Shown one piece after another: positions 1-64,000 of a stretch of 64,000 nt of DNA (positions are counted from its first letter, which is position 1; each line of letters opens with the position of its first letter). Origin of the DNA: Macrostomum lignano (lineage: Eukaryota); contig NIVC01001481.1 in assembly GCA_002269645.1 (NCBI GenBank), positions 217,331 through 281,330 on the forward strand, given 5' to 3'. The notes under the pieces are model-generated. The model saw nothing but the letters and a program-made list of their open reading frames with translations, searched no databases and had not been told where the DNA came from. The position numbers and the translations under genes were made by a program.

Positions 1-277
1 TTCCTGCGCTGTCCCCCTCTTCTGGTACCTACTGACGGTACTTTGTGCGCTCACCGTCACCCCATCCCTTACTAAAACTCCCAAATGGTGACGCAAGTCT
101 TGTGACCCCTTTTTCCCCTCGATGACTCATGCTTCAAGAGTCAGTTTGAAGCATTTTATTGCTTGCGATGCGACTCTGAGGCCGTAAGGTCATATCTGAG
201 GCCAGAGTTGCTGTAGAATCTTCCAGGCACCCAAGCTGGCGCAACGCCTCTGGCGAAATTATCCCACATCCAGCAGC

Positions 278-414
278 GCTGAGGCGATGCTGCCCATTCC
301 GCTGGCTCCTGAGCACACACAAGCGCGCCAATACCGTACGCAGGCACGCACTCAAACACACGCTCACACAGGGTGTACAGCGGCCCTGGCTTTCTAATCG
401 TAAGGCATGTACAC
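278..414. repeat. Unclassified dispersed repeat, copy 1 of 3 (others about 4253-4395 and 32948-33075)
   Basis: Shared core gatgctgcccattccgctg...acaagcgcgccaatac.gtacgcaggca.gcactca...cagggtgtacagc...tttctaatcgt.aggc. All three copies have the same orientation. Confidence 0.75.
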
Positions 415-518
415 TCTGTACACTCATTGCTTTAGGGGCGTAGATGAGAACTGATAAGAATTAGGGGGGGGGGGGGCAGACTGCTACTCCTAACCCGAAC
501 CCGACCAGCCTCTCTCAC

Positions 519-3500
519 CTGCTCGCTAGCCAGACTGATAGGAAGCAACAGCTCTGGCTCGGTGGCCTGGCCAGCTTCATCAATCAGCGCGTGCGTGAAG
601 TGGCCTCTGCGCAGTCGGAGCCCGTGTAGCCAGCCGGTGGTGACGCAGGTGGCCACCAGGACGCGGTGCATCGCGGCTCGGCCGAGTCGATCCGGCCCGA
701 CCGACGCGGCGGCCACTGCCGGTGTCGTCACCGACTCGACGTCTTTCCGACGAGCGGCGTTGAGCCGCACCAGCTGTCCGGCGGACACCCGGCCGGACGC
801 GAGCAGCCGGTCGGCCAGCTGGTCAGCGGCCGAGTTGGACGGGGCGCAGACGAGCAGGCGAGAGTCGGGCAGGCGGTTGAGCAGCTGCAGGGCGCACTCG
901 ACCAGGGTGACGGTCTTGCCCGTGCCCGGCGGTCCGAACACCACGTAGGGCCGCGGGCGACGCCGGCCGGCCAGGATTCGGCGGACGGCGCAGCGCTGGC
1001 GCTCGTTCAGCCGGCTGTTGAAAAACTCCAAACTGCGGCAACATGCTTGCGGCGGTTTAACGTCGGCGGAATCGAGCTCCGGGAAGAGGGTCGGCCAGGG
1101 CAGCGAGCTGGACGAGCCGGCCAGCGACACAGCGTGATGGCAGCGCCGGTAGCCGGTGCGGTTGACGCAGAACTGCACGCTGAAGGTGCACGGCGACTGG
1201 CTTGGCAGCGTCTGGGCCAGGGCCGAGTGCAGGTGCGGATGGAACTTCAGCAGAGCCTGGCTGCAGCGCAGCTCGTGCACGTAGCCTTCGTAGCCTGGGT
1301 CGGCGGGGCGCGAGTTCAGGGCCTCCAGCTGCTGAAGGCTGGCGTTGGGACGGGCCCGGACCTGCGAGGGGATCGACGATGAGATTGATAATGAGACTCG
1401 GGTGATGACATTGATGAGACTCAGGTGATGAGATTGATGAGACTCAGGTGATGAGATTGATGAGACTCAGGTGATGAGATTGATGAGACTCAGGTGATGA
1501 GATTAATGAGATTCGGGTGATGAGATCGATGAGACTCAGGTGATGAGATTGATGAGACTCAGGTGATGAGATGGATGAGACTCAGGTGATGAGATTGATG
1601 AGACCTGATCAGGTGATGAGATTGATGAGGCTCAGGTGATGAGATTGATGAGACTCTGGTGATGAGATTGATGAGACTCAGGTGATGAGATTGATGAGAC
1701 TTAGGTGATAAGATGGATGAGATTGATGAGAATTTAGTCATGATTTGAGAAGATTACTGAGGGTTGATGAGTGCTGAGAATATTGATGCGTAGGAACCGC
1801 ATAGAGAAATCACTTCAAAGCCTCAAAGCTAACAAAAAATCGGTTTCTGCAAGCAAATGAAGCCATCCCAATTCCATAGCAACGAGTTTACCTTGTCCCC
1901 AAACAGTAGGCTGGGCCTGCCCTCGGCCAGTCCGGGCACCTCCAGCGCCAAGTACTGCCGTCCGGGCCCGGCCGGTTCCAGCATGGCCAAGTCCAGGCTG
2001 TACTGACGCAGAGACAGCGCCTCGGCCAGCTCCTCCAAGTGCAGCAGGGCGCTCAGTTTGGCCGCATAGCAACGGCCCGGCGACAGCGGCTCGGCCAGAC
2101 TCGGCCAGCCGGCCAGAAGGCGCCGCTCGATTTCCGCTTCGTCGTCGTCTTTGTTGTCGTCTCCGTCGCCGTCGCCATCGCCGGCGCCCAGGATGAGGCG
2201 GGCCATGGACGGCGGTGGCTGGTGCTGGCCGAGGCGGTGCGGCAGCCGGATGGTCTCGGGGCCGCGGGCCGGCCGAACACCGGGCAGGACTCGGGCGGAG
2301 TCGACGTCGCCGGTGTCGTAAATCTGGCTGTCGAAGCCGGCGACGTGTCGGCGAGCGCCGCGGCCGAAGCTGGCGTACGGCCTCGGAGTTGTTGCCGATG
2401 ACGCCGCCGACTGCAGAGGGCCCGAGTCGCAGAGCGGATCGGCGACTGTGACTGTGAGCGACAGACCGACTGAGAACTCGGCGAATTCCACGATGCACAG
2501 CTGCGTGTCCGTGCCGGGCAGGCGGCAGAGGCAGCGGATGAGCATCTGGATTGAGGAGGATAAGGGGGCGGATGAGCATCTGGATGGAGGATGAGGGGGC
2601 GGATGAGGATCTGGATGGGGGGATAAGCGGGCGGATGAGCATCTGGCTGGAGGATGAGAGGGGGATAAGCATCTGGATGGGGGGATAAGGGAGCGGATTA
2701 GGGGCGGATAAGGGGGCGGATGAGGATCTGGATGGAGCGGAAAAGTAGGCAGATGAGGATCTAGATGGGGCGGATAAGGGGAGGATGAGGATCTAGATGG
2801 GGCGGATAAGGGAGGATGAGGATCTGGATGGAGGATGAGGGGGCGGATGAGGATCTGGATAGGGGGATAAAGAGGCGGATAAGGATCCAGATGGGGAGGA
2901 TAAGGGGGTGGATGAAGCTCTGAATGGGGCGGATAAGGGGGCGGATGAAGCTCTGAATGGGGCGGATAAGGGGGCGGATGAGGATCTGGATGGGGCGGAT
3001 GGGGATCTGGATGGGGCGGATGAGAATCTGGATGGGGATGGGGGCGATTCAGGGGGCGGATGAAGCTCTGAATGGGGCGGATAAGGGGGCGGATGAGGAT
3101 CTGGATGGGGCGGGTAAGGGGGCGGATGAGGATCTAGATGTGGAGGATAAGGGGGCGGATGAGGATCTGGATTGGGCGAATAAAGGGGCGGATAAGGATC
3201 CAGATGGGGAGGATAAGGGGGTGGATGAGGATCTGGATGGGGAGATAAAGGGGCGGATGAGGATCTGGATGGGGCGGACGAGGATCTGGATGGGGCTGAT
3301 GAGAATCTGGATGGGGCTGATGAGAATCTGGATGGGGCTGATGAGGATCTGGATGGGGATGGGGGCGATTCAGGGGGCGGATGAAGCTCTGAATGGGGCG
3401 GATAAGGGGGCGGATGAGGATCTGGATGGGGCGGCTAAGGGGGCGGATGAGGATCTGGATGGGGCGGCTAAGGGGGCGGATGAGGATCTGGATGGGGCGG

Positions 3501-5384
3501 CTAAGGGGGCGGATGAGGATCTGGATTGGGCGGCTAAGGGGGCGGATTAGGATATGGATTATTAAATTATTTTATTCAAAATAATTAAATTTCTCAAACC
3601 TCCACAGAATCGCCAGGAGAAACAGTCAGCCTCGCATCGCCCTCTTCCTTGACCACACAGAACTGGTCATTGGTAGTCGAGTCTACCCGAGCGCCAAGCC
3701 ACACAATAGGCTCATCTCCCGCATTTGTAATGGAGACTTTGCGCTCCAAATCTGAGCCCAGGCTTGCCCGACTAAAATTACAAATAGGCGGCTGAAACTG
3801 GACACCGGCAGCGTGAGGATCGGTCAAGGAGCTGCCAGCAGACACCGTCAACAGGTGGGATTCGTGTGGCACCATGGTGCCGAGGTCCCACATCTGCGAC
3901 CAGGTGTTGCCAGTCTGGGCCTGGTCTTCTTCGCCAAGATGGACAACCACAGCCCGATAGTTGCAAGTGCGGCTCTGGGGCGGGATTATGTTGAGCGGTT
4001 ATCGATTCATTATTTAATTACGGCATCGTCTTAAAATGACAAAAAACTCGTTTTCTCCTACTAACAGTAGATTAAGGACAAGCGAACATCGTTATTCGTT
4101 AGGATACGTATTTTATTAATTGCAAATGAAGACAGTCAGTTTAATAGTAGAAGAGAGAGGGGTTTCATGACTAGAATTCGCACTGTCTACCTGACATATA
4201 GGAGCTTTTTAATTCACCCTGGCGCATTTTAAGCGACATTGTCACACAACCGGCGAGAGGCATTACTGCTCATTTCACAGACTCCCCTGAGCAGGCACAC
4301 AAGCGCGCGGATACGTACGAAGTCATACGCACAGGCACACACTCACACAGGAGTGTACAGTGGCCCTAACTTCATTTATCTTTAGGCATGTACACTTCAC
4401 TGTGCCTTGGGGGTTGAGCCTCAAGGGCGTTAATTGCACGAGCAGAGCCAAGCCGAGATTCCAATTCAGCCCCCAAATTAATTTGACTGCACTTGGAATC
4501 GAGCCTTAAAGGCTTTATTTCGCTGTCTATTTGTTATTTGTAAAGAACAAGGATTCTATCCAGATGTCCCCCATCGGGGGGCGAAGATTGCTAGTAAATT
4601 TTACTAACTAGTTGTAAAGTTTTTACGGAGGCTGTGAAAATTGTCTTCGGTTTTTCAAACATACAAAAAAATAGGAAAGCAATCTTTTCCTCTACTAACA
4701 GTAGATAACGCGAGTATTAATATATTTTTATAAAGTTCGTACCTGCACAGACTCGATGGCTACGCCGTGCACGGGATCGCCGCGGCGCAGACGCTGTGCC
4801 CGAGGCTGCACAGCCCCGGCATGGAAGTAGACCTCGCCATTGGCGTAGCCGTGACTGGCCGCCATAGAGGTGACTCGGCCGGAGAAGCGCATCATACGGA
4901 GCGGTTGAACTCGAGTGACCTTAGCCTGCTCCTCCGTCCAGTCCAGCTCGGCCGTCACCCAGTCGCCCACAAACGGCCGATAGGACTCCGGCCACGCCAG
5001 TTCCATGGAGAACTCCAGCGAGTTTTCTAGCACTCCAGTCCTGCTCCTCTGATTGCAACTGCTGACTATGGTAACCAGATTACTGGGCTTCGGCTTCTGG
5101 CGGGCCTCCAACTGAGCCAGCCGGTTCAGTAGGACCTGGTCCGATGTCTTCGGAGTCCAGTTGTCGTCCTCCTCCTCCGCAGCGTCGTCCGCGCCTTCGA
5201 CACCAACAATTTCATCGCCGATGTTGTTCGCATCGGAGTCGACATCCTCTAACTGGCCAAGGATGTCGTCGTCATCGTCTATGCTAGCGTCGGAGTCGAG
5301 TGCCAGAATCCAGAGATGCTTGAGCGCCAAGGACAGCGCCAATAGTAGGCGTTGACCTAGCAGCTCCAGTGCCAAGAATTGCAT
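519..5384 (-). CDS. MOV10L1: MOV10L1/Armitage-like UPF1-family (SF1B) RNA helicase, 5' part; exons 5384-4743, 3974-3600, 2545-1892, 1361-519; further exons lie beyond the window start
   Basis: All junctions are GT-AG and phase 0, giving 838 codons. Walker A is GPPGTGKT and motif II is DEAGQ, with CAPSNSAAD and LNERQRCAV also present. Exon 1 (RPFVGDWVTAE...VQPLRMMR...RRGDPVHGVAIESVQ) resembles the N-terminal OB/S1-like repeats of MOV10L1/Armi as I recall them, which favours MOV10L1 over MOV10. The start is uncertain: ATG at 5384 or the in-frame ATG at 5447. Confidence 0.85.
1378..1740. repeat. 23-bp minisatellite in MOV10L1 intron 3
   Basis: Unit GATGAGATTGATGAGACTCAGGT repeated in tandem. 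Confidence 0.95.
2534..3550. repeat. About 33-bp minisatellite filling MOV10L1 intron 2 and overlapping the 3' splice site
   Basis: Unit approximately GATGAGGATCTGGATGGGGCGGATAAGGGGGCG. The first unit contains the acceptor AG and the first exon codons. Confidence 0.95.
4253..4395. repeat. Unclassified dispersed repeat, copy 2 (more diverged), in MOV10L1 intron 1
   Basis: cctgagcaggcacacaagcgcgc...cacactcacacaggagtgtacagtggccct...aggcatgtacac matches the copy at 278-414. Confidence 0.65.
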
Positions 5385-5853
5385 TATTGCTGGTCGCAGT
5401 TGAGAGAGACTGTAATGAATAGATTTTAAATGTTTGGCAAATTCCATTCTAATTTTAGAATGTGCGTCGCTGTATTAATTTAACTCCACTCGTTTTAACC
5501 ATACATATAGAGTCTGAGTCAATGACGATTATGCGTAAGACAGTGCCTATTAAGTTCTTTTCGATACATATCGGCCATAAAATTTATTTCTAACACTGGC
5601 CTAGCTTATTAAATTATAAAATCATAGGGAAGCAAGGCCATAATTTTTTACTAAAAAATACCCTGGAAATAGCAGATTTGGACAATATAAATAGCCTATT
5701 CATATCATTAATAAAATAATAGTATGCTAGATTCACGAGCTCACTAGTAGTTTTTTGCCGTAAAAGGACGTTAAGAATATGAAAAATCAAAACAAGTTAC
5801 TGACAGTGTCAGAAAAATAATGATTTTTTCGATGAGTTTGTCGGACCTGTGGC

Positions 5854-5858
5854 AAAAA
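5854..5858 (-). terminator. Pol III oligo-T terminator of tRNA-Glu
   Basis: TTTTT on the minus strand, 4 nt after the tRNA 3' end. Confidence 0.75.
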
Positions 5859-5862
5859 TTCA

Positions 5863-5934
5863 TTCCCTGACCGGGAGTCGAACCCGGGCCACCTGGGTGA
5901 AAACCAGGGATCCTAACCGCTAGACCATCAGGGA
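5863..5934 (-). tRNA. tRNA-Glu, anticodon TTC
   Basis: Reverse complement TCCCTGATGGTCTAGCGGTTAGGATCCCTGGTTTTCACCCAGGTGGCCCGGGTTCGACTCCCGGTCAGGGAA (72 nt) folds as a full cloverleaf. The acceptor stem is TCCCTGA/TCAGGGA and the anticodon stem is CCTGG/CCAGG around loop TT-TTC-AC. A and B boxes are intact. Confidence 0.97.
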
Positions 5935-6704
5935 CCTATAAGCAGTCGAAGTTAAAGGGCTTTATAAACAGTTCAACCATATAATTCTTTCCTAGATTAA
6001 CAACAAAAACAAGTTAAGATTGAGTTTTGATTCATTTATTAAATTATACACAAGAAACAATTCCAGGCACAGTTTGTTGTTTATATTTGGGTGAAATTGA
6101 CAAGCAAGACGTTACATGAGCAAGAAAGCCGAAGCTTAACTTTTTCAGGTAAAATACCACTAGTTCATAATAAAGAACTATAAGTATAAAGTGCGAAAAT
6201 GTTGCTTGGTGTATTAATATGTTATGAATATATAAACTATACTAAAGTTAAAGAAATCTTGGAGTAAAAATTCTAAACCTAGCCGAAGTCGTTAACAGCG
6301 TCAGCGGACGCTGATTGATTAAATTTCGAATGCATTTGGCCTTTAATTAGACACTGATAGTAGCATGAATGGAGTTTTTCGCGATTTATGCTTGAAAGAA
6401 TACGAAATAATTGTTATTGTAGTTAGCTTTTAATTTTCAGTCGAAAAACTCTGAAGGAAGATGCAATAAGCAATTAGCTATTGTTTAACTGTATACTACT
6501 CGTAAAGTAATAATTTTCTTTGAGGTTGCAATCAGATTGATTTGATAGAATAGCTTAGATAACATTGCCTCATAGGTTAGGAATGCTAAACATAAATACT
6601 TGCTACAGGGAATTGCCAAGACTAACACAAAGCGAGAGACTTTGAACTAAGCATAATAATTGGCAACTTGGACACCGACAACAGGATGCACCGACGAGTC
6701 TTAG

Positions 6705-7320
6705 GAAGCGCCAAATCGGATGCGTCGGGGGGCGCCAAATTCTGATGTGTCGAAGGGGGGCGCCAAATCTGATGTGTCGGGGGGGGGGGGGGGCGCCAAA
6801 TTCTGATGTGTCGGGGGGGGGGCGCCAAATCTGATGTGTCGGGGGGGGGGGGCGCCAAATTCTGATTTGTCGGGGAGGGCGCCAATTCTGATGTGTCGGA
6901 CGGGGCGCCAAATATGATGTGTCGGACGGGGCGCCAAATCTGATGTGTCGGACGGGGCGCCAAATCTGATGTGTCGGGGGGGGCGCCAATTCTGATTTGT
7001 CGCACGGGGCGCCAAATCTGATGTGTCGGGGGGGGGGGGGGGGGGGCGCCAAATCTGATGTGTCGGACGGGGCGCCAAATCTGATGTGTCGAAGGGGGCG
7101 CCAAATCTGATGTGTCGGACGGGGCGCCAAATCTGATGTGTTGGACGGGGGGCGCCAAATCGGGTGTGTCAGGGGCGCCAAATCGGGTGTGTCAGGGGCG
7201 CCAAATCGGATGTGTCAGGAGCGCCAAATTGGATGTGTCGGGGGCGCCAAATCGGATGTGTCAGGGGCGCCAAATCGGATGTGTCGGGGGCGCCAAATCA
7301 GATGTGTCAGGAGCGCCAAA
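6705..7320. repeat. About 27-bp GGCGCC-core minisatellite downstream of MED25
   Basis: Unit approximately GGGGCGCCAAATCTGATGTGTCGGACG with a variable G-run. Confidence 0.92.
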
Positions 7321-7541
7321 TAGAACAGTTGGTCAGAAATTGCTATGCTTCAAATGCCCTACGCCAGCCAACCGACAGCTACATGAACATTACGTGCAAG
7401 AAGCCGGTGCATTCGACAAGCAAACAACATTAAAATGCTTAAACAGCATTAATTTTAAACAAATCTATGCAACACTGTCATTAATTAAGTTAAACATCTA
7501 CACGGAAAGAATGCTGAATCATTAGCTTCGATTTAACGCTG

Positions 7542-10274
7542 TTAATAACGCTGTTGATCGTGAAATCCCATTTGAGGATTTCGCATCTGTTGAGGATCTA
7601 AATCAACGGTTGCCTGGTGATACATTTGCTGCTGCTGCTGCTGCGGCGCCTGCTGAGCCATTATAACCTGCTGCATCTGAGGCTGGCTGGACGCCTGATG
7701 AGGCGCATAGGAGGCTGGGACGTTTAACCTTGCTGGCGTTATCATTCGGCCCTGCATCGACTGCGGCCCTGGCAAGCGCTGCAGGGAGAGAGGGGTGAGA
7801 ATATTTTGCTGCGAGAGCTAGATATGCCTGCCTTCTATACATGGTTGATCAGATAACGATTAGAATTAACTGCACGTTTATCAGATATCGATGAGAATTA
7901 ACTGTGTGTTTGTACCAATATCGATTAGAATTAACTGTGTGTTTGTACTGATATCGATTAGAATTAACTGTGTTTGTACCAATATCGATTAGAATTAACT
8001 GTGTGTTTGTAACGATATCGATTAGAATTAACTGTGTGTTTGTACCAATATCGATTAGAATTAACTGTGTGTTTGTACTGATATCGATTAGAATTAACTG
8101 TGTGTTTGTACCAATATCGATTAGAATTAACTGTGTGTTTGTACTGATATCGATTAGAATTAACTGTGTTTGTACCAATATCGATTAGAATTAACTGTGT
8201 GTTTGTACTGATATCGATTAGAATTAACTGTGTTTGTACCAATATCGATTAGAATTAACTGTGTGTTTGTAACGATATCGATTAGAATTAACTGTGTTTG
8301 TACCAATATCGATTAGAATTAACTGTGTGTTTGTAACGATATCGATTAGTATTAACTGTGTGTTTGTACTGATATCGATTAGAATTAACTGTGTTTGTAC
8401 CAATATCGATTAGAATTAACTGTGTGTTTGTAACGATATCGATTAGAATTAACTGTGTGTTTGTAACGATATCGATTAGTATTAACTGTGTTTGTTTCGA
8501 TATCGATTAGAAATAAATGTGTTTTGTACTGATATCGATTAAAATTAACTGTGTTTTTGTACCTATATCGATTAGAATTAACTACGTGCTTATTCCGATA
8601 CCGATTAGAATTAACTGCGTAATTTTTCCCGATATCGATTAGAATTAATTGCGCGCTCGTTTGGATATCGATTCTATCTAAAACACAACAAGAACTCACC
8701 AGATTGCCGTGCGTTGGTGTCTCCATGCGCGATATCTTCTGCGGCGGCCCGCCAGCAACCTGCTGCTGTTGCTGTTGCTGCAGCGAGCCCGGATGCGCCT
8801 GAATGATCATCGACTGAGAAGGAAGTTGAAAATGGAGTTTTAGTTAAAATGATAGCTGTGTCACTTGCTCTTGGTGCATAGTTATATACTACGGTGAGGG
8901 AATCGCACCTGACACTACTGAATCATCATGGAGGGGGTGGCAGCATACTGAATCATCATGGAGGGGGTGGCAGCATACTGAATCATCATGGAGGGGATAG
9001 CAGCATACTGAATCATCATGGAGGGGATAGCAGCATACTGAATCATCATGGAGGGGATAGCAGCATACTGAATCATCATGGAGGGGATAGCAGCATACTG
9101 AATCATCATGGAGGGGATAGCAGCATACTGAATCATCATGGAGGGGATAGCAGCATACTGAATGATCATGGAGGGGGTGGCAGCATACTGAATCATCATA
9201 AAGGGGATAGCAGCATACTAAATCATCATAAAGGGGATAGCAGCATACTGAATCATCATGGAGGGGGTGGCAGCCTACTGAATCATCATGGAGGGGATAG
9301 CAGCATACTGAATCATCATGGAGGGGATAGCAGCATACTGAATCATCATGGAGGGGATAGCAGCATACTGAATGATCATGGAGGGGGTGGCAGCATACTG
9401 AATCATCATAAAGGGGATAGCAGCATACTGAATCATCATGGAGGGGGTGGCAGCATACTGAATCATCATGGAGGGGGTGGCAGCATACTGAATCATCATG
9501 GAGGGGGTGGCAGCATACTGAATGATCATGGAGGGGATGGCAGCATACTGAATCATCATGGAGGGGGTGGCAGCATACTGAATGATCATGGAGGGGATGG
9601 CAGCATATTAAATGATCATGGAGGGGATGACAGTCTAGTGAATTATCAAGAAGGGGTTCACTGTTTTTCTGATATGATCTGGAAGGGATCTTAGACATAT
9701 TATCCCACAATGCAATAAAAAAGGGGCAGTTTAACATCAGGACGGAAGCCAAAAGTTAATTAATTCAATGCTTTATAAAAAATCAATAAAAATCAGTCTC
9801 ATAATAAAAATGATGTGGTAATAGTAAACAACCAATATAGAAAATTATTGTTAAAAATGAAAAATTTAAAAAAGAATTATTAACAAAAAATGGACGTTAT
9901 AAAAGTACAGTTTTTTAATGCACCATAGCCTTACGATCATACCTGTACCTTAATCTTTGGCGGAGTAACCTGAGCAACGTGATGTTGATAATTACTCAGC
10001 GACGATGTACTTTGTCGCTGGCTGGTTGAAAAATCCTATGCGTGCATAACGACGGCAGTTGCCATGACAATAAATTATATCTGGTATTTATAGCTAACAG
10101 CCAACTACATGAGAATAAGTAATTAAAACAAGATAAGTAGTTAAATGCACACATTTTAAGACAACACTGAGAGAGCTAGTGACACAATAGGATAGAACTA
10201 GTGTTAAAATATACACAAATGTTAATGTTAATAAATATTCAATAATCTAGCAGTGCTAGCGAGTGCAAAGATTG

Positions 10275-10330
<56 letters not shown>

Positions 10331-10343
10331 AAGACAGACAGAA

Positions 10344-10384
<41 letters not shown>

Positions 10385-10405
10385 CAGACAGACAGATAGA
10401 CAGAC

Positions 10406-10484
<79 letters not shown>

Positions 10485-10493
10485 TAGACAGAC

Positions 10494-10552
<59 letters not shown>

Positions 10553-10553
10553 A

Positions 10554-10600
<47 letters not shown>

Positions 10601-13600
10601 AAGACAGACAGACAGACAGACAGACAGACACAGAAAGTGCAAGACAAAGTACAACAAAAACAACAGAGAATATATCGAAGACAATGGGTGGCAGAGGTGC
10701 AGCACAAACTGACTACTGGTAGTTAGAAGCCACAGCTAAGCTACATAGACAGATATACACAGCAGCAACGGCAAAGAGAGACGGCAGACTACTTACCCCG
10801 GCAGGGCCGCCAATAGAATTCACTGGCACAGAAACGGCCGGCTTGACATGGTGCGCCGCGTAGGCGCCGGGCCCGGGCGCGCCGGGCGGGCCGCCGTAGT
10901 AACTGACCGCTGCGGCCGCCGGTTGCGGAATCTGCGCAACGATACGAGAAATTGGCAGAGATTCCTTGTAATACAGCAATATTCAAGGTGTAATAAATAT
11001 AAGCCGTATAGCACTTCCTACCTCAAGTACTAACCGCGATCAACTGTGCTTAACTTTCAGTGAATCACTCGCCTAGCCACCCAGCCAGGCTCAAATTTTC
11101 TAATTTACGCTCGTAAATCGCTGAGAGGTCTCCGCTAATCACTTCCGCTAGGCGCTAGCCCACAGACACTAGAATCACTCGCAAAAAATGCACTCAGTCT
11201 ACTCAGTTCTTTCAGTAGCAAAATTAGCGTTTTTATAGCTTTTATGAAAGTAAGAAAAAAATCTACAAGATATTCAGTTCCGAAGCTGAAACAAACGCCT
11301 CCGGCTTTCTACAAGCAGACCCTTTGAATCAGCATCTGTATCCTGTTTTACAGACTCCAGACTGCCTGAGCCTCGGAAATAATTCTATGGGACTAGATCC
11401 TAGATGCTTTGGAATAGAAAACTAGCAAAGTAAATCACTAATGTTAATAATTCACGTCTAAATTGGCAATATTGACCAAAAATAGTAGTAAATCTCAGGA
11501 GTCGTTAAACCAGCAAAGCAGCTTGGCGTAACAGGAAGCAGATTTTGTAGAGGAAAAATTGAAATTAACAAACAAGCTTATTCTATACGATCTTTAGAGC
11601 ATAGAGCAAATTAATACCAGCAACTGGCCTTGACAGGCGAGCCTTCAGGCACAAAATGAGGACATGGAAAAGCGAGTAAAAAATCTAGAGACTAAAAACT
11701 GCTTTTCTAATAGTAGTACATCTTATTAACATTTACTTTGATGTAATTTTACTATTGCAGAGTGACAAATCGAATCCCCACCCCAATCCCAGAGTGACAA
11801 ATTCAAATCTCCATCTCAATCCAAGAGTGACAATTCGAATCCCCATCCCAATCCCAGTGACAATACGAATACCCATCCCAAAGTGACAATTCGAATCCCC
11901 ATCCCAATCCCAGTGACAATACGAATCTCCATCCCAAAGTGACAATTCGAATCTCCATCCCAAAGTGACAATTCGAATCCCGATCCCAGAGTGAAAATTC
12001 GAATCCCAATCCCAGAGTGACAATTCAAATCCCCAACCCAATCCCAGAGTGACAATTCAAATCCCCAACCCAATCCCAGAGTGACAATTCGAATACTATC
12101 CCAATCCCAGAGTGACAATTCAAATCCCCAACCCAATCCCAGAGTGACAATTCGAATACTATCCCAATCCCAGAGTGACAATTCAAATCCCCAACCCAAT
12201 CCCAGAGTGACAATTCAAATCCCCAACCCAATCCCAGATTGACAATTCAAATCCCCATCCCAGAGTGACAATTCGAATCCCAATCCCAGAGTGACAATTC
12301 GAATCCCCAACCCAATCCCAGAGTGACAATTCAAATCCCCAACCCAATCCCAGATTGACAATTCAAATCCCCAACCCAATCCCAGAGTGACAATTCAAAT
12401 CCCCAACCCAATCCCAGAGTGACAATTCAAATCCCCAACCCAATCCCAGATTGACAATTCAAATCCCCAACCCAATCCCAGATTGACAATTCAAATCCCC
12501 AACCCAATCCCAGAGTGACAATTCAAATCCCCAACCCAATCCCAGAGTGACAATTCAAATCCCCAACCCAATCCCAGAGTGACAATTCAAATCCCCAACC
12601 CAATCCCAGATTGACAATTCAAATCCCCAACCCAATCCCAGAGTGACAATTCAAATCCCCAACCCAATCTCAGAGTGACAATTCAAATCCCAACCCAATC
12701 CCAGAGTGACAATTCGAATCCCAATCCCAGAGTGACAATTCGAATCCCAATCCCAGAGTGACAATTCGAATCCCAATCCCAGAGTGACAATTCGAATCCC
12801 AATCCCAGAGTGACAATTCGAATCCCAATCCCAGAGTGACAATTCGAATCCCAATCCCAGAGTGACAATTCGAATCCCAATCCCAGAGTGACAATTCGAA
12901 TCCCAATCCCAGAGTGACAATTCGAATCCCAATCCCAGAGTGACAATTCGAATCCCAATCCCAGAGTGACAATTCAAATCTCCTGCATTCCAATCCCAGA
13001 GTGACGATTCAAATTTTCATCCCAATCCCAGAGTGACAATTCAAATTTTCATCCCAATCCCAGAGTGACGATTCAAATTTTCATCCCAATCCCAGAGTGA
13101 CAATTCAAATCCCAACCCAATCCCTGAGTGACAATTCAAATCCCCATCCCCAATCCCAGAGTGACAATTCGAATACTATCCCAATCCCAGAGTGACAATT
13201 CGAATACTATCCCAATCCCAGAGTGACAATTCAAATCCCCATCCCAATCCCAGAGTTACAATTCGAATCTCCATCTCCAATTCCAGAGTGACACTTCGAA
13301 TCCCGATCCCAATCCCAGAGTGACACTTCGAATCCCGATCCCAATTCCAGAGTGACAATTCGAATCCCCATTTTCAGCCCAGTAAAGTGCTGGATTAGAG
13401 CCTTCCCAGCTCAAAATGACGCATTAAAGGTGGAGATAAAAATATCCCAAAAACCAACAAATTTAAAAGGCTAAATTGCTATTAATCACAAAAACTGAAC
13501 TATAACAGCGGGAGAATAATAGGAAAATGAAACAGAATTATTTCATAGTTGGGCAGCAACAAAATCTTACTGTCTTGATAATTATTTGTGACGAAGCGTG

Positions 13601-14133
13601 CGGCAGCTGGAAACGGAACAAAGAGCAAATAATACAACTATACATTATACACTATAACTATACAATAATACATTAATACAACTTAATTTAAGTGACAATT
13701 TTAGCCTTTAGGAGTCTATATAATACTTTACATGCATATTCGATTCCTTTTTAAAACGTCTATTTAAAAAAGTGAATTACACAACATATCGGCGATATAT
13801 AAACAATTTTGTAAAAGACGGCTATTTAATTAACAATTCGTTTTTAAATCAATCAAGTTTTGTTGCCAATTTTTAGATTAGAGGGCATTGCTCGATTATA
13901 ATCAGAGTCGCTGAACTCTAATTAGATGACGAGGCAATTTTTACCTATTTAAATTTGAGATTTATTACTCCGGCCTTTTACCCCATTAACAGATGTCACA
14001 ACAGCTTACCGCTTGAAATTGCACAGTCGGAATTGGATGCTGGCCAGGCTGTAAAGCGTATTGATGCCCCGACATCGGCTCGGTAGTGTAGCCGATCATT
14101 GTAGGCGCCTGCTGAATTGACATTGGATGCTGT

Positions 14134-14174
<41 letters not shown>

Positions 14175-17100
14175 CTGTTGTTGTTGTTGCTGCTGTCGCA
14201 TGCTAGCCTGCACATCGGCAAGAAACTTGATCTGATCTGGCGGTATAGTAGCCACAACGCGATTCAACTGCGGCTCGTAGCGGGCTACTAAACAGCGGGC
14301 AAGATTTGGTCCGTTGCGGGTGTTCTTCAGGTCGCACAGTATCAGGCCCATCTGGGAATTCAATTGTGAATTAGATTATATGCAGATAGTTGAATACCTG
14401 TCTCTGAAATCTATAGTGCACCTGTTGAATATCTGTCACTGAAATCTATAGTGCACCTGTTGTATACCTGTCACTGAAATCTATGTGTACCTGTTGAATA
14501 CCTGTCACTGAAATCTATTTTTACCTGTTGAATATCGGTCACTGACATCTATTTTTACCTGTTGAATATCAGTCACTGAAATTTATTTTTACCTGTTGAA
14601 TATCAGTCACTGAAATCTATTTTTACCTGTTGAATACCTGTCACTAAAATCTATTTTTACCTGTTGAATATCAGTCACTGAAATCTATTTTTACCCGTTG
14701 AATACCTGTCATCACTGAAATCTATTTTTACCTATTGAACACCTGTCACTGAAATCTATTTTTACCTGTTGAACACCTATCACTGAAATCTATGTGCACC
14801 TGTTGAACACCTGTCATTGAAATCTATTTTTACCTGTTGAACACCTGTCACTGAAATCTATTTTTACCTGTTGAACACCTGCCACTGAAATCTATAGTGC
14901 ACCTGTTGTATACCTGTCACTGAAATCTATGTGTACCTGTTGTATACCTGTCACTGAAATCTATGTGTACCTGTTGAATATCTGTCACTGAAATCTATAG
15001 TGCACCTGTTAAATACCTGTCACTGAAATCTATTTTTACCTGTTGAACACCTGTCACTGAAATCTATTTTTACCTGTTGAACACCTATCACTGAAATCTA
15101 TGTGCACCTGTTGAACACCTGTCATTGAAATCTATTTTTACCCGTTGAATACCTGTCATCACTGAAATCCATGTGCCCCCCCCCAAGCAACAGAACAATT
15201 AACAAATAAAGCACTCACATTCGGTCCAGTCACATTGGAGACCGGAGCGGTAAACATTTCAATAAAAGCCGGCATCTCCTCACTATTGACGGGAACAATG
15301 TGCACCCGGTGAGCGTTCTGGAAGTTTCTAAAATATTCCTCAATAGTGGAATGAATTTCGCCTTTCAATAAAGCGCACGTGGCCACTTTTCTGCCCTGCT
15401 CGAAGCAATGGAAATTCCACGGATTAGCCGGCTGATCTGGCGGCGTGAAGTCTAAAAATCTGATCGTGAATTGCGACTGGCCAGTCTGGGGCCGGCTGGA
15501 GGATTGGCTGAATTCGAACCGGCCCTGCCACATGATGCGAGGCACTACTTGTTGCTGCTGCTGCTGATGTTGCTGCTGCTGCTGATGTTGATGCTGCTGC
15601 TGCTGTTGCTGCTGCTGCTGATGTTGATGCTGCTGCTGCTGTTGCTGCTGCTGTTGATGCTGCTGGTGCAAGCTCTGAAAATGATTCTGCTGCTGCGTGG
15701 GCGGCACCTGAGGCGGCTGCTGCTGCTGCTCGATTGAAACAGGAGCAAGTTCAATAGACGGATGTTGCTGATGCTGCTGTTGTTGTTGAAGCTGCTGTTG
15801 TTGCTGATGCTGTTGAAGCTGCTGTTGCGATTGGTGAGGCTGCGAATGTCTGAAAAAAAGCATGCGAATTTTGATATGCCACTGAAAGAAAACATGACCA
15901 ACAGGACATGTTTGAAGTAAAGTAGGACCTATTGAAGGACATTATGACCCATTAAAGAACAGTATGACCATATTGAAGGACAGTATGACCACAATGAAGG
16001 ATAGTAAGACCCATTAAAGAACATTATGACCCATTAAAGAACATTATGACCCATTAAAGAACAGTATGACTTATTAAAGGACAGTATGACCCATTTAAGG
16101 ACAGTGACAGTAACCAAATTCAAGGACATTATGGCCCATTGAAGGACAGTATGACCACATTAAAGGACAGTATGACCGCATTCAAGGACAGTATGACCGC
16201 ATTCAAGGACAGTATGACCACATTGAAGGACAGTATGACCACATTGAAGGACAGTAGGGCATTGTAGGATAGGATAGATAACCTCTGTATGATCTACATA
16301 AAATACAGAATGACCACCTTGTATGACAGTATGACTTTTTAAAGTTCAGAATGACCTTCAAGGACAGTATGATCGTTTTGAAGAACCGTATGATCACTGT
16401 AGGACAGTATGAATACTATGACACCTGAAGGACAGCATGACCATTACAAGCATGGTTATGAATGAAGGATCAAGTGCCGCGAGATTTACCTGGCCGTGAA
16501 AACCGCAGGCGGTATTCGCACCAGTTCCCATCTAGGACTGCACTTGGCTTTATCCAAAGTTGCCGACAAGCCCTGTTGATTGACCTTATCGTAGAGTTCA
16601 ATCAGCTGATCATTGCGCCTCGGCGACAGCACGGCCAGGGTGACGGACTGCGAGCTGAACGCGGCCTCCAGAGCTGAGATTCCGTCCGCGGATAGTCGGC
16701 TGTGCACCACTAGGAGGGCGTGACGCCTTGTTGACGGGCACCGGCCGGCTCGATACTCCGCTAGGGAGGCGAACTCTTCGGACACCAGCTGGGCTAGCAG
16801 AGCGGAGCTGACGCATTCCTCTCTGCGGACAGGGGGCGCGAAATTCATCTTCTAGAGGTAAGACAGGCGGTAGGGGTAACGTTGTGAAACATTCACCAGA
16901 CAGAAGGCCTGAGGGCGCAAATGGGAAAGTGGAAGGGTATGCAGAGAGAGGAGGGTATAGACAGGGTGTGCAGGGAGAGGAGGGTATGGAGAGGGTGTGC
17001 AGGGAGAGGAAGGTACAGAGAGTATTCAGGGAGAGGAGGGTATGGAGAGGGTGTGCAGGGAGAAGAGGGTATAGAAAGGGTATGCAGGGAGAGGAAGGTA

Positions 17101-19044
17101 CAGAGAGTATTCAGGGAGAGGAGGGTATAGACAGGGTGTGCAGGGAGAGGAGGGTATGGAGAGGGTGTACAGGGAGAGGAGGGTATGGAGAGGGTGTACA
17201 GGGAGAGGAGGGTATGGAGAGGGTGTACAGGGAGAAGAGGGTATGGAGAGGGTGTGCAGGGAGGAGGGTGTGCAGGGAGGAGGGTGTGCAGGGAGGAGGG
17301 TATGAAGAGGGTATTCAGGGAGAGAAGGGTATGCAGGGAGAGGAGGGTATAGAGAGGGTATGCAGGGAGAGGAGGGTATAGAGAGGGTATGCAGGGAGAG
17401 GAGGGTATAGAGAGGGTATGCAGGGAGAGGAGGGTATAGAGAGGGTATGCAGGGAGAGGAGGGTATAGAGAGGGTATGCAGGGAGAGGAGGGTATAGAGA
17501 GGGTATGCAGGGAGAGGAGGGTATAGAGAGGGTATGCAGGGAGAGGAGGGTATAGAGAGGGTATGCAGGGAGAGGAGGGTATGTTTAACAGAGTCAACTA
17601 TTGCAATATTTGGCGGACGATAACAAAAACACGAGGGCTCAAAAGCAAGAATCAGTCGATATATATATTTTAATATTAGGCATGCACAAAGTACGTGCGT
17701 ACATTACAATCGATAAATTAAAAGGCAACTTGAGCGTGCCCCCAACCCCCCCAGCGCAGGCCAACCCCAAAACCGCAAATGCAAACTCTCAATATCAAGT
17801 CATCACAGTATGGAAAGGGTATGCAGAGAGTTGAGGGTATGCAGGGAGAGGAGGGTATGGAAAGGGTATGCAGAGAGTTGAGGGTATGCAGGGAGGGGAG
17901 AGTATGGAGAGGGTATGCAGGGAGGGGAGAGTATGGAGAGGGTACGCAGAGGTAGGTGAGGAAGATGTGTGAAAATGAAACTCAAGCGGAAACCTGTGCG
18001 GGTCCGGGTAGCGATCGAATTGGGCAGCCTCCAGCAGCTTCATCACTCGATGAATCATCGGAGTGCGATCGCCGAGCCTGTCGCTGAAGGACTCCTTGGC
18101 GATGTCCCGATTGAATGAGACGACGCGAAATAACGAGGTGAACTCGTCGCAGCCGAAGTCAGACTTAAGGCCCTCGGCGCCATTGAGACTCTCCAAATAG
18201 GGCTTGATATAGTGCTGCAGTGCATGGCTCATGTACCTGCGAGGATTGCGTCATTGCGTCGTGGTGATTGAAATCAATAATAGACTCCCAAATCTCCCTT
18301 CATTCAGTTGCGTCTACTCTCCCAGTCTCATCTCCAACTCCCATCTGCTCTCCCAGACTCATTCTCCAATTCCCATCTACTCTCCCAGTCTCATCCCCAA
18401 CTCCATCTACTCTCCCATTCTCATCCCCAACTCCATCTACTCTCCCAGTCTCATCCACAACTCCATCTACTCTCCCAGTCTCATCTCCAACTCCATCTAC
18501 TCTCTGTCTCATCCTCAACTCCATCTACTCTCCCAGTCTCATCCCCAACTCCATCTACTCTCCCAGTCTCATCCACAACTCCATCTACTCTCCCAGTCTC
18601 ATCTCCAACTCCATCTACTCTCTGTCTCATCCTCAACTCCATCTACTCTCCCAGTCTCATCCCCAACTCCATCTACTCTCCCAGTCTCATCCCCAACTCC
18701 ATCTACTCTCCTAGTCTCATCCCCAACTCCATCTACTCTCCCAGTCTCATCCCAACTCCATCTACTCTCCCAGATTCATCTCCAACTCACATCTACTCTC
18801 CCAGGCTCATCTTCAACTCCTATCTACTTTTCCAGACTCATCTCTAACTCCCATTTACTCTCACAGACTCATCTTTCTGCATTTATCATCAGTGTCACCT
18901 CGAGTTAATTAGTTTAACTCACTTAGTAGTGCCACTAAATACTCGAACATTCTCAATCAATAGCACAGAGTCCACTGGGTGTAGCTTAGCAGCAAATTCC
19001 TTCACCTTTTCTTCATATTTGGCAATGTTTTCAATGTGCATCAT
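7542..19044 (-). CDS. MED25: Mediator subunit 25; exons 19044-18923, 18236-17994, 16822-16490, 15849-15219, 14351-14010, 10931-10797, 8813-8700, 7778-7542; 718 aa
   Basis: All eight exons join in frame via GT-AG. The N-terminal vWA-like region (PVDSVLLIEN; HYIKPYLESLNGAEGLKSDFGCDEFTSLFRVVSFN) parallels the MED25 segment HYLLPAIEYFNGG...DFGGD...YSLVVFN as I recall it. The ACID/PTOV domain (IMWQGRFEF...RCLVARYEPQLNRVVATIPPDQIKF) parallels LAWSGVLEW...RVLMLLY...GLIPYDQSGF. Poly-Q tracts flank the ACID domain. The exon 6 acceptor could be about 36 nt further upstream. Confidence 0.85.
7860..8670. repeat. 31-33-bp minisatellite, MED25 intron 7
   Basis: Unit ATATCGATTAGAATTAACTGTGTGTTTGTACCA. Confidence 0.95.
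8910..9630. repeat. 30-bp minisatellite, MED25 intron 6
   Basis: Unit CAGCATACTGAATCATCATGGAGGGGATAG. Confidence 0.95.
10274..10632. repeat. (GACA)n microsatellite, MED25 intron 6
   Basis: Near-pure GACA repeats with GATA/GAAA variants. Confidence 0.97.
11001..11065 (-). pseudogene. Degenerate 5S rRNA-like fragment (box A/box C region and 3' end)
   Basis: The minus strand reads gtgattcactgaaagttaagcacagttgatcgcggttagtacttgaggtaggaagtgctatacggctt. The 5S equivalent is tgatctcggaagctaagcagggtcgggcctggttagtacttggatggga...gtgctgtaggctt. Confidence 0.55.
11760..13370. repeat. 26-33-bp minisatellite, MED25 intron 5
   Basis: Unit CCCAGAGTGACAATTCGAATCCCAAT, with longer variants. Confidence 0.95.
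14395..15170. repeat. 33-34-bp minisatellite, MED25 intron 4
   Basis: Unit CCTGTCACTGAAATCTATTTTTACCTGTTGAATA. Confidence 0.95.
15930..16440. repeat. 21-bp minisatellite, MED25 intron 3
   Basis: Unit approximately ACAGTATGACCACATTGAAGG. Confidence 0.9.
16930..17950. repeat. 29-bp purine-rich minisatellite in two blocks (about 16930-17580 and 17805-17950), MED25 intron 2
   Basis: Unit GCAGGGAGAGGAGGGTATAGAGAGGGTAT. Confidence 0.93.
18310..18870. repeat. 30-bp minisatellite, MED25 intron 1
   Basis: Unit TCTCCCAGTCTCATCCCCAACTCCATCTAC. Confidence 0.95.
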
Positions 19045-20059
19045 AGGTGGAAACAGAAAATTTTGCCAATGAATTTTGACAAACTATTTCAATTTCATAG
19101 GTATGATACATTATATTATCAATCATAATCATTATTCAAAAGATTAGACTATTGTAGCAAATATTGGTATGTATAAGTAAATATAACTATTCAACTATAG
19201 AGAAAACTATAAAAACTGGGCCAATGTACTTTTACATACTTTCAGACTCCTAAATCTAATAAGACAATATAAGCTTTTATAACTGGTATAAAAGTAGGGT
19301 GGTCAAATTAGACTAAGTGATCCTTACAACAATATGTGATTCTCCAATATGACTATCAATAAATGGTCATTTATGAAAGTATCAATGTGTCACACTAATA
19401 TGACTATCAAGCAACCATAGCAACTAGTTAATCTTGATTTATTCTAGCTTATTGACAATTAAATGAAAAAAACTATTTTAGTTCATTGACTATATTTAAT
19501 GCAGCAACAACTATACTTGAAAGTTAGCAAATACAAAGAACCAATAGAAAAAAAGTTCTATAGTAAGTCACTAAGCAACCCTATTGGAATAAATTCTCAT
19601 GGTCCACAGACGCGCGACAAACATCATTTGAGTGCCAGCAAACAGGTAAATAGCGGGAGTAATTATGAACACATTGCCTCGTCAGCTAATAAGTAGTTTA
19701 GTTCTGCACAGCTTGTCTATTATATTAAAATAAACAATGGGATAAAATATGACCAACTTGCCTAAGCTGTGCACTTCATTATCCTGTAAGATAATAAGCA
19801 GTTTACTATTTTTCACATGGCAGAAATTTGCAGAAAATGCAGAACTTTGTATTCCCTCTCACCTTGGCCTGCAGACTGGCAGTTATTAAAATGTTTCTTG
19901 AACTAAAACTGCTGTGAAAAATTGGCAGCTTCTCAATATTGAACAGAGTGCAGATACAGATACAGATACAGAGTACAGATAGAATTGTGGGATTAGGCCT
20001 GAATCCCAAAATTTTGAATCTTGGGATTTTGATTAGGCCTAAATCTTAAAATCACAATT

Positions 20060-20258
20060 GTCTAGGATTTGAAAATGGGGGGGCCAAGGGGGCGATGGCC
20101 CCCCCCCTTAGCTGCCTCAAAAAAAATTCTGCTCTTGGCATTTGGCCCCCTTCTAAGTAAAGAAAGGGCTTGGACCTTGGGGTGGGTTCCTACTCGGGGC
20201 AGTATGAAAAAAGTTGCCCCCCCCTCAAGAAATTCCTGGATCCGCGCCTGCCTAGGAT
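20060..20258. mobile_element. Small MITE-like fragment (G/C-run family ending in ...ggatccgcgcctg)
   Basis: GC-rich island with ggggggcc/ggcccccc arms and a CAGGCGCGGATCC-type terminus. Only one end is clear. Confidence 0.4.
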
Positions 20259-22020
20259 TGGCAAAACTTGGGATTTTGTATTCTCTACTCTAAACATATC
20301 ATAGGGCCTATTTTATGCAAATAACAAAAATATTAACCATATTATAAAATTCAATTTAGATATTTTATCTCTAACAGAGACCTAGGCCTATCTATAAGTT
20401 TCAATAACTTCATTTTCCTTTGACACTTTGAAGGATACTAATAGGCTATCTGCATAAGGTAAGCCTATGGCTATGAAATCAGTGTATTTTCATATTATCT
20501 GTAGTAATATGCAACTTTATTCTGCCACTTTATTTGCAACTTTAATTAGTCTTTGAAACACAATGTGATTACTGATTACTAATTTAATAGGCCTAGCTGT
20601 TCTGCCCATTGCATTTCAATGATAACAATCAATGCGAAGACAAAGAGTTGGCAGACCAATTGTTGTTATTGGATAGGCCTATAGCAGGGCAGGACATTAT
20701 TGGCATGGAGATGGAGATGGAGCCATGCAGATAATTTTTTGGCATACTTAAGCCTTAAAGTTAGCAGATCAATTTTAGGTCTAAGCTATACTGTCAGATG
20801 AGTGTACATAGGGCATTATTAGCACATCGCCATTCGCCATGTGGATAGTTTTTTCGTTATCGGCATAGGACTGTAGGAATAAGCACTGCTAATGCTATAT
20901 ATCAAATCATCAGGCTTTGCTTTCGCCTATCGCCTTTAGTTTTCAATAGTTTTCGGATATAGTTTACGGTTCACTAGAACATTTTGTATAAAATCTATTT
21001 GAAATTATTTTTCTTAGAAAGCTCGACAAGGTGCCGATGGGTGAAAGAACGATCGTGATAATTGTAAATATGATATTACCTTCACGTCAAAAATTATATT
21101 CTCAGCATCTATGCTTTGTTTTAATTAAACAGCGGCTAAGGTTTTAGTATAATCCTGGAGCAATTTTGGTACAGATTATATAAATATGAATGTTCTTTCA
21201 AACTTGAATCCAACCTCAACGCGGCTCAACTTAACTCAAGCCTATCCTCTGATCTTTCCTGCATACTCTGAATAATGGCCTTTGTTTGTTTGTTAAACGA
21301 AAGGGTCCTAAGGGGGACCCGCGGATCGCGGAAGGGCTCTGCCGCGAGGGGCACTGCCAGGGGCACAACATTAGCTGTTTTTAGAGCCCGAGATACCCCG
21401 AGAGAGATGGAAATTGGGCCCGGCATAAAGCGCGGGAGGGCGAAGTCGACCCAAGCCTACGGTACAAGACACCGCCAAACCAACAGTGGAATCAGGGACG
21501 GTGCTAGGACCGAATCCACCCAGGCTACCCCCAAGGACTTCTAGACTAACAGGACGTAAAACTCAAAGATCGTGCAATTTTTTGGAGGCCACGATTTCCT
21601 GGAAAAAATACACTGCGAAGATAGGAAAAAATCTGTTTTTCGTCACAAAATCTGTGATTGTATTTGATCTGGGGCAGTGAAGACTACCATTCTTTTAATT
21701 TACCATGCACAACATGTTACTCTATTATATTTTCATATAGCTATGTAATGAAGTTTTAATTTTCATATTGTTTTCACTTTATTTCATAAGCCCAAAGTTG
21801 CAAACTCACAAGTGGCATTAGCCAAATATCAAATTCAAGAAAAGAAAAGCTATTCAAATTTGTAATATAATAATATTTTTAGCCTTTAAAATAAAAATTA
21901 TAAAAGGACTAATCAATGTTTTTTCTTATAGATACCTAGTAAAAATGGTTAGGGCCTATTTTTGTGATTAAGTCTATTCTTCTTAAATCTTAGTCTTAAA
22001 TATAGGCTTAGCTTAAAAAC

Positions 22021-22885
22021 CAGTGTTGGGCAAGTTACTCAAAAAAAGTAACTTGCGTTACTGTAACTTAAGTTACCAATTTTTAAAAAGTAACTTACGT
22101 TAGCCTAGTAACTTTAGACAAAAACCCGGTAACTTTTAAGTTACTGTCCGTTACTCACTTCCGTTACCCATGTTATTAACAAAATTTTCTGCTTTTTTCA
22201 CATTGCATTTTTTTACATTGTTGTTACCGAAATTTGCCATTGGGCATTGGGATTAACCGATTAACAGACAGAGACAGCAATTGGCGACACGATGTGAGGC
22301 AAGTAGAAGGACCGATGGGCAATGGCAATCAATAATTAAAATTATAAATGATAAAATAAACGAATATCAATAATTCAATAGAGTAAAATAAATAACTGTA
22401 TAAAATGGTGTAGTGTACTGCAGTGCCAGTGGAGGGACTTGTGGAGGCTACAGACGAATTTCTTTCTTTGGTTGTTTGTTTGAATCAAACTTGAAAATTT
22501 TTAGTAAATTGAAAATGAGAAATAAAAATTGAAAAATAAAATGAAAGGCGAAAATATTTTACTGAAATTATAACTAAGCAAAACATGTTTTAAGTATTTC
22601 TTCATTAATTAAAGCGCAATACCAAATGATACTATTCACTTAATTTTGAATTAGGAATGAAAAATGCAAAAAAATGTGACAACCGGCGTAATAGCTAAGC
22701 ATTTCAGTTTTAAATTTAAATATTGCGATTGTTGCAAAGTAACTGTAACGGACTTCTGAAATTTGAGTAACTTACCGTTACTCCGTTACTAAAATAAAAA
22801 AGTAACTTGCGTAAGGAACGCTTTACGAAAAAGTAACTTGCGTTACCATTTGCAAGTTACTCGGTAACGGAAGTGCCCAACACTG
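22021..22885. mobile_element. hAT-type MITE, 865 bp, copy 1
   Basis: 12-bp TIR CAGTGTTGGGCA/TGCCCAACACTG, perfect 8-bp TSD TTAAAAAC, and many subterminal GTAAC/GTTAC motifs. Confidence 0.93.
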
Positions 22886-23013
22886 TTAAAAACTGATAAT
22901 ACAGCTTTCTCAAGCCTAGGTAACCAACCATATGAAACTATGTATTGGTAATCTATATATAATAAAAAAATCATTGTCTAAATTTAATTACTTATTAGGC
23001 TAGATAGTGTAGA

Positions 23014-23878
23014 CAGTGTTGGGCAAGTTACTCAAAAAAAGTAACTTGCGTTACTGTAACTTAAGTTACCAATTTTTAAAAAGTAACTTACGTTAGCCTA
23101 GTAACTTTAGACAAAAACCCGGTAACTTTTAAGTTACTGTCCGTTACTCACTTCCGTTACCCATGTTATTAACAAAATTTTCTGCTTTTTTCACATTGCA
23201 TTTTTTTACATTGTTGTTACCGAAATTTGCCATTGGGCATTGGGATTAACCGATTAACAGACAGAGACAGCAATTGGCGACACGATGTGAGGCAAGTAGA
23301 AGGACCGATGGGCAATGGCAATCAATAATTAAAATTATAAATGATAAAATAAACGAATATCAATAATTCAATAGAGTAAAATAAATAACTGTATAAAATG
23401 GTGTAGTGTACTGCAGTGCCAGTGGAGGGACTTGTGGAGGCTACAGACGAATTTCTTTCTTTGGTTGTTTGTTTGAATCAAACTTGAAAATTTTTAGTAA
23501 ATTGAAAATGAGAAATAAAAATTGAAAAATAAAATGAAAGGCGAAAATATTTTACTGAAATTATAACTAAGCAAAACATGTTTTAAGTATTTCTTCATTA
23601 ATTAAAGCGCAATACCAAATGATACTATTCACTTAATTTTGAATTAGGAATGAAAAATGCAAAAAAATGTGACAACCGGCGTAATAGCTAAGCATTTCAG
23701 TTTTAAATTTAAATATTGCGATTGTTGCAAAGTAACTGTAACGGACTTCTGAAATTTGAGTAACTTACCGTTACTCCGTTACTAAAATAAAAAAGTAACT
23801 TGCGTAAGGAACGCTTTACGAAAAAGTAACTTGCGTTACCATTTGCAAGTTACTCGGTAACGGAAGTGCCCAACACTG
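23014..23878. mobile_element. hAT-type MITE, 865 bp, copy 2
   Basis: Apparently identical to copy 1 and in the same orientation. It has its own 8-bp TSD, AGTGTAGA/AGTGTAGT (7/8 match). Confidence 0.93.
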
Positions 23879-25965
23879 AGTGTAGTGATAGGTCTAGTTC
23901 TAGTAGGCCTAGGAATTAGTATAGTTACTAAACCTACAATAATAGCTTAAGACTAAGAGTACCTACATGCAATGTTTTTATACTTTATTTTAAAAAGAAC
24001 AACACAAAAAGTTTGGCTAATGCCACTTGTGAGTTTGCAACTTTGGGCTTATGAAATAAAGTGAAAACAATATGAAAATGAAAACTTCACTACACAGCTA
24101 TATGAAAATATAATAGAGTAACATGTTGTGCATGGTAAATTAAAAGAATGGTAGTCTTCACTGCCCCAGATCAAATACAATCACAGATTTTGTGACGAAA
24201 AACAGATTTTTTCCTATCTTCGCAGTGTATTTTTTCCAGGAAATCGTGGCCTCCAAAAAATTGCACGATCTTTGAGTTTTACGTCCTGTTAGTCTAGAAG
24301 TCCTTGGCTACCCCCCCCCCCGCAAACAAGTCCTCGGGAGTGCGCGAAAAACAGAATTGGATATATACTACTTAAAGCCGTCCAAGAGCGGGGAAACCCA
24401 GAAGTCTTGGAAAGGGCTAACTATTGGAGCGAGTCTGGAAGGCTTGTATCCGAGGGGGAGACTCTAGGCGGATATAGCAACACCTCTATTGCTACCAACC
24501 CAAGGGCATCGCCTATCCAGCTCATTATTGGGGGCCAGGCCAAGGGGTCGGGAAGAGGCACCAGGGGCAAGAGGACACCGGACTCAGCCGGTTGTCCCCG
24601 GTACGGGACGAACATCCTTCCCAGGACACCAATCCACTGTCAGGATGAGAGCTCTCATCCTGAATAATGGCCTTTACAACAAAAAAATTTGGCACGCAGT
24701 TCAAGGCAAGGATCCCACTGGAGTGTAACTGAATCTGAAAAATCAACTTAAGGGGATAAATTTCAAATTTTGTGACCATACTCTTAAGCCGCCTAGACTT
24801 CTTCATGTTTTACTGGTAGATCGAGCGATGCCCCACACAATAATTCATAGATACCACCAATAATTAATGATCAGACTACACGCGTACCTGTGCATACATC
24901 TGCAAAACAGCCGAGCAAAACAGCTAGGTTACGGCACTCTTGGCATATGGGCCTGCGCAGATCCTGGTGGCTATTTTGAAGTCATCGTAAAAACTAAATA
25001 CACAGTTTTCACCAGCAATTGCTCGCTCTCTCTCTCGCACAAAAGCAGACTGCACGTCACCTAAGCTGATTCAGGAAGTGATCAGGTGCCTGCTGCTAGC
25101 TTTGCGGCAGTTGCACGCTCGGCGCTAATTCGTCGACTGCATACCTGCTCTGGCCACGACGCCGGTGCCCAAGCTCTGGAGGCTCATCGAGATCACGGGA
25201 AGCTGTTTTTGATCAAATTTCTTGTAAAGCCTAGCTGTTGCATTAGCTCGTAGCAGTGTGCTTTTTCTTGTTGCTGTTTCTGCAGATCTAAAGGAGAAAT
25301 AAGCAGAAAGTTTTCTAGAGTCACGCCAATTTCATTAGCAAATAATGATTACTTTTTTAAACCCATCAAGAAACAATTTATATACGTGTTACATGTATGC
25401 TACTTTTAGTAGCCTAATTCGTTTACGAATGTATAATATTATTATGTACATGCAAAACAACTTTGTATTACAATTAAGAGTAAGTTAAACGCGCATGATG
25501 CTATTTAAATGTCCTCTTCAATACTTCCTGAGTGTGAATAAAGCCTTGCAAATTATTTCGTCAACAGTGGCGCTCACATACCAGGAAGGGCTGTCTCTAT
25601 AGGTGCTGGTGCCCAGTGGCGAATCTAGTATAGAATTTCATTTTTTGGGGTTGGGCAGTCCAAGTTTGGGGCGCCGACATGAGTATGAGGGGCGCCAATT
25701 TTTAAGCTATGGGGGGGGGCAAATATGCGTGTAGGGGGCGAAACATCAAGTTTAGGGGCCGAAAAAATGCGTGTATAGTAGTAGTAGTAAGTATAGTAGT
25801 AGGCAAAAAGCCTGTTTAATTTAATTGGCCAATGTTAGTCGATGCATTTAATACTTGTTTAAAAGGTTGGATACTTTTAAATGATGAATGAATACGAGTT
25901 AAGATATTTGTATTAAATATGGTATTTGAAAGAGCGTCTGGAATTTTTTACGGTACTTTCGAATG

Positions 25966-26149
25966 CAGGCGCGTCGCCACCGGGGGGACAGGGGGGACAT
26001 GTCCCCCCCCCCCAGTAAAAGCTCTGAGTCGTTGTGACGCTAAAAGAAATGCCTGCGGCGCCAAAATGTGTCAAAATTTAGTCATGTACATGTACATTTT
26101 GAATTCTTGGCTTTGTCCCCCCACCATAAAATCCATGGCGACGCCCCTG
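25966..26149. mobile_element. 184-bp hAT-like MITE within a cluster of MITE fragments (about 25614-26400)
   Basis: TIRs CAGGCGCGTCGCCA / TGGCGACGCCCCTG (1 mismatch) and 8-bp TSD TTCGAATG/TTCGAACG. Confidence 0.8.
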
Positions 26150-27499
26150 TTCGAACGTACTATAACGACTAAAAACAGAACGACAAGAAATTAAGTAGGG
26201 GATTACAAAAAACAGGTACTGCATGATTTTGATGCAAAACGGTTCATCCAGAATGCGATTTATAGAGGGGGGGGGGCGGAAAATCAAGTTTAAGGGGCGC
26301 AAACTTAGGTTTTTGGGGGCGCAATATGTTCTATCAAGATATTTTGGGGGCAATCGCTCTCGCCCCGACCCCCCCCCTTCCCCCCTAAATCCCCTGCTGG
26401 TGCTCCTAGTGCTGGCCCACCTGGTGCTAGAGCCCTATAGTACTACTGTACTAGTATAACCTTCTAAAATAATATTATTGCAGTCGATATATAGGATATA
26501 GAAATTAAAGATCGACTGAATAAAAGTGCATGACTGCGTTAATCCAAATTGCGCAAGTTATTGATCGGTGCAAGCCTAAAAATTTCATGGCCATCTGCAA
26601 CTATCAATTGCAAAATTATCTCAGAAACCTAATAGCTTGCAGCAATTGTTCTGTAGTACATTGCTGAACAGATCGAGATGAACTTTTATAAAAAAAACTG
26701 AAACTCGACAAAAACGATAAAAATTGTGTCGGATAGGCGGCCCAACAACCCCACCGTTGCCCATGCAGGCCTCGTAGCCAAGTAGTGCCCTTGCACTTGT
26801 TGCTGCTATTTGGATAGTATATGCAGCAAATAGCCATATCGTAGCTGTAACTGCAGTTTCGTAGTCTGGGTTTGTGGGGTGGGCCCAGACTTAGGCTATA
26901 GAGCTATAGAAGGCGATGAAGTGGTCAAATGCGCAAGCACCGCTCGCAAAAATAGAATTTGCATGGCATAGATTGGCTTATGGGCTTGTGCCAGCAGCTG
27001 TAGTATAACCTAATACACAGTTTTCACCTTGCGCTCTCTCTCTCTCTCTCTCTCTCGCACAAAAGCGGACTGAATCGCTATATACTATTCAAAATAATTT
27101 CAGCTCGGTTATCTCTGCCTACGAGCCCCTGCCCGGCGCTGGCGGCCCGGGATTGGCTGAAAATTCAAGTCGCATCCGGGGCCGCTCGGATAGAAGAGAA
27201 GATCGAGTCTGCTATTCTTCGAATGCGGTTTTTCTGAGGGTTAAAACAGATTTTAATTGCCAGCCCTAAACCACCCCACCCCACCAAACTTCGCGGGCGA
27301 ATTTACCTTTTTACAATTTATGGTTGTCATGCGGGGTAAGAGAACTATGCAAGATCACGCGCGCAAAGCAGAACACTGCCACGTCTCGAGCAGTTTCTTA
27401 TTAGAAGCAACATTTTTGTCGATTGACTTGGCGCCTTTTTGATAAGAGAATAGCACCCTAATTTTGGCCTTTGGGACACACTAATTTGTAACATTCAAA

Positions 27500-28730
27500 C
27501 TGGTATGGGATTTAAAATGACACTCCACCAATTAAAAGTGATGCTCTACTAATTCAAAATGGCATGACTCTACCAATTTAAAATGATGCTCTACCAATTC
27601 AAAATGACACTCTACCAATTCAAAATGACACTCTACCAATTCAAAATGACACTCTACCAATTCAAAATGACACTCTACCAATTCAAAATGACACTCTACC
27701 AATTCAAAATGACACTTTACCAATTCAAAATGACACTCTACCAATTCAAAATGGTACTCTACCAATTCAAAATGGCACTCTACCAATTCAAACTGGCATG
27801 ACTCTATCAATTCAAAATGACACTCTACCAATTCAAAATGGCACTACCAATTCAAAATGGCATGACTCTACCAATTCAAAATAGCACTCTACCAATTCAA
27901 AATGGCACTCTACCAATTCAAAATGACACTCTACCAATTCAAAATGACACTCTACCAATTCAAAATGACACTCTACCAATTCAAAATGACACTCTACCAA
28001 TTCAAAATGACACTCTACCAATTCAAAATGACACTCTACCAATTCAAAATGACACTCTACCAATTCAAAATGACACTCTAGCAATTCAAAATGACACTCT
28101 ACCAATTCAAAATGACACTCTACCAATTCAAAATGGTACTCTACCAATTCAAAATGGCACTCTACCAATTCAAACTGGCATGACTCTATCAATTCAAAAT
28201 GACACTCTACCAATTCAAAATGACACTCTACCAATTCAAAATGGCATGACTCTACCAATTCAAAATGACACTCTACCAATTCAAAATAGCACTCTATCAA
28301 TTCAAAATGACACTCTATTAATTCAAAATGGCACTCTACCAATTCAAAATAGCACTCTACCAATTCAAAATAGCACTCTATCAATTCAAAATGACACTCT
28401 ATTAATTCAAAATGGCACTCTACCAATTCAAAATAGCACTCTACCAATTCAAAATAGCACTCTACCAATTCAAAATGACACTACTAATTCAAAATGACAC
28501 TCTACCAATTCAAAATGACACTACCAATTCAAAATGGCACTCTACCAATTCAAAATGACACTCTATCAATTCAAAATGACACTCTACCAATTCAAAATGA
28601 CACTTTACCAATTCAAAATGACAGTCTACCAATTCAAAATAACACTCTACCAATTCAAAATGGCACTCTACCTATTCAAAATGGCACTCTACCAATTCAA
28701 AATGGCACTCTACCAATTCAAAATGGCGCA
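27500..28730. repeat. 21-bp minisatellite, not in any recognised gene
   Basis: Unit ACTCTACCAATTCAAAATGAC. Confidence 0.95.
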
Positions 28731-30894
28731 ACTTATACAAAAAGGCCACGATCTACGAGTCTAAAGTGGCACATTACTATAAATTATAGAATGGCACTCT
28801 ACTTTGTACTATCCAAAATGGTGCTGTAGCTGTACTATAAAATAGCATAAAAGTACAAATGTGATCTAATAGAAATAAATTCAGCAATAGATCATTTCAA
28901 TATTTTACAAGTAAGCCAGTCTGCATCATATTTTTTATGCCCAAATGTCCTAGAAAATAAGACTGTCAAAACGAAAACCGAAAATTTCAACAAAGCTAGC
29001 TGAAGTCTTATCACTGAATTGGGATTATAATTTCGTCCCAATCCGCCCCCTCTCTCAAGACTTGTGTCTCTTCTCTTTCTCTCCTTTCCTTTCTCCCCTT
29101 CTTTCTCCCCTCCTCTCCCCCTCACCTCTCTCATCTCCCTTTCTCATTTCCCCTCTCTCCTCTCTCCTCTCTTCTCTTCTGTATGGCCCTGAAGTCGCAA
29201 AAGTTTGCCCAACCCCTTAGCTAGATCCACTGTCAGTGCCAGTCATTTTCAGCGCAAAAATTCCAGCGCTAACGGCAGACGCTGTTGTAGTTGTAATAGC
29301 AGCAATGGTGACAGACCAACCCTATTACTCTATCCAGCCAGTATTTGAGTCCCGTCGGGGTTGTGAGTCAGAAATGGCTGACAGTGCGCAGTAAATTACA
29401 AAAGAACATATAAGACACAGGAACACAGGGAGGGCAGAGAAGGGGCAGCTGCCCCCCCCCCTCTGTTGGCATTCAACAGTCGCTTAATGCCTTATTTGGA
29501 GTTAAGAGAGCGCAATTTCTAAGAAATGATATCAGTTGATCAGTGAAGCAATTATATCAAACAGGGGCAGGAGTTCATGCTCATTGTCCAGTCAGGATTA
29601 TTAGATGTGTCCATAAACTCCTGACCATGCTTGAAACATTGTTGCCTTCACATCTGGTTAATATAGTGCGCAACTATTTATAATCATCTGATCGTGACTT
29701 GACCTGTATAAGCTATAACTTACCTTACAAGTTGAGATTCTGATGCTCAGACAGTATCGGAGGCTCTCTATAAGCGCAGCTTACTGGCTGCAGTAGCGAC
29801 TAATACCCTGTCTCTGCTTTATATATTGTAGTACGACAAGAGCGCGCCAGTAATTTCTCGGAAATCCTAACTCGTCCCGCCCTGGCCGCTCATTCGCTGA
29901 AACCCCGAAGTTCCCTTTTTTGAAGTTCAGTTTTATGCTAATAGTCCACAGAACAACTAGAATGTACATTAGTATAGTGTACACTGACCGCAACCCCCCA
30001 CCCCCTGGCCCTTATACAGTAGATGCGGATACAATGGTCACGTGACATCTGTAAATTCTACGATTAGCTGAAGATATATTTTAGCTTTAAAAAAGTGGTC
30101 GCATGCGTACGTACGGTGTGAGCTGTGAGACTTGTGAGCTGCATGGACAGCAATTGGTAGCTTGTGCGCCTGTCATTGTGTTGTGCGTCTGTCTGTCGCA
30201 AAAGCACAATTGCGGGCTTGCAGCTATAATATTTTAACTTTATACTGCGGGGCTAGATGAGAAAATCCTGGCGGTAGACAGCCACCCCACCCCGATTTGC
30301 ATTTCTTGCATTCTTTTATTTAGCTTGAACTTGAATTATTGTACATTAGAGTCTACCCCGCGCGTACATTGTTGTATCAGTACATGCATAGACTGTACAA
30401 TGTGCATGGCGCGCTCTTACAGCAAAAACTGGAACTTCGGTTTTATGCATGCGTGTTAGGCGGTACAACAACAGTACCGACTTACAAGGTTGTAAAGCAG
30501 TTACATGCAAAGCAATGGAAAGATTGTACGAAAGCTAATATTAGCTTCCAAATTTAGCCATGCCGTCAGTCAGGTCATCAATAATTGCATCAAAAATCTT
30601 TTTTACCAAAAACATTATGACACGAAGCTCGCTATGTTCCTTGTTTCTGTGCTCTTCTATCGATTAATAGCTATAATTGCTAGTGCTATTAATAGTTTTG
30701 ACGAGTATTTATTAAAACGAAAGTTCCTTTATTCATGTCTTGAGCTCTGCACATGTCAATTTGGTGCGAACGTACCTGGCTGCACTACTGCTTCACAATG
30801 GCAGTCAGAAGCTGAGTTGAAGACCTGCGGGTCAATTTACATGTACATGTGCAAAGTGCACATGAACTTGTAGCTAGCGGCAGAACCGTCGACA

Positions 30895-31295
30895 TAGCAA
30901 CCCCACTAAAATCGCCATCTGACCCACCAAATCCACTAAAATTGCTATCTGACCCACCAAACCTACTAAAACCGCCATCTGACCCACCAAACCTACTAAT
31001 CGCCATATCTGACCAACCAGATCCACTAAAATCGCTATCTGACCCCTATAATCTCCATCTGATCCACCAAACCCATTTAAATCTCCATCTGACCCACCAA
31101 ACCCACTAATTAAATCTCCATCTGACCCACCAAATCCACTAAAATCACCATCTGACCCATTAAAATCGCCATATATGACCCACCAAATCCACTTAAATCG
31201 CCATATCTGACCCACCAAATCCATTAAAATCGCCATATGACCCAACAAACCCACTAAAATCACCATATCTGACCCACCAAATCCACCAAAATCGT
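30895..31295. repeat. About 29-bp minisatellite
   Basis: Unit approximately AAAATCGCCATCTGACCCACCAAATCCACT. Confidence 0.9.
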
Positions 31296-31879
31296 AGCTC
31301 TCTGACTTTCATAAAATTACTCTTTACTCAACTCTCTCGTTTCACATTACTGTCACCTCATATCAAATATTTCTATGCACTTCTTGCATAATACGACAAA
31401 CGTTACGATCATCTACTTAAAAATATTTATGAAATGAGTCAATTTTAATGAACCTTATTGTCGCGTGCGTGCTTTCATGCGAGAAAACACGGCATGTAGC
31501 TCGTGCATGCAAAAGCAAAACCGAACTTCAAATGATTTTGAGCTGCTGCGCAGTCTTGTCTTGTCTCTTGTCTTGTTTGTCTCGGTTGCTGCTATACTAC
31601 GCTTGATTTTTTTTAAGTTCGGTAGATGGAAGGTGCAAAAACAGTGTGGCAACTGCAGCAACTCATGCCCATGCCATGCGCTACCGCAGAATTACACAAG
31701 TGCGTAGGCGGGCGCGCTGCACATAAACCAGCTGTGTTTATAGATAATGACAAATGACAAAACTATTAGCTGCATGTATAAAATTTTGTGTTGTAAGCTT
31801 GTGTCTAAATGTTGTTAATAATAACTGAATTTCTACTGTACATGTACTACATTTTGAGAATTGGTGTTGTTAGAACAAT

Positions 31880-32100
31880 CATTTTGGCGCCAGAGCTAGG
31901 CACTCATTTTGGCGCCGGAGCTAGGCACCCATTTTGGCGCCAGAGCTAGGCACTCATTTTGGCGCCATGTGGAGCTAGGCACTCATTTTGGCGCCAGAGC
32001 TAGACACTCATTTTGGCGCCAGAGCTAGGCACTCATTTTGGCGCCAGAGCTAGGCACTCATTTTGGCGCTATATTTTGGCGCTATATTTTGGCGCCCTAA
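31880..32100. repeat. 25-bp GGCGCC-core minisatellite
   Basis: Unit TTTTGGCGCCAGAGCTAGGCACTCA. Confidence 0.9.
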
Positions 32101-32221
32101 AGCGAAATTTGACTTCACAATGGGCAACAAGGTGGGGTGGGGGGACTAAGCTTCATTGGCATGTCCCCAAGCTAGCTGTCCCCCCGCGGTGGCAACGCCT
32201 CTGATGAGATGTACATATTGC

Positions 32222-32513
32222 ATAATAATAATAATAATTGATGACGCCTTAATGGGCAGATGTGCAACCGACAGCTCAGCCGCAGCTACATGTATTGGGC
32301 TGTTCAGTCCAAGTACTGGGGGGTCACCCACACACCCTCAATCACTCCAACTAATGCTGGCACCGATTTTACATCTAGGTGAACTGAAGCAATGGAGAGT
32401 TAAGTCTTAAGTGTCTTGCTCAAGGAAACAAATTGTTCCGACTGGGTCGAGAGTCGAACCCCCGACCTTCAAGTTGTGAGTCCGACGCTCTGACCATTAG
32501 GCTGCAACCGGCC
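32222..32513 (-). mobile_element. tRNA-derived SINE (about 290 bp) with a CORE-like central domain and (ATT)n tail
   Basis: On the minus strand: A box cagcctaatgg, B box ggttcgactct, then ccttgagcaagacactt...ttaactctccattgcttcagttcacctagatgtaaa (resembles the MIR/CORE consensus ccttgggcaagttacttaacctctctgtgcctcagtttcctcatctgtaaa), ending in attattattattattat. Confidence 0.8.
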
Positions 32514-32947
32514 CTAGAGGTCATGCATGCAGACAGACTACAAAAGTACAAGAATTCTTTACACATGTAGATTCATACATGTACGAATTAGTATAGTAAC
32601 TGATTACATGTACTGTACAAGGTCGAGACAAGAATTTATTAGCAGCTTGTGCTAAAAATTAGATTGGCACCGTGCCATTGAGTGAATAAACAGTAAATAT
32701 GACTCAAGCAATTGCGAGTAAAACAACTCAAAGCCGTCAGTTCTTGGTTTAAACTTCTTTTTTTCCGACGAATAAGACAAAATTAAATGAAGACTTTGGA
32801 TAGCTACCTACTGAAATAAGTAGTACTAATGTGACATGACGTAGCTAAACCTAATAAACGATAAAATTTGAGCAACTGTAAGTCTGTAAGTTTTATGCCT
32901 TTCGTTATGGCTGACTACACAGGGGATGTTGCTCGGGAGGGCTGCGG

Positions 32948-33075
32948 GCTGACGGCAATGCTGCCCATTCCGCTGACTCCTGAGCGCATACAAGCGCGCC
33001 AATACTGTACGCAGGCAGGCACTCATGCACACGCTTATACAGGGTGTACAGCAGCAGACTTTCTAATCGTCAGGC
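32948..33075. repeat. Unclassified dispersed repeat, copy 3, cut at its right end by a MITE-like insert
   Basis: Close match to 278-406. Confidence 0.75.
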
Positions 33076-33184
33076 AGGGGCGGCGCCACCCCCCCCCCCA
33101 CAGTACAAGCTATGGCAGCCTTTGTGACACGTTGTGGAAACCAATAATTTTGTTTCAGGGCGCTCAAATATAGTACGTGGCACC

Positions 33185-33575
33185 GAAACGAGTGCCTGCG
33201 GCGCCAAAATGAGTGCCTGCGGCGCTAAAATGAGTGCCTGCGGCGCTAAAATGAGTGCCTGCGGCGCTAAAATGAGTGCCTGCGGCGCTAAAATGAGTGC
33301 CTGCGGCGCTAAAATGAGTGCCTGCGGCGCTAAAATGAGTGCCTGCGGCGCTAAAATGAGTGCCTGCGGCGCCAAAATGAGTGCCTGCGGCGCTAAAATG
33401 AGTGCCTGCGGCGCTAAAATGAGTGCCTGCGGCGCCAAAATAAGTGCCCTGTGGCGCTAAAATGAGTGCCTGCGGCGCTAAAATGAGTGCCTGCGGCGCT
33501 AAAATGAGTGCCTGCGGCGCCAAAATGAGTGCCTGCGGCGCCAAAATGAGTGCCTGCGGCGCTAAAATGAGTGCT
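33185..33575. repeat. 21-bp minisatellite inside a MITE-like element starting about 33076 (caggggcggcgcca)
   Basis: Unit AAAATGAGTGCCTGCGGCGCT. A single copy of nearly the same motif occurs inside the MITE at about 26045-26068. Confidence 0.92.
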
Positions 33576-34531
33576 GACTGCTGACAACTCCGCATGGCTG
33601 TGAATTGCACAACTCAGCATCAGCAGCAAATTTTCATGCACACAAGCCAAAATACGCGTTTACCGCGCTGAGCTGCTCTGCCCCCGAAGCTTTACCCTAA
33701 AAGAAGAAAGGCTGCAAATAATATAAAATCAAACACAGAAATTAGCATATTAATAATAGCAGCTATTTTTGAGGTGGCCAACAGAAACGGTGCATCCTCC
33801 ATCCCCCATTACGGAGCGAGAATGAACGCACAAATAAATCCGTAAGAATTCATCCATCCATCGCTTGTATATTTTTGTTAATATACGCAAACAGTTATTC
33901 TTTTGGTAGTTGGTTGTGGCAAAAAGATAAAATCGAAATTCTTTCTACCACTACAGATGTTATTCATATATTTAACTATTAATATAGAGTAAAATACGGT
34001 ACTAAGTTTTTTAAAAGATTTGCTGGTAAAGGATTTATAAAGCTTGTTGTTGTCCACCCAGTATATGTGTTAATTCACAAAACTGGCTAAACGATTCAGC
34101 ACACACTACTGACAGCCTAAGTTTACATAGTAGTATATTAATTTATATTAAAATTAGAGCTACAAATACATTAACTAATAACAATCAGATTAGAAAGTAA
34201 GACCTATTTTAATATATATAGCGTAGCAAAGTTCAGTAGTAGCTAACCCATATCTGAGACACAGAGAGAAAGGGAGGGAGGGAGTTGATGGAAACGGAAG
34301 CAACTAGTCAGTAGTATTTAGTCATTTCATTACGCGCTAAGTGTAAATAAAGTCCGCTAACTTGGTGAAGTTTGAGAAGCAACGAAGCGGGGGAAAAAGC
34401 AACAGAAGAAGACGGTAAAGATCGGAGATACAGACAGAGAAGAATAGCCTAAATCAGTGCGTCTTTGTCAGCACTCTTAAACCGCAGGTCCCCCCCTGCC
34501 CAAACAGTGTTTCACTAGCTAGACAGGCTGA

Positions 34532-37500
34532 TCAAGTGTAGAACTTCCTAGGCGGCCGATTCTTGTAGGCGATTTTTCGCGACTTCAAATAAGTAAACAC
34601 GTGGCGCTTAGCGAACCAGCTGCAGGCCACCAGCACCAAAGTCCAGGGCAGGACCTTCAGCGCTATGCGTTTCCTATCGTCGTGCTCCATCTCGGACGTG
34701 AACGTCAGGAAAGTGGCGACGTCCTTGGCTAGCTGGCTCTGCGTAGCCGGCGTGCCGTCCTCGTACTCGATGATCTCGTTGTACAGCGCCTGCGGATGGG
34801 TTGGTTGGCTTAGGCTTTGTTGCAACCGAATATGGCCTAGGAGGAATCTGTACTGTTTATCCACTAGATCACATAAAACAAACGTCTGAAGGACGCTGCT
34901 TCTTATGAACTAAACTCAGATTTCCAGGAACCCCCCATCAACCCATCAACCATTCTCAATGACTCAATTCCCGATTTCCAGGAATCCCAGACCTGATTTC
35001 CAGGAATTCCTTTCTCGATTTCCAGGAATTCCATTCCCGATTTCCAGGTATTCCATTCCCGATTTCAGGAAACCCATTTCTGATTTCAAGGAATCCCATT
35101 CTCGATTTCCAGGAATCCCATTCTCGATTTCCAGGAATCCCATTCCCCGATTTCCAGGAATCCCATTCCCGATTTCCAGGAATCCCATTCCCCGATTTCC
35201 AGGAATCTCATTCCCCGATTTCCAGGAATCTTGTTCCTGATTTCCAGGAATCCTGTTCCTGATTTCCAGGAATCCTGTTCCTGATTTCCAGGAATCCTGT
35301 TCCTGATTTCCAGGAATCCTGTTCCTGATTTCCAGGAATTCCAGTCCCGATTTCTAGGAATTCCAGTCCCGATTTCCAGGAATCCCATTTCTGATTTCCA
35401 GGAATCTCGTTCCTGATTTCCAGGAATCCCATTCCCGATTTCCAGGAATCTCATTCCCGATTTCCAGGAATCCCATTTCTGATTTCCAGGAATCCCATCC
35501 TGGGATTTCCAGCTACCCCATCTCCTATTTTCGTTTATCCCACCCTAATATCCAGGTAGTCTATCCATAGTATTCAGGAACTTCAACCCCTATTTTCAGA
35601 TATTAGCATTTATATCAGCATATCAGCACTAATCACAACATCAGCATCAGCATTGGGATTTTAATCCCAATTTCTAGGAATTTCAATCACACATCGAAAT
35701 AATCTCGTCCCCTTACTAATTCAGTAACCATACAGTCTGATTTATTTGAATCACAATGACCACACTATTTCCTAGATCCCAACACGTAAATAACAATTGT
35801 CGTTCTGATACAGAATACAACGGAATTCAGACTAAAACTTCAGACTCCCAACCTGAGCCATAGCGATAGCGCCGCCAGGAAAGTACGGATTATAATAGAG
35901 GCCCTCGCCGACCAGCCGGCCTGCGGGCGGATCCATGTAGCCGGTCAACAGGTGGAACAGGTAGTCGGCGCCGCCGTGCCTGGCGGCCACGATGAAGCTC
36001 AGATCTGGCGGAGCGGCGCCGCCGTTAGCAGCCTTGGCGGCCTCCACATTGGGATAGGGATTGGGGAAGAAGTCGCTCAGCTTGCCGGGCCGCTCGAACA
36101 TCTGGCCAGTCTCGTCCGGCCCGTCCTGCACCTGGATCTCGGCGGCCTCGGCCTTGGCCTCCTCCTCAGTTAGGCAGACGCCAACAAGGTGACGGTAGGC
36201 GATGAACTTCATGCTGTGGCAGGCGGCGCACACCTGGGAGAGAAGCGGCAATTTTAATGAGTTTTCTGGGTCATAGGGCGATTCTGTACAGGTGGGTTGG
36301 GTCAGAGGGCGATTCTGTACAGGTGGGTTGGGTCAGAGGGCGATTCTGTACAGGTGGGTTGGGTCAGAGGGCGATTCTGTACAGGTGGGTTGGGTCAGAG
36401 GGCGATTCTGTACAGGTGGGTTGGGTCAGAGGGCGATTCTGTACAGGTGGGTTGGGTCAGAGGGCGATTCTCTACAGGTGGGTTGGGTCGGAGGGGGATT
36501 CTGTACAGGTGGGTTGGGTCAGAGGGCGATTCTGTACAGGTGGGTTGGGTCAGAGGGCGATTCTGTACGGGTGGGTTGGGTCGGAGGGGGATTCTGTACA
36601 GGTGGGTTGGGTCAGAGGGGGATTCTGTACAGGTGGTTTGAGTCAGAGGGGGATTCTGTACAGGTGGGTTGGGTCGGAGGGGGATTCTGTACAGGTGGGT
36701 TGGGTCAGAGGGGGATTCTGTACAGGTGGGTTGGGTCGGAGGGGGATTCTGTACAGGTGGGTTGGGTCAGAGGGCGATTCTGTACAGGTGGGTTGGGTCG
36801 GAGGGGGATTCTGTACAGGTGGGTTGGGTCAGAGGGGGATTCTGTACAGGTGGGTTGGGTCGGAGGGGGATTCTGTACAGGTGGGTTGGGTCAGAGGGCG
36901 ATTCTGTACGGGTGGGTTGGGTCGGAGGGGGATTCTGTACATGTGGGTTGGGTCGGAGGGGGATTCTGTACAGGTGGGTTGGGTCAGAGGGCGATTCTGT
37001 ACAGGTGGTTTGAGTCAGAGGGGGATTCTGTACAGGTGGTTTGAGTCAGAGGGCGATTCTGTACAGGTGGGTTGAATCAGAGGGCGATTCTGTACAGGTG
37101 CGTTGGGTCAGAGGGCGATTCTGTACAGGTGGGTTGAATCAGAGGGCGATTCTGTACAGGTGGGTTGAATCAGAGGGCGATTCTGTACAGGTGCGTTGGG
37201 TCAGAGGGCGATTCTGTACAGGTGGGTTGAATCAGAGGGCGATTCTGTACAGGTGGGTTGGGTCAGAGGGCGATTCTGTACAGGTGCGTTGGGTCAGAGG
37301 GCGATTCTGTACAGGTGCGTTGGGTCAGAGGGCGATTCTGTACAGGTGCGTTGGGTCAGAGGGCGATTCTGTACAGGTGCGTAGGGTCAGAGGGCAATTC
37401 TGTACAGGTGGGTTGAATCAGAGGGCGATTCTGTACAGGTGGGTTGAATCAGAGGGCGATTCTGTACAGGTGCGTTGTTTCAGAGGGCGATTCTGTACAG

Positions 37501-38147
37501 AGATGATAAAGACTTGGCCTGGGTCAGAGAGCGATTTTGTACAGAGAGATGATAAAGACTTGTGTTTGATCAGAGGGCGATTCTGTACAGAGATGATAAA
37601 GACTTGGCCTGGGTCAGAGAGCGATTCTGTACAAAGAGATTATAAAACTTGGCCTGGGTCAGAGAGCGATTCTGTACAGAGAGATTATAAAACTTGGCCT
37701 GGGTCAGAGAGCGATTCTGTACAGAGAGATTATAAAGACTTGGCTTGGGTCAGAGGGCGATTCTGTACAGAGAGATATAAAGACTGCTTGGGTCAGAGAG
37801 CCTTTTTCGACACGATTGGGGTTCAGGTTTTTGACCTTCAAAATTAACATCAAACTTGATGAATTAACATTCAGAATCATTTGAGTTTTACTCAAAGTTT
37901 ACTCAGAAGAACAATCTTAGAAACAAAAGCCCGAACAGACCTGCTTGAACACAAAGTAGCCCCTGCGCACAGAAGCGGCATCAAGAGAGGAGAACCAGCC
38001 ATTGTGCGACCAGGGCAGGTGAGACGAATGCAGCGTCAGCTCGGTGGCGAATGCCGGCGTGCTCAAATAGAGAGCGGCGCCGCTTCCGGCGCCTAGCGCG
38101 CCAGCGGCCAGTGCGGCGCGTCTGCCTAATTGAAGCCAGCGACTCAT
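34532..38147 (-). CDS. CYC1: Cytochrome c1, heme protein, mitochondrial precursor; exons 38147-37941, 36233-35853, 34789-34532; 281 aa
   Basis: Heme motif CAACH follows RRGYFVFKQ|[22 protein letters not shown]|[16 protein letters not shown], a C-terminal TM helix and an Arg-rich presequence are present. Both junctions are phase 0 GT-AG. Confidence 0.97.
34965..35510. repeat. About 22-bp minisatellite, CYC1 intron 2
   Basis: Unit GATTTCCAGGAATCCCATTCCC. Confidence 0.93.
36270..37800. repeat. 31-bp minisatellite (longer variant units near 37500-37800), CYC1 intron 1
   Basis: Unit GGGTCAGAGGGCGATTCTGTACAGGTGGGTT. Confidence 0.96.
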
Positions 38148-38335
38148 TGGGACGCGAGTGGGTGACGAAACGGCAGCAAGAGGGGCGCGATTTGGATTAA
38201 TGAACTAATGAATCGAACCCGGGCGGTGCTTTGCCGCGAGAGTCCGACACGTTTACCGCTGGGCTGGTCTCCTCCTAAGCCAGGGGTCGGCTAACTCCGG
38301 TCCGCGAAACCTCTCCATCCGACCGAGCTTAAGGC

Positions 38336-38970
38336 TTGTTTTCCCTCTTCACTCCTCAATCCCTCCTTTATCTCCCCTCTCTTCTCTCCTCTATCCCCTC
38401 CCTTATCTCCCCTCTCTTCTCTCCTCAATCCCCCCTTTATCTCCTCTCTCTTCTCTCCTCTATCCCCTCCCTTATCTCCCCTCTCTTCTCTCCTCTATCC
38501 CTCCCTTATCTCCCCTCTCTTCTCTCATCTATCCCCTCCCTTATCTCCCCTCTCTCCCCCTCTACTCTTATCTATCCCCTCCCTTATCTCCCCTCTCTCC
38601 CCCTCTTCTCTCATCTATCCCCTCCCTTATCTCTCCTCTCCCCCTCTTCTCTTATCTATCCCCTCTCTTATCACCCCTTTCCCCCCTCTTCTCTCCTATC
38701 TTCATCCTCTTCTCTCCTCTCCCCTCTCTTCTTTCATCTATCCCCTCTCCCCCTCCTTTCATGTATCCCCTCTCTCCCCCCTTCTATCCTAAATCCCCTC
38801 TTCTCTCCTTTATCCCTTCTCTTCTCTCCCCTCTTCCCTTTCTTTTCTCCTGTCTCATCCCTCTCTTCTCTCCTCTCTCTTCCCTATTCTCTGCTCTCTG
38901 CTCCCTCTATTTTTTCTTCTCTCATCCCTTATCTCGCCTCTCTCTTCTACCTCTTCTCAACCTCTATTCC
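38336..38970. repeat. CT-rich low-complexity tract between NAA10 and CYC1
   Basis: Near-continuous (CT/CCT/TCC) composition. Confidence 0.9.
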
Positions 38971-39401
38971 CTTCGCTCGGAGCCAAGAGCTGGATTTTTG
39001 TATTCGTCACATGAGGTAAAGAAGGTTTGTTGACCTCTGTCCTAATCTTGTAATTAAATTGATTGACTTATAAAACTAACAAATGAAAACTCTTTCTAGT
39101 CCAGTCTATAAATAAATAAATAGGCAGAAACAAGGGCAAAATCGCATGCCTTATTATCCTCATTTATTCAAGATACAATGCGAGTACATCAGAAAAGGCA
39201 ATTAATGATTATTTATAACTAGCTGAAACAATATTACAAAACTAAAATGTTAACAATTAAACAATACCAATGAACAAACAGGGCTGCTAGCTAAAAGATG
39301 CTTAAACGCGATTACAAAAATTTCCCTCACAAATTTAGCATCGATATTTTCGCATTTCTACTGTTAGTAGCCGTAATCGTGCCAAGACCAAATCACGGCT
39401 C

Positions 39402-40964
39402 TCACGGCTCAACAGCTTTGGCTTTGGCCGGTTTAACATCAAAATCGACGCCTTTCGGTCCGAACTTGTCCCAGAACTCGCGCAGCATCCGTTTCATAGC
39501 GTAGGCGTCCTCGCCGTCGGCGTAATATTTCGGCTCGGTTTCGCTAATACGAAAGCCGAGCGTCTTTTTGTACAGCTGCAACGCTGCCCGATTGCTGACG
39601 CGGACGTGCAGCGACACGTAGCGAGCGTGGAAGCTCTCCACCATGGCGCGAGAGGCCTGAAGTGATTGGGTGTCGCATTGCGTTTGACTAGCTTTGACTC
39701 GTTATTATAATTGGTTGATCGAGGTCACAGCAATGGAAATTTCTCTGTTTGTCAAGTGACAAGTTACAAAGGGGAATTACACATCTGGTGAAGGTCGAAA
39801 TTGGAATTCCCCAGTTGGTCAAGGTTACTGCCATGGAAATTACCCAGTTAGTCAAGGTCGAAATGTGAATTCCCCATTTGATCAAGGTCGAAAAGGGAAT
39901 TAACTATTTGATCAAGGTTGAAATGAGAATTCCCTATTTGATCAAGGTCGAAATGGGAATTCCCTATTTGATCAAGGTCGAAATGGGAATTCCCGATTTG
40001 ATCAAAGTCGAAAAGGGAATTAACTATTTGATCAAGGTTGAAATGAGAATTCCCTATTTAATCAAGGTCGAAATGGGAATTCCCGATTTGATCAAGGTCG
40101 AAATGGGAATTCCCGATTTGATCAAAGTCGAAAAGGGAATTAACTATTTGATCAAGGTCGAAATGAGAATTCCCTATTTGATCAAGGTCGAAATGGGAAT
40201 TCCTGATTTGATCAAAGTCGAAAAGGGAATTCCCGATTTGATCAAAGTCGAAAAGGGAATTAACTATTTGATCAAGGTCGAAATGAGAATTCCCGATTTG
40301 ATCAAAGTCGAAAAGGGAATTAACTATTTGATCAAGGTCGAAATGAGAATTCCCCTTTTGGTCAAGGTCGAAAGTGAAATTCCCCATTTGATCAAGGTTG
40401 AAATGAGGATTCCTAAGCTGGTTGGTCAAGGTCGAAATTGGAATTCCCCAGTTAGTCAAGGTCGAAACGGGAATTCTCCAGTTAGTCAAGGTCGAAATGG
40501 GAATATTCACCAATCGGTCAAGGTCACTGCCGTGAAATACCTCAGTTGGTCAAAAGGGATTCCACTATTGGTCAAGGTCCAAATTGGCATTTATTTCCTG
40601 ATTTTTAGAACATTTCAGTGAGAATTTTCCTGACAGTTATGGACCATCTGTTCAACCTATACTAGTCATCATCAGTCCTACAGACCTGATCCATGAGCTT
40701 CTGCGCAATGCCTAATCGGCGATAATTTCGCTTGACAGCCAGCGAGGTGATGTGACCGTGTGGCTGGTCCTCGGGGTCCTCCTCCATCTTTGCCAACACG
40801 TAGCCAACAATTTCGCCATCAAGATTCTCAGCTACGAATGATAACTGAGGCCAAGAGAGGCCGTGGTACAGATAATATTTCATCTGGTAGTTTTCTGGCA
40901 AGCACTGCAGGTTGCAGTCCTGCATGTTCATCAGGTCAGCGGGCGTGGCATTTCGAATATTCAT
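39402..40964 (-). CDS. NAA10: N-alpha-acetyltransferase 10 (NatA catalytic subunit, ARD1); exons 40964-40686, 39656-39402; 177 aa
   Basis: MNIRNA...[50 protein letters not shown]|[16 protein letters not shown] and [16 protein letters not shown] are all present. The junction is phase 0 GT-AG. Confidence 0.97.
39780..40590. repeat. 30-bp minisatellite, NAA10 intron
   Basis: Unit GATCAAGGTCGAAATGGGAATTCCCTATTT. Units degenerate toward both ends. Confidence 0.95.
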
Positions 40965-41404
40965 TTTGCATGCAAGGTGTAGATAAAAATATGGATATTG
41001 ATAGATTTTCTATGCATTTTGGTACCCGTGCATTTCAGTACCCCAGTTTTTTATGCCAAAAAATTAATAAAAATAATCCTATAACAAATATAATAAATAA
41101 TTTACAAAATATTAATGTTTCTAATAAAAGTTGTATCTATTTTGTTAAGCTGGCATGTTTTTTTTATTTAGAAAAATCCAATCCAATTAGGTTGCACCTA
41201 ATTGCATGGCATGCTGCATTTGCTGTATCCTATATATACAAATACAAGGCTGCACCTAGAAAGTGTGCTATGAAGATTTAGTTAAGTAGAGATAAAATCT
41301 ATCAATGATATTGTATATAGTTTTGATTGAAACTATTGAACTAGTCTATTTTAGTATTGATTTCTTGAATCACACAATCTTATATAAATTGAAACCATAC
41401 ATGC

Positions 41405-41554
41405 GCAACCTTGGGAATCACTCAGCCATTTCTATTGGCAACACACATGTAAGTTGCTATTGGCTGAGAGCACCCACGTGATTACCATATCATCCAATAG
41501 CGACTTACATGTGTGTGTTGCCAATAAAAATAGCCAGGTGAATCCCTAGGTTGC
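41405..41554. repeat. 150-bp foldback (about 60-bp arms, 30-nt loop)
   Basis: The left arm gcaaccttgggaatcac...tattggcaacacacatgtaagttgctattgg matches the reverse complement of ccaatagcgacttacatgtgtgtgttgccaata...gtgaatccctaggttgc. Confidence 0.85.
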
Positions 41555-42404
41555 ACTAAAGCATGATTGAAACAAAAGCATCTTTTTAAATTAAAATAAT
41601 AGGTCAGCTTAACAAACTAAATAATACCTTAGTTTTTTTTAATAAATAAGTATTGCAAAGACAAAGTAGTTACTGCTAAATTAAGGGCTAACTTTTTATA
41701 TTTTTTGTCCAATTCTTATTTATAATTTAAGCATCAAGAAACAAACTCAAACACCAAAATCCTAGGCACCAAAAAGTACAAAAGCACAGGCATTGAAGAG
41801 TGTGGATACCCTGCAAAAAAAATAATTTTAATAAAAGTTGAAAGCCATAGTCCGGATTATGCTGGGTGCATGCCCAAACAAAAATTTGATAGTTACAAAT
41901 GCACCCCAAAAAATTGAATGCATGCCCATTCTTAAAACTCCACCCATGTTGCAACAATAAATGAACTTTTTTACATTGTGACAAAAATTACCTTTTTTCA
42001 TTGCGTAATAGACCTTTTTTGACAAATAATTTTTCTACTTTTTTGGTGATACTATTTATAATAGAAAATTGATACATGCAAAAATTGTTTAAATGCCTTA
42101 TTATGAGCTTAAAAAACCTAGAAAGTGGGAAAATTATGCTTAAAAATGAACTTTTTTACCTTTTTTCTACTTTACAATAACTTTTTTGCATGATTCTAAA
42201 GTGTACACTAGGTGTATTTTCTTAGAAGTGATTGATACCAACTGTGCATGCTTACTTTTGGCATGCAAGGCCAATGCATGTCCAAATTTTTGGGTATATA
42301 GTACATAATCCAGAGTGTGGGTTGAAAGCAAGTGTTTTGCAAATGAATAACTTTGCAAGGCAATCAAACATTCATAGAATAAAAACAAATATAGATTACA
42401 TATA

Positions 42405-43105
42405 TCTCTAACTATAAAAATCAAAACTCTGTCTGTGTGTCTGTCTGTCTGTCTGTCTGTCTGTGTGTCTGTGGACAATTTTGATCGCTATGGACTCCCA
42501 AACCACTCAACCAACTAACACCAAATTTTACACCCACCCTAAACTCACTACGGAGAATGTCTTAGGCTATCTTTTAATTTCCTAAATTTGAGTCTTCCTA
42601 CCTAAAAGTGCAAAAAACTGCTCAAAATGCGCGATTTTTTCACTAAATCCTCCATAGCGCCGCTCCATTTCTACCGATTCTCTTCAAATTTGACACAGAT
42701 TATCTTTAACTATTTTGGCACAATCGTGTAAAATTTCGAGTATCAAAGTTAATCCTGAGCGGTGCTGTGCGCTTTTAAAGTTAGGCTGTTTTTTTCAGCG
42801 TAGCAACCACCCCAACCTCCGCCCGCCTGCCTCTCTTTCCCGATCTGGGCCCAGATGTGTAAAAGGGTTTCAAAATTGACTAACTTTCAGCTGCCATAAG
42901 TTTGCTCCACGTAAAGCGATTGACTTCAAGCTTGACACAATTCTTCATTGACTCATTCTCTATCTAAATGTAAAGTTTCAACTCTGTAACTCAACCGAAA
43001 AAGAAACTGTAAGCATGTGAAGTTTGTCTGCTTTTTCTGTGGTTTGTGCCACTCACTCACTCATTCCCCCAGCCCAGACGAAGGGTCAGGCGATAGGACT
43101 GAATG
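42405..43105 (+). mobile_element. Probable non-autonomous Helitron-like element
   Basis: It starts A|TCTCTAACTATAAAAAT and is followed by a (TCTG)n microsatellite, then aaaccactcaaccaactaacaccaaatttt. The 3' end carries a degenerate GC hairpin-like cccagacgaagggtcaggcg. This layout is typical of small Helitron derivatives, but the 3' CTAG is not clear. Confidence 0.5.
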
Positions 43106-43639
43106 TACATAGCAAATGTACAGTGTTTTGGAATAACTTTTTAATAGCCTTCTCTGTACCCCCGAGCGTGGAGAGGCTACGTTTAGCCATGACAGTTTAG
43201 TGAGAAATTCTAACCACTGTCCTCTGTATTGGCAAACTCTGCAGCAGTTTAACAGTGGATGGCAAATCGAGGGAATCCAGCATGGTTTGTAAAAGCGAAA
43301 GATTTATGATAAGGCGATGCAATGCAATACAACCCTACTAAATTAGGCACACCATGGAAATTTTAGGTTTCTTTTAAAGGTACTGTGTAAATATTAAATG
43401 GCCTCCTAAGAGATGCGTATTTCCTTGGTTGTTAGACTGATGCAGACTGCAGTGGAGCTGAAGATACACAAATTCCTTTCAGGGCTGCAAATTGGCAAGA
43501 AAGATGACGTGATCAAAGCGTGAGAACAACCATGAGAGTACTACGTCCCACAAACTGGCTTTCCAAGCAGGGATAGACAGACTTTTACCTCAAAGGCCAG
43601 ATAAAGAATCCAGCTCATAGCTGAGGGGCAGATGAAAGT

Positions 43640-44288
43640 GGAAAGAAGAAGGAATAGACAATTCGAAGAGAGGAGAGGCGATAGAGGGGATAAAAGAAAA
43701 GATAAAAGATAATAGGAGAGATGAGGGGGTGAGGACGATGAGAGAGAGGGGGAGAAGAGGGGAGAGAGGAAAAGCAAAAGGAGAGAGTAGAGATGAGAGA
43801 GCAGAGAGCTGCAGATGAGAGGAGACAGCAGAGAGGAGAGCAGAAAGGAAACAGGTGAAAGAAGGGATGAGAGAGTAAAGGGAAGAGAGAAGAGATAAAG
43901 ATACATCTCTACATCTCTAAGGTTCTAGAGATGAGAGAGGTGGAAGGAGAGATAAGAGATAACGGAGAGAGGAGAGTGGAGTGAGAGAAGAGAGGGAGAC
44001 AGAGTATAGAAAAGGGAAGAGAAGAGAAAAGAAGAAAGGAGAAAGGAAAGTGAGGAGTCAAAAGAGGGGAAAGAAAAGAGTACAGAGGAGAGAGGTGAGA
44101 GAACATATAAGACAGAGATGCCAGATTAAAGAGGGGGATGAGAGAGCAGAGATGAGAGTGAACAGATAAAAGATGGGAGAGTAGAGAGAACAGAGGAGAG
44201 GTTACAGAGACGAGAGGAGAGAGGAGAGGAAAGAGGAGAATGGAGAGGGGAGAGAGTAGAGAGAGGAGGAGAGATAAGAGAGAAAGAC

Positions 44289-44356
<68 letters not shown>

Positions 44357-44383
44357 GAGAGAGGAGAGATAAGAGAAAAAGAC

Positions 44384-44427
<44 letters not shown>

Positions 44428-44830
44428 AGCAGAGAGAAATGAGAAGAGATAAGAGAGAAAAGATAAAAGAAGAGAAAGGAAAGATGAGAGAGCAAAGACG
44501 AGAGAGAAAAGAGGTGAGGGAAGAGAGAAGAGGGGACAGATGAGAGAGTAGTGGAGAGAGTTAGGAGAAGAGAGAAAAGAATAGAAAGGAGAAGGAAGAT
44601 GAGAGAGAAGTGGGGGTGAGAGGAGAGAGGAGAGGGCGAGAGAGGAGAGAGGAGAGGAGAGAGAAAACGAAAAAGTAGAGAGGAGAAAGGAGAGGAGAGA
44701 GAAAAGAAGAGACAAGAGATGAGATAAGAGAGATGAAAGAGAAGAGAGATGAGGGAAGATACGAGAGAAGAGGGAGAGAGGAGAGAGGAGAGACGAGGGA
44801 CGAGAGAGATGAGAGGAAACAAAGAGACGA
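43640..44830. repeat. GA-rich low-complexity tract with pure (GA)n cores
   Basis: Purine-rich composition with (GA)n at about 44295-44420. Confidence 0.9.
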
Positions 44831-47336
44831 TAGAAATTTTAAAGGATCCAAGGGACGTAGGGAGAGTCAGGGAGAGACCAGAGTTTAGCAATATATGTTT
44901 TATAGAGTCAGACAGACATTGCCTGACATTCTGCGCAGTACCCCAGCCAACAATGTCTCAAACCCTAATTTTACACGAATGTGCTCCATTTTATGTCTAC
45001 CTCTATCCTACTAACTATTAACAAGTTTTTATTTGTGTATGGCCTTAGATTTCAGAATACATGCAAAAGTAGTTCCGGGTATTGGAATTCCCCGGGTTCA
45101 AAATCCGCGGGTTTCAACAGCTTATATTCTAATATATTATATGTATATAATACATTATCAAAAAATAACTTTTTAAAAATGCCAATGGGAGGCTTATAAT
45201 AAATAGGCCCTATGGCTTGCCTTTATTATTGACATTAGGGACTATAGGCCTATTAGGATAATAACAAAATAAATCATATTTTTCATAGATATGGCTTATT
45301 AATTTAAAGCTAACACTTACAAAAAGTAGATACTTTGTCTTTATATTTAAAATTGAAAACAATAAGTTTTAACAAAAGTCATTGTATTGTAATGTAAAGA
45401 TAAAGCAAATATAATATTATAAAGATAGGTATTTGTCATTGCCTTGACCAAACTAGTCTGTGACTAAATAGGCCTAGGCTTGGGGTGAAACATCTGTAAC
45501 TAAAAGAGTTTATAGGGGCAAAAACAACTGGTTACCTAAGTAATAGACTAGGTAGAATTGTGATCCAGATCTAGTAGGCATCTTGCTCTTAATGTAGGCC
45601 ATCACCATTATAGGCTATAGCATTTAGGCGTATAGGGCTTAGGTTTAGGCCTACTTTTCATAGAATTTCATATTTCTTAATATATTATTTATTATATATA
45701 GGTATAGAATCTCATAAATTCTCCTATTTTCATAAAAACTTAAAACTAGTGTCGTTGTAATGTAATGACAATGTAATAAAAACTAACATAAATGATAACT
45801 ATCAGTGATCAAAGAGTACAGACAGATTAAAGGCATTAAGGCTTTTTCTGAATTTTCACAAGCTTTTTGACTGCAGCAAATAAATTCAAGTTAAATACAA
45901 TAATTTGAATTAAAAAGATCAAATTTTAATCATTATAGCTAGATTTTAATTTAAAAAGCACAACAATTTTACCCGGGTCGTAAATTCTCGAAAGTTATAA
46001 CAAAAAAGGGAGTATAGCAGTCCTGTCTAGAGGGTAAATTGTTTTTTCTCGAAACAGAAAGGGCACCCAGGTTTGCTTTCAATAAAAAAGCACACTCAAT
46101 GATTACCTAATCCAAATTAAATTTGTTATCGAAAGAGGCGAAAATTCTTGCGTTATTCAAAAGTTCTTTTATTGAAAGGTTCGAGAGCTATCGATCGACT
46201 GACTGACTGCTAAACCTGCGGTGTCGACGTAACACCGACCTCTGATCCATGCCTTATCTTTCTTATAATTCCATGATATCGTATCGTGATCGTCTCAAGA
46301 TAAATAAATCTTAAACTAAAGTGAAACTGAAACCAATCGCAATCGCCGCGATGCTGAAAAATAAAAATAGGCCTACAATCGAATCATTTTTTTCATGCGG
46401 TCAGCCTGAGCTTAGTAGTATTAGCAAACTCTTGTAATTAAGCGTCAGTTTCCGTTTTACAAATGTTAAATACTAATACTTTTGTATTTTGGTTTAAACC
46501 TAATCTGTTTAATTGTTTAAATTTTAGTTTAGTACCTTTTTAATGAGTCATTGACAAAAGACTAGGGGCCTTGGGCCTATAACACTGACAGGCCTCCAGA
46601 CTGGGTCCTACCCCTCTAGGCTATATTTAGGCCTATCTTCAACAACAATAAAGTCGCCACCTTTTAGAGTGTGCTATAAGTTATAGCTCAGTATTGACTT
46701 AGTTTTAAGTGACATAATTTGTGCCATGCGATGCAAAGTTGGGCTAGGCCTAACGCTGCCTAAGGAGAGATTGGGAAGAGTAGAAGGCAAAGATTAGATG
46801 GATTAAAGCTTCTGACCAGTTTTCATTGTTTTTTCAAGCATTTTTTATCAATATGGTTGGCTATATAATAAATGCTAGTCAAAATGGGCAATGGCTAGAG
46901 TTCCATCACTATATTTTATTTTCTAATAGCTAGTCTAGGCTCTACTCTATATGGCTATGCCTATAGAAATATGGGTCTAGTAATGCCTTATAAATGTATA
47001 TAAAAATATGAGGCCTACAATGTATTTGTCCTATCTGAAAATGATTTTTTTTGGGACAAAAAATGCTAGGCCTATAACTTTTTTATTACTCAACTAAAAT
47101 TAATAAGTGAAGCCATTTTGTGATGCTATTATTGTCTAATGTCCATGTAAGGGTTTCACAACAGATATTTAGACAGACATTCAAAGTGATTGTAACTTTT
47201 AACAAAATTGAATCACTTCAACTATCTTTTAAGCAAATATTTACGTAGGTGTTGGGCATCTAATAAGCTTTAATTTATTTACTGAAATAAAAAGCTTTCT
47301 GACATACATTGATTGACATACTTTTTTATATATGTC

Positions 47337-47630
47337 TTTAAAATGACACCTTAGGCATCGCAAAAGACAGCTTTGATACTAAGATATTAAACACTAAACA
47401 TTGCTTTGCACAAACTCATTCAGAAATTTTACTGATTTTTTATCAATATTTGTGCAGCTGCCATGTCCTTGTTTTTCATCAGAATCTTGTCAAATTCTAG
47501 TCATGTCTATATGCATGTCTCAGCTTTAAAATGACACATCAGGCATCAAAAAAGACAGCTTTGATGTTGAGATATTCAACATTAAACATTGCTTTGTGCG
47601 AATTCACATTTAGAAATGTCACTGATTTTT
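47337..47630. repeat. Two diverged direct copies of an about 105-bp segment (about 47337-47440 and 47526-47630)
   Basis: tttaaaatgacac...aggcatc..aaaagacagctttgat...agatatt.aaca.taaacattgctttg...agaaat..actgattttt occurs twice. Confidence 0.75.
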
Positions 47631-48184
47631 GTGTTGAATACTAAGTCTTTGGACTAAATAGCTATATGCAGCCTTAAGATATACCATGCAATAGTTGCAG
47701 CTAAGCTATTGGGTGTATGTTAATTATTTAAATTTGGATAGCTGTGATCACTTATTATGAATTTTTTTTAGCTACTTAAACATGCTAGCACATTAACTAA
47801 TTTTCGAATTGCAATGGACTGCCATTTAAAAATGCATAATTTTTCAACACTTTAATGTTATTATTTTTAAAATAGTTTTTCAAGGCCTAATGAAAATGCT
47901 ATTGGAACCCTAAATCCTATCAAAATCTCTACCATTATCTTAAAGATCTATGTAATTGCTTGCCAATTCAATCTTACATTACAAAAATAATTATGCATAC
48001 ATCTATCTATTGTTTAGGACATATTTACATAATTATATATACTAGTACATTTATTGTAATAGGGCTTTATACAAATTTATTAAGTGCCTTTGATTCATTT
48101 ATTCTTTTTGTTTAAATTTAGCTATTTTTCCTGTCTGTTAGTAATTTCAATTTGAACTTTTTATGACTCAGAAGTCTACAAAAT

Positions 48185-50962
48185 ATGAACAGCCAATCAA
48201 CTGCAGTTCAAGAGCTGCCTATTGTTCAGGCCAAAAGCGATGACCTCAAAGCCCAATTGAAGGCACAGTATGAAAAGGTAAAGCAACTGAATTCTAGTGC
48301 TTTGGTCAAAGGTGACACCTGGGCTGTGGTGTCAGCGCGTTGGGTGAAGCTGTGGAAAGAATATGTTGGTGCTGAAGCTTTCTATGCAAACAAGCTGGGC
48401 GATGAAAACTATCACCCTGGACCAATTGACAACTCTGACCTCATTGAACCCGATGGGAAATTAAAGGAGGGTCGGCTGGCCGAGATCGACTACTTTTTCA
48501 TGCACAAAGAAGCGTGGGATCTGCTGGCCGAGTACTACAAGACCAAGCAGTCAGAACCAATCTTTCGCAAAGTAATTGAGAAAGGAAAATTCACGCGAAC
48601 CGTAGAAGTCGAGGTCTACCTGTTGGACATGAAGCTGGCAGAGCTGGCCAACCCCGACAAGGTCATCAGCCATCGGTTCTCACGCGCCTCTTTGTTCTCT
48701 GAAGTCGAATCCACCATGAGGTCGCTGTTCAAAGTGCCCGACGATCGAGAGACGCGACTGTGGGTGTCGCTTAGCGGGACGCACTATGAGTTACTTACTG
48801 ACAAAGATCAGGCTCTGGAGAACCAGGTGTACAATAATCAGTACCTGGTGCTAGAGGTGAAGGGTACCGACGATAAGTGGCCACGCGGAGACGCACCGGG
48901 AAGCTTTACCATATCTCAAAACAGCAGCTACCTGCAGGGCACCGGTGGTCGGTTCAGCGCAGCCTCCTTTGCCACTGCCGGCTCTGGCAGTCAGGCGTCC
49001 GGCAGCGGCAGCAGCCAGCTGGAGCAACGCCGCAGCGCGACGCCCGGATTGTGCGGTCTGTCCAACCTGGGCAACACGTGCTTTATGAACTCGGCTCTGC
49101 AGGCTCTGAGCAATGTTCAAATGCTCACTGAGTACTTTCTGTCTGAAAAGTGGAGGGAGGAACTGAATCCGGACAATCCCCTTGGCATGCACGGTGAAAT
49201 CGCCAGGCGGTACGGAGAGCTGATCCGGGATATGTGGTCTGGTAAGAATTGGCACATCTCGCCACGTAGTTTCAAGTATGCTGTAGGGCAATTTGCTCCG
49301 CAGTTCTCCGGCTTCCAGCAGCAGGATGGCCAGGAGCTCATGGCGTTTCTTCTCGACGGCCTGCACGAGGACTTGAACCGCATCAAGAAGAAGCCCTACG
49401 TTGAATTAAAAGATGCTGACGGCCGTAGCGACCACGTGGTGGCGAAAGAGGCCTGGAACGACTACAAGTTGCGCAACGATTCCATTATCGTTGATCTGTT
49501 TCACGGTCAGCTAAAGTCCACGCTTATCTGTCCTGATTGCCGCAAGGTGAGCGTCACCTTTGATCCATTTTGCTACCTAAGCCTGCCGGTACCCAAGGAA
49601 CGCAATCGACTATTGGCATTCTTCTTTGTTAGCAAGGATCCAACTAAGCCACCATTGAAGTGCAAAGTGCAGGTTCCCATTGAGGGCCAGATTACCGATC
49701 TGTGCAAGGCCATTGGCCAGCAGTTCAAGGTGAAGCCTGACCACCTGCTTGTTGCCGACGTTTACAACAATAAATTTCACAAGGTGTACGCTTCGGACGA
49801 TTCCTACACCAGCATATCAAACGAGCGCGATTACATCTACGTGTACGAGCTGGACGCACCTGCCAATAGCACCAAACACGCCGTAGTGAAGGTTTACTTC
49901 GTCACCACGGCCAAGTATTCGCACGCATTCGGCCTGCCAATTGTGTTCTCCGTGCCGCTGACTGACATCACTTACGCTAACCTGTTTCAAACGGTTACAG
50001 AGAGGTCTTGTAGAATGCTGACGCTTAATTCGCCGGATCCGAAGAGCGCCACCTGGTGGAAGGACCATTCGTCAACTAAAGACGACGAGGGCATCTGCGA
50101 CAGCGGCGAAGATGATGAAGCATCTCCGCAGAGCCCGCCGCCATTGTTTGTTCTTCGCCGATCGAACGCCAACCTGACAACTGAAAACGACCTGCTTGAA
50201 GCCAATTCCAGTGAAGCAGAACCGCTGTCGGTCTCCTCCGACCTCTACTTAATGGCTCGCTTTCATCCAAAGGCAAAGTTCTACTTTTGCAACGAGCAGA
50301 ACGCTGTTCACTTTGAACGTCACTCGTCCGCTAGTATGATAATGCAGAAGCGGACGCACCATCTGGAGGACTGTCTGAAGCTATTCACCGAAGAGGAAAG
50401 GCTGGGCAAGAAGGACGCCTGGTATTGTCCGAAGTGCAAAGATTTCAAATGCGCCTCAAAGAAATTCGACCTGTGGTGCATGCCCAAGGTGCTAGTAATC
50501 CATCTAAAGCGATTCCATTACGATCGTTACTATCGCAACAAGATTGACGATCTAATTGAATTTCCAACTCGCGGCTTGGACATGACCAACTGGCTGCTGA
50601 ATCCGGAGGTGCAGGACTGCGCCACGTACGATCTGGTGTCGGTAGCCAATCACTATGGCTGCCTTGGGGGCGGCCACTACACGGCCTACGGTATGAATTA
50701 TCGCACTGGCAAGTGGCACTACTTTGACGACAGCAGCGTCAGGGAGAGCAGCGAGTCCGAAGCGGTCACGAAAGCCGCTTACGTGCTGATTTATGTCCGA
50801 CGCGATCTCATGCCGCGGCTTGGCGATTCGTCGGCCTCCGTTGATGGCGTCGCTGCCGATGCAGCTTCGCCAGGTGGCGCCGATCGAATCGACTCGGACG
50901 ACGATGATATCACCGACAAGAAGGACGGCGGCAGCCAGCCGGAGCCAATGGAAGTCAATTGA
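48185..50962 (+). CDS. USP15: Ubiquitin carboxyl-terminal hydrolase, USP4/11/15 subfamily (DUSP-UBL-split catalytic domain), single coding exon, 925 aa
   Basis: DUSP motif PGPIDNSDL, Cys box GLSNLGNTCFMNSALQAL, QQDGQE, CPDC/CPKC zinc ribbon, His box HYGCLGGGHYTAY and WHYFDDSSV are present. A pyrimidine-rich ...actcag acceptor lies 13 nt upstream of the ATG. Assignment among USP4/11/15 is not resolved. Confidence 0.93.
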   Translation: MNSQSTAVQELPIVQAKSDDLKAQLKAQYEKVKQLNSSALVKGDTWAVVSARWVKLWKEYVGAEAFYANKLGDENYHPGPIDNSDLIEPDGKLKEGRLAEIDYFFMHKEAWDLLAEYYKTKQSEPIFRKVIEKGKFTRTVEVEVYLLDMKLAELANPDKVISHRFSRASLFSEVESTMRSLFKVPDDRETRLWVSLSGTHYELLTDKDQALENQVYNNQYLVLEVKGTDDKWPRGDAPGSFTISQNSSYLQGTGGRFSAASFATAGSGSQASGSGSSQLEQRRSATPGLCGLSNLGNTCFMNSALQALSNVQMLTEYFLSEKWREELNPDNPLGMHGEIARRYGELIRDMWSGKNWHISPRSFKYAVGQFAPQFSGFQQQDGQELMAFLLDGLHEDLNRIKKKPYVELKDADGRSDHVVAKEAWNDYKLRNDSIIVDLFHGQLKSTLICPDCRKVSVTFDPFCYLSLPVPKERNRLLAFFFVSKDPTKPPLKCKVQVPIEGQITDLCKAIGQQFKVKPDHLLVADVYNNKFHKVYASDDSYTSISNERDYIYVYELDAPANSTKHAVVKVYFVTTAKYSHAFGLPIVFSVPLTDITYANLFQTVTERSCRMLTLNSPDPKSATWWKDHSSTKDDEGICDSGEDDEASPQSPPPLFVLRRSNANLTTENDLLEANSSEAEPLSVSSDLYLMARFHPKAKFYFCNEQNAVHFERHSSASMIMQKRTHHLEDCLKLFTEEERLGKKDAWYCPKCKDFKCASKKFDLWCMPKVLVIHLKRFHYDRYYRNKIDDLIEFPTRGLDMTNWLLNPEVQDCATYDLVSVANHYGCLGGGHYTAYGMNYRTGKWHYFDDSSVRESSESEAVTKAAYVLIYVRRDLMPRLGDSSASVDGVAADAASPGGADRIDSDDDDITDKKDGGSQPEPMEVN

Positions 50963-51083
50963 TTGACTATTAGACTGTCGCTATGTGCTTTTTTAATTTA
51001 AACACTGAAAGAGAAGTTACAAGGATGATTTAATTGACTCGAAACATTTGTTTGAAATTATTTATCGTAATATGAAAGAATAG

Positions 51084-51430
51084 AATGGATTGCTAATCTA
51101 GCTAGTTCATTGATAAAAGCATGTAATGGATTGCTAATCTAGCTAGTTCATTGATGAAAGCATGTAATGGATTGCTAATCTAGCTAGTTCATTGATGAAA
51201 GCATGTAATGGATTGCTAATCTAGCTAGTTCATTGATGAAAGTATGGAATGGACTGCTAATCTAGCTAGTTCATTGATGAAAGCATGGAATGGATTGCTA
51301 ATCTAGCTAGTTCATTGATGAAAGTATGGAATGGATTGCTAATCTAGCTAGTTCATTGATGAAAGTATGGAATGGATTGCTAATCTAGCTAGTTCATTGA
51401 TGAAAGTATGTAATGGATTGCTAATCTAGC
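51084..51430. repeat. 41-bp tandem repeat (8 full units plus a partial) just 3' of the USP gene
   Basis: Unit AATGGATTGCTAATCTAGCTAGTTCATTGATGAAAGCATGT. Confidence 0.95.
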
Positions 51431-52301
51431 CAACACGGAAGTGTCAGTTTAGTTAGATCATTAGAAAATGAGGATTGCTAACACTACGTAAATATGGATG
51501 TAGAAGTTTAGGATATGCTAATCAGGCCAATCCTTTATTGTTTGCAAATTTTAAGTGCCAGCTTCACTCCCGATTCAATGTATCCCAACCATATTTTGTG
51601 TGTATGCTTTTGCTATGTAGAATCTGCAGGCATATGTCGAAGTTGAATGCTAAGGAGGCAGAGTTTCAATAGGCAACGCCTGTGACATTGCTATTCTCGA
51701 TGCCCTCTGAAGTTTTATAAAGCCTTTCCCAGTTTCCCTCTCCCATGAAATCTGCTTATTGGCCGGCTTTTTTACAATCTTGTAACAATTGCTTCTAAAT
51801 AATTAATTATATAGATAGAGACAACTGTTAGCGCCCCCTAAGCATCAATTGCACACGTCTTAGGTTGATGTATTATTATGTTCATACGCTGGCTCTGCTT
51901 TGGTTATATATAATTACTATTTTTATACCTGCTAATTGATTGTCAGTCCTATTCACTACAATATTTATGCTCTGCTTATTCAAGAATTTTTCTGTTGTGA
52001 AATTGAAGCATCTGCAACTTGATGTGGACCTAACGCCTATTTATTTTTGTGTAATTTTAATTCATGCGTCATGTTTCTAATCTGGTTTTACTCAAAACTT
52101 TTGTAAACCTACCAGAAACCTTATCTTCACCGCGTAAAACCTAAATATCATTTTCTTGGCAATTAATATTTTATTTTTGTTGTTTGTTATTTTTGTTTGC
52201 AGGGTGTAATGAAAGTTCAAGTCGATATAAAAAATTAATATTCTATTGTTCTCCTAACTTGTAATGAAATTTAGGGATTTAAAATATGATTTTGACTTAT
52301 A

Positions 52302-52771
52302 CGAGGGCTGTCCGGAAAGCAGTGTTACTGGTGATCTTAGCTTTTCATTAGTAAGCCGCAGGTCCACACATTTATTGTCGCTGGATAATGGCAAGTCTTT
52401 AAAATAACTTTAATTTCAGAGGCTTTGGATTAAAAGTTTCAGAGAGCAAGGTCTGTCATAGACTCACACAACAGCACGCCTCTAAAAATTTAATTTTTAC
52501 TAGAACAAAGAAGACAATTAAAGCAACTGGATTTTCAAGCAATTGGAAAACACAAAGGACGTCAATTCAACAGTTGAAAATTGAGCAATCAAATAATTCT
52601 ACCCCTTTGTATATAGCCAATTGTCTCTGAACTTTGATTCATCTTACAGAAGAGACTTGACGCTTTCCAGCGGCACCAACTGTGTGGGCCTGCGGTTTAC
52701 TAACGATGTGCTGCGATCAACAGTCTAAATATACTTAATCTCTATAATAATACTATTTTCCGAACACCTCT
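52302..52771. mobile_element. Degenerate Tc1/mariner-type MITE
   Basis: The left end is TA|CGAGGGCTGTCCGGAAAG. The right end is a diverged inverse, TTTTCCGAACACCTCT|TA, with TA flanks. Confidence 0.5.
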
Positions 52772-54275
52772 TATAATTTATTGGCTCATCACCATTTATT
52801 TTTTACTTTTCTTCTGGGTTTCTTTGAATGATAGAATTCTAAAAAACGAAATTTTTGGGTTTATTTTATTTCATATTTATTCAGGATCTTTTTGAAATTC
52901 GACCCCTATCAAGTTTCGTAGTTTCTTTGCCTTTTGTTTCTTCATGTTCTAAGACCGAAAAAATAAACCAACAGGCTAATAACCCATATGTACGGTTTGT
53001 TATCAATTGTTATTAACGTAGTTAAGACCGTCTTTCCTTTTAAATTGAAAATTTCCGTTGAAGCGTAAAATATATTCGTCTTTGTCGCTTTAAATTTGTC
53101 TCATTTCCGTTTATTTTCTCTGCTTAGATAGAAACAGTACCCTTAAAAAATCAATTGTACATTGACTGGCTGTTATACGTACAACACTGCCCGTACGCAG
53201 CCTAGCCAACCCACGGCGCCCGCCACCCCAATCTCTACCCCATGTTGTACATTCGCCCAGCTGAATGAGCCCGCAACCCCTTCTTACCGCGGCTTCACCG
53301 CCCACGTGAATGTACATATGCGATAAAAGCTCTTATCTTTACAACGCCTCAGGCTCACACTTGGGCTAGGTCTCCTAACCAAATAAGGCAATGGTAAGGA
53401 GTTATTAAAAACATTATAAACAAATGGCACTAAAGCTCACATTACTACTAATAGGTCCACGGGTCAAAGATTGTCAAATCAATGTGCAGTTTGTTCAAAC
53501 CCGTGTTAAAATTTATTCAAGCAATCTTTGGCTCGCGGAGCTACTAGCAGTAATGTGAACGGGTCTTTAAGTGAAGCTGTATTGTTGATTTTATCCAAAC
53601 TGCAACTTTCACATTGGTCCATGGACCAAATTAATCCACCGTACTCTGGGCCATATTCTGGGGTATGTTGTTCGTAGAAAAATAAGATTTTCTTCTTTTC
53701 AATTCACTAGGATGCCCAATTGCCGAATCTATTTTCAGTTTGTCTTTTTTTAAAGTCTTGTTGATATACATAAAAATTGATTTCTTAACAATAAACCAAC
53801 TGGTCATTGCTTTTTGTGTGTCATAACTTTCTCTGTTAAAATTTGTTTTCTAAGATTAGGAAGCTATATATTAGGAAGTTCAGGTATATAGTTTAATCTG
53901 GGCTCAAAATCTTGCTACCAAATTCCATAGCAAACTGATCAAGTTGGGAATTTCTCACTTCTCATTTCTCGCATTGTTTGAAAAACTATCAAAGCGATTG
54001 CTTTTATTAATTTTCGATGATAGGTTGTTCAAATGAAAAAAAAGGACATTATTTAATTATTTTATTGCTTCAACTCAACATACGCACATAAATTAATTGC
54101 CCTTGCCACGTAGCGTTAGCAGCACATTAGAAATTGTGACTATGAATCAAGATTTTCTTTCACTTCTTTTTGTTCGATAAAGACGTAAATTCTGTCTGCA
54201 AATAATGCATGACATAAACTGTTTGAGCGCACTGTGACATGCACAGCAATCCTTGAATTATTAAATCCGTGAGTT

Positions 54276-55803
54276 ATGGAACTGCAAGTCATATTGAAAG
54301 CGCAGTACAAAAATGTAAAGCAGCTGAATTCTATTGCATTGGAAAAGGGCGACATCTGGTCCGTAGTGTCAGCGCGTTGGGTGAAGCGGTGGAAACAATA
54401 CGTTGGTGCTGAAGCTGATTGTGCTAACAAGCTGGGCGATGAAAACTATCACCCTGGACCGATTGACAACTCTGACCTCATTGACTCTGATGGGAAATTA
54501 AAAGAGGGCCGATTAGCTGCTGAAATCGACTACTTTTTCATGCACTTGGAGGCCTGGGAGTTGTTAGCCGAGTACTATTGTACCAAACAGCCAATGCCAA
54601 TCTTTCGCAAAGTAATCGAGAAAGGAAGATTCACGCGCACCTTGGAAGTCGAGGTCTACCTGTTTGACATGAAGCTGGCAGAGCTGGCCAACCCCGACAA
54701 GGTCATCAGCCATCGGTTCTCACGCGCCTCCCTGTTCTCTGAAGTCGAATCCACCATGAGGTCGCTGTTCAAAGTGCCCGACGATCGAGAGACGCGACTG
54801 TGGGTGTCGCTTAGCGGCAGGCACTATGAGTTACTTACTGACAAAGATCAGGCTCTGGAGAACCAGGTGTACAATAATCAGTACCTGGTGCTAGAGGTGA
54901 AGAGTTCTAACGGTCAGTGGCAGTGCCAAAGTGAGTCGAAAGTTTTTCTGTCACCATTTTTGACCAGTTTAAAATATAGCTCGTATATTTTAAAACATTC
55001 CAGACTTAATCTCCGAAAAAATAAGTAGCCGATCAACTGCAGTTCATGAGCTGCCTATTGTTCAGGCCAAAAGCGACGAACTCAAAGCCCAATTGAAGGC
55101 GCAGTATGAAAAGGTGAAGCAACTGAATTCTAGTGCTTTGGTCAAAGGTGACACCTGGGCTGTGGTGTCAGCGCGTTGGGTGAAGCTGTGGAAAGAATAT
55201 GTTGGTGCTGAAGCTTTCTATGCAAACAAGCTGGGCGATGAGAACTATCACCCTGGACCAATTGACAACTCTGACCTCATTGACCCCGATGGGAAATTAA
55301 AGGAGGGTCGGTTGGCCGAGATCGACTACTTTTTTATGCACAAAGAAGCGTGGGATCTGCTGGCCGGGTACTACAAGACCAAGCAGTCAGAACCAATCTT
55401 TCGCAAAGTAATTGTGAAAGGAAAATTCACACGAACCGTAGAAGTCGAGGTCTACCTGTTGGACATGAAGCTGGCAGAGCTGGCCAACCCCGACAAGGTC
55501 ATCAGCCATCGGTTCTCACGCGTCTCCCTGTTCTCTGAAGTCGAATCCACCATGAGGTCGCTGTTCAAAGTGCCCGATGATCGAGAGACGCGACTGTGGG
55601 TGTCGCTTAGCGGCACGCACTATGAGTTACTTACTGACAAAGATCAGGCTCTGGAGAACCAGGTGTACAATAATCAGTACCTGGTGCTAGAGGTGAAGGG
55701 TACCGACGATAAGTGGCCACGCGGAGACGCACCGGGAAGCTTTACCATATCTCAAAACAGCAACTCAGCTCAGTCTACCCGGTCAGCGCAGCCTAACTTG
55801 TGA
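54276..55803 (+). CDS. Predicted non-catalytic (DUSP-UBL)x2 protein derived from the USP4/15 N-terminus; exons 54276-54930 and 55004-55803; 484 aa
   Basis: Copy A (diverged) ends at a consensus donor CCAAA|GTGAGT (phase 1). The 73-nt intron ends TTCCAG|AC. The spliced frame runs stop-free into copy B (about 98% identical to 48192-48927) and ends at TGA 55801-55803. No Cys box is present. Expression is unverified. Confidence 0.6.
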
Positions 55804-56189
55804 CCAAGCACCCACAATCGTAAACCGAGATACGAGTAGATTTTGTTAAAGTAGCTGATATTTTTTCAAATTACTTTTGATAGTCACTTAAATATATTTG
55901 GTATCTTCAACCCAATGAAGATTTTTATCGCTCGAATATTTGCTTTAAATTGCTTTTGTATTATTGTGTGTCCTAGAATGTTGGATAGAATTGCATGTTA
56001 CTACTAACTTAAGTAACTAAGTATCAATCCTGATAACATATAACAAATCATATTGCAGCGTGCAGAATCACTGTTGTCTTCATTAAAGAATGATTAGAAA
56101 AGGCATCGGATCAACAAGCTTCTGATTGGCTACAATTGAAATAAAGTAACCACAGCCAGCGCAAGCCAGCTACAGGCTCCGCTGCAGAA

Positions 56190-57869
56190 ATGGGCCCGTT
56201 CCCCTTTCGCCTGGTGCCTATGCTGGACGAGCAGCACGACATTCTAGTGCTGACTGGCCTGATTGGCCTGGTAGTGGTGCTGCTGGCCTACTATGCCTAC
56301 AAGCGGCTTTACTGGTCCAGATCCATCCCCATACCTATCGATCTGCCCAAGCTGCCCAGGGTGCCATTGTTAAACGATACTCGGCCGCATTTTCGTAAAC
56401 GCGATCGAATTCGTTATTGGGTTCGACGGATGATGCGTCAGGCTCCGCTGCCCAATGTACTGTTGGAGGCCAGGCGGCAGAAACCTGCAGCGGCTGTGTC
56501 TAATATACTCAAATACCTGAGACAGGTGTGCTGTGGGAGCGCACTGCTGGATTCTGTGTTTAGTAATGTGGAGCTGAATGGGATTCTGCATGATTTGATG
56601 AAGGACGCTGAATGGGATTCTTCATGATTTGATGATGCAGGAAGCTGAATGGGATTCTGCATGATTTGATGCAGGAAGCTGAATGGGATTCTGCATGATT
56701 TGATGCAGAAAGCTGAATGGGATTCTGCATGATTTGATGCAGAAAGCTGAATGGGATTCTGCATGATTTGATGCAGAAAGCTGAATGGGATTCTGCATGA
56801 TTTGATGCAGAAAGCTGAATGGGATTCTGCATGATTTGATGCAGAAAGCTGAATGGGATTCTGCATGATTTGATGCAGAAAGCTGAATAGGATTCTGCAT
56901 GATTTGATGCAGAAAGCTGAATGGGATTCTGCATGATTTGATGCAGGAAGCTGAATGGGATTCTGCATGATTTGATGCAGCAGAAAGCTGAATGGGATTG
57001 TTCATGATTTGATGCAGGAAGCTGAATGGGACTCTTCATGATTTGATGCAGCAGAAAGCTGAATGGGATTGTTCATGATTTGATGATGCAGGAAGCTGAA
57101 TGGGATTCTGCATGACTACGGTATATCGGAATAAGTAGATTGGGATTCTAATACGATTCCACCTTCCTAATTAAAGGTCGGGCCCCGTGGTAGCGTTGGT
57201 CGCGTGCCGCTGGCCCGCGCTCGCATCTCGGCCATCCCGGACTACTTCCTGGAGCCCGAGGATCGCGACGCGGACGAGCCGACCATGCTAAATGAATTTT
57301 ATCTGGCAATTAAATCCGTGCGAATATTCGGCAGTCTGGAGCGCTCCTTCATCATGGAGCTGTGCAAGTGCCTGGAGATCATGGAGCTTCGTGCCGGCGA
57401 TGCCCTGTTTAAGATTGGCGACATCGATGGCGACATGTTCATTGTGCAGTCCGGCCGCGTGCAGCTCTACATGACTGAGGACGGTGAGGCCCGCTTGTAG
57501 TGTGTTTCATGCCCGTGTGCTTTTTGGCAGCTTGCGGCTGATCCTGGGAATTCATGGAAGCTCAGCCACTTTCATCCTGTCTGTCTCTTTCTTTCTCTCC
57601 TCTCCCCTCTACGACTCATTCGAGATGTACATAGCGCCTGCGTACGTTTTTAATCCACATTTGCGAGCTCCTCACTCACATCGAGCTATCGCATTTATAT
57701 CGGAGACCATCTCGCTTAAAAATATTTGCGTTCATAATAGCCCTGGGGAAGAATATCGGCACTTTGCTTGAATTGTCTGTCTATCTGTCTGTCTGTCTGT
57801 CTATCTGTCTGTCTGTCTGTCTCTGTGTCTGTCTGTCTGTCTGTGTGTCTGTCTGTCTGTCTGTCTGTC

Positions 57870-57934
<65 letters not shown>

Positions 57935-57935
57935 G

Positions 57936-57966
<31 letters not shown>

Positions 57967-57967
57967 G

Positions 57968-57998
<31 letters not shown>

Positions 57999-58027
57999 GT
58001 GTCTGTCTGTCTGTCTGTCTGTCTGTG

Positions 58028-58078
<51 letters not shown>

Positions 58079-58099
58079 GTGTCTGTCTGTCTGTCTGTG

Positions 58100-58142
<43 letters not shown>

Positions 58143-58151
58143 GTCTGTCTA

Positions 58152-58196
<45 letters not shown>

Positions 58197-60395
58197 GTCT
58201 GTCTATCTGTCTGTCTATCTGTCTGTCTGTCTGTCTCTGTGTCTGTCTGTCTGTCTGTGTGTCTGTCTGTCTGTCTGTCTGTCTCTGTCTGTCTGTCTGT
58301 CTGTCTATCTGTCTGTCTGCTATCTGTCTGCCTGTCTGTCCGTCTGTCTGTGTGTCTGTCTGTCTATGTCTGTCTCTGTCTGTCTGTCTATCTGTCTGCC
58401 TGTCTGTCTGTCTGTCTGTCTGACTGACTCTCTGTCTGTCTGTCTGTTGCCAACCCCGCCCGCCCCCCTCAATCCGCAGGTGTGCAGCACCGATTCCACG
58501 AGTTTGGGCCCAACCAGCCGGTGTACTCGCTGCTAAGCTTCCTAGACGTGCTGACGGGCCACCCGCGGCCCTATCGAACCCTGTCAGCAGAGGCGGTCAC
58601 CGACGCCAAGGTGCTGCGCATTCCTTCCCGCCGTCTAGTTGGCCTGTTCGCCCAGCAGCAGTTCCAGCAGACCATGGTGCGCATAGTCCAGGTGATCACC
58701 ATCCGACTGCAGCGGGTCACCTTTCAAGCCTTGAATAACTATTTGAGCCTGAGCACGGAATTGTTTAGCGCCGATAGGCAGTCGCTGCCGGACTGCGAGG
58801 TGCTCAAACTGCAGGGACGAATTGCTGAGCTGTCTGGCGTTCCCCTTCTGGTGTCGAGTAAAACAGCAGCTTCTGCCGCGGCTGCGTCTTCGTCTGGCGG
58901 AGCTGCTGAAGCTGCGGCTGCTGCTGCATCGGCCAGTCTGGGGGACAGCGGCAGTAGCGGTGAGTGCAGACTGGTTGTCTAGCCTGGTGGGCTGCTCTAT
59001 AGATGTTGATCTAGGCTGCTCTAGAGATACATAGGCTGTTCTATAGATGTTGATCTAGGCTGCTCTATAGATGTTGATCTAGGCTGTTCTATAGATACTG
59101 ATAGGCTGCTCTATAGATGTTGATCTAGGCTGCTCTATAGATACTGATAGGCTGCTCTATAGATACTGATAGGCTGCTCTATAGATGTTGATCTAGGCTG
59201 CTCTATAGATACTGATAGGCTGCTCTATAGATACTGATAGGCTGCTCTATAGATACTGATAGGCTGCTCTATAGATACTGATAGGCTGCTCTATAGATAC
59301 TGATAGGCTGCTCTATAGATACTGATAGGCTGCTCTATAGATGTTGATCTAGGCTGCTCTATAGATACTGATAGGCTGCTCTATAGATACTGATAGGCTG
59401 CTCTATAGATGTTGATCTAGGCTGCTCTATAGATGTTGATCTAGGCTGCTCTATAGATACTGATAGGTAGGCTGCTCTATAGATTTTGATCTAGGCTGTT
59501 CTATAGATACTGATAGGTAGGCTGCTCTATAGATTTTGATCTAGGCTGTTCTATAGATACTGATAGGCTGCTCTAGCTATAGATGTTGATCTAGGCTGTT
59601 CTATAGATACTGATAGGCTGCTCTATAGCTATTGATCTAGGCTGCTCTATAGCTATTGATCTAGGCTGCTCTATAGATATTGATCTAGGCTGCTCTATAG
59701 ATATTGGTAGACTACTATATATAAATTGATAGACTACTCTATAGAGATTGATAGGCTACTCTAGAGAGATGTATATAAATTACCGGAAGAGGTAGGTTGA
59801 CCACCCAGGAAATTGAAAGACTAACTTGGGAAATTGAGGGCATTCATTGAAGAAAATTTGAAAGGTCATCAAGATCCGAAGACAGTCTTGAACTCAATAG
59901 TAGCTTAGCTCGCCGGTGACACCGCATCCCGCTCATCTTGTTTATTGTTTTCCAGCCGCCGGTGGTCAGTCTCTTATTGAACAGGCGCAGCAGCAGCAGC
60001 AGCGGCATTATCACCAAGACCAGACACCGCCAGTCCGCGTGTACACCCGCTCCCGGTCTCGGTCTCCGTCGGCGGCGGAATCTTCCACCGCAGCGTCCGA
60101 CGCTCAGACAGTTGCCGCCGCTGTCGCCGCCTCGCCCGACGCACCTTCCGTTTCAGCTTCGAACGACGCCGATACGGACTTCGACGCCGCGGTTGAGAAG
60201 GCGTTGGGCAATCGGCGTACTAAGAAAGGCAGTCTGGAAGGCTTGGAGATGGGCGAACTACCAAGGCGTCACATGTCGCTAAGTTTGCACTCAGGTGGAG
60301 GCGGTGGTGGCAGCGGCAGACGGCGGACATCGCGGGTGCCAGCAAACGAGCAGAGCGACGCGTTTCTGAGCACTTTGATGGCGGCGGCTAAGAAG
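56190..60395 (+). CDS. PNPLA6: Neuropathy target esterase / swiss cheese (PNPLA6/7-like), 5' part; exons 56190-56525, 57177-57483, 58480-58959, 59956-60395; continues beyond the window
   Basis: N-terminal TM helix, [16 protein letters not shown], cNMP-binding domain ([21 protein letters not shown]; [18 protein letters not shown]) and [23 protein letters not shown] are present. Junctions are phase-consistent GT-AG. The patatin domain is not in the window, and the exon 4 donor (AAG|GTAAAA) is less certain. Confidence 0.88.
56570..57115. repeat. 34-bp minisatellite, NTE intron 1
   Basis: Unit GATTTGATGCAGAAAGCTGAATGGGATTCTGCAT. Confidence 0.95.
57772..58448. repeat. (TCTG)n microsatellite, NTE intron 2
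   Basis: About 670 bp of TCTG repeats with variants. Confidence 0.97.
58990..59770. repeat. 22-24-bp minisatellite, NTE intron 3
   Basis: Unit ATAGGCTGCTCTATAGATACTG, with an alternative unit ending GATGTTGATCT. Confidence 0.95.
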
Positions 60396-60444
60396 GTAAA
60401 ATTAGTGCGGCTCTGGCTTGAAGATGGGATGGGATTGATGGGTT

Positions 60445-63400
60445 CTCTTGACTTACTTGACTTAGCTGCAGGGCTGTCCCGGAGGGAACACAGCGGGAAG
60501 GTGCGAGCGCCCATTCCGCTAGTCCCTGAACGGCCGACGCGTCGCTATGGACGGAGGGTTGGCGCCGCCCAGGGAGGTCCCCCAGTGTCGCCAGCAGCTA
60601 TAGTGCTCTCTGGAAAGGAGAGTTCAGCCCTGCGGGTGGCCCGAAGGTAGCGCATGAGCTGATTAAAGTTTTCGGGTTTGCACGCTTCAGTAATAGATGT
60701 GTGTGGCCCGAGGTAAGTGAGTCTGGCCCGCGTGAAGGCGGGACAGATGCTGACGAAATGCTCAGCGGTTTCGTCACTGAGTTGCAGAAACTGCAGGTGG
60801 CGCTGGTGGGGTTGCCCTGCAGGTACTGGTGCCTGGAGAAGCAGCCGTGACCAGAGAGGGTCATGGTGGCAGCCCGGATGTCTCTGCGCGAGAGGCGCAA
60901 GAGGAGCTTCCGGAGCTGGTGAGAGGGCTGAGGGACAGCGCCTCTGGATTGCCTGCAGTTCGTGCGGTTCGCCCAAGTCGAGCGGTGCTGAGTCCTGATC
61001 CACGCTTTGATGCGCGAGTCGATGACACAGCCAGGAATCGGGACAAGAGGTTCGGGGCCGAGAGAGGAGCCGGAGGCACCAACTTTTGCAAGGGTGTCAG
61101 CCAGCTCATTTCCTCGGATCCCCACATGCCCCGGAACCCACTTAAGGGTAATTTTGTTGGCGGAACCCAACACGTTGAGAAGTTTGATACAGTCGAGGAC
61201 TGTAGCAGAGTTGGTGCTGCAGCCACTGATGGCGTGCAAGGCAGCTTGGCTGTCCGAATGGAAAATGATGTTCTTACCAGTAACGCCAGTGGCGAGAAGC
61301 TCTGCAGTGCAGGAGCTGATGGCCAGAACTTCATTTTGGAAAACACTGGAGTTGACCCCAGTGTATTGAGCGTGGGTAGCGATGACCCTCCCGTTCAGAA
61401 AGATTCCAACACCAAAGCCGGTGTTGGCTGACTGCTTAGAACCGTCGGTGTAGCAATGAAGCTCACCAGGGTTCCATTGGTCATTGATGTTATCGCGCGA
61501 GTCGATAGCTACGGAGTAGCGCTGTCTCAGGTTGAGCGTTGAGGCAATGCCATCGGTGAAGACGCGATTGGCCTGACACTCGTTGAGAAAGTTGAGGCAC
61601 AGATCGCTATGCGGGACAAGGTTCCGCTTAGCAGGTGCTCTCATGTAAATGAATTTGACGCCGGCATCAATTAGACGCCGCGTCGTTCTAGCCGCCTCAC
61701 CCCTGATGAAGAGGTCAAGAGGCGGAAGATTAAGGAAGGCCCCCATGCCAGCAAAGGGCGTGGACCTGGTGGCGTTGCAGATGAGCCTACACGCTCTGCC
61801 TTGGATCGTGTTGAGCAGGTCTGCATGGCTTTTGACCTGGGTAGCGCTAACCCAGGCAACAGAGGCGTACGTAATGGCAGGTCTAACTACGGAAGTATAG
61901 ATCCACCAAAGCCGCTTTGGGGATAGACCCCAAGAAGTGCCAAGTGCTCGTCGGAGCTGGGCCAGGATGGCTGAGGCACGCTTGGCTTTTGCTTTCACGT
62001 GGAGGACCAGTTGAGCCGGTGGTCAAGTATGACCCCGAGACATCTGGTCTGGTGCGCGAAGGCAATATCTCTGCCGTAGAGCTGCAGAGGACGTATGTTC
62101 CAGCGTAGTCTGCTGGTAAACATAATGGCAACGGTTTTGGGCTCAGAGAGTTCCAGACCATTGTCATTGGCCCAGGATTCTGCTTTGCGGATAAAGCTCT
62201 GCATCAGATCCCTGAGCGTGCTGGGAGACGGTCCTGCCACAATGACCGTGACGTCATCAGCATACCCGACTTTGAAGACGGGGTCGGGTCGGGAGTCACT
62301 CAAAAGAGCGTCCATGACCAGGTTCCAGAGCGTCGGGTGAGGACTCCGCCTTGGGGTCCACCCTTACAGACTCTGGTGGAGGCAGTTTGCCAAGAAGTTG
62401 GGCAGTGACCGTACGGTTGGAGATCATGTACATGATCCACCGTATGAGGGTAGCATGAGCTTTGCGATTTTGAAGGGCCCTCTGAAACGCTTCAAAGATA
62501 ACGTTGTCGAAGGCGCCAACAATGTCAAGAAAGAGAGCCAGAGCGTAACCGTCACCCAGTACCGCCCTTTCAATCTTCTCGACAATCGCATGCAGGGCGC
62601 TGTCAGTCGACCTCCCGGTACGGAAGGCGTGCTGATTATTGCTGAGGGGCATCGCTGTCAGCTCGCAGGACAGCAGCCGCCAGAGAATAAGCCTCTCAGT
62701 GAGCTTAAGCATCGCTGACGTTAAGCTAATAGGCCGGAAGGCCTTGACGCTTTGGTAGTCACCCTTCCCAGGTTTGGGAATAAAGACTACCCGAGCTTCA
62801 GTCCAGCATTTGGGAACGTATCCCAGCTGGATAGAGGCCGCATAAGATTGCGGGTGAGTCTCAGGAACGAGGGTATCTTGGCTGCTTCACGAAGGAGAAC
62901 AGGGTAGATACCATCAGGTCCAGGAGATTTGAAGGGTTTGAAGGTTCTGACCGCACGAGCGATTAGGTCTTCAGTGACAATGCCCGCCGCTAGGGTGGCT
63001 CCATCCATCGAATGGTTGGGCTCGCGGTCTAGCAGTAGGTACCCTCGGAAGAATGTGCTAAGCATATGCTGAAGCACTTCTTCAGGGTCTTTAGTAAGAG
63101 AGCCATCATCTTTTTTGATCATGGCTAATTTGGACATTTTGTCCATTGTAAGGGCCTTGACAAGCCTGGAAGTAGGTCTGTCTTGATCCAATTCATTGCA
63201 GAATTGGCGCCACTTACATTCCTTGGCCTTGCGCACTTCAGATTTTAAATTGCGGGAGGCTTGCCGGAAAAGCTCCATGTCCTCCGGGTTTCCGGTCTTC
63301 ATGGCACGGCGACGAAGGCTTTTGGCCTTCCGCCTGAGTTTCCCCAGCTCCGGGTTCCACCACGGCGCCGAGGTCTTGCCTTTGTAGGCGCGAGCAGGAC

Positions 63401-64000
63401 AAGCCGCTACGTAGGCTGCAATAATGCAACCTGTCAGCGTCTCAGCCATATGATCCACATCCTCGCAGGTCTCAATCGGACGTAAGTCCGTGAGTTCCTG
63501 CAGGTGCAGATCAAGGGCAGCCTTGTAGGCCGCAATCAGTGTTGCGGATATTTCGCCTCCAAGTGATCGGAGACTGGGTTTTAGTGTCCGCGATGTTAAA
63601 GACGATAAAGCAGTGGTCAGACAGGGATGGCTCCTCAGACCAGACTCTCCACTCCTCAACTCTGTCAAAGAGTCTTGGGGTAACGAGTGTGGCGTCGAGG
63701 ACCTCGGTCCAGTCTGCCATTATTAAAGGTAGGAGTGCTGCCGCGGTTGCAGAGCATGAGGTTTGTGTTAGAGATAAGGGCCAGAAGCTCCTCTCCTCTA
63801 GTGTTGGTATCTTTGCTGCCCCAGTGCTTGTGGTGCACGTTGAGGTCGCCCCCTAAGCACAAGCTCAGCGTTCTGGACTCGCAGTACTGCGCAAGGCGCA
63901 GTAAACTCTCGGGACAGGGTCTCTGTCGCCTGGGATATAAACCGAGGCAACAAGACACGTACCGCGGAGAGAAATGATTAGATTGGATGACGCAAAGGTC
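60445..64000 (-). mobile_element. Non-LTR retrotransposon (APE endonuclease-RT-RNase H-CCHC), I-group, LOA/Tad1-like; frameshifted; extends past the window end
   Basis: APE motifs (GGDLNVHHKHWGS, TPTFNNG, SDH) lie at 63.5-64.0 kb. RT motifs (KSPGPDGI, QHAFRTGRST, FLDIVGAFDNV, GYADDV) lie at 62.0-62.95 kb. RNase H motifs (YTDGSK, FQNEVLAI, SDSQAAL, WVPGH, GNELAD) lie at 61.1-61.46 kb. The C-terminal region has LSRRDIR...LSGHG and C-x2-C...EHFVSIC. The protein is spread over about 7 ORF pieces. Confidence 0.93.

What the first reader, a model, noticed from the sequence alone, without database searches (positions are those of the whole stretch)
54276..55803. New gene candidate: catalytically empty tandem (DUSP-UBL)x2 'decoy' of the neighbouring deubiquitinase
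Two partial duplicates of the USP N-terminus lie 3.3 kb downstream of the parent. Read separately they look like fragments. However, copy A ends at a perfect donor (CAA A|GTGAGT, 54930) and a 73-nt intron ends at TTCCAG (55003). The spliced frame (...QWQCQ-N-LISEKISSRSTAVHELP...) runs without a stop through copy B to its own stop, giving 484 aa. Copy A keeps an open frame despite many substitutions and a one-codon insertion (GRLAAEIDY), which suggests selection. In USP4/15 the DUSP-UBL module binds partners such as SART3 and, in USP4, promotes ubiquitin release (established). A bivalent module without a catalytic domain could be a competitive inhibitor, adaptor or trans-regulator of its parent (inference).
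Basis: partly seen in the sequence, partly recalled or inferred. Interest (0 to 1): 0.8.

Follow-up and report, generated by a model that had tools for sequence, protein, structure and literature searches.

The report
Partial duplicates of a flatworm deubiquitinase
Two real, enzyme-less copies of the front end of a deubiquitinase gene sit just downstream of it in the flatworm Macrostomum lignano; they belong to a small, still-rearranging gene family already annotated elsewhere in the genome, and nothing yet shows that they are spliced into one two-module protein.

Summary
Copy A (54276-54930) and copy B (55016-55803) are partial DUSP-UBL duplicates of the intronless USP4/15-type gene at 48185-50962. 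Joining 54930 to 55004 gives a stop-free 484-aa frame.

The window is Macrostomum lignano, the last 64 kb of contig NIVC01001481.1 (assembly Mlig_3_7). Two further duplicated loci carry the same family. L004 has A+B, and there B keeps its ATG. L003 has a single A/B hybrid, already annotated from RNA-seq as a 250-aa protein (PAA83135.1, Mlig013358g2). So the copies are not an assembly artefact, and the gene kind is not new.

Copies A, B and the parent exchange sequence by gene conversion and unequal crossover, so open frames alone prove little. Only A's old 5' half (dS about 0.67 from the parent) shows past purifying selection (omega about 0.3). Changes since the three loci split fit weak or no constraint (window copies 9 nonsynonymous : 4 synonymous). 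The window's B has lost its start codon (ATG to ATA).

The A-B splice is plausible but untested. The donor fits the species motif, yet any in-frame GT..AG pair arises by chance, and neither A+B locus has an annotated CDS. I put about 0.25 on a fused two-module protein. The "decoy" function is conjecture.

The parts
48185..50962 (+). Parent gene. An intronless USP4/15-type deubiquitinase of 925 aa (DUSP 43-131, UBL 150-234, UCH 290-870). It belongs to the M. lignano Mlig004366 gene family. The database model P0157 starts at 48167.
   Evidence: ORF. Pfam hits. 100% match to P0157 on NIVC01001481.1. Between loci dS is 0.039 and omega is 0.07.
54276..54930 (+). Copy A. A DUSP-UBL-only ORF with its own ATG, corresponding to parent codons 19-235. 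There is an in-frame TGA two codons upstream of the ATG. It carries one extra Ala codon (54516-54518).
   Evidence: It is 98.2% identical to copy A of L004. Its start (MELQVILKAQYKNVKQLN) is shared with the annotated protein PAA83135.1.
54276..54640 (+). Old, unconverted 5' half of A (the DUSP domain and linker). This is the only tract that is informative about selection.
   Evidence: dS 0.67 and dN 0.12 against the parent. Branch estimates are dN_A 0.099 and dN_P 0.022. 15 amino-acid changes are derived in A against 3 in the parent. Codons 19 to about 90 of this A-type tract are shared by all three loci; the rest, to about codon 140, is shared by A of the window and of L004.
54641..54902 (+). 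Gene-conversion tract in A (the UBL domain), nearly identical to B and the parent.
   Evidence: A vs B: 2 synonymous and 4 nonsynonymous differences. A vs parent: dS 0.068.
54931..55003 (+). Candidate 73-nt cis intron (GTGAGT...TTCCAG). If it is not removed, A's ORF runs on to the stop at 55026-55028, giving 250 aa.
   Evidence: The donor fits the M. lignano motif GT[G/A]AG and the acceptor fits [T/C]TNCAG (PMC8629364). The tract is only 76.7% identical to L004 and differs by a 7-nt indel, but GTGAGT and YAG are kept.
55004..55042 (+). Linker that would be translated only in the 73-nt-intron model. An alternative acceptor, CTGCAG|TT at 55042|55043, gives a 112-nt intron and a 471-aa product.
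   Evidence: The junction QWQCQ|IHELPIV in A0A1I8I947 corresponds to this second acceptor. The linker is 68.8% identical to L004.
55016..55803 (+). Copy B. It corresponds to parent position -5 through codon 248-253, followed by a short unrelated tail (NSNSAQSTRSAQPNL) and a stop. The parent's ATG is ATA here (55021-55023). The first in-frame ATG lies about codon 107, inside the DUSP domain.
   Evidence: Private changes are 7 nonsynonymous: 3 synonymous. The tail results from a 132-nt deletion relative to L004, which fused B to the remnant of a third partial copy.
56082..56146 (+). Possible polyadenylation signals (ATTAAA near 56082, AATAAA near 56140) downstream of B. They lie just before the NTE-like gene, whose ATG is at 56190.
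   Evidence: Read directly from the sequence; not tested. NTE exons were placed with tblastn.

Best explanation
The region holds two genuine DNA-level partial duplicates of the neighbouring USP4/15-type deubiquitinase of Macrostomum lignano. They are members of a small DUSP-UBL-only gene family that sits between the USP gene and the NTE-like gene in all three duplicated loci of this hidden-polyploid genome.

**History (shown).** The family evolves in concert. The founding copy A arose long before the loci multiplied. B and a third remnant came later. Gene conversion and unequal crossover among A, B and the parent have produced A+B tandems (the window and L004) and one A/B hybrid (L003).

**Product (inferred).** In the window, the unit most likely to make protein is A. 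It has its own ATG, an intact DUSP-UBL fold and a history of purifying selection. It would be translated from a transcript that also carries B. B has lost its start codon, so it can be translated only if the GTGAGT donor after A's codon 218 is cis-spliced to an acceptor just upstream of B. That is possible but unproven.

**Mechanism (inferred).** The product would be a non-catalytic DUSP-UBL protein that occupies partners of the parent's N-terminal module. The most plausible partner is a SART3-type protein that binds the DUSP-UBL beta-hairpin. That interaction is sub-micromolar in human USP4 and USP15, and the critical Phe is kept in all copies. Activating or inhibiting the parent's catalytic domain in trans is less likely, because that contact is about 100 uM in USP4. 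A's extra Ala lies in the loop needed for that activation.

**Sub-probabilities.**
- A-only protein: about 0.35.
- A-B fusion: about 0.25.
- No functional product from this locus: about 0.35.
For: - **Real duplicates, not an artefact.** The same arrangement lies on three separate contigs, each with its own divergence.
- **Organism and assembly.**, with PMC5730564.
- **Domains.**. **Match to solved structures.**
- **Concerted evolution.** A's UBL half is converted. Codons 96-124 of B in L004 are A-type, and B's 5' end there equals the L004 parent. The L003 copy switches from A-type to B-type between codons 89 and 94.
- **Past selection on A.** Omega is about 0.3 against 0.07 for the parent. Substitutions avoid conserved columns (p = 0.011), and 19 of 19 conserved columns are kept.
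- **Expression of the family.** PAA83135.1 (250 aa) comes from an RNA-seq, StringTie and TransDecoder annotation. It shares A's 5' flank and A's start codon.
- **Splice plausibility.** The signals fit the species motifs and are kept in both A+B loci. Both loci stay in frame with either acceptor.
- **Partner binding over trans-activation.** SART3 KD is 0.2-0.9 uM through the hairpin residues F127 and V128 (PMC4914101). Trans-activation KD is about 100 uM (PMC4243247).
Against: - The RNA-seq-based GenBank annotation has no CDS between the USP gene and the NTE gene, in the window or in L004.
- Changes private to one locus give omega about 0.49 for all copies (P = 0.04). For the window's two copies the count is 9:4, which cannot be told from neutrality (P = 0.31).
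- The window's B has lost its ATG, and 7 of its 10 private changes are nonsynonymous.
- Conversion from a selected parent can keep dead copies open.
- A's Ala insertion sits in a loop whose length is constant in every family member inspected. This could equally mark decay.
- The SART3 hairpin is only partly conserved, even in the parent (GKFTRT against GLFVKH).
- No transcript, junction read or peptide from this locus could be examined.
Confidence: 0.55

Rival explanations
1. A and B are exons 1 and 2 of one gene. A 73-nt intron (or the 112-nt alternative) is removed, and a 484-aa (or 471-aa) protein with two DUSP-UBL modules acts as a bivalent decoy or adaptor for the parent's partners.
For: - The frame is open across both copies.
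- The donor GTGAGT fits the species' cis motif and the acceptor TTCCAG fits its acceptor motif.
- A strict donor with an in-frame YAG arises in only 3% of spacer shuffles.
- Both signals survive 23% divergence of the intron between the window and L004, and L004 also stays in frame at 512 or 499 aa.
- An independent gene model (A0A1I8I947) uses the same donor.
- The window's B has no start codon of its own, so fusion is the only way it could be translated in full.
- By the rule cited in PMC8629364, an acceptor is trans-spliced only when no cis donor lies upstream of it; here A's donor does, so cis-splicing of any transcript that starts at A would be expected.
- A (DUSP-UBL)x2 protein with a RING domain exists in Lymnaea, CAL1543085.1.
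Against: - Neither A+B locus has an annotated spliced CDS, although TransDecoder would call a 484-aa ORF.
- The one annotated family member is a single-exon, single-module gene.
- In L004, B keeps its own ATG.
- The linker that the fusion would translate is only 68.8% conserved between loci.
- The window's B is drifting, with 7 nonsynonymous: 3 synonymous private changes.
- Any in-frame GT..AG pair is available by chance in 100% of shuffles.
- The neighbouring NTE introns are about 650-1100 nt.
- A0A1I8I947 is a run-on of four genes, so it is unreliable.
Confidence: 0.25
2. In this locus both copies are non-functional relics. A was once a working DUSP-UBL-only gene or part of one. Today A and B are kept open only by their youth and by repeated gene conversion from the selected parent. 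The family's function, if any, is carried by the L003-type hybrid.
For: - The window copies' private changes are 9 nonsynonymous: 4 synonymous, omega 0.63, not different from neutral.
- B has lost its start codon (ATG to ATA), and E116G, E132V and A168V are private to it.
- A carries an insertion in a loop of constant length.
- No CDS is annotated here.
- Conversion tracts are evident.
- A simple calculation from the branch rates allows up to about a quarter of A's history to have been neutral.
Against: - A's old tract has omega about 0.3, no stop or frameshift at dS 0.67, and substitutions that avoid conserved columns.
- A's 5' flank and CDS are 99.2% and 98.2% identical to L004 while the adjoining spacer is 76%.
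- The L003 gene uses the same 5' flank and start codon and is transcribed.
Confidence: 0.35
3. B is an independent gene. Its mRNA is SL trans-spliced at the TTCCAG acceptor 17 nt upstream of the former start codon, and it encodes its own DUSP-UBL-only protein.
For: - The acceptor fits the SL trans-splice motif [T/C]TNCAG, and 30-39% of M. lignano genes are trans-spliced (PMC8629364, PMC5730564).
- In L004, B has an intact ATG and a 288-aa ORF.
Against: - In the window the ATG is ATA, and the next in-frame ATG lies inside the DUSP domain.
- The SL's terminal ATG would read ATG ACT TAA, a stop.
- A strong cis donor lies 73 nt upstream.
Confidence: 0.04
4. Copy B, or the whole tandem, is an assembly artefact: a mis-joined haplotype or a collapsed repeat.
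For: Mlig_3_7 is a redundant assembly of a karyotypically unstable, recently duplicated genome (PMC5730564, PMC10468722). B differs from the parent by only 3.1%.
Against: - The A+B tandem recurs on an independent contig (L004) with its own substitutions, an indel and a longer B tail.
- B has sharp breakpoints and unique flanks.
- B and the parent differ at 23 sites, and the pattern is shared in part with other loci.
Confidence: 0.02

Closest known systems
PAA83135.1 / UniProt A0A267GAR1 (BOX15_Mlig013358g2, 'DUSP domain-containing protein', 250 aa), Macrostomum lignano contig NIVC01000432.1
   Same: It occupies the same position between the USP (Mlig004366) gene and the NTE gene in a duplicated locus. 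It has the same 5' flank, the same start codon and the same A-type first 70 or so codons as the window's A. It is DUSP-UBL only, with no catalytic domain.
   Different: It is a single module: an A/B hybrid with the crossover between codons 89 and 94. It lacks the Ala insertion, has no candidate intron, and ends ...FANAGYS. It is 89% identical to the window's A and 86% to B. It is annotated from transcripts; the window's copies are not.
Human USP15 short isoform Q9Y4E8-4 / N-terminal DUSP-UBL proteoform
   Same: It is a DUSP-UBL-only product of a USP4/15-type gene that exists as a protein. It is reported in its own complex (NQO2, TANGO2, AHSP) without full-length USP15 (PMC11297038).
   Different: It is made from the parent gene by alternative transcript processing or proteolysis, not from a separate duplicated gene. 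It has one module. It is about 40% identical in sequence.
Lymnaea stagnalis CAL1543085.1 (660 aa)
   Same: It carries two tandem DUSP-UBL modules in one predicted protein with no USP catalytic domain.
   Different: It has a C-terminal RING finger, so it is a putative E3 ligase and not a bare decoy. It is 36% identical, of independent origin, and only a prediction.
DUSP-UBL modules shuffled into other proteins, found in hemichordates and fish and in library proteins whose source was not looked up. Partners include TRIM-like RING/B-box (Ptychodera XP_070541952.1, Xyrauchen TRIM47-like), coiled-coil plus BTB (Saccoglossus XP_006813504.1), kinase and PARP.
   Same: They show that the DUSP-UBL module is repeatedly duplicated away from its catalytic domain and reused.
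   Different: In those proteins the module is fused to an effector domain. Here it stands alone or is doubled.
USP4/USP15 DUSP-UBL module as characterised biochemically
   Same: The fold and hallmark residues are the same. The VEVY interface motif (USP4 E134 and Y136) and the hairpin Phe (USP4 F127) are kept in the parent, A and B.
   Different: There is no catalytic domain in cis. The hairpin reads GKFTRT or GRFTRT in place of GLFVKH. The positions of USP4 M24 and F51 are Asn and Ala in all M. lignano copies. A has an extra residue in the loop that corresponds to USP4 88-92. The USP4 numbering comes from my own recollection of the sequence; it agrees with the residue identities named in the papers.

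Membership tests
USP4/11/15-type DUSP-UBL module | DUSP domain (PF06337) above Pfam's gathering score | tested here: met
   A scores 56.6 bits and B 62.7 bits; the cut-off is 29.3.
USP4/11/15-type DUSP-UBL module | Adjacent USP-type UBL domain (PF14836, Ubiquitin_3) above the gathering score | tested here: met
   A scores 62.1 bits and B 59.7 bits; the cut-off is 24.
USP4/11/15-type DUSP-UBL module | Sequence match to solved DUSP-UBL structures across both domains | tested here: met
   B residues 28-240 align with USP15 3pv1_A residues 9-225, E = 8.8e-50. USP4 5ctr_C gives E = 4e-45. A was not submitted on its own.
USP4/11/15-type DUSP-UBL module | Family-conserved core columns retained | tested here: met
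   22 columns are at least 80% conserved across the 91 other family segments in the alignment. The parent keeps 19 of them, and A and B keep the same 19.
USP4/11/15-type DUSP-UBL module | Constant length of the DUSP loop that corresponds to USP4 residues 88-92 (needed for activation in USP4) | tested here: not met
   A has one extra Ala (GRLAAEIDY). The 40 family members inspected, the parent and B do not (PMC4243247). The feature is met for B.
USP4/11/15-type DUSP-UBL module | SART3-binding beta-hairpin GLFVKH with the critical Phe-Val | tested here: inconclusive
   The hairpin length and the Phe are kept, but Val is Thr: GKFTRT in the parent and B, GRFTRT in A. Binding was not tested. No M. 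lignano SART3 was examined.
Ubiquitin-specific protease (active deubiquitinase) | UCH catalytic domain (PF00443) with Cys and His boxes | tested here: not met
   The parent has it (237 bits, residues 290-870). A and B have none. tblastn with E up to 10 finds no other fragment of the parent in the window.
Expressed protein-coding gene | Intact ORF with a start codon | tested here: met
   Met for A: ATG at 54276 with G at -3 and +4, 218 codons to the donor, 250 aa if unspliced. Not met for B alone: ATA replaces the ATG at 55021.
Expressed protein-coding gene | Purifying selection (dN/dS below 1) | tested here: inconclusive
   The old A tract gives a branch omega of about 0.3, clearly below 1. 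Changes since the loci split give 9:4 for the window copies (P = 0.31) and 21:12 for all copies (P = 0.04). Gene conversion confounds the estimate for B.
Expressed protein-coding gene | Transcript, splice-junction or peptide evidence at this locus | not testable with these tools
   No RNA-seq data were accessible. The GenBank annotation has no CDS here, but it has one at the L003 paralogue. The junction 24-mer and a conserved 36-mer are absent from the metagenome collection, which evidently does not contain this organism.
Mlig013358-type DUSP-UBL-only gene family of M. lignano | Position between the USP and NTE genes, with the A-type 5' flank, start codon and first 70 or so codons | tested here: met
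   The window's A, A of L004 and the L003 gene share the flank, the ATG and every A-type substitution in codons 19-89.
Processed pseudogene / retrocopy | 3'-complete copy with a poly(A) tract and target-site duplications | tested here: not met
   Both copies keep the 5' part and lack the 3' two-thirds of the parent. No poly(A) tract is present and the flanks are unrelated to the parent's. Absence of introns is uninformative because the parent CDS has none.

The most novel reading that the evidence does not exclude
The A-B transcript is cis-spliced into a bivalent (DUSP-UBL)x2 protein. Because SART3-type partners are dimers with one DUSP-UBL site per monomer, such a protein could out-compete the monovalent parent for its targeting factor. 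That would make it a genome-encoded, dosage-tunable antagonist of a deubiquitinase. It would have been born by partial tandem duplication and would be remodelled continuously by gene conversion in a recently polyploid flatworm.
Probability: 0.1. Interest if true: 0.6.

Novelty: new member of a known kind. Interest (0 to 1): 0.3.

Why it matters
If the family is functional, it would be a natural case of a deubiquitinase's regulatory and targeting module released as a separate protein. The only described parallel found here is a human USP15 short isoform or proteoform of unknown role. M. lignano allows RNAi and transgenesis, and A's 5' half is diverged enough to be targeted specifically.

The three loci also capture stages of one process: a tandem with a start-less B, a tandem in which B has its own start codon, and a recombinant single copy. 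That makes the region a compact example of concerted evolution after whole-genome duplication.

The case also carries a warning. An open reading frame in a duplicate that exchanges sequence with a selected parent is not evidence of selection.

As it stands this is an unannotated paralogue of an already annotated hypothetical gene, so the immediate value is modest.

Tried and rejected
- **Homology searches that failed.** The search for homologous proteins timed out three times before it worked.
- **Exact look-ups.** The parent's ATG-start ORF, A, B and the spliced 484-aa product are not in the protein collection. The spliced product could not be submitted to the look-up of encoding contigs.
- **Direct junction evidence.** The spliced-junction 24-mer and a conserved 36-mer gave no hits in metagenome contigs. 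That collection apparently lacks this organism, so the result says nothing either way.
- **Decayed flanks.** I considered that the flanks of A and B are decayed parental sequence. That would have given a neutral yardstick, and would have meant B inherited the parent's acceptor. Alignments were no better than shuffles (p = 0.12-0.95; p = 0.2-0.6). I dropped the idea.
- **Start codon from the spliced leader.** I considered that the leader's terminal ATG could start B. The frame reads ATG ACT TAA, so I rejected it.
- **Retrocopy origin.** Rejected: the copies are truncated at the 3' end and have no poly(A) tract.
- **Other features in the region.** There are no Rfam or tRNA hits on either strand. 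The minus-strand ORF at 54140-54430 has no support.
- **Literature.** Searching for Mlig013358 and Mlig004366 found nothing.
- **Outgroup.** L001 is saturated at synonymous sites (pS about 0.75), so only amino-acid and dN polarisation was possible.
- **Structure prediction.** Not run.
Full report
**1. The observation**

The parent is a single uninterrupted ORF at 48185-50962 on the + strand, 925 aa. It has a DUSP domain (residues 43-131), a USP-type UBL domain (150-234) and a complete UCH catalytic domain (290-870).

blastn of the region against the window finds two partial copies:
- Copy B, 55016-55765, matches parent 48180-48929 at 96.9% over 750 bp without gaps.
- Copy A, 54293-54921, matches parent 48256-48881 at 88.7% with one 3-nt insertion.

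Both copies pass Pfam's cut-offs for DUSP and Ubiquitin_3 and lack any catalytic domain. B matches solved USP15 and USP4 DUSP-UBL structures at E = 1e-45 to 1e-50. tblastn finds no further fragment of the parent in the window.

The exon ends CAA A at 54930. The intron GTGAGT...TTCCAG occupies 54931-55003 (73 nt). The joined CDS is 1455 nt, giving 484 aa.

B's counterpart of the parental ATG is ATA (55021). B has no other in-frame ATG before the middle of its DUSP domain.

**2. How much of that is chance**

I shuffled the 94-nt spacer that has no homology to the parent, keeping its dinucleotide content. Some in-frame, stop-free GT..AG pair appeared in all 5000 shuffles. A strict GTRAGT donor with an in-frame YAG acceptor appeared in 3%. 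The frame-restoring intron is therefore unremarkable in itself, and the strong donor is only mildly unusual. A second strict solution exists in the real sequence: the same donor with acceptor CTGCAG|TT at 55042|55043, giving a 112-nt intron and 471 aa.

**3. Where the window comes from**

The parent equals a 931-aa database model (P0157) on contig NIVC01001481.1 of assembly GCA_002269645.1. Its 90% cluster holds named Macrostomum lignano proteins.

NIVC00000000 is the Mlig_3_7 assembly. Its GenBank annotation was built from RNA-seq with StringTie and TACO, mapped trans-splice and poly(A) sites, and TransDecoder ORFs. Non-coding and repeat-overlapping transcripts were removed (PMC5730564).

The window is the last 64 kb of that contig. 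M. lignano is a hidden polyploid with a recent whole-genome duplication and a redundant assembly (PMC10468722; PMC5730564).

**4. Three loci, three arrangements**

The cluster led to two further loci in the same assembly. Each has the gene order USP, then DUSP-UBL copy or copies, then an NTE/patatin-like gene.

*L004 (NIVC01002395.1)* is colinear with the window and has both A and B.
- The GTGAGT donor is intact. The acceptor is TAG in place of CAG. The intron carries a 7-nt deletion.
- B keeps its ATG (MNSQSTAVHELP...) and runs for 288 aa.
- B's tail is longer and includes the remnant of a third partial copy.
- The window's short B tail (NSNSAQSTRSAQPNL*) results from a 132-nt deletion between two ACCATATCTCAAAACAGCA repeats.

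*L003 (NIVC01000432.1)* has a single copy.
- It has A's 5' flank, A's ATG and A-type codons up to codon 89.
- From codon 94 onward it is B/parent-type. This is what an unequal crossover between A and B would produce.
- This copy is annotated: PAA83135.1, BOX15_Mlig013358g2, 250 aa, listed in UniProt as a "DUSP domain-containing protein".

Neither the window nor L004 has any annotated CDS between the USP and NTE genes.

A UniRef model not tied to this assembly (A0A1I8I947, 1925 aa) runs USP, A, B and NTE together. It joins A to B as ...QWQCQ|IHELPIV, which is the same donor with the second acceptor.

**5. Concerted evolution**

The codon table of all eight sequences shows repeated exchange:
- A's UBL half is nearly identical to B and the parent, with dS 0.03-0.07.
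- Codons 96-124 of B in L004 are A-type.
- The first 95 or so codons of B in L004 carry the private variants of the L004 parent.
- The window's B shares variants with the parents of other loci.

An open frame in B, or in A's UBL half, is therefore not evidence of selection, because a selected parent keeps repairing them. Only the A-type tract has escaped conversion long enough to be informative. Codons 19 to about 90 are A-type in all three loci. Codons up to about 140 are A-type in A of the window and of L004.

**6. Selection**

*Old tract.* In A's first 120 codons, A against the parent gives 33 synonymous and 32 nonsynonymous differences (dS 0.67, dN 0.12, omega 0.18).

The nearest relative available is a 1019-nt genomic contig from an unidentified sequencing run (L001, 71% amino-acid identity). 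It is saturated at synonymous sites but polarises protein change.
- 15 amino-acid changes are derived in A, 3 in the parent and 7 are ambiguous.
- Three-point dN gives 0.099 on the A branch and 0.022 on the parent branch.
- If dS is split equally, omega is about 0.3 for A and about 0.07 for the parent.

A has therefore evolved about four times faster than the parent, but well below neutrality.

A's substitutions fall on variable columns of a 91-sequence family alignment (Mann-Whitney p = 0.011). All 19 highly conserved columns that the parent keeps are also kept in A and in B.

A simple mixture calculation allows up to about a quarter of A's history to have been neutral.

*Recent changes.* Counts of nucleotide changes private to one sequence, that is, changes made since the loci split:

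| Group | Nonsynonymous : synonymous | Omega | P against neutrality |
|---|---|---|---|
| Parents | 1 : 5 | 0.06 | 0.0025 |
| All five DUSP-UBL-only copies | 21 : 12 | 0.49 | 0.04 |
| L003 annotated copy | 6 : 5 | - | 0.07 |
| Window's two copies | 9 : 4 | 0.63 | 0.31 |
| Window's B alone | 7 : 3 | - | 0.38 |

The private changes in the window's B include M1I, E116G, E132V and A168V. The full-length parent between the window and L004 gives dS 0.039 and omega 0.07.

The family was constrained in the past. It is weakly constrained at best now, and the window's copies cannot be distinguished from neutral drift.

**7. The candidate intron**

Points in favour:
- M. lignano's enriched cis donor motif is GT[G/A]AG. 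Its cis acceptor motif is CAG. Its SL trans-splice acceptor motif is [T/C]TNCAG (PMC8629364). The window's GTGAGT and TTCCAG fit, and so does CTGCAG.
- That paper cites the rule that an acceptor is trans-spliced only when no donor lies upstream in cis. By that rule, a transcript that starts at A should cis-splice.
- Both signals survive in L004 although the intron is only 76.7% identical. The 5' flank is 99.2% identical and A's CDS is 98.2%. By my estimate, eight signal bases would all survive that divergence by chance about 12% of the time.
- Both loci remain in frame with either acceptor: 484 or 471 aa in the window, 512 or 499 aa in L004.

Points against:
- No spliced CDS is annotated.
- The linker that only the fusion would translate is 68.8% conserved between loci.
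- The neighbouring NTE introns are about 650-1100 nt, and the mean annotated intron in this species is about 1.1 kb.
- The only transcript-supported family member is single-exon.

The unspliced tail of A is not conserved either: the ORF is 250 aa in the window and 236 aa in L004, and the frames differ after the indel.

SL trans-splicing cannot rescue B. The leader ends in ATG, and at 55004 the reading would be ATG ACT TAA.

**8. Likely function**

All steps here are inferred.

[quoted passage not shown] F127 and V128 are critical, and SART3 is a dimer (PMC4914101). In M. lignano the hairpin has the same length and keeps the Phe, but it reads GKFTRT in the parent and B and GRFTRT in A.

DUSP-Ubl added in trans stimulates the USP4 catalytic core only at a KD of about 100 uM. 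Mutations in loop 88-92 impair that activation (PMC4243247).

A's extra Ala lies in the corresponding loop, whose length is constant in the family members inspected.

Competition for, or adaptation of, DUSP-UBL partners is therefore a more plausible mechanism than trans-regulation of the parent's catalytic domain. A may have lost the activation surface.

A human DUSP-UBL-only USP15 proteoform with its own partners is a precedent (PMC11297038).

**9. Comparison with what is known**

DUSP-UBL modules without a USP domain are common in the protein library:
- short DUSP-UBL-only models, such as Diadema XP_071492350.1 (258 aa) and Xyrauchen isoform X4 (240 aa);
- a Lymnaea (DUSP-UBL)x2-RING protein;
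- fusions to TRIM-like, BTB, kinase and PARP domains.

The window's copies are unannotated paralogues of an already annotated, uncharacterised M. lignano gene. I found no paper on the family.

**10. Verdict**

The "new gene" reading is partly right: this locus is unannotated, but the gene family is already known as a hypothetical protein.

My estimates for this locus:
- two-module spliced protein: about 0.25;
- A-only protein: about 0.35;
- no functional product: about 0.35.

The decoy mechanism is reasonable but untested. Mapping existing RNA-seq data to the three loci would settle the structural question quickly.

Noticed in passing
window 51072-51430; L004 12906-14412: A 41-nt tandem array (8.8 copies, 96% matches) lies just 3' of the USP gene. 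At the duplicated locus L004 it appears expanded to about 35 copies, judging from the blastn coordinates. This is a large copy-number difference between recently duplicated loci.
   Followed up: partly
window 48185-50962; L001 137-829: The parent CDS has no introns in any of the three M. lignano loci. The nearest relative found (Logan run SRR31628392, 71% amino-acid identity) has a GT intron right after codon 215 (ENQ|V) and an acceptor 8 nt upstream of its ATG. A and B also lack that intron. The intron was therefore lost in M. lignano's line before the duplications, or gained in the relative's.
   Followed up: partly
L003 10753-10823; L004 about 18600-18660; window 55756-55803: A remnant of a third partial copy (the UBL end, about parent codons 226-252) follows B in L003 and L004. 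The window has lost 132 nt here by recombination between two ACCATATCTCAAAACAGCA repeats. That deletion created B's unusual tail and its stop codon.
   Followed up: yes
window codon 119 of the copies (A: 54579-54581): One codon is Lys in all parents but Cys in the window's A, Gly in A of L004 and Ser in B of L004. These are three different residues within A-type tracts, at a position that is Gly in 87% of the wider family.
   Followed up: no
window 56190-60395 (+): An NTE/patatin-like (cNMP-binding) gene starts 390 nt after B's stop codon. tblastn places exons at 56190-56528, 57174-57485, 58479-58814 and 59955-60395. Intron 1 holds a 34-nt tandem array (56572-57115) and intron 2 a (TGTC)n tract (57774-58447). 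Intron 1 appears to use an AAG acceptor.
   Followed up: partly
UniRef A0A1I8I947 (P0279): A 1925-aa public model is a run-on of four units (USP + A + B + NTE). It should not be taken as one protein, but it independently picks the same donor after A.
   Followed up: yes
window 60601-64000 (-), 39405-41009 (-), 34535-34909 (-): There are reverse-transcriptase ORFs that look like a non-LTR retrotransposon at the contig end, exons of an N-acetyltransferase gene (NAA10-like by eye), and a cytochrome c1 exon. The last two are annotated at the paralogous loci.
   Followed up: no
protein library hits P0002-P0035: DUSP-UBL modules occur in many non-USP architectures, fused to TRIM, BTB, kinase, PARP or RING domains. 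This contradicts the statement in PMC11297038 that DUSP is not found outside USP architectures.
   Followed up: partly
window 48164-48184 vs L003/L004 parents: The sequence just upstream of the parent's ATG reads ACTCAG|AAGTC in the window but ACTCAAGAAAGC in L003 and L004. A putative acceptor 13 nt before the start codon is therefore not strictly conserved. The database CDS models all begin right after the upstream TGA, so they are stop-to-stop ORFs and do not mark mapped 5' ends.
   Followed up: partly
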